From contig NIVC01003577.1 of assembly GCA_002269645.1 (NCBI GenBank), forward strand, positions 1-64,000: a stretch of 64,000 nucleotides of DNA, written 5' to 3'. Below are positions 1-64,000 of this stretch, piece after piece; position 1 is the first letter of the stretch, and each line of letters starts with the position of its first letter. The position numbers and the translations under genes were made by a program. Source of the DNA: Macrostomum lignano. Its lineage: Eukaryota. Under the pieces are notes generated by a model. The model saw only the letters and a list, made by a program, of their open reading frames with translations, was not told the origin of the DNA and made no database searches.

Positions 1-40
1 TCAGCAATCGCTTCCATTTTTTTTCACCACAAAAAAATAT

Positions 41-1319
41 TTAAACTTTACTGGATGAATTGTTGATCATGTTAAGCTTCACCTTCCTCTCAAATGCATA
101 GACAATGTACAGGTCCACGGTGTTGCTAGTCCTTCAATGTTAGTCACGATATTCACAGGGCTGTTATCAGTAGGCATTTGTCTGGCAGACACATCAGCGC
201 CAAACATCGGATATAGAGTTCCATATTGAAGGCAGTGATAGCAATTCCATTGTTCTCTTTCACAGCCAAGTCGACAACTCGCTGTAAAATTTGCTAATCT
301 TGTTCTGGACTGAAATCTCCATTTTGTGGCAGTGCAGGGTAAAGATTATCACTAATTTCATGCTGAATGGAACCGCACGTCTCCATGCATGTAGCGTATA
401 ATGCTATTTGGGTTTCTCATGTTAATAATGATATACCTTGGATTGCTGCATGATCCCTCTTTAATGCAGATGTTTGTTCTAGTTTCGTTTCGCTCATCTC
501 GACACATGTAGGCCGTGTATGCAACATCAATGTCCTTCTCTATTGCCTTGAGATAATCGCTTTTAGTGGGCAGTCTTTGGCTCAATGATTTCCAAATACA
601 GCTCGATTCCGGTTAGCTTCACCTCCATCCAGTGTGGTCCGCCCCAGTCCACAACACTCTACTGCGATCATCTCTAGTCAGTCTAAATGTGTAGCTAAAG
701 TTACTAGTCAGTCGATTAAATGTATTACAGAATCCACTCATGAATCTCAATGGTACAAATACATCAACAGACCGATACTGCGGGTTCTTAGCAGCATCAT
801 CTGCACCTTGCAATGCATAGTTGTATCTCTTCTTCCTATTTTTATAACCACTGTCATTGATATCTCCTTCTTCATCTGCGATAAAACCGCACCACTTCCC
901 AATTGAATAAAATCAGGATTCTCGATCAAACAATGAGCGTCATAGACAATTCCAAGTTGGCGATTCGCTCCAACTCTGTGCTCCCATTCGATACACTAAA
1001 CTCCTTGAACATGTACGCCCAAAAGTTGCTGATCAGAGCCACATCCGCATCATGCTTGTCAACGTTAGCACGAGCCGCATCCGCACCACCCTTTTGTCTT
1101 GAATTGAAATGTCATATGGAAGCCGCTCTTAAGACTGTGCACACTAACCAAAGACGAACATCCATTGTATGTAAATGTCAGTGTTTGACCAGGACCAAGA
1201 TTAGTTTCATTCTGATTTTCCTGACTGGGAACTCTTACCTGAGTCGCTTTGATTGTGCTATCATCACTCAAAATAGGCTTGTTAATTTTGTAGAAAACTG
1301 GTGTCAGTGGGTCGTTCAT
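41..1319 (-). pseudogene. Polinton major capsid protein (double jelly-roll), frameshifted
   Basis: Fragments in register with Polinton MCP motifs: SDDSTIK...GQTLTFTY, ALISNFWAYMFKEFSV, VFVPLRFMSGFCNTFNRL...YTFRLTRDD, LYPMFGADVSARQ, DLYIVYAFERKVKL. ATG at 1319, stop at 41-43. A further minus-strand ORF (MEAIA...) starts at 17 and leaves the window. Confidence 0.75.
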
Positions 1320-1448
1320 TTTTTAACTAAAAATAAATAAAATAAGAAATGAAGCGGAAAAGTACACAGCAGATATCTGAATTGGGAAAGCTAGCACAAG
1401 CAGAGAAACGAGTTACCGGGCTAATAAATAAGGAGCAACAATCCTACA

Positions 1449-2027
1449 ATGAGTTTTGTCCAAGCAGCCACAGAGTTTCATAACCCGGGTATGGAGAAGC
1501 TAAGAAAATATGATCAGGTCAAAGAAACTATCGACGACATACAGGAAACCAGGTGCAAAAGGCTTTTGGGCAAAATTCCAGAAGCACCACAGATACAGCG
1601 CAACCACGACACAACCGCAACCACAACAATCACAACAACAATCACAACCACAACAGCAACTAAAAGTGACAGATAATATTTTTGGACCAGTAGAGCGTGT
1701 AGAACATGATGGGAAATATGTATTTGGAATAAGTATGTGGAGAAGAAACATTTATAATGAACCAGTGGAATATTATATCGACATAAATAAGGAAAATATT
1801 TCTGTTGTCAAAGGCTCAGAAACTATGAAATTCCTTTCACAGACACCTTACTGACTTTTATGACCAAGAACCAGAGAAAATCTCGAGAAGCAGCTAAAGA
1901 ACTACAGAAATCTAGTGACTTTTTCTCTTGTTAGAGATATAGAAATACTAAAGGTCCCAGAAGTTCTGAACACATGTACGATAGCGGTGTCAACCTGACT
2001 AAATTCAAAAAAGTACAAGCACTTTAA
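1449..2027 (+). pseudogene. Polinton hypothetical protein with P/Q-rich linker, frameshifted
   Basis: Overlapping ORFs 1449-1676 and 1510-1854 and a continuation; the segments DNIFGPVE..GKYVFG and LTDFYDQEPEKI..LKNYRNLV resemble a recurrent Polinton ORF. Confidence 0.45.
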
Positions 2028-2030
2028 ACA

Positions 2031-2566
2031 ATGGTTCGATTTGCCAGATCAGGCGGAAGTCATAAAATATCTAGAACAACAACAGCAACAACAACCACAA
2101 CCACAGCAACAACCACAACCACAGCAACAACATTCACAGAAGTACTCAGCAACTGGCAAAATGCAGATCCGACTCAAGTAGCTGAATATAAAATGATCAA
2201 CAGATGCTGGCAACACTTAGAACAACACTCTCCAGATCGAATGAACAGAATCAAGCAAAGAGTTTTCACACTCAACAAAGACAGGCACCACATGACAGTT
2301 CCATCTCTGAAAGTGAGCAGTCTTTTGCATCACCTCCCCAGCAGCTACAAGCCCAACCAACTCCACAACCCCAAGACCAACCGCCCTCAACTGGAAAAGG
2401 AATTTCTGAAATCTACAAGCGAGTAGCGGTTCTTCTAGGAGCAGCAAAGACCGGAATGAAAGATGAAAATAGAAAAGAATTTGTCAACATCCTGGACAAA
2501 ATGCTTGAGAGAAAATATATCGATAAAAGAGCAAGAGAGCTTCTGCTTTCGTTTAACAAAAAATAA
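2031..2566 (+). pseudogene. Polinton core-type protein (N-terminal RSGG; C-terminal GKG...RVAVLLGAAKTG..NILDKML motif), frameshifted
   Basis: ORFs 2031-2426 and 2204-2566 join across a CAA-rich tract. The C-terminus resembles the L..LL.A..AGN...I.D.L motif seen in Polinton/adintovirus small proteins. Confidence 0.5.
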
Positions 2567-2582
2567 ATTTCTATTTAAAAAG

Positions 2583-2959
2583 ATGCCAATTATTTTCGAA
2601 AAAGACATTGACAAATACTACGACAAAGAGGAACTTAATCTCATTAAACGCGGATCTGGACTTTTCCCTGCAGGCCACTATCAAGAAAAGAACGCTCTGG
2701 AATGGCCTTGCCGATTTGATCGCTCAGGGGCCAAGATTTTTAAGGTCATTGGAGAGAACAAAGAGAACATCAAGAACGTTGCCGAAGCGGCTGGCAGTGT
2801 AGTCACAGCAGCCAAGAAGATTAAAGATACGGTTAATGAACCCGGAAATCAATACCAGATATTCAACCCCTTGCACCGAGTGCAGATAGTGTCGATCCAG
2901 CCATCTACGCAAAGATGAGAGCTGAATATAAGAAAGGAGGCGGTTTTAAATTTGACTAA
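2583..2959 (+). pseudogene. Putative membrane-active core protein (GSG followed by an amphipathic helix; ends KKGGGFKFD), frameshifted
   Basis: MPIIFEK...IKRGSGLF, then GLADLIAQG/KIFKVIGENKENIKNVAEAAGSVVTAAKKIKD across shifted frames; stop at 2957-2959. Confidence 0.45.
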
Positions 2960-2990
2960 GTGCACCCTGACGGTAAAAGAGGTGTGAGGG

Positions 2991-3120
2991 TGTAGGACTA
3001 GTCGGATGTAGGACTAGTAGAAAAAGACACACACAACCCGAAAAAAGACACACACATCCCGCAAAGAGACACAAGCAAAGAGACACACACATACACATCC
3101 CGAAAAAAGACACACGCGTC
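2991..3120 (+). repeat. Short intergenic repeats: 2x GTAGGACTAGT and ~5x AAAGACACAC(A)
   Basis: Read directly between the core ORF and the ATPase ATG. Confidence 0.8.
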
Positions 3121-3164
3121 TTAAATACACAAGTTTAAAAAGAAAAAGTTTTTTTACATAAAAA

Positions 3165-3963
3165 ATGGACTTCACAAACGACTTTCATCCCACTGGACAC
3201 GCAATCAGATAAAATTTGCTCACAACGAGATAATTCCAGGGCACTTCCGATGCATTGTTGTTGGCTCATCTGGGTCAGGGAAAACCTTCAGAGTTTTTAA
3301 CATGCTCCTCAGACCTGGATTCCTCGATTATGACACACTACATATCTATTCACCCACTCTGTATCAAGATGAGTATAAAATGCTAGTAGCGGGCCTACAG
3401 AACAAACTCAACAAGGAAGATATTATTCAATGTTTTAGACATCAAAAAGACCTCAACAGCAACCCGGAAGTTGTAGCCACTGAATACGCAAAGCACATCC
3501 CAGACAATGAAAAATGGCAAAATATTAAAGTTTTCACTTATGGAGATCCACAGATAGATCCTAAAACTAAACTCTTACCTCAACCTGATGAACTAGAAAA
3601 GGGGAGAAAGCACCTGATTGTCTTTGATGACTGCATGACCGGTCCCCAGAAACAGATAGAAAATTATTTCACCCGGGTAGACACAATAATTGCAATGTTA
3701 TTTACATTGCCCAAAACTGGTTTGAACTGCCAAATAAAACAATTAGAGGTAACTGTAATTTGATTCTCCTTTTCCCAACCATACCACAGGATCGACTGAA
3801 ACGATTTTATAATGAGGTCATTGCCCCAGCTCACATTACATATCCAGCTAAGAACTCTAACAGAACAATATCACAGGAGGAATTTGTTAACATATGCTAT
3901 GAAAAGTGGAACCAACCCTATCAGTTTGTCATGATTAATAAGGAGAAAAGAATTTTACTTTAA
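3165..3963 (+). pseudogene. A32/FtsK-like genome-packaging ATPase, frameshifted
   Basis: Walker A CIVVGSSGSGKT (~3250-3286), Walker B LIVFDD, downstream NYFTR; ATG at 3165 in an A-run context; last fragment stops at 3963. Confidence 0.85.
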
Positions 3964-3978
3964 TTTTTATTTAAAAAA

Positions 3979-4535
3979 ATGTCATAAATTTTGCAGGTGA
4001 GTCAACTACAGGCAACAGCACTCTCACAACTTCCTTCCTTGATAAGCGCTACATTAACACTGATGAAGAGATCCCAGAGATCAAACTGAATAAAAACAGA
4101 CTGAAACAATTAGAGCGCTCCATGCACCAGTTGCAAATAAACATGGAAGATCTCAGGCTTAAAGTAGCTAGGCAGAAGTTTGAAAGTGATAAGCTTTATG
4201 TGCCGTTGTTAAACGCAACTAATGAACTAAGGTCAGAATAACTTCGATAGTCTCGCTAATCAACGGCTTGAGATCATCAGTTAATCTTCTGGGAAATTCC
4301 ATGATAGACGGATGCGTATTCTTGAAGGAGGAGTTTTCACAAACACAGCTAAAGTGATAATTTAGAAGAGTTCATGAACCAGTCAACAGCATTGCATGAT
4401 AGAATTAAAGAAAACGTCGCAACCAACACAGGTAAAGTGAGGAATTTAGAAGAGTTCATGAACCAGTCAACAGCGTTGCATGATAGAATTAAAGAAAGAC
4501 TTGAAGCATTAGAGAAACGATGTATCACACAGTAG
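3979..4535 (+). pseudogene. Polinton coiled-coil hypothetical ORF(s) containing a 55-bp direct repeat
   Basis: Fragments FLDKRYINTDEE..LKQLERSMHQLQINMEDL and NLEEFMNQSTALHDRIKE x2 (repeat at 4359-4413 and 4443-4497, period 84). Confidence 0.4.
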
Positions 4536-4872
4536 CTATCTAAACGGAATGTATAGCTCTTGGGGTAAAATAATAAGGAGGCTTGATCGTCTGGAGAGAA
4601 CACTCAATCTTCGTGATATTGCTATTGATGAAGCAGAATCTGCTGCTCGTCCGGTCATGTCTACAGATCGAGTAGAAGGAGCTCTGGACCCCGCCGGAGT
4701 AATCCGGCACGCTCTCAAACGTCAGCCGCCAGCCGCTGCCTGCTGGACTCGCGATCCTCCGGCGTCACGAGAGCCGCCTAGACAACCGGCGGTGCAGATG
4801 GAATTATCAAAAAGAAAACAGATCTTTCAACCGGATAGTTTTATAATTTTTTTTATTTTTCTAGAGAAAAAA

Positions 4873-5578
4873 ATGGCCCAACAAAATTCTCTATACGATC
4901 AGTCTCAATACGTTGAACCTAAAATACCGACAGCACCAAACTCAATGGCACCGAATTCGAACACACAAAGCCTGAATGCACCGAATCTGAATGCACCCAA
5001 TATGAGCAACAAAAACTCTACCCCGTCATTACTTGTAACTCTCAACAGTTTCGACTGGTGGAGATTCAAAAAATGCGCGATGATCTTGAAAAAAATATTT
5101 TCCACAACACAAAGAAAATTAAGCGCTATGACAGCCACTGTAAATTTTTCGACTACAGCAATATGATTCTAGGATCTGTGTCTGTTCTATCTGGTCTGCT
5201 GCAGCTGTCTCAGTGTTGCCAGCCATCACAGCCCCAATCGCAATCCCTGGCTTGTGGGTGCTGCATGTGGACTTATTTCAGCAATTACTGGAGCATTAGC
5301 GCGAAACAGGCGAAAAAAACTAAAGCAGCTACAGGAGAAGCAAGTAAAAGAGAAAGGGGTGCACACTCAATCATAGGGTACATTTCAAGGGCAATCGAGG
5401 ATAAGTTCATTTCAGAGGATGAGTTCAAAACCATTCAGGATCTTTATGAACAATCAATTCGAATGAACTTGAACATGGTCGGTACTGATGACATGAGTCA
5501 GCTGAAAATGAACTCGAGAAAGTTTTCAACATTATGCGGAAAGAAGGAAACGAGAAGACAACGAGAAATGCACAATGA
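4873..5578 (+). pseudogene. Conserved Polinton transmembrane protein, frameshifted (copy 1)
   Basis: Hydrophobic ILGSVSVL...AITGAL segment followed by IIGYISRAIEDKFISEDEFKTI; homologous to 23264-23859. Confidence 0.65.
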
Positions 5579-5581
5579 ACC

Positions 5582-5981
5582 CTATGAAACACAGCCAAGA
5601 ATAATTTCCTTGTAGGTCTTTCGTGTTTTGGTCATTGCATACAAAACAGTCATGCACAGCTCACCGCAAATATCACTGCTAAGACCTTGGAGAATAAAGT
5701 CTGAGCGATAAATTTTTTTATTATTTTTCCCTTCATATAATTTCTTAGCTCTTCTGGTACTGCCGTCCCATAGCTATCGAAGTAATAACACTTGTGCTTG
5801 CGATCGGGATCAATCACCCAGCAAACCCAATGAGATCCTGGCTTATCGTGGTGTCAAAGTTCATGATGCCGCATTCTTTTCTTAGAGGAAAATCAGGCAG
5901 AGTGTCCCTCATAAATATTCCTCTAAAGTTTGGGATTTCCAGTTCGTTAGCCAAATCTTCGAGAAAGTTATTTGTAGTCAT
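5582..5981 (-). pseudogene. Adenain-like cysteine protease, frameshifted (copy 1)
   Basis: Near-identical to the intact ORF at 23864-24265 but with small deletions. Confidence 0.85.
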
Positions 5982-6052
5982 TTTTTGAGGTTTATTAAAC
6001 TTTCTCTTAAACCTAAACCTAAACTCCACCTCCTAAACCCAACTTCCACCTC

Positions 6053-9000
6053 CTAAACCCAATCTCCTAAGCCTAATCTCCAATGCCCGAACGGTAGACT
6101 GTTAATGTTGTCATCAAAAATGAATCTCTTGTTATCTGCACCTGACAGTCCAATCTTCTTTTGCTGAATTGTGTGAATAATATGGTTTTTAGATTGTAGC
6201 TTTGAGAACTCATGTGATGTCTTTTTGTTGCAATTCAAGGCGTCTCTGTATTCAGCTTCATTAATTTCCTTCCTAACCACACGTTTCGGAATTCCCTTTG
6301 ATTTTTTAATTGGGTCTGACGACTCACATTTTACAAAATAGGACTTTGCTCTCAACCCAATGAATTCAGTGATTATGTCACCAGCAATCTCGTCCTTCAT
6401 TTTCCCAATCACTTTCTTGTTAGTAGCGTCAAACACTTGATCGCCATTCTGTGTCCTGCAAGATTCATCATACTCAGACAAGTCAAACAAATCTTTTTGC
6501 TGCAGCATGTCCTGATAAATGTCTTCTGTTTGAATGTCCATAATAAAACTGTCTGTGTCAGTGTACAAGAGTTTCATTTTATCCTTGTACTGCTGCTTCA
6601 TGCCATAGAAGAACTGGTACATCAAACGTTTTGATTCGTCGAGAACAGTGACACCTGTATAGATCGGCTTGCGCAGCGTCACCTTGGTTTTGTAAAATAT
6701 GATCACACCTAAGTAGCTATTAAAGATATGGAGTTCTTTGAATGTTGGCTTTGACATATTTGCCTGAATAACAGCAGGCTCTGATGAGGTAACAAGTTTC
6801 AGGTTTGTTCTTTTCCGCTCATTCTCAAGAGTCTTGCCATAGACAGAGTTGTTGGCCAACTTAAAGAGGTTCTTGTCAAAGTCGTTGGTTGCTTTGGTCC
6901 TAAACTGGGTGTTCTTATCAATGTAGGGTTTCATCCACGCTTCCTCTGTAAATGTAAGAGCCCGGTGAACTTTGGTGACCCTGCAACCAAGTGAGATAAA
7001 ATACTGAAGCAGTTTGTAATGGATTTTGTAACGTGTCTTGTTGTTTAGATTCTGTGTTAGTTTTCTGTATGTTCTTTTTCTGTTCCTGACAGGTGCCAAG
7101 TTCCATTATTATCATTGGAGTTTCGATTATTTTCGGGCACTTGATGTTCTCTGGGAAGGGTGGAAAGTCAGAGAAATAGTCGTGAAGCTCTGGTGGAATG
7201 TAAACATCAACTTCATAAATGGCAGCCAATGAAAAGTCCCGTTTGAATTCTGATGAGGGTAGCCATCGAAAATCTCTAACTGGAAGATCTTGACTCATCG
7301 CCCACCCGTAGAGATTATTAGCGTCCAAGTAAGTAATGTAGTTTGAGGGCTGCTCCTTATTGTAAGATTCAATGTAGGGATTGTTTGCTTTTGCATATCT
7401 GTGCAAATTGAGATCCCCCTCGCTTTGACGATTCGACAAAATTGTACATGTCAATGTCTGTAAGAAGTTCAATGTACCAATCTGGATCTTGATCCCATTT
7501 CATTTTAAGCAAAGATTCCCAGCTAGTGGCAGGCAGAGACACATAATGTGCTGGATCGAGGCCATATGCTGTGTACCAGGTGTATCTGAAGGTTTCAAAC
7601 ACATCGGCCAGCAGAAACACATCTGTGTAGAGGTAAAGCAGGTGATACTGGAAGAAGTTTTGACAATTAAAGTAATTATAGACATGCTTCGCGTGCTCAT
7701 AGTCTTTGTCAGAGATTCCAGAGTCTGTTAGCTTTGAAAAGAACTTCTCCTGTGGTGGTAAACCTTCTTCAAATACGTGATACCCAGTAATATTTTCATA
7801 GGGGTAGAAGCCTTTGGTTCTCAGGAGTTTAAATGATTCATCACTGTTGTTAATTTTACTTGCAAACATCTTTGTATATGTACATTGTTCATCTTTTAGA
7901 TTCTTGCTTAGTTCGTCTAGACTGGCAGCTAGAAATTGATATGAATCCTTCAGTCTTATTTTACCTTCACCTTTACCCGAATTATCCTGTTTAATATCAA
8001 CACACTTAAACTTCTCCTTGTTCTCTGCGATGCAGTCAAGGTGTATGTCTGGAATCATGCCGATTTTTTCAACTATTAAATGCATGTCATAGTTCTTTGC
8101 GTTGTGACAAAATATCGTTAGATCATGAATGTTCGATTTAGCTTTAGATTACAGGTGTTATGCGCTGCACCTCTAAATTTCCCAGTAAAGTGGCAGTGGT
8201 CCCTAACGGTGGGGTTTTTAATATCAGTGCAAGTTAACTGTTTCCTGCAGATGTGGCAATGAGTTGCTGATAAGAAATTGCTTTCATCCTCCTCAGTCAT
8301 CATTATTGGAACAGGTTGAAGGGTGCTAATCACTTTTTGCAACTCTAACATTCTGGCAATAAACTGCTCCACACACTGCTCTCCAAAGAAATAATTATAC
8401 TCAACAAGTCCTTTTGTATTAATAAAGGCATATGCTACTGAATTGGGGACATGTTTTTGAGTTTCTGGCATGATTGAGCATTCGAAATCAGCATATACAA
8501 CAAATGGGAGCTTCTCCATCTTGTGATAGTTCTTAAACCGGAGATACTTCTCTTCAGCTGAAGGAAGAGAGCAGTTTGTCGGGTGATCCTCGCATGATAA
8601 TTCATGCTCTGTTAGTTTTCAAAGCGTTCAGGTCCACTGTAATGCTTAAGGCACAAGCGGCAGATGGCAACAGCCTCGTGATGATTATTCAACTGCTTGT
8701 GAATGAGTCTTGAAAGATCTTTAATCCAAACATAGTGAGCCTCCTCTAGTAAATTACCAATCACTAGAAGATCCACTTCAGTCCGCCTTTTCCCCTCAGG
8801 ATCTAAAACGTCTTTGCTACATCTGACCGGTTGAACTTTCTCAGTTTTTTCACTCCACTCAAAGACTGTGATTCTAATTTTGTTATTAAACACTTCTTCT
8901 AGCTTTGGGATCTGAGAGATCGCCAAGCCTCCTTTGTCAAACCTGATTCCCTTCTTTTCGCATTCGATGAGATAGTAGTTGAAATAATTTTGATAATTTG

Positions 9001-9861
9001 AGGTTCTTTCGGGTGGTGAGGTACACTAATAAGTGCAGAAAGAACTGCCCATAGAGCACAGCAATTGTCTTTATTTTTAACATTTATGCAAGCTTTTTTG
9101 CCGGCTAGCTTATGCGGGAGCTCTATATAAGAGGAGGCTTTAAGTGGGTCATATTTCATGACCATGACAGTCGCTCTTTGAATCCCTCCCACGACCCATC
9201 CGGAACCTCTGGATGTAAACGCTTCAATTTTCTTATTGACATCTTGAAGGAAAGGATCCAGTGTGTCTGTTGGGGTGAATGGCTTTGCCTTTGTTGTCAT
9301 GTAATACTCGAGATGCTCAGTGGGTTTCGCAGGCATATAAAACGCAATCTTGAATGATATCTGTAGTTTAAAGGTCTTGCGTGTTTTAAGTGTGTGATCA
9401 ACAACTGATTGGATGCTGTCTTTATAGTCGTAGATGTTTGCGGTGTTATCCTTAATTGGGATTGTGTACTCTATGTAATGGTCTGTAAACTTCCTCTGTG
9501 CAAAATTAATCTCTTCAATGGCAAGCTCCGACTCTTTTAAATGGATTAATTGCTCTAATTTCTCTTGTTCCTGCTTATTTTGTGGGTACTTTGCTTTTTC
9601 ACCAGTGAGAGTTTCGTATTTGTTAACTAAGTTGCGACTCCTCTCTTGGTGTTCCTTTGCAGAATTTTTTATAGGCGCATACTGGTTGGATTCTAATTGA
9701 TTGATGATTTCCAACTGTTTTTCATAGCTTCCCAGGTGACCAGGGTCGGTGTTAAACTTTTGTTTGCATGCTTCTCTTAGTGAATTACTTTTGTCTTGAA
9801 ATGAGACGCCTTTTGAAAAATATTTGTTGACTAAATCTCTTGCTGGATTGGCTTTTGGCAT
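6053..9861 (-). pseudogene. polB: Protein-primed family B DNA polymerase, multiply frameshifted (copy 1)
   Basis: ExoI VVYADFE, ExoIII YLYTDVFLLADVFE, motif A YLDANNLYGWAM, motif B KLANNSVYGKT, motif C YTDTDS, and an endonuclease VII-like CHIC..RDHCH..H.CN insert, spread over at least 6 ORF fragments. Confidence 0.95.
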
Positions 9862-9987
9862 TTTTTTCTCTAAAATAAAAAAAAAATTTTTGAGGGTTAC
9901 CACCCTGATAGAAAAGTTGAACTGTTTCTACATCCTATAAGTAGTATTAGGTTTATGAAGCTGGATAAAGTGGGGTTTTAAACCTCA

Positions 9988-10446
9988 TCACATGCGCATT
10001 ATTGTAAACCCAGCATTGTGCAGTGTCATGATGGCTTTGACAATGTCAGACTTGCTTACAGAATTTTCATTCTCACAATCATCACGATCGGGGCAGCCCT
10101 CAGGGCAGCCCTCTCCTGCCTTAATTGTTATACCTTTGTCTCTTGCAATCTTTTGCAATTCTAGCTGGTGGGCTCTATCATTCCCAGCTTTAACAGCAGT
10201 TGCTACACCTCCAGCTACACCACCTGCGGCACTTACAGCGCCTGCAATAATTGGGATAAGAGCTGCTAATGGTAGGATTCCTCCTGACTTTTCATCTGTG
10301 ATGCTGTGTCTTTGTTCATTACATTGAACTATTTGCTGCACGGGATCGACTTTTACTTTGGCACCTTTAATTGATATAAGACCTGGTTTCTTTGATTCAA
10401 TGATTTTATTGAGTTTATTGATGGTTCTGGTTTCAATCTTTGTCAT
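9988..10446 (-). CDS. Adenovirus protein X (pX/mu precursor)-like core protein, intact
   Basis: KSGG|ILPLAALIPIIAGAVSAAGGVAGG closely resembles adenoviral pX MRGG|ILPLLIPLIAAAIGAVPG; 152-aa open frame. Confidence 0.7.
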   Translation of the reverse strand: MTKIETRTINKLNKIIESKKPGLISIKGAKVKVDPVQQIVQCNEQRHSITDEKSGGILPLAALIPIIAGAVSAAGGVAGGVATAVKAGNDRAHQLELQKIARDKGITIKAGEGCPEGCPDRDDCENENSVSKSDIVKAIMTLHNAGFTIMRM

Positions 10447-10462
10447 TTTTTATTTTAATATT

Positions 10463-11502
10463 TTAATTAATTTCTGTGTCAGCTGGTATCACTAGAAGTT
10501 CAGCTCTAGTGAATGACCGCGTGGGGGATTTAGGGTTAAAGGTTTGAGATAAAAAGTAATAGTCACCGGAGTCGGAGGTAAAATGTCTGTCTATTTTATG
10601 TACATCAAGGCTGAAGTATGGATCTGTAGCTCTTCTTTTAGTGTCCTTCTCTAGCTCTCCAGGTAGATATAAAAAGCGTAGAAACTCAGAGTTTGTCAGT
10701 ATGTATGGTGATTCAACTCCTGGAAGCTTAGGGTAGTTCGAGGTGTGTTTTGTGTTGTGTGTGTTGTGTGGGGTTGTCGTGTTGTTGTCTGTTCTATGAG
10801 ATGACTTAAGTTCGACAGTGTCTTGTTTAATTGCATGGGATGGTTTCAATCCAGTCATGCGCGTGACTTCATTGTTCAGTTGTTCTATAACAGTGGGGAG
10901 CCGGTCTGTCCACTTGGTATAGTATTGGCCACTTTTTAGTTTCAGCTCTTCAGCTGTCTGCTTAGTGAATAGCCTCTTGGCTAGAGTTAGATTGAATCTT
11001 TCCACAAAAGCCTGGTCTCTGTGGAGCTCAGTTCTTCCATAGCGAATTTTTTGTGTCATACTTATGTAGAAGTGATATCACTGCACCCATGAATTCTTTA
11101 CCCGGGTCCGTCATAAAGATTTCAGGGTAACTAAGGGGTGAGTTTTTATAAATATCTTGGAGGGCGGCTGCAACTGCTTCTGACTTCTTCGTCTTGAGTG
11201 GGCGAGCTTCCTTATATCTGGAAGCAACGTCTGTAATTGTAAGAGCATACTTGTAGCCCGAGTCATTGGGGAGAAACAAAAGATCTGCTTGGTGCGCTTC
11301 ATTAGGTTTATAAATACTGAAATGGGGCCTTTCAAATTTTACTGGTGGGAAATAGACTTGAAAGACAGCCTGCTTAGAGAGCCACTTTTCTACTTTAGCT
11401 TTTGGTTCCTTACTTAGTTCTGTGAGTTTGGTGACTGTATTTTTTTCCTACAAAGAATCCTTTGTCGCTGTAGTAGAGTTTTTTAAGTTTCTGATCTGTC
11501 AT
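10463..11502 (-). pseudogene. Polinton retroviral-like (rve, DDE) integrase, frameshifted (copy 1)
   Basis: HQADLLFL (D), MTDPGKEF (D), FVERFNLTL (E), C-terminal RRATDPYFS; ATG at 11502. Confidence 0.9.
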
Positions 11503-11532
11503 TTTTTTAAAAAGAAAATTTTAAATAAAATA

Positions 11533-11982
11533 ATGCAACGCTCTGGTGGTAAGTTAGACTCACATGGACTGATAGAAAAGCTTCCTCATCCAAACAAAGG
11601 CTGGACACTTCCCGGCTACAAATATTGTGGGCCTTTGAATCCACTTGAAATACAGTTAGATACAAACAATAATCCAAATCCTGGGCATGAGCCTGTGAAC
11701 GAGCTAGACTCTGTCTGCATGTGGCACGATGTTAAATATAGAGATTTTCCTGAGGAGAAGAATCGTTGGGACAAAGAAATGCTCAGGAGACTCGACAATA
11801 TAGGGGCTTCAAGCGGGTGGAGGGAATCGATTGCTCGGTAGCTAGTTAAAGCTGTTATTTTTGGTAAAACAAAGTTGGGGTTGGGGGTTGAAGGCGAGGG
11901 CGGGGTGGGTTTTGCATTGCACGCGCCAAGTCAAGAACTAGGAAGACTGTTGAAAGAGCTGGGGGTTGAGAGAGCAGAATGA
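11533..11982 (+). pseudogene. Parvovirus VP1u-type phospholipase A2 protein (PLA2X-like), one internal TAG (copy 1)
   Basis: GWTLPGYKYCGPLNPL...PVNELDSVCMWHDVKY (Ca loop plus HD dyad). TAG at 11839 where copy 2 has AAG; the frame continues LVKAVIFGKTKLGLG to 11982. Confidence 0.85.
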
Positions 11983-12195
11983 TTCTCTCTCCACTTGTGT
12001 GGAGCGAAAAGAAGCGAAGGCCAAAAGGCCAGAACGCAAATGATTTTGGCCTCGAGTAATATTAGGGACATTGATATCAACGTCGGGCCAATATTTTCTC
12101 ATGTATTCGCTGCATTCTAGCTTGCATCGGTACTTGGATTTGTACAATGGATTAGGCTGAGTATAATAAGAACCTGGAGAGACAACTGGAAACAT
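11938..12195 (-). pseudogene. Small Tyr/Trp-rich Polinton ORF, 3-prime part deleted relative to copy 2
   Basis: MFPVVSPGSYYTQP...DINVPNI is shared with 30519-30761; the sequences diverge after PNI. Confidence 0.5.
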
Positions 12196-12414
12196 TTTTA
12201 TTAAGAATTTATTTTTTTCAAAGGGTAAGGACCCTGCGCTGATGATTTAAAGTCTTTGGGATTTGGTTTCGACGCTTCGCGTTGCGAATTGAATGTGGGG
12301 AGAAGAATGCAGATTATTTTCTGATTGTTTCGAAGATGCTATGGGTGGATTTGGAGCTGTTATGCTCAGAGCATAAACCCTCAGAGCATAACAGTAGGAC
12401 ACCTGTTGTGCTCT

Positions 12415-12630
12415 GATTCTGTCAGGGATAATATGGATGGATTTAATGGGATTATGGAGGATGTTTTGTGAGCGAGTGCGACCCCCCTTTTTTTCTGATT
12501 CTGTCGGGGATAATATAGATGGATTTAATGGGATTACGTTCAAAGTTTTTGGAGCAAGTGCGACCCCCCTTTTTTTCTGATTCTGTCGGGGATAATATAG
12601 ATGGATTTAATGGGATTATGGAGGACGTGA
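12415..12630. repeat. Three ~82-bp subterminal direct repeats of Polinton copy 1
   Basis: GATTCTGTC(G)GGGATAATAT.GATGGATTTAATGGGATTA units start at 12415, 12497 and 12579; the first two end in AGTGCGACCCCC. Confidence 0.85.
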
Positions 12631-13340
12631 AAAATTTTGTCCCAAAAGCCCCCTCATGCCTTCTACTCATCTGAGCCATGCTGCACAGCATGCATGTCGC
12701 CACCCAGACTCAAACAGCTTCATCAGGTGCGCACTGAGATTCCGATCAGACCCGATCTGCGGAGGCTGATGAGGCAGCAACGCTACAAGGCAGACCGCAG
12801 CGGCCCACCGGAAGAGCGAGTGGCGCTGCAGCTGCGTGAAGCACCTGAGAGGCTGCACAGGATGCAGAAGCAGAGTTGATGATGTTTATGGTTCGCCTAG
12901 AGCCAGCTATGTAATCACAGTTCAGCTTAGCCATTGCTGCAGCATTAAAATACTGTAAACAGTTGCCATGGCTTATCTGACTGCATCTCTTACTGGCACA
13001 AGAGTTGTCCAGCCTGCACTGTGCCTAAATTCACTCGTGGCTGCAGCTGATTAACTTTATGCCTGCAGCCTTAAGCTGAGGGTTCAGACCGAATGGATGC
13101 AGCAGAGACTGGGGATGGAGCTGCATTGAAGACCAGCCTCTGCTCTGCATCTTGCAGTCTCGCCCACCGAAATTCGAATTCTATACGGGATTTCTTGGGA
13201 GGTTTCTGTAATTCCCAGCGTCTCTCCTGCATCAGTCCGCAGCTTTGAGTCCTGTAGCTGCGTGGGTTAGAGCAAACCCCAGCTAAGTGTTGAAAATAAT
13301 GAGTGCTTTGTTTCCGAATATCTGAATTGCCGTTTTGTAT

Positions 13341-15456
13341 TGCTGCTCAGTGAGCTCAGTGAGATGGCATCAGCAGGAACTGGAGTATCTGAGTAAATAA
13401 ACAGTCCAACACATGCATTGCTGCTCAGTGAGCTCAGTGAGATGGCATCAGCAGGAACTGGAGTATCTGAGTAAATAAACAGCCCAACACATGCATTGCT
13501 GCTCAGTGAGCTCAGTGAGATGGCATCAGCAGGAACTGGAGTATCTGAGTAAATAAACAGTCCAACACATGCATTGCTGCTCAGTGAGCTCAGTGAGATG
13601 GCATCAGCAGGAACTGGAGTATCTGAGTAAATAAACAGTCCAACACATGCATTGCTGCTCAGTGAGCTCAGTGAGATGGCATCAGCAGGAACTGGAGTAT
13701 CTGAGTAAATAAACAGCCCAACACATGCATTGCTGCTCAGTGAGCTCAGTGAGATGGCATCAGCAGGAACTGGAGTATCTGAATAAATAAACAGTCCAAC
13801 ACATGCATTGCTGCTCAGTGAGCTCAGTGAGATGGCATCAGCAGGAACTGGAGTATCTGAGTAAATAAACAGTCCAACACATGCATTGCTGCTCAGTGAG
13901 CTCAGTGAGATGGCATCAGCAGGAACTGGAGTATCTGAGTAAATAAACAGCCCAACACATGCATTGCTGCTCAGTGAGCTCAGTGAGATGGCATCAGCAG
14001 GAACTGGAGTATCTGAGTAAATAAACAGTCCAACACATGCATTGCTGCTCAGTGAGCTCAGTGAGATGGCATCAGCAGGAACTGGAGTATCTGAGTAAAT
14101 AAACAGTCCAACACATGCATTGCTGCTCAGTGAGCTCAGTGAGATGGCATCAGCAGGAACTGGAGTATCTGAATAAATAAACAGTCCAACACATGCATTG
14201 CTGCTCAGTGAGCTCAGTGAGATGGCATCAGCAGGAACTGGAGTATCTGAGTAAATAAACAGTCCAACACATGCATTGCTGCTCAGTGAGCTCAGTGAGA
14301 TGGCATCAGCAGGAACTGGAGTATCTGAGTAAATAAACAGTCCAACACATGCATTGCTGCTCAGTGAGCTCAGTGAGATGGCATCAGCAGGAACTGGAGT
14401 ATCTGAGTAAATAAACAGTCCAACACATGCATTGCTGCTCAGTGAGCTCAGTGAGATGGCATCAGCAGGAACTGGAGTATCTGAGTAAATAAACAGCCCA
14501 ACACATGCATTGCTGCTCAGTGAGCTCAGTGAGATGGCATCAGCAGGAACTGGAGTATCTGAATAAATAAACAGTCCAACACATGCATTGCTGCTCAGTG
14601 AGCTCAGTGAGATGGCATCAGCAGGAACTGGAGTATCTGAGTAAATAAACAGTCCAACACATGCATTGCTGCTCAGTGAGCTCAGTGAGATGGCATCAGC
14701 AGGAACTGGAGTATCTGAGTAAATAAACAGTCCAACACATGCATTGCTGCTCAGTGAGCTCAGTGAGATGGCATCAGCAGGAACTGGAGTATCTGAGTAA
14801 ATAAACAGTCCAACACATGCATTGCTGCTCAGTGAGCTCTCAGTGAGATGGCATCAGCAGGAACTGGAGTATCTGAGTAAATAAACAGTCCAACACATGC
14901 ATTGCTGCTCAGTGAGCTCTCAGTGAGATGGCATCAGCAGGAACTGGAGTATCTTAGTAAATAAACAGCCCAACACATGCATTGCTGCTCAGTGAGCTCA
15001 GTGAGATGGCATCAGCAGGAACTGGAGTATCTGAATAAATAAACAGTCCAACACATGCATTGCTGCTCAGTGAGCTCAGTGAGATGGCATCAGCAGGAAC
15101 TGGAGTATCTGAGTAAATAAACAGTCCAACACATGCATTGCTGCTCAGTGAGCTCAGTGAGATGGCATCAGCACGAACTGGAGTATCTGAGTAAATAAAC
15201 AGTCCAACACATGCATTGCTGCTCAGTGAGCTCAGTGAGATGGCATCAGCAGGAACTGGAGTATCTGAATAAATAAACAGTCCAACACATGCATTGCTGC
15301 TCAGTGAGCTCAGTGAGATGGCATCAGCAGGAACTGGAGTATCTGAGTAAATAAACAGTCCAACACATGCATTGCTGCTCAGTGAGCTCAGTGAGATGGC
15401 ATCAGCAGGAACTGGAGTATCTGAGTAAATAAACAGCCCAACACATGCATTGCTGC
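13341..15456. repeat. 78-bp tandem satellite, ~27 near-identical copies
   Basis: Unit TGCTGCTCAGTGAGCTCAGTGAGATGGCATCAGCAGGAACTGGAGTATCTGAGTAAATAAACAGTCCAACACATGCAT; first two starts at 13341 and 13419. Confidence 0.97.
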
Positions 15457-16186
15457 TTACAAATTCAGCTCAGAGAAGAAAGCTGGAAATTCAAACCAAC
15501 AAGAACTCAAAAGAACAAAATCATCAAAGCAAACAACCGGCCTGTAGTTTCCATGACAACGGGGAAAGAAAATTTGGCAAGCAGAAAAAAGCTATTGAGC
15601 TGAGCAGAGGATTCTCAATTGAAACTTCAGTAATCAAACTGGCTGTGCAATCTGCACATGAAAATTGTTATTATTGGTGGCAATACTATTATTTTTGAAA
15701 AATAAGCACACGTTGTTCCAGTTAGTGAATGAAAACTTCTACATTACGGAAAAGAAATCAAAATCTGATACGCAGAGTATTTGAGCCAGTTTTTATTGGT
15801 ACTGATATAAAGGCCCAGGGATGCTGCATTCTGTCTGATGAATTTTCGGTGTCTTCATCTTCCAGACTTATTAGGAAATTAGCATTGTTAAAATTCAACA
15901 TTTTATTGAGGATTTTCTGTTTAAGTTTATCACTGGGAGCACTATAAAACAGGAGCTGAACTTCGATTTCCACCCCACACGGCACTTTGGGCAGGTCCCG
16001 TTCTCCTAAGGCATCTTTGGTCTCGCAGTCCTCATCGTTTCGCAGGCCAGTTTATGGTTTTCTAATCTGAACTGAGACAGGGTGCACTTTAATTCTGGGT
16101 TGGAAATTTCAACCCAGACAGTACATGCTTTTCGGTTGACCAGTACCATTTGAAACTGTAGTAAAATTGACTCAGCTTTGCAGAGC

Positions 16187-16594
16187 TCTACTCTTTGTCT
16201 ACTCTTTCTCTACTCTTTATCTACTCTTTGTCTACTCTTTGTCTACTCTTTGTCTACTCTATCTCTACTTTTTATCTACTCTTTGTCTACTCTTTGTCTA
16301 CCCCGTGTCTACTCCGTCTACTAGTTGTCTACTCTTTGTCTACGCTTTGTCTACTCTTTCTCTTCTCTTTGTCTACTATTTGTCGACTCTTTGTCTACTC
16401 TATGTCTACTATTTGTCGACTCTTTGTCTACTCTTTGTCTACTCTTTGTCTACTCTTTGTCTACTCTTTGTCTACTCTTTGTCTACTATTTGTCTACTCC
16501 TTGTCTACCCGTGTCTACTCCGTCTACTATTTGTCTACTCTTTGTCTACGCTTTGTCTACGCTTTGTCTACTCTTTGTCTACTCTTTGTCTACT
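16187..16594. repeat. 11-bp minisatellite (GTCTACTCTTT)n
   Basis: Direct reading; accounts for the spurious ORFs at 16167-16664. Confidence 0.95.
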
Positions 16595-16778
16595 TCTTGC
16601 AATTTCTAATTTAAAACTCAGGCACTGCCAGTTTTCTGGCTATCTTGTAGAATTATCATGTTAGTGAAGAAAAAAGTTTCTAAAAATTGCTCATACAAAG
16701 CTGACTGCAGAGAGTTCCAAGGTAAATCTAAGCTAAGTAGCCATTTTCGCCATCGAAGAGCGCTCTGACCGGTTTCTC

Positions 16779-19700
16779 TCATTTCCTTACACCGAAAAGC
16801 GAGCCCAGCAATCGCGTTTTCAGCTTCCCACCCGTCAGAAACTCGTGCTCCAGCAGCTCCCCTGCTGACTTTCTCTTCCTGCGGTCCTTGGTGGTGCAGC
16901 GGCTGTAGAAGTCCTGCAGCTCTGCGGACCGGCCGTCCGGCAGGGCGGGGGCGCCCCTCCTGTCGATCAGCTGGGCCATTTCTAAGAAGCTCCTGGCGTT
17001 CGCGAACGGCCTCGCGCCGGACGCCATCTGGAAGACCGAGCAGCCGAACGCCCAGATGTCCGACTCTCTGCTGTACTGCACGCTGTCGCTCTCCGACTGT
17101 CCCGCTCCGAGCAGCTCTGGCGCCATGAAGTTCAGAGTGCCTTTGGGAAACGGAGTGGAGCCTGAGATGTGGCTGACTGACTGCTCCAGCTTAATTGACA
17201 GGCCGAAGTCGATCAGCTTGATTCGGGTCTTGTCAGCACGAACAATTATGTTGGAGCAGTTGATGTCTCTGTGGATCACGGGCGGCTGCTGGCTGTGCAG
17301 GTAGAGCAGCGCGCTGCAGATCTGCGAGCGGTCGGTCAGTGAGCAGTCATCATTCATGAAAACATGGAACAGGAGCATCAAGGATGCACAATGCTCACCT
17401 GCTCGCTGAAGTCTCGAATCTTTGGCTCGTCCAGCGGCTTGTTGCCGATAAACCTCTCCAAGCTTCGGCCGTCCAGCAGCTCCATGAACACAACGACTTT
17501 GGCGGGCTTCGGCTGAGCGATGTGCAAGAACCTGACGATGTTGGGATGCCGCAGTCGGCACAGGTTTCTCTCGCTCTCGACAGCTCTGTGGATCTCCTTG
17601 CTCACAGGGGTTTGGTCATCACCGAGCTGCACAGGCAGTTTGAGAGTCTTGGCAGCGCATGTGACGCCCGTGTCAGTTCGAACTTCGTGGACTTTGCCAG
17701 AGCCTCCGCGACCGATGAGGCGAACTTTGTCCCAGCGCTCCAGGAACGGGGGGCTGAGGGGATGCGAATTGAGGCAATGAGGGATAATTAGCATGATCTA
17801 GCTGTGTGCTGTAGCTGTGTGTGCTGTAGCTGTGTGCTGTAGCTGTGTGTGCTGTAGCTGTGTGCTGTAGCTGTGTGTGCTGTAGCTGTGTGCTGTAGCT
17901 GTGTGTGCTGTAGCTGTGTGCTGTAGCTGTGTGTGCTGTAGCTGTGTGCTGTAGCTGTGTGTGCTGTAGCTGTGTGCTGTAGCTGTGTGTGCTGTAGCTG
18001 TGTGCTGTAGCTGTGTGTGCTGTAGCTGTGTGCTGTAGCTGTGTGTGCTGTAGCTGTGTGCTGTAGCTGTGTGTGCTGTAGCTGTGTGCTGTAGCTGTGT
18101 GTGCTGTAGCTGTGTGTGCTGTAGCTGTGTGTGCTGGAGCTGTGTGCTGTAGCTGTGTGCTGTAGCTGTGTGTGCTGTAGCTGTGTGTGCTGTAGCTGTG
18201 TGTGCTGTAGCTGTGTGCTGTAGCTGTGTGTGCTGTAGCTGTGTGCTGTAGCTGTGTGTGCTGTAGCTGTGTGCTGTAGCTGTGTGTGCTGTAGCTGTGT
18301 GCTGTAGCTGTGTGTGCTGTAGCTGTGTGTGCTGTAGCTGTGTGTGCTGGAGCTGTGTGCTGTAGCTGTGTGCTGTAGCTGTGTGCTGTAGCTGTGTGCT
18401 GTAGCTGTGTGCTGTAGCTGTGTGTGCTGTAGCTGTGTGTGCTGTAGCTGTGTGCTGTAGCTGTGTGTGCTGTAGCTGTATGCTGTAGCTGTGTGTGCTG
18501 TAGCTGTGTGCTGTAGCTGTGTGCTGTAGCTGTGTGTGCTGTAGCTGTGTGCTGTAGCTGTGTGTGCTGTAGCTGTGTGTGCTGAAGGAACTCACGGGAG
18601 TGCCAGAGGCTCGTTGAAGTAAATCTTGCCGCCGTACCTAAGTAGGCAGTGCGGAGTTTAAAGTTAGAGGAATTCAGGTTAAAGATCATGCTCTGTGCTT
18701 CATTTCTTCCTTTTGCTTAAATTACCTATGAAATTAAATTTTAAATTAAATTACCTATGCAAACTTCCTCAATGAAGCTCAGTCAGTGTCTGCTGCCCAT
18801 TTAAACTACAAAAATGTAAAAATGCCCACTCTGAGCAACTGCAGTCAGCTGCTCAATATTCAATCATAAATTACAGCATAATTTTTATCAATGATAAATC
18901 AAAGTCACAGAGACATTCTCAGTCGCCATGGAAACTCACCCACGCAGCAGCTCAGCCAGTTCGCTCTTTCCCTCCTGTGTGGCCAAATCCAGCGCAGTCC
19001 TGCCCGGCATGTCCTTCAGGCTCCAATCCGCCCCTGAGTCCAGCAGAACCCGACCGAATGCGGCGGCGGTGGTGGGGGGCGCAAAGGCTGCCGCCATGAG
19101 GGGCGTAAAGTCACACAGATCTTCCCTGACATTGGCGGAGGCTCCGGCAGCCAGCAGAGCGGAGGCTGCAGCAGAGTTTCCAGGTCCGGCTGCATGGTGC
19201 AGGCAAATTTCAGCCCGTGTATCAGCACATGTGGGATCACCCAGCTGCACCAGCTGCTCCCACAGAGCCTCATCACCGCACGAGCTGTTGTGAGCTGCCA
19301 ACATCAACGCGGTGTAACCATCTCTGTCAGGCAGGTCGCAGCTGCCGCGGGTCGCCGCTCGCCGCAGCCCCGCCGAGTCGCCCGCCTCGGCCAGCTGCTG
19401 CAGTTCCTGTCGATCCGCCTCCTCCTGCAAAGGCGAGCGGGAAATTTGAGCACAGCTGCTCAGCTGCAGCCGCATCGGCACCGCAGATTCCGCTCACCTG
19501 GGCTGTCAGGCCGAAGATCCTGCCACCTTTGCTCACAACCAGCCGCATCTCCCTGCAACAGCCAAAATGAGCAGCAAATTTTTCTAAAATATTACAACTT
19601 TGACAGCCATTAAAAAGTTTATAGTTCTACAATAGAATTTTGGTAATAAATTTAGATAACTGAATTTCCTGATTATCTGAGCAGCTCGCAGATGGAGTTT

Positions 19701-21372
19701 CCAAGAAGACTGCAGCAGCTCTGCAACAATCAGCATTGGCGAGAGCGCATCCGACTTCTCACACGCAGCTCTTTTCCATTTCTGCAGCATGAGTTTCCTT
19801 CCATCTCACAATGTCTCACAAAGCACTCACGCACAGCCTCCCAGTTCTCCATCTGCAGCTCAACCTACACACTCTCACTGCACACCGAGGCCCTATAGCT
19901 TCCATTCTCGACTGAGATCAACCGGCACCCCATTGGCTAGGAGGCAGCCAGCCAATCACAGCTCTCGTCCATCAAGCAGTCAGACAGAGACAAGTTCAGC
20001 TGACTGGCTCTGATTGGCTGGCCTGAGACTGCAGCTCTGGCCACCATAGCCAGCCGAATGCTGCAAAACTTGATGGACACAGCAGCGAACTGCTCACTCA
20101 CCGCTCGATGTAGCTGGCCAGCTCTGAGTGGCCGCTGAGCCTCGCCAGGTCTGACGCCGTCCGACCCTCGCGATCCTTCAGTCTGAGCAGCCGCGATCTC
20201 TTCGAGTTTTCGTGCTCCTTGCACTCGTTAAACCTTCTCTGCCTGAGCAGGTGCAGCAGGTGCTTGGCGCATCTCCAGCTTCCAGTCCGCGCCGCCTCCA
20301 TCAGCGGAGTGGCGCCGTTGTCGTTCCGCAGCCACTTCGCATCGAACGATAGCAGCGTCAGCAGCCGCAGGTGGTCCCGCCGGGCTGCCAGGTGCGCAGC
20401 CGTGTCGCCGTTCGCGTCAGCCGCCTTGGGGTTCGCGCCCAGCTCAAATAAGTACAATATGCACTTTTCAGTGTGCACGGGAGTCTCAGGAGCGTCGGCC
20501 ACCAGCATGAGGACGGTCCGACGAGCTGCATCAGCGCTGGTGACCAGCTGGCGCGTTGCCAGCCGCCGCACCTGGCCGAAGTCACCTTGGATGACGTCGT
20601 GAGCGAGAGTCTGGAGATCGGCTGGTGAGGATCCGACGCTTGCCCGGTTGCTGGGGTCCGGCTGAGCGAGTTCCTGCAACTGCAATTGAGGCACTCAAGC
20701 TTCTCATTCAAACATGTGAGTGAGTTCCTGAAACTGCAATTGAGGCACCCAAGCTGCACATTCAAACATGTGAGTGAGTTCCTGCAACTGCAATTGAGGC
20801 ACCCAAGCTGCACATTCAAACATGTGAGTGAGTTCCTGCCACTGCAATTGAGGCACCCGAGCTGCACATTCAAACATGTGAGTGAGTTGCTGCAACTGCA
20901 ATTGAGGCACCCAAGCTGCACATTCAAACATGTGAGTGAGTTCCTGAAACTGCAATTGAGGCACCCAAGCTGCACATTTAAACATGTCAGAGAGTTCCTG
21001 CAACTGCAATTGAGACACCCAAGTTGCACATTCAAACATGTGAGTGAGTTCCTGCAACTGCAATTGAGGCACCCAAGCTGCACATTCAAACATGTGAGTG
21101 AGTTCCTGCAACTGCAATTGTGGCACCCAAGCTGCACATTCAAACATGTGAGTGAGGTACTGCAACTGCAATTGAGGCACCCAAGCTGCACATTCAAACA
21201 TGTGAGTGAGGTACTGCAACTGCAATTGTGGCACCCAAGCTGCACATTCAAACATGTGAGTGAGTTTCCGCAACTGCAGTCAAGACTACAAATATGATTA
21301 TACTTTTAGTTTTCTTACTTGAACTTTACTTACTTTTTTGTTAGGAAATGGTGGCTTCCCTCGCTCTGCCAT
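16779..21372 (-). CDS. Ankyrin-repeat + Ser/Thr protein kinase gene; exons 21372-21334, 20679(or 20673)-20102, 19552-19498, 19424-18940, 18637-18596, 17753-17399, 17321-16779 (3-prime end uncertain)
   Basis: All six introns are GT..AG with matching phases (0,2,0,2,2,0). Ankyrin motifs GDTAAHLAA, GATPLMEAA, GYTALMLAA, FTPLMAAA, GRTALDLA. Kinase motifs GRGGSGKV, AAK, HPNIVRF, HRDINCSN, DFG, GTLNFMAPE, SDIWAFG. Confidence 0.85.
17801..18583. repeat. 11/13-bp minisatellite GCTGTAGCTGT(GT) filling an intron
   Basis: Lies between the donor at 18595 and the acceptor at 17754 of the ANK-kinase gene. Confidence 0.95.
20680..21273 (-). repeat. 54-bp tandem array (11 units) in intron 1 of the ANK-kinase gene
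   Basis: Minus-strand unit TTGCAGGAACTCACTCACATGTTTGAATGTGCAGCTTGGGTGCCTCAATTGCAG; 594 bp = 11 x 54. Confidence 0.95.
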
Positions 21373-21390
21373 GGCAGCAAGCTCAGTCCG

Positions 21391-21716
21391 TCAGCCGCAG
21401 GTGTCTCAGCTCAGTCGCAGGTGTCTCAGCTCAGTCGCAGGTGTCTCAGCTCAGTCGCAGGTGTCTCAGCTCAGTCGCAGGTGTCTCAGCTCAGTCGCAG
21501 GTGTCTCAGCTCAGTCGCAGGTGTCTCAGCTCAGTCGCAGGTGTCTCAGCTCAGTCGCAGGTGTCTCAGCTCAGTCGCAGGTGTCTCAGCTCAGTCGCAG
21601 GTGTCTCAGCTCAGTCGCAGGTGTCTCAGCTCAGTCGCAGGTGTCTCAGCTCAGCCGCAGGTGTCTCAGCTCAGTCGCAGGTGTCTCAGCTCAGCCGCAG
21701 GTGTCTCAGCTCAGCC
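21391..21716. repeat. 20-bp tandem array (GTGTCTCAGCTCAGTCGCAG, ~16 units) just upstream of the ANK-kinase ATG
   Basis: Direct reading. Confidence 0.95.
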
Positions 21717-22074
21717 CGAGAGTCCGGCAGGGCAGCGGGCGCCTCTGCAGCAGATTTTATTGGCCCTGGAGCAGCTGCAGCGAGTTCCTTCTCACCCTGC
21801 CTGCTCAGATTGCGGCTGCTTTTGCTGGCTTGTGCGGCCGCCTCTGCCCAGCTTTCTGCCTCTCCCATTGGCTCTGAGGGAGCAGCAGAACTGCCGCAAT
21901 GTCAGTGCGTGGCTACTAAAAGCAGTCAGTGCGCGACTGCGGATTCTCTTGCAAAACGGATGCAAACAAAATTCCAAAAAAGAATAATATTTTTTTGCAA
22001 GCCAACTCCATTTATTGATTTCGAATTTCGAATTAGAAACTTATTTTTTGTGGTGAATCAGATTAGTGCAAACA

Positions 22075-22244
22075 TGTGACGGTGGACTTTTCTTTGTGCC
22101 ACCCCATTTTTGATAAGTCTATAAATACGCTCGTAGACCTGGTGCACGCCAGAGGGCGATACTTGTTTTCTTGGTTTTGGCTCAGTTAGGAGCCTTGGAC
22201 AATCAATATCATTCTTACGAGTATTTATTTACAAGAATGCAACA
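22075..22244 (+). repeat. 5-prime LTR (170 bp)
   Basis: TGTGAC...TGCAACA; identical to the 3-prime LTR except two short insertions and one substitution; TATA-like CTATAAATA. Confidence 0.95.
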
Positions 22245-23218
22245 TGGTGGCAGCGGTGCGGGCTCGAAGCACCCGTACAACCTGCGTTCCCAAGACGGGG
22301 CGCTCGGAGAAGGCTCCGAAGACAATGCTGAAGAAGCCAGCGGAATCCAAGATTCAGCTACGCTGGAGGGCGCGAATCTGATGGAGACAATGAAGATGCT
22401 CCTGACGCACCAGAGTCAGCAGCTACAAGAAATGACTCGCGCGCAAGAAAGACAGTCAGCATTCTACCTGGAGCAACTGGCTCGTCAGCAAGCGGAGTTC
22501 ACGAAGCTCCTGGCCGAGTCTAAGCCACGACCACAAGCAGCGGAGCCCAAGCTGTTTAAGCTGACGGACTCTGATGACATCGAGGCATTCCTAATGACCT
22601 TCGAAAGGGCAGCGGCATCGTGTGGATGGCAAAAGTCAGAGTGGACGATTCGGCTGGCACCGCTACTGACGGGCGTTGCGCAGAGCGCATTCCACAGTCT
22701 GACGACAGCGGCGAGCGCGGACTACGACTTGGCAAAGGCGACCATCTTAGCGAGATACAACATCGGCGAGGAGACCTACCGACAGCGGTTTCGGTCTTTG
22801 CGGAAGGCGCCTGAAGAGACCTTCCAGGTGTTCGCGACAAAGCTGGAAGACCTGTTTGTCCGATGGATGACAGCTGGGCTAGACGAGGATCAGAGAGAGG
22901 AACTGATAAGTGGCGACTCCATCGTCAGGCAGAAAGTGCTTCTGGAGCAGTTTACGGACTCTCTGACAAGAGGACTCCAGGTGTGGATGCGAGAGAGAAA
23001 ACCGAAGGACATCAAAGAGGCTGCGAAACTGGCCGATGACTACGCAATGGCAAGAAACAGCGACAAAAGCGGCGGAACACCAGGACACCCGAGCCAAGAG
23101 ACCTCTGAGGGGGCGACGGCGTCCAATGCTATGGATAAACAAAGGACGATTCAGACCGCAAAGCCTAAAGCCTAAGATTAGCTGCTTCAACTGCGGAGGC
23201 CCCCACAAGAAGTCTAAC
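22237..23218 (+). pseudogene. gag: Gag with SCAN-like capsid domain; zinc knuckle put out of frame by a 7-bp duplication and truncated
   Basis: DDIEAFLMTFERAA..W..RLAPLLTGVAQ...YRQRFR..LLEQF..L..GLQVWMRERKPK..EAAKLADDY. AAGCCTA is duplicated at 23161-23174; CFNCGGPHKKSN is cut at ~23218. Confidence 0.9.
22245..22258 (+). promoter_or_regulatory. Primer-binding site complementary to the tRNA-Leu 3-prime end
   Basis: TGGTGGCAGCGGTG immediately after the LTR is the reverse complement of CACCGCTGCCA-CCA, the eukaryotic tRNA-Leu(AAG/UAG) end. Confidence 0.8.
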
Positions 23219-23263
23219 ACCACCAACTAGTAGTCGATTATTTTTTTAAAAATTTCCTTAAAA

Positions 23264-23859
23264 ATGGATGCTCAAAATTCTCTTTATGATCCGAACGTTC
23301 CCACAGCACCTAGTGCACCTCAATATGAGCAGCAAAAACTCTCCCCTGTTATTACTTGTAACTCTCAACAATTTCGACTGGTGGAGATTAGAAAAATGCG
23401 AGATGACATTGAAAATTTTTCGACTATAGCAATATGCTTCTAGGATCTGTGTCTGTTCTAACTGGGTCTGCTGCAGCTGTCTCAACGTTGCCAGTCATCA
23501 CAGCCCCAATCGCAATCCCACTCGGCTCTGTGGGTGCTGCATGTGGACTTATTTCAGCAATTACTGGAGCATTAGCGCGAAACAGGCGAAAAAAACTAAA
23601 GCAGCTACAGGAGAAGCAAGTAAAAGAGAAAGGGGTGCACACTTCAATCATAGGGTACATTTCAAGGGCAATCGAGGATAAGTTCATTTCAGAGGATGAG
23701 TTCAAAACCATTCAGGATCTTTATGAACAATCAATTCGAATGAACTTGAACATGGTCGGTACTGATGACATGAGTCAGCTGAGAAATGAACTCGAGAAAG
23801 TTCTTCAACATTATGCGGAAAGAAGGACAACGAGAAGTACAACGAGGAATGCACAATGA
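23264..23859 (+). pseudogene. Polinton transmembrane protein (copy 2), internal deletion/frameshift
   Basis: MDAQNSLYDP start; ORF 23434-23859 has two hydrophobic segments and ISRAIEDKFISEDEF. Confidence 0.65.
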
Positions 23860-23863
23860 GCCC

Positions 23864-24265
23864 CTATGAAACACAGCCAAGAATAATTTCCTTGTAGGTC
23901 TTTCGTGTTTTGGTCATTGCATACAAAACAGTCATGCACAGCTCACCGCAAATATCACTGCTAAGACCTTGGAGAATAAAGTCTGAGCGATAAATTTTTT
24001 TATTATTTTTCCCCTTCATATAATTTCTTAGCTCTTCTGGTACTGCCTTCCCATAGCTATCAAAGTAATAACACTTGTGCTTGCGATCAGGATCAATCAC
24101 CCAGCAAACCCAATGAGATCCTGGCTTATCGGTGGTGTCAAAGTTCATGATGCCGCATTCTTTTCTTAGAGGAAAATCAGGCAGAGTGTCCCTCATAAAT
24201 ATTCCTCTAAAGTTTGGGATTTCCAGTTCGTTAGCCAAATCTTCAAGAAAGTTATTTGTTGTCAT
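23864..24265 (-). CDS. Adenain-like cysteine protease, intact (133 aa)
   Basis: FRGIFMRDTLP...GIMNFD...GSHWVCW (His), YFDSYG (Asp), QGLSSDICG (Gln/Cys). Confidence 0.92.
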   Translation of the reverse strand: MTTNNFLEDLANELEIPNFRGIFMRDTLPDFPLRKECGIMNFDTTDKPGSHWVCWVIDPDRKHKCYYFDSYGKAVPEELRNYMKGKNNKKIYRSDFILQGLSSDICGELCMTVLYAMTKTRKTYKEIILGCVS

Positions 24266-24344
24266 TTTTTTATGTCATTTTTAATGAGGTTTATTAAACT
24301 TTCTCTTAAACCTAAACCTAATCTCCACCTCCTAAACCTAATCT

Positions 24345-27300
24345 TCAGTGCCCGAACGGTAGACTGTTGATATTGTCATCAAAAATGAATCTCTTGTTAT
24401 CTGCACCTGACAGTCCAATCTTCTTTTGCTGAATTGTGTGAATAATATGGTTTTTAGATTGTAGCTTTGAGAACTCATGTGATGTCTTTTTGTTGCAATT
24501 CAAGGCGTCTCTGTATTCAGCTTCATTAATTTCCTTCCTAACGACGCGTTTCGGAATTCCCTTTGATTTTTTAATTGGGTCTGACGACTCACATTTTAAA
24601 AAATATGACTTTGCTCTCAACCCAATGAATTCAGTGATTATGTCACCAGCAATCTCGTCCTTCATTTTCCCAATCACTTTCTTGTTAGTGGCGTCAAACA
24701 CTTGATCGCCATTCTGTGTCCTGAAAGATTCATCATACTCAGACAAGTCAAACAAATCTTTTTGCTGCAGCATGTCCTGATAAATGTCTTCTGTTTGAAT
24801 GTCCATAATAAAACTATCCGTGTCAGTGTATAAGAGTTTCATTTTATCTTTGTACTGCTGCTTCATGTCATAGAAGAACTGGTACATCAAACGTTTTGAT
24901 TCGTCGAGAACAGTGACACCTGTATAGATCGGCTTGCGCAACGTCACCTTGGTTTTGTAAAATATGATCACACCCAAGTAGCTATTAAAGATATGGAGTT
25001 CTTTGAACGTTGGCTTTGAAATATTTGCCTGAATAACAGCAGGCTCTGATGAGGTAACAAGTTTCAGGTTTGTTCTTTTCCGCTCATTCTCAAGAGTCTT
25101 GCCATAGACAGAGTTGTTGGCTAACTTAAAGAGGTTCTTGTCAAAGTCGTTGGTTGCTTTGGTCCTAAACTGGGTGTTCTTATCAATGTAGGGTTTCATC
25201 CACGCTTCCTCTGTAAATGTAAGAGCCCTGTGAACTTTGGTGACCCTGCAACCAAGTGAGATAAAATACTGAAGCAGTTTGTAATGGATTTTGTAACGTG
25301 TCTTGTTGTTTAGATTCTGTGTTAGTTTCTCTGTATGTTCTTTTTCTGTTCCTGACAGGTGCCAAGTTCCATTATTATCATTGGGAGTTTCGATTATTTT
25401 CGGGCACTTTATGTTCTCTGGGAAGGGTGGAAAATCAGAGAAATAATCGTGAAGCTCTGGTGGAATGTAAACATCAACCTCATAAATGGCAGCCAATGAA
25501 AAGTCCCACTTTAGTTCTGATGAGGGTAGCCATCGAAAATCTCTAACTGGAAGATCTTGACTCATCGCCCAACCGTAGAGATTATTAGCGTCCAAGTAAG
25601 TAATGTAGTTTGAGGGCTGCTCCTTATTGTAAGATTCAATGTAGGGATTGTTTGCTTTTGCATATCTATGGGTGCAAATTGAGATCCCCCCTCGCTTTGA
25701 CGATTCGACAAAATTGTACATGTCAATGTCTGTAAGAAGTTCAATGTACCAATCTGGATCTTGATCCCATTTCATTTTAAGCAAAGATTCCCAGCTAGTG
25801 GCAGGCAGAGACACATAATGTGCTGGATCGAGGCCATATGCTGTGTACCAGGTATATCTGAAGGTTTCAAACACATCGGCCAGCAGAAACACATCTGTGA
25901 AGAGGTAAAGCAGGTGATACTGGAAGAAGTTTTGACAATTAAAGTAATTATAGACATGCTTCGCGTGCTCATAGTCTTTGTCAGAGATTACAGAGTCTGT
26001 TAGCTTTGAAAAGAACTTTTCTTGTGGTGGTAAACCATCTTCAAATACGTGATACCCAGTAATATTTTCATAGGGGTAGAAGCCTTTCTTTCTTAAAAGT
26101 TTAAATGATTCATCACTGTTGTTAATTTTACTTGCAAAAATCTTTGTATATGTACATTGTTCATCTTTTAGATTCTTGCTTAGTTCGTCTAGACTGGCAG
26201 CTAGAAATTGATATGAATCCTTCAGTCTTATTTTACCTGTACCCGAATTATCCTGTTTAATATCAACACACTTAAACTTCTCCTTGTTCTCTGCGATGCA
26301 ATCAAGGTGTATGTCTGGAATCATGCCAATTTTTTCAACTATTAAATGCATGTCATAGTTCTTTGCGTTGTGACAAAATATCGTTAGATCATGAATGTTC
26401 GATTTTAGCTTTAGATTACAGGTGTTATGCGCTGCACCTCTAAATTTCCCAGTAAAGTGGCAGTGGTCCCTAACGGTGGGGTTTTTAAAATCAGTGCAAG
26501 TTAACTGTTTCCTGCAGATGTGGCAATGAGTTGCTGATAGGAAATTGCTTTCATCCTCCTCAGACATACTTATTGGAATAGGTGCTAATCACTCTTTGCA
26601 ACTCTAACATTCTGGCAATAAACTGCTCCACACACTGCTGTCCAAAGAAATAATTATACTCAACAAGTCCTTTTGTAATAATAAAGGCATATGCTACTGA
26701 ATTGGGGACATGTCTTTGAGTTTGAGTTTGTTTTCAAGTTTGAGTTTGTTTTTGTTTTTGAGTTTGTTTTTGTGTTTCTGGCATGATTGAGCATTCGAAA
26801 TCAGCATATACAACAAATGGGAGCTTCTCCATCTTGTGATAGTTCTTAAACCGGAGATACTTCTCTTCAGCTGAAGGAAGAGAGCAGTTGGTCGGGTGAT
26901 CCTCGCATGATAATTCATGCTCTGCTAGTTTTTCAAAGCGTTCAGGTCCACTGTAATGCTTAAGGCACAAGCGGCAGATGGCAACAGCCTCGTGATGATT
27001 ATTCAATTGCTTGTGAATGAGTCTTGAAAGATCTTTAACCCAAACATAGTGAGCCTCCTCTAGTAAATTACCAATCACTAGAAGATCCACTTCAGTCCGC
27101 CTTTTCCCCTCAGGATCTAAAACGTCTTTGCTACATCTGACCGGTTGAACTTTCTCAGTTTTTTCACTCCACTCAAAGACTGTGATTCTAATTTTGTTAT
27201 TAAACACCTCTTCCAGCTTTGGGATCTGAGAAATCGCCAAGCCTCCTTTGTCAAACCTGATTCCCTTCTTTTCGCATTCAATGAGATAGTAGTTGAAATA

Positions 27301-28191
27301 ATTTTGATAATTTGAGGTTCTTTCAGGGTGGTGAGGGACACTATCATGAAGAAGTGCAGAAAGAACTGCCCATAGAGCACAGCAATTGTCTTTATTTTTA
27401 ACATTTATGCAAGCTTTTTTGCCGGCTAGCTTGTGTGGGAGCTCTATATAAGAGGAGGCTTTAAGTGGGTCATATTTCATGACCATGACAGTCGCTCTTT
27501 GAATCCCTCCTACGACCCATCCAGAACCTCTGGATGTAAACGCTTCAATTTTCTTAGTGACATCTTGAAGGAAAGGATCCAGTGTGTCTGTAGGGGTGAA
27601 TGGCTTTGCCTTTGTTGTCATGTAATACTCGAGATGCTCAGTGGGTTTTGCAGGCATATAAAATGCAATCTTGAATGATATCTGTAGTTTAAAGCTCTTG
27701 CTTGTTTTGAGTGTGTGATCAACAACTGATTGGATGCTGTCTTTATGGTCGTAGATGTTTGCGGTGGTACCGTTGGTGTCGTTAATTGGGATTGTGTACT
27801 CGATGTAATGTTCTGTAAACTTTCTCTGTGCAAAATTAATCTCTTCAATGGCAAGCTCCGACTCTTTTAAATGGATTAATTGCTCTAATTTCTCTTGTTC
27901 CTGCTTATTTTGTGGGTACTTTGCTTTTTCACCAGTGAGAGTTTCGTATTTGTTAACTAAGTTGCGACTCCTCTCTTGGTGTTCCTTTGCAGGATTTTGT
28001 ATAGGCGCATACTGGTTGGATTCTAATTGATTGATGATTTCCAACTGTTTTTCATAGCTTCCCAGGTGACCAGGGTCGGTGTTAAACTTTTGTTTACATG
28101 CTTCTCTTAGTAAATTACTTTTGTCTTGAAATGAGACGCCTTTTGAAAAATATTTGTTGACTAAATATTTTGCTGGATTGGCTTTTGGCAT
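24345..28191 (-). pseudogene. polB: Protein-primed PolB (copy 2): 485-aa N-part and intact 740-aa C-part, separated by one in-frame TGA and an 8-nt deletion
   Basis: All exonuclease and polymerase motifs are present. The TGA lies in a QT/QK-repeat insertion at ~26735; there is a deletion relative to copy 1 at ~26580. Confidence 0.96.
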
Positions 28192-28314
28192 TTTTTCTCT
28201 AAAATAAAAAAAAAATTTGAGGGTTACTACCCTGATAGAAAAGTTGAACTGTTTCTACATCCTATAAGTAGCGCTTGGTTTATGAAGCTGGATAAAGTGG
28301 GGTTTTAAACCTCA

Positions 28315-28771
28315 TCACATGCGCATTATTGTAAACCCAGCATTGTGTAGTGTCATGATAGCTTTGACAATGTCAGACTTGCTTACAGAATTTTCATGCT
28401 CAAAATCATCACGATCGGGGCAGCCCTCAGGGCAGTCCTCTCCTGCCTTAATTGTTATACCTTTATCTCTTGCAATCTTTTGCAATTCTAGCCGGTGGGC
28501 CTATCATTCCAGCTTTAACAGCAGTTGCTACACCTCCAGCTACACCACCTGCGGCACTTACAGCGCCTGCAATGATCGGAATAAGAGCTGCTAATGGTAG
28601 GATTCCTCCTGACTTTTCATCTGTGATGCTGTGTCTTTGTTCATTACACTGAACTATTTGCTGCGTGGGATCGATTTTTACTTTGATACCTTTAATTGAT
28701 ATAAGACCTGGTTTCTTTGATTCAATGATTTTATTGAGTTTATTGATGGTTCTGGTTTCAATCTTTGTCAT
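28315..28771 (-). pseudogene. pX-like core protein (copy 2), frameshifted
   Basis: Same KSGGILPLAALIPIIAG motif; single-base deletions near 28500. Confidence 0.7.
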
Positions 28772-28787
28772 TTTTTATTTTAATATT

Positions 28788-29827
28788 TTAATTAATTTCT
28801 GTGTCAGCTGGTATCACTAGCAGTTCAGCTCTAGTGAATGACCGCGTGGGGGATTTAGGGTTAAAGGCCTGAGATAAAAAGTAATAGTCACCGGAGTCGG
28901 AGGTAAAATGTCTGTCTATTTTATGTACATCAAGGCTGAAGTATGGATCTGTAGCTCTTCTTTTAGTGTCCTTCTCTAGCTCTCCAGGTAGATATAAAAA
29001 CCGTAGAAACTCAGAGTTTGTCAGTATGTATGGTGATTCAACTCCGGTAGCTTAGGGTAGTTAGAGGTGTGTTTTGTGTTGTGTGTGTTGTGTGGGGTTG
29101 TCGTGTTGTTGTCTGTTCTATGAGTTGCCTTAAGTTCGACAGTGTCTTGTTTAATTGCATGGGACGGTTTCAATCCAGTCATGCGTGTGACTTCATTGTT
29201 CAGTTGCTCTATAACAGTGGGGAGGCGGTCTGTCCATTTTGAATAGTACTGACCACTTTTTAGTTTCAGCTCTTCAGCTGTCTGCTGCTTAGTGAATAGC
29301 CTCTTGGCTAGAGTTAGATTGAATCTTTCCACAAAAGCCTGGTCTCTGTGCAAGTTTGTTCTGCCATAGCGAATCTCTGTGTTTTTCTTTTCCATAAGGG
29401 ATTTCACTGCACCCATGAATTCCTTACCCGGGTCGGTCATAAGGGTTTGGGGGTGTGTGAGCGGAGAGTTTTTATAAATATCTTGCAGTGCGCTGGCAAC
29501 AACCTCTGACTTCTTCGTCTTGAGTGGGCGAGCTTCCTTATATCTGGAAGCAATGTCTATTACTGTGAGAGCATACTTGTAGCCCGAGTCATTGGGGAGA
29601 AACAGAAGATCTGCTTGGTGTGCCTCATTAGGTTTATAAATACTGAAATGGGGCCTTTCAAATTTTACTGGTGGGAAATAGACTTGAAAGACAGCCTGCT
29701 TAGAGAGCCATTTTTCTACTGTAGCTTTTGGTTCCTTACTCAGCTCCATGAGTTTACTAACGGCATTTTTACCTACAAAGAATCCTTTGTCGCTGTAGTA
29801 GAGTTTTTTAAGTTTCTGATCTGTCAT
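28788..29827 (-). pseudogene. Polinton DDE integrase (copy 2); catalytic core open, one 1-nt deletion before the C-terminal domain
   Basis: 268-aa ORF with HQADLLFL, MTDPGKEF and FVERFN; shifts at PKLP relative to copy 1. Confidence 0.92.
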
Positions 29828-29857
29828 TTATTTAAAAAGAAAATTTTAAATAAAATA

Positions 29858-30341
29858 ATGCAGCGCTCTGGTGGTAAAATAGATTCACATGGACTGATAG
29901 AAAAGCTTCCTCATCCAAACAAAGGCTGGACACTTCCCGGCTATAAATATTGCGGGCCTTTGAATCCACTTGAAATACAGTTAGATAAAAACAATAATCC
30001 ACATCCTGGGCATGAGCCTGTGAACGAGCTAGACTCTGTCTGCATGTGGCACGACGTTAAATATAGAGATTTTCCTGAGGAGAAGAATCGCTGGACAAAG
30101 AAATGCTCAGGAGACTCGACAATATGGGGATTTCACGCGGTGGAAGGAATCGATCGCTCGGAAGCTAGTTAAAGCTGTTATTTTTGGTAAGAAAAAGCTG
30201 GGGTTGGGAATGGACGTCGAGGGTGAGTGTTTGGGAAGAGAGGGCGAGTGCACGGGGAGAGAGGGCGAACGCAAGGGAGCCGGGTTTATTTTGTGCGCTC
30301 CTAACAATGACTTGGGAAGGCTCTTGAAAGATATGGGGTAG
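29858..30341 (+). pseudogene. Parvovirus-type PLA2 protein (copy 2), frameshifted after the catalytic domain
   Basis: MQRSGGKIDSHGLIEKLP...YKYCGPLN...MWHDVKY; 1-nt deletion at ~30093. Confidence 0.85.
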
Positions 30342-30427
30342 AGAGAGCGCGCGTGGGGGGAGAGAGATTTTCACTTTAACTGAGCCCAGCCGAGGAAGAA
30401 TTCCGTCTCGAGGGAAGGCCAGAATGC

Positions 30428-30492
30428 AAACGATTTCGGCCTCGCACGAGGCCAAAATGAAAACGATTTCGGCCTCGGGCGAGGCCAAAGTG
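30428..30492. promoter_or_regulatory. Two tandem 33-bp units, each containing the palindrome GGCCTCG-NN-CGAGGCC
   Basis: Palindromes at 30438-30453 and 30471-30486, between convergent ORFs. Function is inferred only. Confidence 0.5.
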
Positions 30493-30518
30493 AAAAGGAT
30501 TTTGGCCTTTCTGTTTTT

Positions 30519-30761
30519 TTAACGCAATTGCTTAATGATTTCTGCAAAGTTATAATAGCTATCGTAATCTTTTACGTAGGGTACTCCATACTTATGAAAC
30601 CAGTGTCTTTGGAGAGCTAGATTAATATTAGGGACATTGATATCAACGTCGGGCCAATATTTTCTCATGTACTCGCTGCATTCTAGTTTGCATTGGTACT
30701 TGGATTTGTACAATGGATGAGGCTGAGTATAATAGGAACCTGGAGAGACAACTGGAAACAT
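30519..30761 (-). CDS. Small Tyr/Trp-rich Polinton hypothetical protein, intact (80 aa)
   Basis: Open frame with A-run ATG context; N-half conserved in copy 1. Confidence 0.55.
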   Translation of the reverse strand: MFPVVSPGSYYTQPHPLYKSKYQCKLECSEYMRKYWPDVDINVPNINLALQRHWFHKYGVPYVKDYDSYYNFAEIIKQLR

Positions 30762-30989
30762 TTTTATTGAGAATTTAATTTTTTTCAAAGGGTAAGGACC
30801 CTGGGTTAGGGGATTTAAAGTTTTAGGGATGTGGTAGCATGTTGCAAATTGAATGTGGGGAGAAGAATGCAGATTATTTTCTGATTGTTTCGAATATGCT
30901 ATGGGTGGATGTCAGTGGATGATGTAGGACACTTGTTATGCTCTTATTCTGTCGTGGAGGAAGGAGGATAGGTTAGGAGGATAGGTTAG

Positions 30990-33347
30990 TGCGACAAGTG
31001 TCAGAAGACGGCTCGAGTCCCAGGCAATCACAAGGTACCACTAGTCCAAGTGCCTGGAGTGGAGGAGGCCTTCACCAAAGTTATCATCGATATCAGTGGA
31101 CCGTATACGAGGACTGCGAGTGGTCACCAGTACATCCTGTCGATTATCGATGCGGCTACTCGATTCCCCGAAGGAGTCCCGCTGCGAAAGATCGACGCTG
31201 AGTCCGTAGCGAAGGCATTGGTGGACTGCTTCGTGAGGACCGGATTCCAGAGGGAGATCCAGAGCGATAAGGGTACTAACTTTTCATCAGCACTGCTGCA
31301 GGCCCTGTACCGGTGTACCGGGGTCGAGGGCATCCAGTCGACGCCGTACCATCCGCAAAGCCAGGCGTTGGTGGAGAGGTTCCACGGCACTCTCAAGAAT
31401 ATGTTGAGGAGACTACCAGCTCGCGAGAAAAAGAAGTGGGACCAGTACCTACCGTATCTGCTGTTCGCCATTCGGGAGGTGCCCAACGAAACAACTGGCT
31501 TCTCCCCATTCGAACTTTTGTATGGACGCACTGTGCGGGGACCGCTAGATCTACTGCGGCAGACCTGGGATGAGCAGCTCTCCGAAGAGAAGAAGGACAT
31601 CATCTCGTTCGTGCTGGCCCAGAGAGACCGACTGCGGGCTGGCCAGGAAGCGGCACGGAACAGCGAAGAGCTAGCACGGAAGCGTCAGAAACTCTGGTAC
31701 GACCGGCAGTCGCGGGAACGAGAGTTGCAGCCCGGAGATCAGGTGCTGCTGCTGCTGCCATCGTCATCCAAGAAGCTTCACGCTGAATGGCGCGGTCCCT
31801 ATGAAGTACTGGAGAGGTGCAGCGATGTGAACTACCGGATTCGGATGGGCCCTGCGACAAACACGTTTCATGTCAACCTGCTTAAGAAGTACAATTCACG
31901 AGAGGCGGTTTTGATGCAGCTTCCAGCGGCAGCTACGAGTGCTCCTGAGTTGTCCGAACATCTGACACCGGCCGAGAGAGATCGTCTCCTGCAGCTGGTG
32001 CAGGACTTCGCGGGCGTCTTCAGCGAGATCCCGGGCAGGACTGACCTAGTGGAGCACCGTATCCGGACGACATCTGACCGCGTAGTGCGCATCCGGCCGC
32101 GACGGGAGCCGCAGGCGCATCGGCAGGTGCTCCAAGAGGAGATTCAACGCATGCTGGACCTCGGGGTGATCGAACCATCTGACAGTGACTACTGCTCCCC
32201 GGTCTGTCTGGTGGCCAAGAAGGACGGCTCAGTCCGGTTCACTGTCAACTTCAAGGCGCTGAATGAGCTGGTGGCCTTCGACTCCTATCCGATGAAGAAC
32301 ATCGAGGACCTACTGGAGCGGGTCGCCAAGGCCAAGTTCATATCTAAGCTAGACTGCTGCAAGGGCTACTGGCAAATTCCACTGTACGAGGATTCAAAGC
32401 GATTGACGGCTTTCGCGGCCTGCGGCAAGCTGTATCACTTTACTGTGATGCCCATGGGCTTAAACTGCAGCAGCGCGACGTACCAGAGGCTCATGGACAA
32501 GCTGTTCCAAGGGCTGGACAACGCGGAATCCTACATCGATGACATCGCCGTGTTTAGCGCGACATTCGAGCAGCACGTCAAGGACCTGAGGGAAGTATTT
32601 GGTCGCCTTAAGGCTGCCGGTCTAACGGTGCAACCCCGAAAGTGCTACCTGGGCGGCAACTCTGCTGACTACCTGGGTTTCAAGCTCGGCGGAGGCGAGA
32701 TCGGTACAAGCGAGGACCGAGTGCGGACAATCACGGCGCTGGCTCAGCCCCGGACCAAGGCTCAGCTGCGATCTGTGCTCGGAGTGCTCAACCACTACCG
32801 TCGGTTCGTGCCCGATTACTCAGAAAAGGTGGCGGCCCTGACGGACCTCACGAAGAAGTCGGCACCCGATGACCTGACGGCGGCCTGGGGAGAGCAGCAG
32901 ACGCGAGCCTTCGAGACTGTGAAATCTCTGCTGGCGAGCGAGCCGGTGCTGCGCGCGCCGGACTACAGTCGGCAGTTCACCTTGGAGACTGACAGCTCGG
33001 AGACTGGGATCGGCGCGGTGCTAACGCAAGAGTTCGAGGACGGCATCCATCCCGTGCTATTCGTATCTCGGCGGTTGACTTCGGCGGAGCGGAGCTACGC
33101 GACGATCGAGAAGGAGTGCCTCGCCGTGCGCTGGGCGGTCGAGAAGCTGCGGCACTACCTGCTAGGCCGCCGGTTCGTCATCAAGTCCGACCATAAGCCG
33201 CTGCAGTACCTGCAGATGGACCACGCCAACCCACGACTCCAGCGGTGGGCCTTCTATCTGTCCGGCTATGACTACGAGATCCAGTACCAGCCAGGCGAAA
33301 GCAACACGGTGGCCGATGGTCTCAGCAGGATCTGGGCTAGTGACTGA
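30990..33347 (+). pseudogene. pol: Pol, 5-prime truncated: integrase (from the CDKC half of the Zn finger) - RT - RNase H, uninterrupted frame
   Basis: INT: IIDISGP, SDKGTNF, PYHPQSQALVERFHGTL, GPY motif. RT: SPVCLVAKKDGSVRF, KLDCCKGYWQIPL, YIDD. RH: DSSETGIGAVL, EKECLAV, SDHKPL, NTVADGLSR. Confidence 0.96.
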
Positions 33348-33516
33348 CTAAGTGATTTAGTGACTGACCAAGTGATTTAGAGACTGACTGAGCGATTTAA
33401 CTTTTATTAAAGTCGTTAGTGGCCAAGTTTGCATTGTTTTTTTTGTAAGACATATCCGAACTTTGCGTGACCCTGCGATTGATTTTTGGCTTGCGATTTT
33501 TCCGGCTTCGATCTTT

Positions 33517-33526
33517 TGGTGGAGGG
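33517..33526 (+). promoter_or_regulatory. Polypurine tract
   Basis: TGGTGGAGGG directly before the 3-prime LTR. Confidence 0.65.
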
Positions 33527-33682
33527 TGTGACGGTGGACTTTTCTTTGTGCCACCCCATTTTTGATAAGTCTATAAATAGACCTGGTGCACGCCAGAGGG
33601 CGATACTTGTTTTCTTGGTTTTGGCTCAGTTAGGAGCCTTGGACAATCAATATCATTCTTATTTATTTAAAAGAATGCAACA
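33527..33682 (+). repeat. 3-prime LTR (156 bp)
   Basis: TGTGAC...TGCAACA followed by the TSD AAACA. Confidence 0.95.
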
Positions 33683-34139
33683 AAACATAAACAGCTGGGG
33701 CACATTACATTATCGTATTGTTAATTTAGTGTTCTGCTCAGACTCAACTACAAAACTCGAACTGCTACTCAACAGTAGTCAGTGAGTGCTTTCACAAGCC
33801 CACAGCTGGAAACTCCACGAGTTCTACGAAATGAGAACGGAGATGAGAGCACTGTGACATGATGATTTGGGAATTTGGCAGATCCAGAAACCAGGAGGCG
33901 AATTGCGAAATGAGTAGTTTAGAAATTCACTGAATCAACCGCTGGCCAGCTGATGGATGCCTTCTGAGGTAAACGAAGCCAACATTGATGACCTGCAGGC
34001 CTTCGAGGCTTCCTTCGATGCCCCTGCAATCGCAAAACTGAAGCAGAAACGTTTAAAGTTTGTCTCAAGTTTGGTTTTAATCAGAATACCAATGCAAAAA
34101 TATCTGAAGTCACAGGCAATACTCTAATGCAATCTCTAA

Positions 34140-35060
34140 ATCTGCCCTCCTCCCTTTCCTATCCCTCTCTCTTCCCTTCCCCATCTCCCCTCTCCTCCCT
34201 TCCCCATCTCCACTCTCCTCCCTTCCCTATCTCCCCTCTCCTCCCTTCCCCATCTCCCCTCTCCTCCCTTCCCCATCTCCACTCTCCTCCCTTCCCTATC
34301 TCCCCTCTCCTCCCTTCCCCATCTCCCCTCTCCTCCCTTCCCCATCTCCACTCTCCTCCCTTCCCTATCTCCCCTCTCCTCCCTTCCCCATCTCCCCTCT
34401 CCTCCCTTCCCCATCTCCACTCTCCTCCCTTCCCTATCTCCCCTCTCCTCCCTTCCCCATCTCCCCTCTCCTCCCTTCCCCATCTACACTCTCCTCCAAT
34501 CCCTATCTCCCCTCTCCTCCCTTCCCCATCTCCCCTCTCCTCCCTTCCCCATCTCCACTCTCCTCCCTTCCCTATCTCCCCTCTCCTCCCTTCCCCATCT
34601 CCCCTCTCCTCCCTTCCCCATCTACACTCTCCTCCAATCCCTATCTCCCCTCTCCTCCCTTCCCCATCTCCCCTCTCCTCCCTTCCCCATCTACACTCTC
34701 CTCCAATCCCTATCTCCCCTCTCCTCCCTTCCCCATCTACACTCTCCTCCAATCCCTATCTCCCCTCTCCTCCCTTCCCCATCTCCCCTCTCCTCCCTTC
34801 CCCATCTCCCCTCTCCTCCCTTCCCCATCTCCCCTCTCCTCCCTTCCCCATCTCCCCTCTCCTCCCTTCCCCATCTCCCCTCTCCTCCCTTCCCCATCTC
34901 CCCTCTCCTCCCTTCCCCATCTCCCCTCTCCTCCCTTCCCCATCTACACTCTCCTCCCTTCCCTATCTCCCCTCTCCTCCCTTCCCCATCTACACTCTCC
35001 TCCAATCCCTATCTCCCCTCTCCTTCTATGCTTTCCCTCTCTCTACCGTATCTCCTTTTT
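34140..35060. repeat. Polypyrimidine minisatellite (~23/46-bp units, CCCCATCTCCCCTCTCCTCCCTT)
   Basis: Direct reading; explains the ORFs at 34127-35098. Confidence 0.95.
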
Positions 35061-36192
35061 CCTACAATTTCAGCAATAAGCCACTGAAATGTTGCTGATA
35101 CGAAGAGATAAGAATTCAATTACGTTACTATAGTAAGTAGTATATCCATACCTTGTTACAATGCACACTATTTTACATTGGCTAACTTCTTTTGTAAAAC
35201 TGCAGATATTCTTTCAGAGAACAGTGAACCTGCATTGCGTTATGAGAAATTTAGACCAGCCGGGTGCAATATGTTTATATTGATCTGGACACTCAATTTA
35301 AAAATCAGAGTCCGTTAAATAACTTTTAATGCACAGATATCTAATTGATTTTTTGGAATGAATTTTCTCTCAGATGTTTTCACTATTTAAACTGAATAAA
35401 AATGTGGAAGACTTGGAAAAATCGTTTTTTGTAGAGGCTTAAAATGCTTTGTTGTCATGGATACAAAAAAGACGCCTTTTGTACGTGTTTTGTTCTTAGC
35501 CGTCTCTGAGTGTGTGCTCATGCTCATGGCCAGGACTAAAGCTCACTCGCTGCTCCATCAATTGGCTGTCTCCGCGGATGCCAAATGGATGGAGAAGCTG
35601 CAACTCAATCGGCAGCTTCAAGAGGCCTCTGATGCAGCGTGCAGTGTTGAGAGCAGTTTTTTGGTCAGCCACTCAATGCATTTTCTGCCTAATCTGCGGA
35701 TGGGATTTCCGTGGGATTAGGGATAATAGGGAAATTTTTTTGCTCACGACTTGCCAGCATCCGAAGGTGTGTTGTTGATGACGAATTGAATTTAATTTTG
35801 TTTCTGCAATGTACGTAGAGAGACTTGAAAATGCTCAAGTCCAGGTCGCTAGAAGGTCATGTCTGCACTCAGTCTTAAGAACAACTCATTTATCGCTTTA
35901 CCTCAAACAGCTGATGGCCTCTGTGTGCACTTCTGTCTCAAGACTCCGCCACTGAGCGGAATTCAAGAGTGAGTACAGGTGCGCTGCTCAGGACTGAAGC
36001 TTTATGCTTGCACTGTTTATTCTCGCAAACAATGGTAGGCATTGCAGTTCAGACTGTCTCTGCTCTCAGGCTCATTGGCTTTTTGTCTAGTCTTCTTTCA
36101 TGCAAAAGAAGAAGAAGACTTTACTTGCAGCAATTGTTGGCTTGCTGCATGCTGAAATGGCATTTCTTCTGCCTCATTTTTTGTATGATCCA

Positions 36193-36310
36193 CGGGGCCA
36201 ACCCCCAAGGCACAGAGGGTGTACATGCCTGATGGTTAGACAGTCAGGGCCACCGCTGTACACCCATTCTGAGCGTGTGTGAGTGCCTGCCTGCGTGCAG
36301 TATTGGCGCG
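36193..36310 (+). mobile_element. SINE body fragment
   Basis: GGGCCAACCCCCAAGGCACAG.G.GTGTACATG is shared with the SINE at 50609-50910. Confidence 0.65.
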
Positions 36311-36634
36311 TCTGTTAGCGCTCGGGAGTCAGCGGAATGGCAGAATTTTGCCCCAGAGCTGGTTGCGAGACCATGTCGCTGAAGGAGACCATGTCGCTGA
36401 AGGAGACCATGTCGCTGAAGGAGACCATGTTGTGGAAGGCGCTACGCCATTCTAAACTTCGCAATAGCAATCCGCCTCTCTCAAAGTTTGTCTCCTCTCT
36501 GCTCTCTTCTCTATAATCTCCTTTCTTTTCTCTTCTCTTCCTTCTCTCATCTCCTCTCAACTCCATTCTCTCTTCTTCCCTCTCCTCTCTTCTCCCCTAT
36601 TCCACTCTTCTCTCCTCTCTCACCTCTTCTCGCG

Positions 36635-36890
36635 TTAGATTTTCCATCTGGCCCTTGAGGTATAAAAGTGTACGAACGTACAAACTCCTAATCCCTGAAA
36701 AGCTTGCATAGGCTGGGGCGCAAGGCCTGTCAGGGAGGTCTGCTGAGCAGGCAGGAACTCGGGCAGCCAGGAATCGTGCAGGGACAGGTTGGGCCCGAGG
36801 TAGTTGAGCCGGTCTCGGTTGAAGGCCGGGCAGTGGCAGACGAAGTGCAACTTGGCATTTTCGTTTTCAAGGTTGCAGAAGGGGGCGGAG
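36635..36890 (-). mobile_element. 3-prime remnant of a non-LTR retrotransposon ORF2 (C-terminal Cys/His knuckle)
   Basis: PFCNLENENAKLHFVCHCPAFNRDRLNYLG matches the C..C..E.E...H....CP.....R...LG pattern of I/R1-group LINEs. Confidence 0.5.
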
Positions 36891-38339
36891 TTCGTTCCTG
36901 AGCTCTAAAACTCGTAGTTTTCATAGAACCTTTCTGCTGTCTCTAAGGTAGTATTAAAGGTAAATAGGCTGTTGTTTACGGCTTAAATCAGATATATTTC
37001 TTTTTTTAAGATTCTCTTTTTTAATCTGATGAACAGTTTCATTGATAAATAAAATATATTTCCTAAAATTCTTTATACGACATGTTTTTTCAACGTACGT
37101 CATGTCGGCATTTTTATCTACCTCAGCGGTCTGGTTTTCGAATTCCGCTCTTTTGAGAGCCATTAGAGGTCTTATGTTTGTCATTAAAGATTGCGTTCTG
37201 TATGTATGAAGCAACTGCATTCCGCCTTTAACATCTGTGACGAGCGAGTCACCAATGCGACCTGTTGCGTCGTCGGCAACTCCAGCTGGCAGGCCTCATC
37301 ATCCGCAATGAGACAGAAGGAGGTGCCTGCTTGGTGACTCACGGTGCCTCAGATTTTTATTTTCGTGCTCAGCTTTAATCGTGCCATGTCCCTGAATATC
37401 ACGTGTTCCCTAAACTAACGTTTTTATTTTAGAATCTACATGCCTATGAGATATTTGTGGAGAAATAACAAAAAAACGATTTTATCGATTAGATAAATAC
37501 GCAATATTTTTACAATCTAAATTTGCTCCACTAGAATATATGAAATGTTTGAGTTTAGAACTGAGATGTAGAGAGAGCCCTGAGAAGGCCGGGGATCTCA
37601 TTCCTGTCTCTGCCACTCCGAGGACAGCCTATACGGCTCGATGCTGACACAATGATATCTGAGTGGCTGTTTAAGGCTTGAACCTGGAAGTACGTGAGGG
37701 AGTGAGCTATAGGTGAGCTATAGGATTGAGTAGGATGGAGAAGAATGGGCTGTTAGCCAACCAGAATTATTGGTTCTGCATTTTGGCTCCTAAAATAAAT
37801 GCTGCATCACATAGAGGGGAAAGGGGAGGGGAGGGGAGGTTCGCCGCAAGCTCCCATTCGCCGAGGCCAGACAGACGGACAGAGACAGGCGGACAAGCGG
37901 CGAGAGGGCGATAGAAATGAGAAAGTTGCCATCGCCTGGCAACCCAGCCGGTTTCGCTGAGATGGTCCGCCACTTCATGAGAAGCTGAGCTAGGCGACCT
38001 CCTTTCCTCCATCGCCTTCTCTTCTTCAATTTTGCTGGCCGTACATCTTAGCCGTTGAATTGTCTGGAGCAGGCTGACAAGAGACGCGCTGTGAATCTGA
38101 CGTCACGCCTCTCCGGTTTCTTCCGATGCCCGTGGCCAGCGCTGCACGCCTGGACTGCCGCTGTTAACTGCAAGAGAGCCGCCTGCAATCAGTGTTCGCC
38201 TTGAAGCGATCCGTCCGTGATGTCCAATACAGGAGGACAGAACTCCACCACCAGGTCTATGGTGGCAAAGGTGAGTGGAAGTCTGTGCATTACCGGTTTG
38301 TGTAATTGATATTTCGGCGGAAAGGCGGAAAGACAGATC

Positions 38340-38472
<133 letters not shown>

Positions 38473-39089
38473 TATTGACTGAAAGAAACGTAAACTGAAT
38501 GAAAGCAATCAGATCCAATTTATCTTAAGTAAAAGTTCAACTGCTGCTGTGCTGTGTCTTTGTTCCCCCCAAGCTATGCTTTATTCTATCTGTCAATCAT
38601 TTCTCGAAAAAAAGAGAAATAAAAACTTACATCAATCGGTCTCTGTCTTTGGATTTTCATTTTCAATATAAATATTTTCGCAATCAAAGAATAAAAAACT
38701 ACATTAATATAGAGATTAAGTTTAAATATCCATCAATTGCTTTCACTTTCGAAGGCTGAACTGCAGTGTCTCTGCAGGTGCCAATAGGGTTGACAGAAGT
38801 GTTTAAACACGCGGTCCCACTGCCGCCTCTCTCTTTCCTCTGAGACCAGAGAATGCAGTGGATGGTGCTAGTCTAGCGATTAGTCTGTCATTTGCTTATA
38901 AAGTTATACGAGTACTAACTGCGTTCTGAATATGATTGACGTAGTCGTAATATCAACGTTCGATGAGCGTTATTAACCCATGTTAATGAGTGGGTCAAAA
39001 AGGGGATGTTACTGGCAGTTGTAGAAGTGTTTTGAGTGAGTAGCTAGTGAGTGTCTGATTGAGTGACTGAGTAACTCAGCTACTGTGTT

Positions 39090-39341
39090 GCTGAGTGAGG
39101 GACTGATTGACAGAGTGAATGACTTAGTGAGTGAGTAAGAGACTAAGTGAGTTTCTGAGTTAGGTATTGAGTGGCTGAGTGAGTGATTGAGTTACCGAGC
39201 TGCCGGCTGAGTTTTTGATTTGCTGAGTGAGGGACTGATTGACAGAGTGAATGACTTAGTGAGTGAGTAAGAGACTAAGTGAGTTTCTGAGTTAGGTATT
39301 GAGTGGCTGAGTGAGTGATTGAGATACCGAGCTGCCGGCTG
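39090..39341. repeat. ~120-bp direct duplication (period 132)
   Basis: GCTGAGTGAGGGACTGATTGACAG... at 39090 and 39222. Confidence 0.9.
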
Positions 39342-40082
39342 ATGGTATGTAATACCATCGCTGAGCACTTCTCTGTCGTTAACTCGTGGATTAGAAATTT
39401 TGATGACGAGTTTGCGATTGCGAGGTCCTGTGTGCGAATGCTGCATGTGCTATTTTACTTTCCCTGTGAGCTGCAGGACCTGCATGTCATCCACTTTTCC
39501 TTCTTATGAGAGTTTTGAGCTGGTAGCTGAGTCTTCAAAGTGCGTCCCGACTCTGAGTGAGACTCTGAATAATTTATTCAATTGGAGACCGGATCTCGGA
39601 GCAGCTTTTCTCTCTTCCTCGCTTCCTGCTAAAAAAACCCTGATCCCACAGCAACTCGTATATTTGTTCTCCTGCTGTACTCATGGGTAGGTCTCGGCGG
39701 GCTAAGGTAAATTTAGATTTTCAGAGGCCTGAATTAAGAGTAGAATTACCGATAGTCGCTGGGGGAGACGGACGGACTTTTCAACGGATTCAGTGTCATT
39801 TCCTGCTGTGGCCCTAATAAAATATTTGTCAACGCATCTGGCATTGACTGACTGACGCTCTCTGTGTGTTGGCAGTAAAAACTTATTTTGATGATAACGG
39901 CCAATTGTCAATAGAAATTGGACGCGTTCTGCGTTCTGAGTTTTGCTTTCCTAATCAAGACAGAACTGGAGTTTTATTGTCCCAGGTGTGCTGTGCCAGT
40001 GGTTTGGTGTGGCAGTCCTACTGAATGTGCTGAAGTTGTTTTTAATCAAATTGTAATGTTGTTTCAATAATGTTTTGGTAAC

Positions 40083-40510
40083 CCTGATACCTGTTCTGGT
40101 TACCATGATACCTGTTCTGGTTACCATGATACCTTTTCTGGCACCTTGATACCTGTTCTGGTTACCATGATACCTGTTCTGGTTACCATGATACCTGTTC
40201 TGGTTACCATGATACCTGTTCTGGTTCCCTGATAACTGTCCTGGTTCCCTGATACCTGTTCTGGTTCCCTGATACCTGTTCTGGTTCCCTTATACTCGTA
40301 CCTGTTCTGGTTACCATGATGCCTGTTCTGGTTTCCCTGATACCTGTTCTGGCACCTTGATACGTGTTCTGGCACCTTGATGCCTGTTCTGACACCTTGA
40401 TACCTGTTCTGGCACCTTGATACCTGTTCTGGCACCTTGATACCTGTTCTGGCACCTTGATACCTGTTCTGGCACCTTGATACCTGTTCTGGTTCTCTGA
40501 TACCTGTTCT
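40083..40510. repeat. 20/21-bp minisatellite GATACCTGTTCTGG(TTACCAT/CACCTT)
   Basis: Direct reading. Confidence 0.95.
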
Positions 40511-41124
40511 GATATTCTCAGAACATACATGTAATCTGGCTTACAGGTAACTGAATATTTGCCTAATGGCCACAAACTTTTATTTTCCCACTTGGATAGT
40601 GGCGCACCTTCTACTACACTTGATTTGATCGTCATACTAGAAGTGTATCGGGAGAAGAATAAGAACACTTTCTTGTTTCTGAGTCGTCACAAGGTTTCAT
40701 AGATGCTCTTAGCTAACTGACCGGTCTAATTAAGAAACTGGACAATTATTTTATCAAGAGAACCTGCTGTTGAAATACGCTTGTATTCACCATTTCTAGA
40801 GTGTTTTTCTCGCACCTGAGTCCAATCAATTTGCTTTTTCTTTTCTGCATGTTCCGTCTAAACAGTTCCAGCAATTGATCTGGGGACAAATGGCCAGTAA
40901 GTGATGAAGCCCTTCTGTGATTAATTCAAGTCGACTTGATGTCGCTAAAATGCAGCTGCTACCGGATATTGCATTCAAATTTAATTGATAGTTGAATTGA
41001 CATCTGCCATCTCTTTACTTGAGTGTTTTCGACGGTTGCCTGTCCGGCGGATCGGGAAGGATTTTTAGTCAGAAGAGTGAAGTGCAAAGCTGGTTGCAAA
41101 GCTCGCCTGGACGCAGTGGGACCA

Positions 41125-41225
41125 GAGCTGAGAGGCAATATTCTGCCCATTCCTCTGACGAGTACAGCGGCCCTGACTTTCTAATCGTCAGAGATGTACA
41201 CTTCTGTGCCTAAGGGGTTGGCCCC
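41125..41225 (-). mobile_element. SINE body fragment with internal deletion
   Basis: Reverse strand reads GGGCCAACCCCTTAGGCACAG..GTCAGGGCCGCTGTAC..GGAATGGGCAG. Confidence 0.6.
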
Positions 41226-41689
41226 ATGATTTTTTTGTTGAGATTTTCGTCCTTCACTTCCAGCAGCATGTGTTGATCGCAGTATAATACCAGTTCTCTT
41301 GCTACATTACTTTCTACTTTTCAATTGTCCAATGGCTAATCCATGCTTTAGCTATCAGACCTCAGAAAAACTGATTGATTGACTGATTGATTGATTGATT
41401 GAGTTGACAGGGCATGGGAAGTCGGAAACAGCGAGGCCTGTGGGATTCAACTAGGGCAGAGTGCGTGAACGGTTCTTCTGTCCTTCCGGAAAGAAAAGCT
41501 GCTTGAGTAGGTAAACATCCTGTTAATGATAAGTTAGTAGTAGACTTAGCATTTGTTTAGTCGGAAATTTTTGTCTGGCGACAAGGTAGCTTGAAACAGA
41601 ACACACCTGGGATGACATTTATCTCCTAGGATGAGATTCATTGGGTGAAGTTTTTACTCTATCAGTAATTTTATGGGGTGTGATTTCAG

Positions 41690-42082
41690 TTCTATCAGTG
41701 ATTTCAGAGGTGAGACTTCAGGGGTGAGAGTTCAGTTCCATCAATGATTTTAGGGGTGAGACTTCAGGGGTAAGAGTTCAGTTCCATCAATGATTTCAGA
41801 GGTGAGAGTTCAGTTCTATCAATGATTTTAGGGGTGAAAGTTCAGTTCCATCAATGATTTCAGGGGTGAGAGTTCAGTTCAATCAATGATTTCAGGGTGA
41901 GAGTTCAGTTCAATCAATGATTTCAGGGTGAGAGTTCAGTTCAATCAATGATTTCAGGGGTGAGAGTTCAGTTCAATCAATGATTTCAGGGGTGAGAGTT
42001 CAGTTCAATCAATGATTTCAGGGGTGAGAGTTCAGTTCAATCAATGATTTCAGGGTGAGAGTTCAGTTCCATCAATGATTTC
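41690..42082. repeat. 28/29-bp minisatellite GAGAGTTCAGTTC.ATCAATGATTTCAGGG(G)T
   Basis: Direct reading. Confidence 0.93.
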
Positions 42083-42931
42083 GCACCTTCTACCAACGAG
42101 AGCTCTCTTAGACTCTTCCAAGAAATAAGCCACGCTCGGAGCCTACAAGCCGGTGGACACCAGATTTGGATGAATTAAAGAACTAGAAATCCCACCTGCA
42201 TATTTCGGAAATTCTCAAATCCTCATCTGCTTTCTCGCACCAGCAACTGCACCCACAACCAGGTGTTGTCTGACAAAAAAGTATTTTTTCTCTGCTTAAA
42301 ATTTTACTCCCTTTCCTTTTTCATCTCATTGTCAGTCGCAGGAAGCAGCTGAGCCCAGCAGAGTCGGTTTGGGAGAGAATCCAGCTCCATCTCTGCTCTC
42401 AGATTCTCAAAGCTCCTCTCGTTTTTCAACGCTGCCCCTCTATCCATGCCCAACCAAAGAAGGAAATCTGCATTCGTCAATGCGCTCAGATTAACAATTG
42501 AGAAAGAGCAGACCGCCTTCCCTTGAAAAAAAGCCGGAGCTGGTGCAGCATCGCATTGTGGGGGGGGGAGGCACTCTGACTCGCATTCACTCGCTCTCTG
42601 TTGCCAAGGCCTCAGCTGTGTGTGCGTTGGGCGGATGGCGCATGTAAGGCCGCACTTTTTCCACACGGCGAGGCCATCCATCTAAGGGATTTGGCCGTCG
42701 TGTCTTGGCGCCGCGGCTTCTCTCAGACCCACCCGCATTGCTCAGCGTCATCCCGCAGCCGGTGTGAGCAGTTGCTCAGGCTCGCATCAGGATAAGCGTC
42801 CTAGGCTGCATCAGCACTCTGCACTATTGTACGGAATGCTAGCGCCTGTGCTATTTAATACGCATGGAGATTATAAGTTCATTAGGTACGTTTTCATATA
42901 AAAATGGGAATTAAGCCAGGTTAGTTCAGAG

Positions 42932-43525
42932 GTGATGGCTGCCGGGAGAGCTTGATGGCTGCCGGGAGAGCTTGATGGCTGCCGGGAGAGCTTGATGGCT
43001 GCCGGGAGAGCTTGATGGCTGCCGGGAGAGCTTGATGGCTGCCGGGAGAGCTGTGATGGCTGCCGGGAGAGCTTGATGGCTGTCGGGAGAGCTGTGATGG
43101 CTGCCGGGAGAGCTTGATGGCTGCCGGGAAAGCTGTGATGGCTGCCGGGAAAGCTGTGATGGCTGCCGGGAGAGCTTGATGGCTGCCGGGAGAGCTGTGA
43201 TGGCTGCCGGGAGAGCTTGATGGCTGTCGGGAGAGCTGTGATGGCTGCCGGGAGAGCTTGATGGCTGCCGGGAGAGTTGTGATGGCTGCCGGGAAAGCTG
43301 TGATGGCTGCCGGGAGAGCTTGATGGCTGCCGGGAGAGCTTGATGGCTGCCGGGAGAGCTGTGATGGCTGCCGGGAGAGCTTGATGGCTGCCGGGAGAGC
43401 TTGATGGCTGCCGGGAGAGCTTGATGGCTGCCGGGAGAGCTTGATGGCTGCCGGGAGAGCTTGATGGCTGCCGGGAGAGCTTGATGGCTGCCGGGAGAGC
43501 TGTGATGGCTGCCGGGAGAGCTGTG
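42932..43525. repeat. 20/21-bp minisatellite GATGGCTGCCGGGAGAGCT(T/GT)
   Basis: Direct reading. Confidence 0.95.
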
Positions 43526-44774
43526 ACGCAAGTAGGTTTATAGAAATAACGTTTTTTCGTGTTGAAACTCACGGCATTTCTATGTTATCCCTTGTGCTTA
43601 ATAGTGTGCACTGGTACGTATCAAGCACTCAAAATGTGCTGTAAACTTAGCATTTGGAAGCCATAAATAGAAAATTGAGACAACGGGTTTGCACCTAGAA
43701 AGCTCGTAGAGTTGAAGCCGAGTGCAGTAAGCAGAAATTCAAACGGCACTCTTGAAACCGGTTGACGGGTTTTAATATCCGCCGCCTTAAATAACGCACG
43801 GCGGGTCCCGGCTGCCTCGCCTCACCTGAGCTCCAGCCCGTCTGCTCAGGCTGAGAGAGACGGGGAAGACTGCAACGGGCAGAGAAATTAGTTGGAGGTA
43901 AAACTGGGAAGCGGAGCAAAGAGTGGACTTTTAGCAGCTCTGCTGGCTGGGGAACAATAGGCGGAGGGAAGCTGAATGCATGTAGCTGGGCCTAAGTAGC
44001 TATTGAAGGCCTTACACGTTCTACTTTATTTACCTGGCTGCCAGCCTGAAGACTGTCTGAAATCAATTGTTTTCAGGCCAACGTGTAATGGCATAGAAAA
44101 CTTTACTTTTTCCCACCCTATCGGCTATCGATGACTGCAGCGTGCCTGTGACGTGACAGGCTCCTCCAGCCTTGCAGCAGCGTGGCGTCATTACCAGCGG
44201 ATTGGTGGATGAAAGTGAGGTTTGAAGAGTTGAGAAGGAGCACCTGAGTATTTAGCTGGGATGGCTGCTGCTCCAGTTGGGTGGCCTCTGTATGGGGATT
44301 CGCGAAATTAAAATATTGATTAATTGAGGGTGAAACTGCTGGTCCAGGCTCAGAGAAGCAGGAAAATTAATAGTGCATTTCAGGTGAAAGCTTTCAAGAA
44401 AGTATCCAAAATTTTCAATAAATTTCACAATCGGTTTTTTAGAAAGTAAATCTACCAATTTATTTATAAAGTTGGCTGATCAATGGTTTATACCTGAATA
44501 TAAATCCGCTGGCTTCGTGACTGCATTGGCCCAGACTTTGCAGCATGAATTATTTTGTGCCGGAAGTACTGGCAGCAACTTTGATGAGTTTAGTGGTTGT
44601 TTCTGCCTAAAAGTGCAGACAATCCAAAGCGCTTACCCACTCACCCACTGGAAAAACCATATAAAATGATGATGCATTAAAAAACTTGAAAAAAAAGTTT
44701 GCACTGACAAATCTCCAAAAAGCATAGAAGCTGCTCCACCGCTGGGACCCAGTTTGAAGGGTTTTTCACCAAAT

Positions 44775-44965
44775 TGACGTCCTGTGCGCACCCTGATGCA
44801 CTTCTAGCGACATTGTCACACAGCCGGCGAGAGGCATTACTGAGCAAGCAGCACACAAACGCGCGGATACGTACGGCAGTCACACGCACAGGGCGCACAC
44901 TCACACAGGAGTGTACAGCGGCCCTAACTTTATTAATCATTAGACAAGTGCACTTCACTGTGCAT
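44775..44965 (-). mobile_element. 5-prime-truncated SINE copy
   Basis: Reverse strand reads GCACAGTGAAGTGCAC...TAATGCCTCTCGCCGG.TGTGTGACAATGTCGCT..AAGTGC..CAGGGTGCGCA, as at 50609-50910. Confidence 0.75.
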
Positions 44966-45789
44966 TTGCACTTGTTGGAATAATTCTAATCTATGAATTT
45001 ATCATCAGGAACTTCGTTTGAGCCTCACAGCTGAATACCAGAGTTCTTAGCTAACAAAATTTAGTTTTCAAGGCTTTCTTTCTGTCAGATCTTGCAAGGC
45101 ACCAGCATCCAGGCACGTTTGTCTGAGTAATATTCAGATTTTCAATCAACGTGGCGCTCCCATAGGTCCTTCGTTGCTGAAGTCTTTGAATTTTGAATCG
45201 TTATTCTTGAGCACTAGATTATTAGAAGATTTTTTTATTAGCTTCGCCGTTAATTATAAATAAAACTGCCAGACTAGTTGGCTGAAAATTTAATTTTTGC
45301 AGCTCGCAATTTAATTGGAAACCAAGCCCCAATTTCAACGGCATTTCGAGGCTGCTGGACCGATGAAGGCACTCTAATCTGTTATTAGGAATTATTTTAA
45401 ATTGCTTTTATTTTCTGGGCCAGGGGTTCAACAATAGATCTGCAGAATTGAAGGCTGTTTTTTTGCTTTTAGCCGCAGCAGCCAAGCATTGTTTTGCTGC
45501 AGAGAGTCTGACGGCGAATGGAATTGTTACCAATTTATTTATCGTCATCGGAGAGAAAGAGGGGAGTTATGGGGGAAGGTTAAGCGTCTAGGAGGGCAGC
45601 AGTGCAGAAGGAAATAAGCAGTGGATGGATACAGAATTTAAAACGCACTCAAGGCTTTTGCAAAATCACCTTGTTATCTTCTTTGATTGACAAATTTTTT
45701 ATGCACTTGTCAACATCAAAATTACTGAAAAAAATATGTGTAAATGGCAGTAAGTTGTAAAACTTCAGTAGTGCTAGGTGACAAATGAA

Positions 45790-46095
45790 ACTAAGGACGC
45801 CGAAATGGCACTAAAAGTAGCTGAAATGGCACTAGAGATCACTGAAATTGCACTCATAGACGCCGAAATGGTACTGAAGGTCGCTGAAATGACACTAATA
45901 AACGCCGAAATGGCACTAAAGTCGCTGAAATGGGCACTAAAAGTAGCTGAAATGGGCACTAAAAGCCCCCGAAATGGCACTAAAAGTCTCCGAAATGGCA
46001 CTAAAAATAGCTGAAATGGCAACAAAAGTCGCTGAATTGCATTAATAGACAGCAAAATGGCACTAACAGACGCCGAACTGGCACTAATAGTAGCT
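45790..46095. repeat. Degenerate ~21-bp minisatellite (GAAATGGCACTAAAAGTAGCT)
   Basis: Direct reading. Confidence 0.88.
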
Positions 46096-46139
46096 AACAG
46101 TAGCTAAAAGGCTAGTCTCGAAATGAAAATCCCTGACAG

Positions 46140-47498
46140 ATGGTGATCTTTAACAGTTCATCGCACCTGGCCACCATTCGCACCTTGCATGTGCATAATT
46201 TTACTAAGCTTCATTCTCATCCAACACTCCAGCGGCTGCTTTTCCGCCAGCCGAAGGTCACCAAGGTGTATCCGGACTCCGAGTCTCAATCAGGTCCCAG
46301 CGGCAGCAACGGCAAATCCGGCAGCCTCGGTCCGCTGTCCACTGAAGCGGCCAAGGGCACCAGAAAGCTGCTGGCGAGCTTTGACTCGGACGAGAGCGCC
46401 TACCAGAGCGGCAACAGCAGCCCAGCCGCCAGCGGACCGCAGCCAGCGACTGTCGGGGCAGACGAATCCGCGTCCTCGACGTCGACTGTGACCACCGTCG
46501 CCTCGGGAGTGTCGCCCAAGTCGGCCCTGGATCGCCTGACACCGCTGGACGCGGAGACTGGCGGCGCGGCTGGCAGCGAAGGTACGGCCTCGCTTGGCTG
46601 CATCGAGCTGCTGGGCGAAAATCGCGCCGTGAAGTCCACGGAGGACTCCTCTGTGCAGGACCAGGAGCCGCAGCAGCAGCAATGCCAGAATGCTCAGAAA
46701 TGCAACTGCGAGCACCCGTCCAATGGGCGACTGGGAGGCCGGTGTGTGCACTTCTCCAACGAGAACACGGCCTCGGACGCAGTCAGCGAAGTTGATGCTG
46801 CTGTGGAAGACGGCGCAGATGAAGAGGGAGACAACGCTGCCGAGGCGGAGTTCCGCGACCGCCTCAAACGTCTTTTCGGCCTGCAGCCCCGACGAAGCGT
46901 AGACGCCTCGGCCTCGGTCGTAGCTGCCGACGCCTCTGGCTCAGCCGCATCCATCGATCCGGACTCGAACGTCGACCTTCGCCAGCTGCAACAGCAGCAC
47001 CGAATGCACTCGGCGGCACCTCAGTCCCGATCTCGCCGACAAAGCCTCGCCGCTCGCATCTTCGGCCGCCTGCCAACAGCGCTTGGTGGTCGAAGACGTA
47101 GTGGCGACTCCGGCGGAGCCGGCTCGGTGACTGACCTCGGCTCGGAGGCGACCGGCTCAACCACCGGTGGCCCGTGCAGCGTCTGCGGCGAGCCGAACTG
47201 CGAGACCCACGCCGAAATGACCGACGGGTGCTGGCCAAGGCGGCACATGCGGCTGATGGGCTGCTTCAAAACCATAGAGGAGCGAGAGCGAGCACAGATG
47301 CTTGAGAACAACCTGGTTGCCAGGGTAACCACTATAGTGGTGGTGATCATCATTCTGGGCCTGATCATCGGGCTAATCGTGTTGGCCAGTACAGCGAAAT
47401 CTTCTTCGTCTGGATCTACCACAGCGACAACATGGATGACGACTGCAGCATCGACAACTGTGCAGTCGACCACTGCAAGCACGAATGCGACTGGTTAA
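46140..47498 (+). CDS. Hypothetical low-complexity protein with one C-terminal transmembrane helix (true start may be spliced in)
   Basis: 452-codon, GC-rich, non-repetitive open frame; TM segment VTTIVVVIIILGLIIGLIVLA; S/T-rich tail ending NATG. Confidence 0.6.
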   Translation: MVIFNSSSHLATIRTLHVHNFTKLHSHPTLQRLLFRQPKVTKVYPDSESQSGPSGSNGKSGSLGPLSTEAAKGTRKLLASFDSDESAYQSGNSSPAASGPQPATVGADESASSTSTVTTVASGVSPKSALDRLTPLDAETGGAAGSEGTASLGCIELLGENRAVKSTEDSSVQDQEPQQQQCQNAQKCNCEHPSNGRLGGRCVHFSNENTASDAVSEVDAAVEDGADEEGDNAAEAEFRDRLKRLFGLQPRRSVDASASVVAADASGSAASIDPDSNVDLRQLQQQHRMHSAAPQSRSRRQSLAARIFGRLPTALGGRRRSGDSGGAGSVTDLGSEATGSTTGGPCSVCGEPNCETHAEMTDGCWPRRHMRLMGCFKTIEERERAQMLENNLVARVTTIVVVIIILGLIIGLIVLASTAKSSSSGSTTATTWMTTAASTTVQSTTASTNATG

Positions 47499-48737
47499 AG
47501 TGCACCCACAGGCTGCACTATTCCCCTACTATTAAGTTCCGAACTCTATTTACACATGTAGATTTTATTCCCGAGAAGTTCAATATTATGTCGTCATTAG
47601 TCTTTCTGTGTCTGTTTGTCTGTTTCTTCGATTTGGTTTCAATAGCGTCTAGTCATTTTTGTTTAACTGGGTAAGGAGTTTCGTTGGAAAGAAACTGTAC
47701 TTTTCCGTTGTTTACCTGTCCGTCTAGTGCAGAGTCAATAGAGCAGTATTCCCTTACGGCCCGCGAGACACTCTACTGACGCGCATTAGTCGTCAGTAGA
47801 CAGATGCACATTATTTTTGCTTTGTTTTTACATCGCGTAAAAGACAATTTCGATTGGCTGTCTTGTTTGCGTGGCTTATGTCTACTATTTTTCTGCATTA
47901 TCTGCGTTTAATTTTAGCACAAAGCAACCTTGTATAAGTCGTTACTTTTGTCCCAGTGAGAGCATGCTTCTATCTAGATGCTATAATACCGTGTACTGTA
48001 ATGCTATGTACATACTGTAAATCAGGTTCTGCAGTTGCTATTATAGCTTTTGTCTCTCGAAAATTTGTTTATTCGATAAAGCACTTGCTATTTTTTAGGT
48101 ACGAGAGTATTTCACTCATGGGATTAAAGTTTGCACACTTCAGGTACAAATCAATTTATAGGACAACAATATAACGTATTTAATGGAAAAGTTTTCTGCG
48201 TTCAAAATATCTTACAAGCAGATCCCGCGCGCTTGTTGAGGCAAATGTTGCAAAAAGACAGATTGGCCATGTCTGGGCGATATTGAAAAGCTCTTATGGA
48301 AGATCTAAGCTCCATAGGCTTAAGGTTTTTCTTTGATCAACGATGAACTTGTCAGAGTTTAAGACTGCAGCCAAGGACGCCAGAGTTGTCAAGGTGATAA
48401 GAGTGGAACTACCGCTCAACACATGGCTTTAATACACGGGCACAAGAATGTGGCAAATATCCAGCTGCAGACCATAAGTAAGACTAAGTATCTAACCACA
48501 GAAAATGTTTGCCTGAAATCCCTCGTAAACATGGAGTGGATCCGATGTTAGACAAGCTAATGATCTGGTGGGAGAGATCTGGCAAACGACTCGATACCCC
48601 CAGTTAGCTGCTTCTGAGGGATGCGAGAGCCTCCGCTTGGCACTGAATGGGGAAAATAAACCTTAAGAAGTGCGGGCCAAAGGCGTGCATTCCGAAACCT
48701 CTCCTTCCGTGGCTGACTCGTGGCCGGAGGAGGGTTA

Positions 48738-49036
48738 TTTTGTTGTTTTTGCTGTTGTCGTAGTTTTTGTTGTTGTTGTTGCTGTTGTTGTTATCGTCGT
48801 CGTCGTTGTTGTTCTTGCTGTTGTTATTGTTGTTGTTGTTGTTGTTTTTGTCGTTGTCGTTGTTGTTGTTGCTGTTATTATTGCTGTTATTGTTGTTGTT
48901 GTTGTTATTGTTATTGTTGTTGTTGTTGTCGTCGTCGTCGTCGTCGTCTTTGTTGTTTTTGTTGTTGTTGCTGTTGTTGTTGTTGTTATTGTTGTTATTG
49001 TTGTTGTTCTTTTTGTTGTTATTGTTGTTTTTGTCG

Positions 49037-49074
<38 letters not shown>

Positions 49075-49166
49075 ATTGTTGTTGTTGTTGTTGTTGTTAT
49101 TGTTGTTGTTGTCGTTGTTGTTGTTGCTGTTATTGTTGTTGTTGTTGTTATTGTTGTTGTTGTTGA
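48738..49166. repeat. Imperfect (GTT)n microsatellite
   Basis: Direct reading. Confidence 0.97.
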
Positions 49167-49950
49167 TTTAGTCTGGGATTTTTCATGCCGTGGCTACTAT
49201 CCTCGAATCAAAGTACTCAAGTCAACAGGTTTCAATACTCAAAAACACCATACCGCATGTGTTTCGAGAGTTTGCGCCAGAAAAATACGGACCGCAATTG
49301 AGAGTCAGCACCACCTTCTTGGAGAGAAGACTGTTACGAAGTCTGACATCAGAGCATGTAAAAAAATTTTGAACAGTTTAAAATAGATATAAAATTGCCT
49401 TGAATAATAAATTATTGTACATATTTATTTGTGTGAAGAACTAGTACTGAGACACAACAATTGGGGTTGATCAGGTTTTAAAAAGAGATTTAAAGAACAT
49501 TCAATGCTTTGCCAAGAACAAAACTTAGATTAACACTGCTTACTAATATGATGGACAAAAAGTAGTATAATGGGCATTTTCATGTATCAACAGTCAGTGC
49601 AGCTCGAGATTAAAATGACTTTGAAATGGATATTAATTTTTCTAAGAGAAACCTACTGCGGCACAAAAAATATAACAAAGCAAATGAAAAAAGTATATTT
49701 TAATGAAAAACCAAGCAGACTCGAAAATAAATTGCCATGCTCTTGCCGTCAGGTCATTCAGAAAATTGGTCGTCGAGAAACGTACACACAATAAAGGGCA
49801 GTTGAAGTTTTTACGGTAGTTCTTGGAAATGTTTTCAAAACGTTTTGTTTGTTTTTTGCCATAAATATTTTTTTTCGACTTTCTTTAAACCTAGAAGCAA
49901 TTTCCAATAGCAAACGATCGGATTTTTGTTGATGAACCAGCTGAGTCAGC

Positions 49951-52900
49951 TCACAGGTCGGTGGCGATTAGGCCGGAGGTCTGCGGTGACGTCACGGGAT
50001 CGCCGGACGATGTCGTCGGCATGCCGCTGAACGAGTTCTGGCCGCCCAGCAGCGGCTCGGAGTGCTTTGAGCAGCGTCGGCCTCCTCCTCCTCCTCCGAC
50101 AGCGCCGCCACCGCCTTCCCCGACGCCTCCACCGCTGCTGCTTTCCGCGCTATCGTGCCGTTGCTTCGAGCTCAGTTTGAGCCGCTTCTTCCAATAAGCC
50201 TTGCCCAGCTTCTCGGAATGATGAGCGTGAGTGGCGCCCTCGGCAACCAGTTTGCGCATCCGTTTGACCTTGCCGCCTGCGAAGCTGTTCACCTTGGCTA
50301 GCAGGGCCTTGGTGGCGTACTCCTGCACACTACTCTTGGACACGTGCACAATCTGCGAGTGGGAGTAGTATAGCATGAAGTGGTTCACCAGGATGGGCAC
50401 CGTGAAAGCGATCAGCAGGAGGCCGCTGAGTGCGCAGGCTGAGCCAACGATTCGACCTGTAATTGTTGAGGTGGTGCCAACACCGATGGTCAGATGGTAC
50501 ACAAAGTAGGTCAGGTGGGTCCAGTATATGTCAGAGACACAAAACTAAGAAAAAAAGGTTATCGAGAATCAAAATGAGTCAAAGGTGGTGCCAAAGTGGG
50601 TCAGGAGAGGGCCGCAGCTCAGTGGTCTAGGGTAGCGCTCTCCTCTTGCGGTCCAGGCTCGATTCCAAGTGCAGTCGCATTAATTTGGGGCTGAATTGGA
50701 ATTTCGGCTTGGCTCTGCTCGTGCAATTAACGCCCTTAAGGGCCAACCCCCAAGGCACAGTGAAGTGTACATGTCTACACTGTTCGGCGCTTGTGTGCCT
50801 GCTCAGGGGAAGTCGGCGGAATGGGCAGTAATGCCTCTCGCCGGTTGTGTGACAATGTCGCTGAAAGTGCGCCAGGGTGCGCATGGCCACTGGCTCTAAT
50901 AAAAAAATAAGTGGGTCGGGAAATTCCAACGTTCTTCATTGGAGGTCAGGGGTCAGGGGCACGCTTTGGTGCTCACAAATGCCACACATCCAACATGCAT
51001 CTTGTGGAGAGCTCGGGAAGACATTGAGTTCGATACAAAGCAGCAAATTTATCATCAACCAGGTGCACCGATTTTTACCTTAGCCATTTCACCTTGAGGT
51101 GATTATTCAAGAGATCCTTAAAGGCTTACAGATCAACTCGGTAATAATACGTATAGTATAGACGAAATTCACAGTCCGCACAAGTGCTACTGCACTAAAT
51201 GAACAGTCGTGCGTTACTATTTTGTGAATTCAGCTGCGACCAAACAATAAAAGTTATGACTGATGATGAAACATTAACACGTTCGACATTTTTCGGGATA
51301 AAGTTTTTAGCTAATCATAGATTTTTAAAGTCTAGACTTCGTATTTTATCCGTGGACATTGTTGCAGAACTGTTGCAGTAAGAGCTAACCAGCCGCCGAG
51401 ACTTTTTCAGCTCTACTGCGATGCTAGCGATTAAGCCTTCCATTACTGACTGCAGCCGTAAGTGCACGATCGTAAACGCGGGCGAAGGGGTGCAGGGGAG
51501 CTTGCCGCTGCTGCCTCTAGTTCGAAGGCTTTCGAAAATTGAATTTTTATGATGGTGAAAAGCTTGTATAAGTGTCATGGAGAACTAGGTTAGAACGAAT
51601 AACCTGGATTAAGCAACTCCGCATTCTATGCATTTTAGGAACGATGGCTCAACCATAACTGGAGATTCCTTTTGGCTTGTGGCAGTGTGATAGCGTAGCA
51701 CAAGACCTGCCGGAAGTTACTGGCAGGTAATGATAGATTTTTATCAGAGTCAGTGCCTGTTTGCACCCTGGCGCACTTTAAGCGACATTGTCACACAACC
51801 ATCGAGAGGCATTACTACTGCCCATTCCGCCGACTCTCCTGCTGAGCAGGCACACAAGCGCGTGGATACGTACGCAGTCACACACACAGGCACACACTTA
51901 TACAGGAGTAATGAACACACTGAGTAATAAACTTTATTTATCATTAGGCATGTGCACCTCACTGTGCTTTGGGGTTGGCCCTCAAAGCCGTTAATTGCAC
52001 GAGCAGAGCCAAGCCGAGATTCCAATTTAGCTCCAAAATTATTGCGACTGCACTTGGAATCGAGCCTGCGCCGCCAGCACATCAGACCTCCATGCTAGAC
52101 CACTGGGCGACGGCCTATAGATAAGCTGCAAATAAAGTACATGTAAATTTTGATCTTGTACAGTTACTATTGTTAATTTCCCTAAAGAAAAGGATGTTCA
52201 AAGCAAAAAGATTCGCTATGAAAGCTGGCTATCGAGCCTAAGATATCAGATCCACTATGAGTTCTTTCTCAAAGCATCTGAGCGACCCTCCAATGAGTCA
52301 CAGAATTTCAGCGACTCCCCCAATAAGCCTTGACTACTGCAGGCTCAGGTTTCTGGTTCTCCTTCGGAGAGTCAGCATTCGGAATGAAAGGTGAAAGATT
52401 TCCAACCTCAATGTTTTATTTCGTCGATGCTGCTTCAATCAGGTCTGCTATCTGCCACTAGAAGCAGTGGCGCACTTGACCCATAAGCTGGCAGCCTTCA
52501 ACAATCATAGGGCATTTTCTCTCTCTACGTTTTTCCTCCTGTCTACAGGCCCCGGTTGGTGCCAAATTTCAATGGTCTTCTGTTTATCACATTTGCTGGT
52601 GGTATATACGAGATGGCGCCTGTCTGTCCGCTAGTGCATTGTGATGCTTGGCCGAATTGATCGAAAAAGTAAGAGAGGGTAGCCTTAAAGTGCATTTCTT
52701 TGGCGATGTTTTTCTTCCGATTTTGGTAATTTTTTGGTAATTTGGTAATGTTGAAATGCAGTGGAAATTGGGTAGATGATGTATCTGTGTGCCGATGAAA
52801 CTGGGTACCTGGTGAGGGATCTGGGTGTACCTGGTCAGGTATCTGGGTGTACCTGGTTAGGTATCTGGGTGTACCTGGTCAGGTATCTGGGTGTACCTGG

Positions 52901-55900
52901 TTAGGTATCTGGGTGTACCTGGTTAGGTATCTGGGTGTACCTGGTCAAGTATCTGGGTGTACCTGGTCAGGTATCTGGGTGTACCTGGTTAGGCATCTGG
53001 GTGTACCTGGTCAAGTATCTGGGTGTACCTGGTCAGGTATCTGGGTGTACCTGGTTAGGTATCTGGGTGTACCTGGTTAGGTATCTGTGTGTACCTGGTC
53101 AAGTATCTGGGTGTACCTGGTCAGGTATCTGGGTGTACCTGGTCAGGTATCTGGGTGTACCTGGTCAGGTATCTGGGTGTACCTGGTCAGGTATCTGGGT
53201 GTACCTGGTCAGTTATCTGGGTGTACCTGGTCAGGTATCTGGGTGTACCTGGTTAGGTATCTGGGTGTACCTGGTTAGGTATCTGGGTGTACCTGGTCAA
53301 GTATCTGGGTGTACCTGGTCAGGTATCTGGGTGTACCTGGTTAGGTATCTGGGTGTACCTGGTTAGGTATCTGGGTGTACCAGGTCAGGTATCTGGGTGT
53401 ACCTGGTCAGGTATCTGGGTGTACCTGGTCAGGTATCTGGGTGTACCTGGTCAGGTATCTGGGTGTACCTGGTCAGGTAATCTGGGTGTACCTGGTCAGG
53501 TATCTGGGTGTACCTGGCCAAGTATCTGGGTGTACCTGGTCAAATATCTGGGTGTACCTGGTCAGGTATCTGGGTGTACCTGGGCAACAAAAGTTGTGTC
53601 TCACCTGGCCACGTCTGCGGCACCAGATCGCCGTATCCAACCGTTGTCATGGTAACTAATGACCACCAGAACCCGTCAAACATGGAGGTGAATCTCGAGT
53701 CGGTGCCCTGCCGATTGCACTTGGAGCAGTCGGTGGCTCCGCCCGCCGCTCCGCCCCCTGCGGCTGTCTGACTGTCGGATTTCTCGCAGAAGAAGATCAG
53801 AGTGCTGAAAAGCAGAGTCCCCAGAGCGACGAACACCCCCATGAGCATGAGGTCGCGGAAGGAGGTGCGCAGAGTGTAGATGAGCACTTGCAGACCCCGG
53901 TAGTGCCTGCCGATCCTCAGCAGCCTCATGAACAGGGTGATCTTCAGGAAGGCGATGTACTCAGCCGGTCCAAAGTAGCTGCTGTCGGAGAATTCCACAA
54001 TGCCGCAGAAGAACTTCAGCAGCTCGTTAATGTAGAAGGGTAAAATTGACAGAAAGTCAATTATGGTGTAGTTATTCTTGAAATAGGCCAGCTTGTTCTT
54101 GCAGCAGATGAACCGGACGCAGAAATCGAACGTGAGGGTGCCGAACGCGATCCAGTCTGGAAAGGTCAGCCAGTCCACTTTGATCTTGGCGCTGGCGTCC
54201 GTTCGGTTGCCGTACCAGGCGGGGTGCTTGGCCGAGTAGAAGGCCACCTCTCCGGGCGTCATGGGTCGCTGGAATCGTTCCGAGGTGCTGGCCACGAAGC
54301 TGAACACCGTGTACAGCACCGTGACGCTCAGGATGACGGCGTACACGGCGGCTGGGAAACTCGACGAGGGATGATCGAGAATCTTCCAGCAGCGTTTGCG
54401 CAGAGCGATCAGGGCTTCTTTGATTCGCTTGCGCCAGCCTTAATGGGATATTTTTGAGTGTATAAAATTGATATTTTTTGTATTTTTTATTATTCCATTC
54501 TATTTTTTCTTCCGGCTGCATTAATATTCTGGCATCCGTCAAATTTCAATATCTCTTGACAATCGGCTGCGACTGCACTTTTACCCCTCTGTCCCGTTTT
54601 CTTGTCTCTCCCCTCTCGCTGCGCTGATTGGCTGTGGCTAAACTTCTGAACCCCCCCTGTTTCGATTTTCTTATCTCTTCCCTCTCTCTGCGCTGATTGG
54701 CTGTGGCAAACTTCCACCCATCTGTCCCATTTTTTCTGATCCCACGTGTTTCACTTGGAGCTATTGAACATGCATGAATTTGTAAGTTACACCAGAAAGA
54801 CATCCCCCTACCGTGTGCCTTTGACAAATCCTTCGACAGGTGCTCCTCAAGCTCCACGCTGTTCGGCAGCAGAAGCGGCTCGCTCTCCATCTCCTCTTTG
54901 AAGAAATTTTCAAACTTTTTCAGACTGACCAGACGACTTTTAGTGTCCATGAGGTGCGAGACGCAGCAGTTCTGTATTTCGATGACTGACTGAATGCCCC
55001 ACAGAGCCAGTTCGCGTTCGAGCAGGGGACCGCAGTAGTGATGAGGCACATGAAGCTCGCCTAGGTTTGCGGGTGAGTTGGGTTGACTTTTCTCATTCCT
55101 CAGTCCCTAAGTTGTACGAGTTTATGACTCGAGAGTTTTACTAGAGAATCTTCAGGATTGAGTCCTTAGGTGGGAACTCACCGTATCGGCAGTACCACAG
55201 CACAATCTTGAATATGGCCGGGTCCCTATCGAAGTAGTACTCTTGCTGAGCGGCCCTGTAGATTCCATCGTGCAACAGTTTGTCGTAGATGTACCTCTGG
55301 TTCAGCAGAGTTGCCCGCAGCACTTCGAAACGCGTACCGCTGATGTTCAGTCGGATCAGGCCCAGTACGTCCAGATTGTCCAAGTCAAGCGACTCGGCGC
55401 ACTCCAAAGAGTTCTCGTCGATGAAGTGCAGATTCTCGAAGTCCGTCTTGGACAGCTCGATCAGCTGCTGACGCTGCAGGTCGCTCAGCGAAGGCATCCT
55501 AGCGCGGCTGCTTCGCCTGCCGGCTGCAACCAAAATGATCGCAAACTGATGAAGCAGAAATGATACTGTAGGCAAGTATTGGTTGTTTTTGCTGTGGCAA
55601 TAGTTCCACCTTTCTGCCCATGGGAGAGGGCTACATGTCGGTTTTTGAAGAGCTTGGTTGGGGGATGACGGCTGATGGCATGCAAAATATCTTGTCTAAC
55701 CCCGTGAAACGGACTGTAACGATGCAAATACGGAGCGCTGGAACTTGCGGGACCTGGTAGCACCGAATCGCCTTCGAAAAATACCATTAGCCAGTTTTTT
55801 GTACTCTCCGTGAATCCCAGAATCCAAGGTTCGACTGGTCTCCCTCTCTCTCTCTCTCAGGGTATTCAAGGTGTTCACTTTCTGATCTGTTGCAGAGAGT

Positions 55901-58023
55901 TTTTTTTTCGCCAGCCGCCGCCACAGGAAAGAAGCTGTTGACGTTTCTGTCACAGCTGCCGCGCGACCACCCGAAAGTGAATGAAGGAGTGACTGGCAGG
56001 CATGGGCAGCGGATCCATGTCCCACGGGGTCCGTATGAACTCCTCACTGGCTGCTTTGAACAGCTTGAACCGCTGGTGCTAAATTTTCCCTGTTGCATCT
56101 GCGATGACATGACTGATAAACCAGCAGCGATTCCGTTTTTTTCTTTAAAACGATTTATCTTAGCGTAGATTTGTGGTTCACACTCCTCGCAACGCAATTA
56201 TTTTTTTACCGAACTGACCTCCGATTAACTGTTGGAATGCGCTGTACAAATGACTCCAGATTTTTTTGGCGGAAATAAAATACCTTTAGTGACATCTTGA
56301 CAGCTCTTTTGCATACACCATTTAGAAATACAGAAATTTCTTGTTAGCCATGAAGAATCGTGAAAATAGAAAAGTTGGTAACAGTTCAGTCGACAAAAGT
56401 GCAGTATTTGAAGTAAGGACCAATGTTCTCTTAACAGTTCACGGATTGAGCAGAACAGGAACGACGTCAGTCTATTTGAGAATTCTGAACATATAGCCGG
56501 ATTGACTTTTCTTTTAAGACGCTTCCGACTTCAACTGCAGAGGAAAGTTCATGACGATTGTTCAAGCATGTGGCAGTCTAATAATCTTACCGTGTCCGCG
56601 ATCTCTGTTACCGATGCTCATTCCCGAGATGCCGCCGCTCTGGCAGTACATTTTGGCGCAATTGAAAAAAGAGCTTTTATTGACAGCTACAGGCTGTGTT
56701 TTTGTTAAAAAAAGATTTACGCCGGTCAGGATTGCATTGAATAATCGAACAGTCGACTCCAAGGGCCAAATCTTTTTCTCTGGGAGGCGGCAGAAGCCAC
56801 GTAGGCAATAAATAAATCCCAATCGAGCTAAATTGAATCCCAATGCGTCTTAGGCCGGGGACAAGATCTCGTCCTATCCCAATTCATTTCTGTTTCCCCT
56901 CATTTCTAATAATATCTTCAAGCTGATGCGGATCGATTTTTGTGGCCTCAGCGCAACACGAGAGAGGGTGGGTGATGGGGGAGGGATGGAGAGGCCATGG
57001 ATGCTGACTGGGGGGGGGGGCGTGGTAAACGTAGATTTTTCGGGAAGAAAGAAGGCATTTAAAAGTTGGGATTCAAGGCCAATATCGGGCAAGCTGGGGT
57101 ATTTATAGGCCATTAGGCCAAATTTGAGGGACAGATTTCTTGAAAGCTTTTGCCAGGCAATCATCAGTTTGATCCTCCCAGCAACTTGGCATGACTGAAA
57201 AGGCTCGAAAAGAATCCACGAATCGCTAATTAATTGGTCAGGCATGGTCCGAAAGCTGATTGATGCCTGAAGTTCTGAAAGTACTTTTATTTATACTGCC
57301 TGGGTTGAAGTTCATGTACAACAAGGATAAACGGATGGTCCAGTGAAGGATAGCACAATAAGATCTGTTCGAACATTTTGGACATTTATCTGCCACAAAA
57401 ATCATAAAGTGGCTACTTAACAGTAGTAGTAAAAATATACTGAACGACATTTTACCTCTACCAGAAGCGCTGCTCTCCCCAGCCACGCTGCTCCTAGCCG
57501 AAGCGTTGCCCGCTCCGTCGCCGTCAAACAGCACGCTGACGCTTTTCTTGCGCGCCCGGAAGATGTTGCCGATGCTCGGCCGAGGTGCCAGGTTAAATCC
57601 GATGCTGCCTCCGCCACCACCTCCGCCGCCGCCGCTGCCATCGCTAGCGGGCACCTCTAGGGAGCTTCGAGTTTCCCCAGTGCCACCGCCGCCGCCGGCA
57701 CCGCCTCCTCCAGCTGTTGAACTGCTGCAAAAGTCGTCTTCGATCACAATGCCGGGATTGGTAGCGACCTGCGGCTGTGGTGATGCCTGCGACGAAGAGG
57801 ACTCTTGTTGCTGAAGCTGCTGCTGCTGCTGTTGATACTGTTGCTGCAGCAGCTTCTTTGTAGCCGCCGCTGCGGAGGCTTGCGGAGAAGATTTCCGCGA
57901 AATAAACAACGGTCGGTGGAACTTCTTGCCAGCCGACAGGGAGAGACGCTCCTCACTACTGGCGCCTCGACTGATCGGACGATCGGGATCGGAGTTCGTT
58001 GGTGTGTGTAAAAAGTGCGCCAT
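49951..58023 (-). CDS. Shaw: Shaw/Kv3-family voltage-gated K+ channel subunit; exons 58023-57456, 55523-55182, 55060-54812, 54438-53605, 50456-49951 (832 aa)
   Basis: Four GT..AG phase-1 introns give one open frame. T1 YYFDRDP...GELHVPHHYCGPLLERELALWGI...CC (Shaw-type, Zn site); S1-S6; pore WWSLVTMTTVGYGD. Confidence 0.9.
50609..50910 (+). mobile_element. tRNA-derived SINE, full-length
   Basis: A-box-like CAGTGGTCTAGGG, B-box-like GGCTCGATTCC, family body, A-rich tail TAATAAAAAAATAA. Confidence 0.8.
51737..52115 (-). mobile_element. tRNA-derived SINE, full-length, inverted relative to 50609-50910
   Basis: Reverse strand reads CCAGTGGTCTAGC...GGCTCGATTCCAAGTGCAGTCGCA...CAGGGTGCAAACAGG..GATAAAAA. 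Confidence 0.8.
52821..53583. repeat. 22-bp minisatellite (CTGGGTGTACCTGGTCAGGTAT, ~35 units) at the 5-prime end of Shaw intron 4
   Basis: Direct reading; begins ~20 nt after the donor at 53604. Confidence 0.96.
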
Positions 58024-58374
58024 GCTTCGGCTGATGAAGTGACGCTGTCTGGAAAGTTTTTGAGCATCTGGGCATTTCAGGATTTTAAACAGTTGAGAGG
58101 TACTTTAAGTACCTATCATATTTTGGCGTCATGATGAGTAAGCTGTGGGGTTTCAAGTTGTAGGTCTAGACGTTTAGAGTCGATTAATAAGTATCGGTAA
58201 GTATTTCCTAGTGTCTTTAGGCTTTTTGGATACACTAAAGAGTGAGCACTAAAGGTTTTTTCCTGCTATGTTTAGCTTGTGGGTACAGTAAGTGTCTATA
58301 AGCTTGTCCTGGTGTGTTTAGGACAAACCTTGTTGGTACAGTAAGTACCTATAAAAATGTATAGCAATTCATAG

Positions 58375-59345
58375 GTTTTGGGTACAGTAAGTGCCTAGAA
58401 TTTGTCCTTGTGTGTTTAGGTTGTGGGTACAGCAAGTGCCTAGAATTTGTCCTGGTGTGTTTAGGTTGTGGGTACAGCAAGTGCCTAGAATTTGTCCTGG
58501 TGCGTTTAAGTTTTGGGTACAGTAAGTGCCTAGAATTTTTCCTGTTGTGTTTAGGTTGTGGGTACAGTAAGTGCCTAGAATTTGTCCTGGTGTGTTTAGG
58601 TTGTGGGTACAGTAAGTGCCTAGAATTTTTCCTGTTGTGTTTAGGTTGTGGGTACAGTAAGTGCCTAGAATTTGTCCTGGTGTGTTTAGGTTGTGGGTAC
58701 AGTAAGTGTCTAGAATTTTTCCTGTTGTGTTTAGGTTGTGGGTACAGTAAGTGCCTAGAATTTTTCCTGGTGTGTTTAGATTGTGGGTACAGCAAGTGCC
58801 TAGAATTTTTCCTGTTGTGTTTAGGTTGTGGGTACAGTAAGTGCCTGTAGGCTTGTCCCAGTGTGCTTTGGTTGTGGATAAAGTAAGTGTCTATAAGCTT
58901 GTTCCCTGGTGTGTTTAGATTGTGGGTACAGCAAGTGCCTAGAGTTTGTCCTGGTGTGTTTAGGTTGTGGGTTCAGTAAGTGCCTAGAATTTGTCCTGGT
59001 GTGCTTAGGTTGTGGGTACAGTAAGTGCCTAGAACTTGTCCTGGTGTGTTTAGGTTGTGGGTTCAGTAAGTGCCTAGAATTTGTGCTGGTGTGTTTAGGT
59101 TGTGGGTTCAGTAAGTGCCTAGAATTTGTGCTGGTGTGTTTAGGTTGTGGGTTCAGTAAGTGCCTAGAATTTGTGCTGGTGTGCTTAGGTTGTGGGTTCA
59201 GTAAGTGCCTAGAATTTGTCCTGGTGTGTTTAGGTTGTGGGTTCAGTAAGTGCCTAGAATTTGTCCTGGTGTGTTTAGGTTGTGGGTTCAGTAAGTGCCT
59301 AGAATTTGTCCTGGTGTGTTTAGGTTGTGGGTTCAGTAAGTGCAT
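58375..59345. repeat. 45-bp minisatellite (~21 units)
   Basis: TGTGGGTACAGTAAGTGCCTAGAATTTGTCCTGGTGTGTTTAGGT. Confidence 0.96.
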
Positions 59346-60321
59346 TTAAGTTAGTGTATTCGTTCAGTCTTTTGCTGAAAATCTATAACTAACCTGTCAG
59401 TGTAGGATCAATTTACAAAACTTTATGGGTCCATTTAGTTATTTTCTCAATGTAAGACGGAAGTAGTTTCGTACGAGTACAAAAGAATAGTTGCAACCCA
59501 GAGGCAGCAGATGGTTCCTTTCAAACCTAAAAGTTGACAAATTAGGAATTGTAGCTTTTTCTAGCTCTTATTTGCTACAGCTATAGACGACTAACAACAA
59601 ATTCACTCGAGGTCGAACACACGCTAGCGATAAAACTTGAGTATACTTTTTAGCTTTCCAAGTTTGCTCAGTCAATACCAAGGCTTGTGCTGAGAGGCTT
59701 TTGCTTAGCTGAAAGATCTCAATTCGAGGTTGTAAAAATACTGCCATAGGAGTCAAATCAAGCAAGACCCTGAGACCCAGCAGTGTGGGGTTGCAATGCG
59801 GTCATGCAAGTGAGTCGGGTGATCCGCTAAGAGAAGACCAATATCGATACAGCAACAGTTTTCTTTGGAGAAGAGAATTTATGAAATAATTATACTTTAC
59901 ACTTGAAGGCTAGCAGGCTACACTCTGCACTCTATCCACGAATGTGGATTGATATACAGGTGTATAGGTATATACATGTACAAGTACGTGGGTACTTTTC
60001 GATGTGGAAGCATAGCATGCACAATGTATCTTTCAACAGAGTTATATCTCTCCAGAGAGTATCCAGCGTTAGGCTTGAGCTGAGCGGGCTTAAATAATCA
60101 AACACTCTCGGAGGACCAGATTTTGGAACCGACTGGGACCGACTTCCTCAGTTTGAAATGTCTGCTAGATACAGGAAACCAGAACTTTCTGGATAAGCTT
60201 TTCTAGTCAATGTTTGCTGTGCTCAGAAAAGTTATTGATGATCCGATAGAGGGACTGAGCTAACCTTTTTTGGACAGGCTAGCTCATGAATTATTGGCTG
60301 TGTACTTTCAACTGACTGGCG

Positions 60322-60783
60322 GACTGACTGACTGACTGACTGACTGACTGACTGACTGACTGACTGACTGACTGACTGACTGACTGACTGACTGACTGAC
60401 TGACTGACTGACTCACTGACTGACTCACTGACTGACTGACTGACTGACTGACTGACTGACTGACTGACTGACTGACTGACTGACTGACTGACTGACTGAC
60501 TGACTGACTGACTGACTGACTGACTGACTGACTGACTGACTGACTGACTGACTGACTGACTGACTGACTGACTGACTGACTGACTGACTGACTGACTGAC
60601 TGACTGACTGACTGACTGACTGACTCACTGACTGATTGACTGACTCACTGACTGACTCACTGACTGACTGACTGACTGACTGACTGACTGACTGACTGAC
60701 TGACTGACTGACTGACTGACTGACTCACTGACTGACTGACTGACTGACTGACTGACTGACTGACTGACTGACTGACTGACTGA
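60322..60783. repeat. (GACT)n microsatellite
   Basis: Direct reading. Confidence 0.98.
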
Positions 60784-61439
60784 CCATATTACTGCCCAAC
60801 CATATTATGCAGTCGTACTTACGCTCAGCAGACCAAAAAGATATGAAAATGAGATGAGACTCCTTTGATCAGTTTCCATCACTCTCTTGCCCTACCCAAT
60901 TCTTCAATTGCTACGACTTTTGCAGAGGGCTGACTGAGTCCCCAGCTTGAGCAACCTGTGCTCATCCGGTTCATGCAGGCGTGAAGTGACCCTCCCAGGC
61001 ACACAAAAATATTTGCGCCATTCATATTTTTAGATGAAAGGCTACAGTGAGCTGAGGCAAGTGCGCATTCCTGCCTAAAGTACAATAATTTGTTGTCAAA
61101 AGAGAATTGAACTCTTCTCGATGGAAGCGAGTTGTCAAAAAATTACGACATTGATTCCATCACTCGTAAAATCTAAGGATTAGTTTTTATCAGCTGTGTT
61201 TGTCTATCGAGTTCTGCTGCTGCTATCTGGGGCACGGATTTTTAGACATGTTTTTTTATTTCCCTCATCAATAAAATTCAACTCATTCGGTGTTGCTTCG
61301 CAGAGCTGCTATAAGGGCGATTCATGAGGGTTTGGGGAACGCTGCATGCGAGCTGCCTTATTTCTGTTGTTATGCGTTTTGTGTCGAGAGTAGAATCAGT
61401 GTGGAGGGCTGGGTAACGTTGACGGGGTGACGTGGTGTC

Positions 61440-61772
61440 AGCGTGACATGGGTGACAGAGTGACAGGGTGACAGGGTGACAGTGTGACAGAGTGACAGAT
61501 TGACAGAGTGACAGTGTGACAGAGTGACAGAGTGACAGTGTGACAGTGTGGCAGAGTGACAGTGTGACAAAGTGACAGTGTGACAGTGTGACAGAGTGAC
61601 AGTGTGACAGAGTGACAGTGTGACAGAGTGACAGTGTGACAGTGTGACAGAGTGACAGTGTGACAGAGTGACAGAGTGACAGAGTGACAGATTGACAGAG
61701 TGACAGAGTGATAGAGTGACAAAGTGACGGAGTGACAAAGTGACAGAGTGACAGAGTGACAGAGTGACAGAG
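61440..61772. repeat. 8-bp minisatellite (GTGACAGA/GTGACAGT)n
   Basis: Direct reading. Confidence 0.95.
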
Positions 61773-62714
61773 GGAATGGATGACAGGGGGAAGGGTGACA
61801 GTGTGGCGAATTGAAGGAGTGAACAGGATGCTTGGGTCACGGATATAGCAGGGTCACTGACAGGGTGACCGGCACCCCAGAGATAACAGTGCCTTGAATT
61901 CAAGGCCGCTCAGCAATGGCAGTCACCCAAGAGAAAAGAATTTACTCACCTCTTAACCGCAAAAGTCCCAGCAGCTAACAGTCAGTCTTACTGTTTTATA
62001 AATTTCTAAATTGGCTTAATATTTCTTCTTTAATAATTATTGACCTGTAGATTAATGACGGCGACGAAAAGGGATTTCCAAAAAAGAGAGTAGGAGAAGT
62101 AGATTAAATAATCTTCCCCAACAGAGGCATGATGATGAGGCAACAAAAAGAGGCTGGGAGGCGCTCAGACTTCAGGAAGTGCCGGTCTAAGGGGTAATCT
62201 ATCTAGGATTAGACCGGTTCCAGAGACAGATCTGGGAGCACGAGACACACAGCGGGATAAATTTCCCATAGAAGGCTAGCTTTTGGGATTTAAAATGCGG
62301 TGGTGGACGACTGCTCAGACCCAATCAGAATTGAGATCGGTCTACCCCCTCGATCCGACTCCCCCAATTCTTGAGGGAAATGAAGAATGAATCTTAATTG
62401 ATAGTGGGGGATTCGCCTTTGTATCGCATTTTTTCCTTTCGCTTTGCTGAACTCCATGGGCTTTTGTTGATCTTATCTGACCAGCCGTTCGAGACGAGTC
62501 AGACAAATTTTTTTTACTAGCTTTATTATTTTCCAGAGGTTATTGTTGAGGAGATTGAAGTCAACTGGGTTTGGAGTCAGAGATTGGAAAACTGTGCAAG
62601 TTATGGAATTCAATGTACTGTGATGCTCACAATAGTATGAGACACTGAAGTGAGGCCGGGTCTGTGCAGGGATTGAAAAAATTTTCAGAAGAGAGAGGCA
62701 AGGGTCTGGAAAGG

Positions 62715-64000
62715 GAGGAAAAGGAAGGGTCCGGGAAGGGAGGAGATGGAAGGGTCTGGGAAGGGAGGAGATGGAAGGGAGGAGATGGAAGGGTCTGGGA
62801 AGGGAGGAGAGGGAAGGGAGGAGAGGGAAGGGAGAGAGGGAAGGGTCTGGGAAGGGAGGAGAGGGAAGGAAGAAGATGGAACGGAGGAGATGGAAGGGAG
62901 TAGATGGAAGGGAGGAGAGGGAAGGGAGGAGAGGGAAGGGAGGAGATGGAAGGGAGGAAATGGAAGGGTCTGGGAAGGGAGGAGATGGAAGGGAGTAGAT
63001 GGAAGGGAGGAGATGGAAGGGAGGAGAGGGAAGGAAGGAGATGGAACGGAGGAGATGGAAGGGAGTAGATGGAAGGGAGGAGATGGAAGGGAGGAGAGGG
63101 AAGGGAGGAGAGGGGAGGGAGGAGAGGGAAGGGAGGAGATGGAAGGGAGTAGATGTAAGGGAGGAGAGGGAAGGGAGTAGATGGAAGGGAGGAGAGGGTA
63201 GGGAGGAGATGGAAGGGAGAAGATGGAAGGGAGTAGATGGAAGGGAGGAGAGGGGAGGGAGGAGAGGGAAGGGAGGAGATGGAAGGGAGGAGATGGAAGG
63301 GAGGAGATGGAAGAGAGGAGATGGAAGGGAGGAGATGGAAGGGAGGAGATGGAAGGGAGGAGATGGAAGGGAGGAGATGGAAGGGAGGAGATGGAAGGGA
63401 GGAGATGGAAGGGAGGAGATGGAAGGGAGGAGAGGGAAGGGAGGAGAGGGAAGGGAGGAGATGGAACGGAGGAGATGGAAGGGAGTAGATGTAAGGAAGG
63501 AGAGGGAAGGGAGGAGAGGGAAGGGAGGAGATGGAAGGGAGGAGATAGAAGGGAGAAGATGGAAGGGAGTAGATGGAAGGGAGGAGAGGGGAGGGAGGAG
63601 AGGGAAGGGAGGAGATGGAAGGGAGTAGATGTAAGGGAGGAGAGGGAAGGGAGGAGAGGGAAGGGAGGAGATGGAAGGGAGGAGAGGGGAGGGAGGAGAT
63701 GGAAGGGAGGAGAGGGGAGGGAGGAGATGGAAGAGAGGAGATGGAAGGGAGGAGATGGAAGGGAGGAGATGGAAGGGAGGAGATGGAAGGGAGGAGATGG
63801 AAGGGAGGAGATGGAAGGGAGGAGATGGAAGGGAGGAGATGGAAGGGAGGAGATGGAAGGGAGGAGATGGAAGGGAGGAGATGGAAGGGAGGAGATGGAA
63901 GGGAGGAGATGGAAGGGAGGAGATGGAAGGGAGGAGATGGAAGGGAGGAGATGGAAGGGAGGAGAGGGAAGGGAGGAGACGGAAGGGAGGAGAGGGAAGG
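62715..64000. repeat. Polypurine minisatellite (GGAAGGGAGGAGA[T/G], 14-bp core), running off the window
   Basis: Direct reading; explains the ORFs at 62746-63628. Confidence 0.96.

Follow-up and report, generated by a model that had tools for sequence, protein, structure and literature searches.

The hybrid element and its parts

The window analyzed here is a 64,000-nt stretch of Macrostomum lignano DNA, in which positions carry the prefix W, while C-numbers denote other contigs of the same assembly. At W22075-33682 it contains a Gmr1-type LTR element that encloses 7.8 kb of Polinton genes and lacks 916 bp of retroelement sequence, a loss sized by alignment to intact members (Table 1). The absent sequence includes the aspartic protease and the integrase N-terminus, as the initial annotation had proposed, and the LTRs, PBS, PPT and AAACA TSD that it listed were all recovered.

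Table 1. Features of the hybrid element, in window positions
Feature	Position	Strand	Remark
TSD AAACA, left copy	22070..22074	+	identical in C1414
5' LTR, 170 bp	22075..22244	+	8-bp and 6-bp TA-flanked insertions, not in C1414
PBS	22245..22258	+	14-nt match, 3' end of tRNA-Leu
gag, SCAN domain	22237..23213	+	knuckle cut at 23213
Left junction 23213/23214	23207..23220	.	retroelement position 1127 abuts Polinton middle
Polinton/adintovirus-like half kept	23214..30982	-	
Polinton ORF, no assigned family	23268..23859	+	interrupted
Adenain-like cysteine protease	23864..24274	-	PF00770; frame open, H/D/C residues visible
pPolB	24345..28254	-	PF03175; broken
pX-like core protein	28463..28774	-	PF05829; 103 aa vs 153 aa in C1414
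Polinton rve integrase	29021..29827	-	PF00665; DDE core open, early frame end, 268 vs 346 aa in C1414
Parvovirus-type PLA2 domain	29858..30172	+	PF08398; frame shorter than in relatives
Polinton TIR, inner part	30525..30982	.	outer 282 bp and terminus in C1414 only
6-nt filler at window-only right junction	30983..30988	.	copies sequence 13 nt upstream
Retroelement pol remnant	30989..33347	+	integrase from CxxC on, RT, RNase H; 785-aa open frame without own start
Short polypurine tract	33518..33526	+	like other members
3' LTR, 156 bp	33527..33682	+	
TSD AAACA, right copy	33683..33687	+	

The two LTRs differed by 1 substitution in 156 bp and by the two insertions, both at TA sites, which confirmed an earlier count of one substitution besides two footprint-like indels. 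A search for an LTR still carrying the element behind these footprints gave 3 matches, all of which were footprints. The 14 nt of the PBS paired with the 3' end of the tRNA-Leu genes of the genome after addition of CCA. The SCAN domain was identified with Pfam (PF02023, E=5e-14) in a gag frame that stops at W23175, ahead of the zinc knuckle, both in the window and in a second allele on contig C1414. The order integrase, RT, RNase H after gag was confirmed in the window copy, and the integrase is likewise upstream of the RT in C268, in which Pfam identified PR, H2C2, rve, RVT_1 and RNase H in this order. The RT and RNase H are of Gypsy type, with matches to RVT_1, RT_RNaseH and RT_RNaseH_2 and no Pfam match to RVT_2.

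The insert was 90% to 94% identical to four full Polinton copies over most of its length and 98% identical to the nearest copies over 801 bp. Its genes had been described as an intact cysteine protease, pPolB, pX-like protein, DDE integrase with an open core and PLA2; all five were identified with Pfam and the protease and DDE core are open, but pPolB contains an in-frame stop near W26735 in both alleles, and a further break near W26585 in the window only. The integrase, pX and PLA2 frames of the window are shorter than those in C1414 or in the full copy C616, and some of these shortenings may be assembly indels. A 506-aa N-terminal frame matched no Pfam family, while PolB matched PF03175; alpha adintoviruses are recognized by a PF03175-class PolB that carries an OTU-like domain at its N-terminus. 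PLA2 and pX are encoded by separate ORFs, the 244-aa PLA2 frame of C616 being without pX as judged by Pfam only; the PLA2X of alpha adintoviruses is a PLA2 whose C-terminus forms a pX-like domain.

The sequence at W30525-30982 matched both ends of full Polinton copies, which identifies it as a TIR, and an AGTAGT motif at W23229, considered as a Polinton terminus, was rejected, being internal in relatives. Measured against an intact Polinton, with two TIRs, a TSD, a full gene set and open frames, half of the element is absent and pPolB is broken. In C616, the absent half encodes an A32-type ATPase and a double-jelly-roll capsid protein.

A second allele and the two junctions

All searches covered one assembly of 764 Mb, and the DNA matches scored were the best 40 candidates. 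A left-junction pattern with at most 2 mismatches occurred twice in the assembly, in the window and in C1414, and the left junction was spanned by 2 of the best 40 of 289 candidate matches. Since C1414 has both flanks and the AAACA TSD in common with the window copy, we consider it to be the other allele of one site. For the right flank, 2 of 23 matches were 100% identical, while the others reached at most 93% and were mostly partial. A second Polinton at W1-12667, located 9 kb upstream of the hybrid, has the TSD CATCTG and its other end on C28; C1414 holds the empty site, and because this Polinton is filled in one contig and empty in the other, the two are true alleles. C28 was rejected as a third haplotype, as it overlaps the start of the window and stops there, and a flank search of the one assembly found neither a third haplotype nor a site empty of the retroelement.

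Within the insert, the alleles differed by 7 substitutions in 7,761 bp and by 16 indel events. Many of the indels between the two contigs are of 1 nt, as is typical of long-read error. The events had been called recent, which holds in relative terms both for the LTRs and for the substitutions in the insert.

The left junction, common to both alleles, has an exact overlap of 1 nt and an imperfect one of 5 of 7 nt. At the right end the alleles differ. In C1414, the natural Polinton terminus abuts position 1727 of the retroelement (359/364 identity), a junction that is unique in the assembly; a second match with 2 mismatches, in C604, was unrelated AT-rich DNA. In the window, 598 bp of C1414 are missing at W30982-30989, and this junction was found once in the assembly. 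In 4 of 24 runs (four studies), no contig or joint bridging it was found for W30800-31180 among 32 of 704 pieces, which were mostly about 60 bp in a multicopy region. The initial annotation had noted no Polinton TSD; it is indeed absent from the window, but the right end of the insert is a TIR with its terminus kept in C1414, so the absence is attributable to deletion.

Mobility and origin of the hybrid

Polinton DNA at this place was found in none of 14 other loci of the retroelement family, two of which (C1049 and C1042) showed the ordinary 916-bp spacing, and in BLAST searches none of 12 other full members matched the insert. A mobile LTR element with cargo is recognized by one internal structure recurring at two or more sites whose TSDs differ; the hybrid had two carriers, one TSD and shared flanks. 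The initial annotation had raised, as an alternative, an 11.6-kb unit that can be copied in trans, and had itself stated that presence at one TSD only would indicate a dead one-off, which is what the genome search for the junctions found. Movement as a Polinton is precluded since C1414 has one TIR and the window no terminus, and so is autonomous retrotransposition, since gag is broken and the protease absent. The sense strand of the insert contains 6 AATAAA and 5 ATTAAA motifs, whereas an intact member has 0 and 1, respectively, and a full transcript of 11.6-12.2 kb is predicted from these motifs to be cut short. No RNA data set was among the sequencing runs listed for the region, a listing with no bearing on expression. 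The hybrid is likely immobile, and most likely a dead one-off nesting, that is, ordinary nested-transposon debris and not a new mobile element.

Across the genome, 519 termini of the Polinton family were counted, which corresponds to about 260 copies; the ends read AGTAG..CTACT. Full copies in the assembly carry pPolB, integrase, protease, ATPase, capsid, TIRs and 6-bp TSDs, the features that define Polintons/Mavericks. A sample of 30 ends included 7 pairs on the same contig, all with perfect 6-bp TSDs, as also seen in C616 and C2541. Targeting of LTR elements was not evident in this small sample with one query: 1 of 30 outward flanks (1,480 nt) matched a retroelement polyprotein. At this site, on C45, a Gypsy-type RNase H is followed after 225 bp by the terminus; no continuation was found on the far side of the element. 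A nested element of some kind was present at 4 of 11 insertion sites of the retroelement family; a 7.2-kb gap in C2323, considered as a second Polinton capture, proved to be a DDE_Tnp_4 element that contains an RT. An insertion of this Polinton family into this retroelement family was expected by chance only about 0.02 times, which counts against the nesting history, though weakly, as the case was chosen after the fact.

We propose, with a probability of about 0.92, that one Gmr1-type copy came to hold half a Polinton through ordinary integration of the latter and two later deletions. The retroelement inserted at AAACA, as is directly visible, after which a Polinton would have integrated in the protease-integrase linker, at position 1727 of an intact member. 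Because the exact terminus meets this position in C1414, ordinary integration is indicated, although at one end only, since neither the other TSD copy nor the other junction with the retroelement survives. A deletion older than the split of the two alleles would then have fused gag, at position 1127, with the interior of the Polinton, and with it 599 bp of the retroelement would have disappeared, along with a TSD copy, a TIR and some 6.3-6.9 kb of Polinton that included the ATPase and capsid genes; an allele with an undeleted Polinton was not found in the assembly. Finally, the window allele alone would have lost 598 bp with the outer TIR and the integrase N-terminus, leaving the filler. Short templated fillers are seen in polymerase-theta-type end joining.

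The C1414 terminus bears out an earlier suggestion that insertion plus deletion is the simplest history, and does not support the view that the locus is a replacement rather than a nested insertion. Templated break repair, by which Polinton DNA would have been copied in without integrase in place of retroelement sequence, would be natural for the window alone, where no junction is a Polinton end and retroelement sequence is absent, and another member of the Polinton family occurs 9 kb upstream. But in C1414 an exact terminus is joined to unbroken retroelement sequence, and the upstream neighbor was rejected as a template, being 94% to 95% identical to the insert, compared to up to 98% for copies elsewhere; repair is largely refuted and very improbable.

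It is also very improbable that the hybrid arose elsewhere as a non-autonomous LTR unit and reached this site by retrotransposition, with the left deletion made by RT template switching, or that intact family members can still copy it in trans. In favor of this are its intact LTRs, PBS and PPT, the weak microhomology at the left junction, and the presence of potential helpers, since an open 1,477-aa gag-pol frame was found in 2 of 13 members. However, there is a single TSD, no donor was found among 16 family loci, the predicted shortening of the transcript speaks against it, and a donor carrying the complete Polinton would have needed a transcript of about 20 kb. By the same reckoning, we would hardly expect intact members to copy the 11.6-12.2 kb unit in trans, and thereby to move via RNA the half of a DNA virus that serves replication and processing, with other copies in individuals or haplotypes outside the assembly.

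An assembly error at the right junction of the window, such that both alleles resemble C1414 and one deletion took place, is unlikely though less so, and would alter the last step only. The junction was seen once, on one contig, adjoining a TIR with internal tandem repeats, and the indel events outnumber the substitutions; yet the filler precisely copies upstream sequence, and the two LTR footprints, among others, are further changes private to the window allele.

Nested insertion with subsequent deletion commonly befalls transposons, and the hybrid by itself is of little consequence. It serves as a worked example in which the second allele keeps an intermediate state, and in which a missing TSD in one haplotype is no proof of a non-integrative origin. 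The more useful by-product is the adintovirus-like Polinton family, which its copy number, the 6-bp TSDs and the filled and empty allele pair mark as recently active in M. lignano. If the hybrid were mobile, DNA-virus genes could spread by reverse transcription, for which no precedent was found in the literature listings surveyed.

Comparison with known systems

In LARD and TRIM elements and errantiviruses with env, cargo that is foreign or non-coding is flanked by intact cis signals, and these elements are multicopy with different TSDs. The hybrid likewise has intact cis signals around cargo, but one TSD. With Gmr1-type Ty3/Gypsy elements (Goodwin and Poulter 2002, as cited in PMC8220671) it shares the integrase before the RT, Gypsy-type RT and RNase H, a SCAN gag, TG..CA LTRs, a 5-bp TSD and a tRNA-Leu PBS; the assignment is by gene order and Pfam families, and the window copy differs in its broken gag and in being without protease and integrase N-terminus. 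The SCAN domain is common but not universal in Gmr1-type gag (PMC4131045).

Polintons/Mavericks that are adintovirus-like with PLA2 (PMC8097293; PMC8502044) have the same pPolB, rve integrase, adenain-like protease and pX, to which the full copies add the ATPase, double-jelly-roll capsid, TIRs and 6-bp TSDs, whereas only half is present here, with PLA2 and pX on separate ORFs. The ends resemble, without matching it exactly, the (AGT)2 motif given for elements of vertebrates. A Polinton-like virus nested in a retrotransposon has also been reported from Cafeteria, as an EMALE virophage within an Ngaro element (PMC8547959); the usual direction there is the retrotransposon into the virus, with targeting, whereas here, with no targeting evident in 30 sampled ends, the LTR element is the host.

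Anatomy of the chimeric element

The locus had been described in the initial annotation as a Gmr1-type LTR retrotransposon with Polinton genes inside it, and this anatomy agrees with the LTRs, the TSD, the PBS, the Pfam domains and the split in GC content, but pPolB and gag are not intact, since both frames are broken in the window element. The element is flanked by AAACA at both ends, and over 14 nt, including the added CCA, its PBS matches tRNA-Leu genes of this genome at their 3' end (5 of the 12 matches to the pattern were scanned, all of which were tRNA-Leu). The retrotransposon parts contain a SCAN domain in gag, a feature reported for a majority of Gmr elements (PMC4131045), and a pol with the order integrase, RT, and RNase H; an integrase upstream of the RT is described as the defining trait of Gmr1 elements (PMC8220671). 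The insert matched Peptidase_C5, DNA_pol_B_2, Adeno_PX, rve, and Phospholip_A2_4, and its GC content is 0.40 versus 0.56 to 0.57 in the retrotransposon parts. Among the 11 frames scanned with Pfam, 8 either gave a match at the curated cut-off or were not expected to give one, 3 were without a family, and one had sub-threshold matches only.

One substitution and 2 insertions at TA sites distinguish the 170-bp LTR from the 156-bp LTR. Similar insertions were observed in the 3' LTRs of the copies on C55 and C600. The TA is duplicated on both sides of 4 to 6 nt cores that begin with CG or end with TCG or CG, and the same TA was struck twice independently. They resemble the footprints that a cut-and-paste transposon targeting TA would leave on excision; the donor element was not found in a search of the assembly.

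Coordinates of features in the window and in other contigs of the assembly
Feature	Contig	Positions	Remarks
Whole LTR element	Window	22075-33682	
Insert	Window	23214-30982	
Left junction	Window	23213/23214	
Right junction	Window	30982-30989	Window only
LTR insertions	Window	22124-22133; 22215-22222	
Open frame, minus strand	Window	20098-20694	Ankyrin-like repeats by eye, amid tandem arrays upstream of the element
Dense minisatellite arrays	Window	13180-21790; 34026-35000; 38300-64000	Units of 8-78 bp
Second Polinton	Window + C28	1-12667 + 379305-387872	TSD CATCTG
Empty site for second Polinton	C1414	33046	
Full Polinton	C70	214728-231264	Extra sequence in capsid half, frames retro-like by eye; possibly a retrotransposon in a Polinton (reverse nesting)
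Rearranged Polinton	C975	125715-130630	Two 98%-identical pPolB stretches, inverted, ~3 kb apart
Polinton terminus	C45	416277-417904	225 bp beyond RNase H of another Gypsy-type pol; possible second Polinton-in-retro nest
Nested DDE_Tnp_4 element	C2323	68073-74445	
Nested DDE_Tnp_4 element	C672	97317-100538	C672/C1049 are one site

One site, 2 alleles and a proposed history

DNA searches with each junction separated the matches neatly into the retrotransposon and Polinton families (the best 40 of 289 and the best 40 of 601 candidates were scored). The left-junction pattern, with at most 2 mismatches, matched only the window and contig C1414, which aligned to positions 15368-36631 of the window at 98% to 99%; these were also the 2 of 23 right-flank matches with full identity. 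The inserts differ by 7 substitutions in 7,761 bp. The 2 contigs represent alleles rather than one molecule assembled twice, because the second Polinton is missing from C1414. Both carriers have the same AAACA TSD and thus occupy a single site, which is the situation that the initial annotation had equated with a dead one-off event. The insert sequence was absent from all 12 other full retrotransposon members tested, and the usual 916-bp spacing was seen in C1049 and C1042. We conclude that the structure is real and is most likely the ordinary outcome of a nested integration with later deletion, confined to one site.

At the right junction, C1414 contains 598 bp absent from the window: the first 282 bp are outer TIR, with the family terminus at their end, and the next 316 bp are retrotransposon sequence. 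The latter starts at position 1727 of the intact member on C268 (359 of 364 identical), within the protease-integrase linker (amino acid 588). Since a natural terminus thereby abuts an unbroken target, as integration leaves, the Polinton most likely integrated normally at this position. The left junction joins retrotransposon position 1127 to the middle of a Polinton, with an overlap of 1 nt (exact) or 5 of 7 nt (imperfect), and the Polinton side has the same internal context in 14 of 15 relatives inspected, one locus having no match to the search motif. These features suggest that a deletion common to both alleles removed 599 bp of retrotransposon, one TSD copy and 6.3 to 6.9 kb of Polinton, as calculated from 3 full copies; a fourth, on C70, has extra sequence. 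In the window allele a further deletion probably followed, which took out the 598 bp and left behind a 6-nt filler copied from sequence 13 nt upstream. Templated fillers of this kind are typical of polymerase-theta-type end joining. The right junction occurs once in the assembly; an assembly error there has a low probability and would leave the verdict of nesting and deletion at one site unchanged.

Parent families and capacity to move

At least 16 retrotransposon loci, namely the window, C1414, and 14 others, were present among the best 40 of 289 candidates. Sequences were retrieved for 14 of the 15 non-window loci (C1042 was left out) and, together with the window, collapse to 11 insertion sites because some have common TSDs and flanks. 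An intact member measures about 4.76 kb, is flanked by 5-bp TSDs and has a single gag-pol frame (1,477 amino acids inside the element in C268 and C464). Nested elements were identified at 4 of the 11 sites, including the window site, and nesting in this family is therefore not unusual. The DDE_Tnp_4 elements at 2 sites are related to each other and appear to be Harbinger-like, and one of them holds an RT element. A 0.4-kb inverted-repeat element is nested in C558, and its twin locus C1040 is without it. Chance insertion of the Polinton family into this one retrotransposon family is expected about 0.02 times if 15 loci are assumed, but this family was picked post hoc, and another Gypsy-type pol adjoins one of the 30 Polinton ends sampled.

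Exact terminal motifs of the Polinton family number 519 genome-wide (about 260 elements), and its full copies, of 14.9 to 16.5 kb, have TIRs and 6-bp TSDs. Several motif pairs less than 1 kb apart, on C32, C87, C124, and C289, are possibly TIR-only derivatives. The half absent from the insert encodes an A32-type ATPase and a double-jelly-roll capsid. The second Polinton belongs to this family and is complete over 2 overlapping contigs, and because the other allele has an empty site for it, the family is polymorphic and recently active.

Judged from its sequence, the chimeric element would be immobile as a Polinton, because a terminus is absent here and only one is present in C1414, capsid and ATPase are lacking, and pPolB is stopped. 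It would likewise be immobile as an autonomous retrotransposon, since gag is broken and the protease lost. Copying in trans, as the initial annotation had envisaged, would be favored by the cis signals and by relatives with open frames; we nevertheless consider it very improbable, as the insert brings 6 AATAAA and 5 ATTAAA motifs on the sense strand, versus 0 and 1 in C268, and a second TSD is absent from this assembly.

Published repeat libraries might already name both families. Mavericks are described as having TIRs and 6-bp TSDs and as mostly degraded (PMC8097293), and the reported adintovirus gene set includes PLA2X (PMC8502044). Titles and opening lines of abstracts, in 20 of 59 and in 5 of 5 records, mentioned no mobile Polinton-LTR chimera, which is a weak negative, and an EMALE has been reported inside an Ngaro element (PMC8547959).
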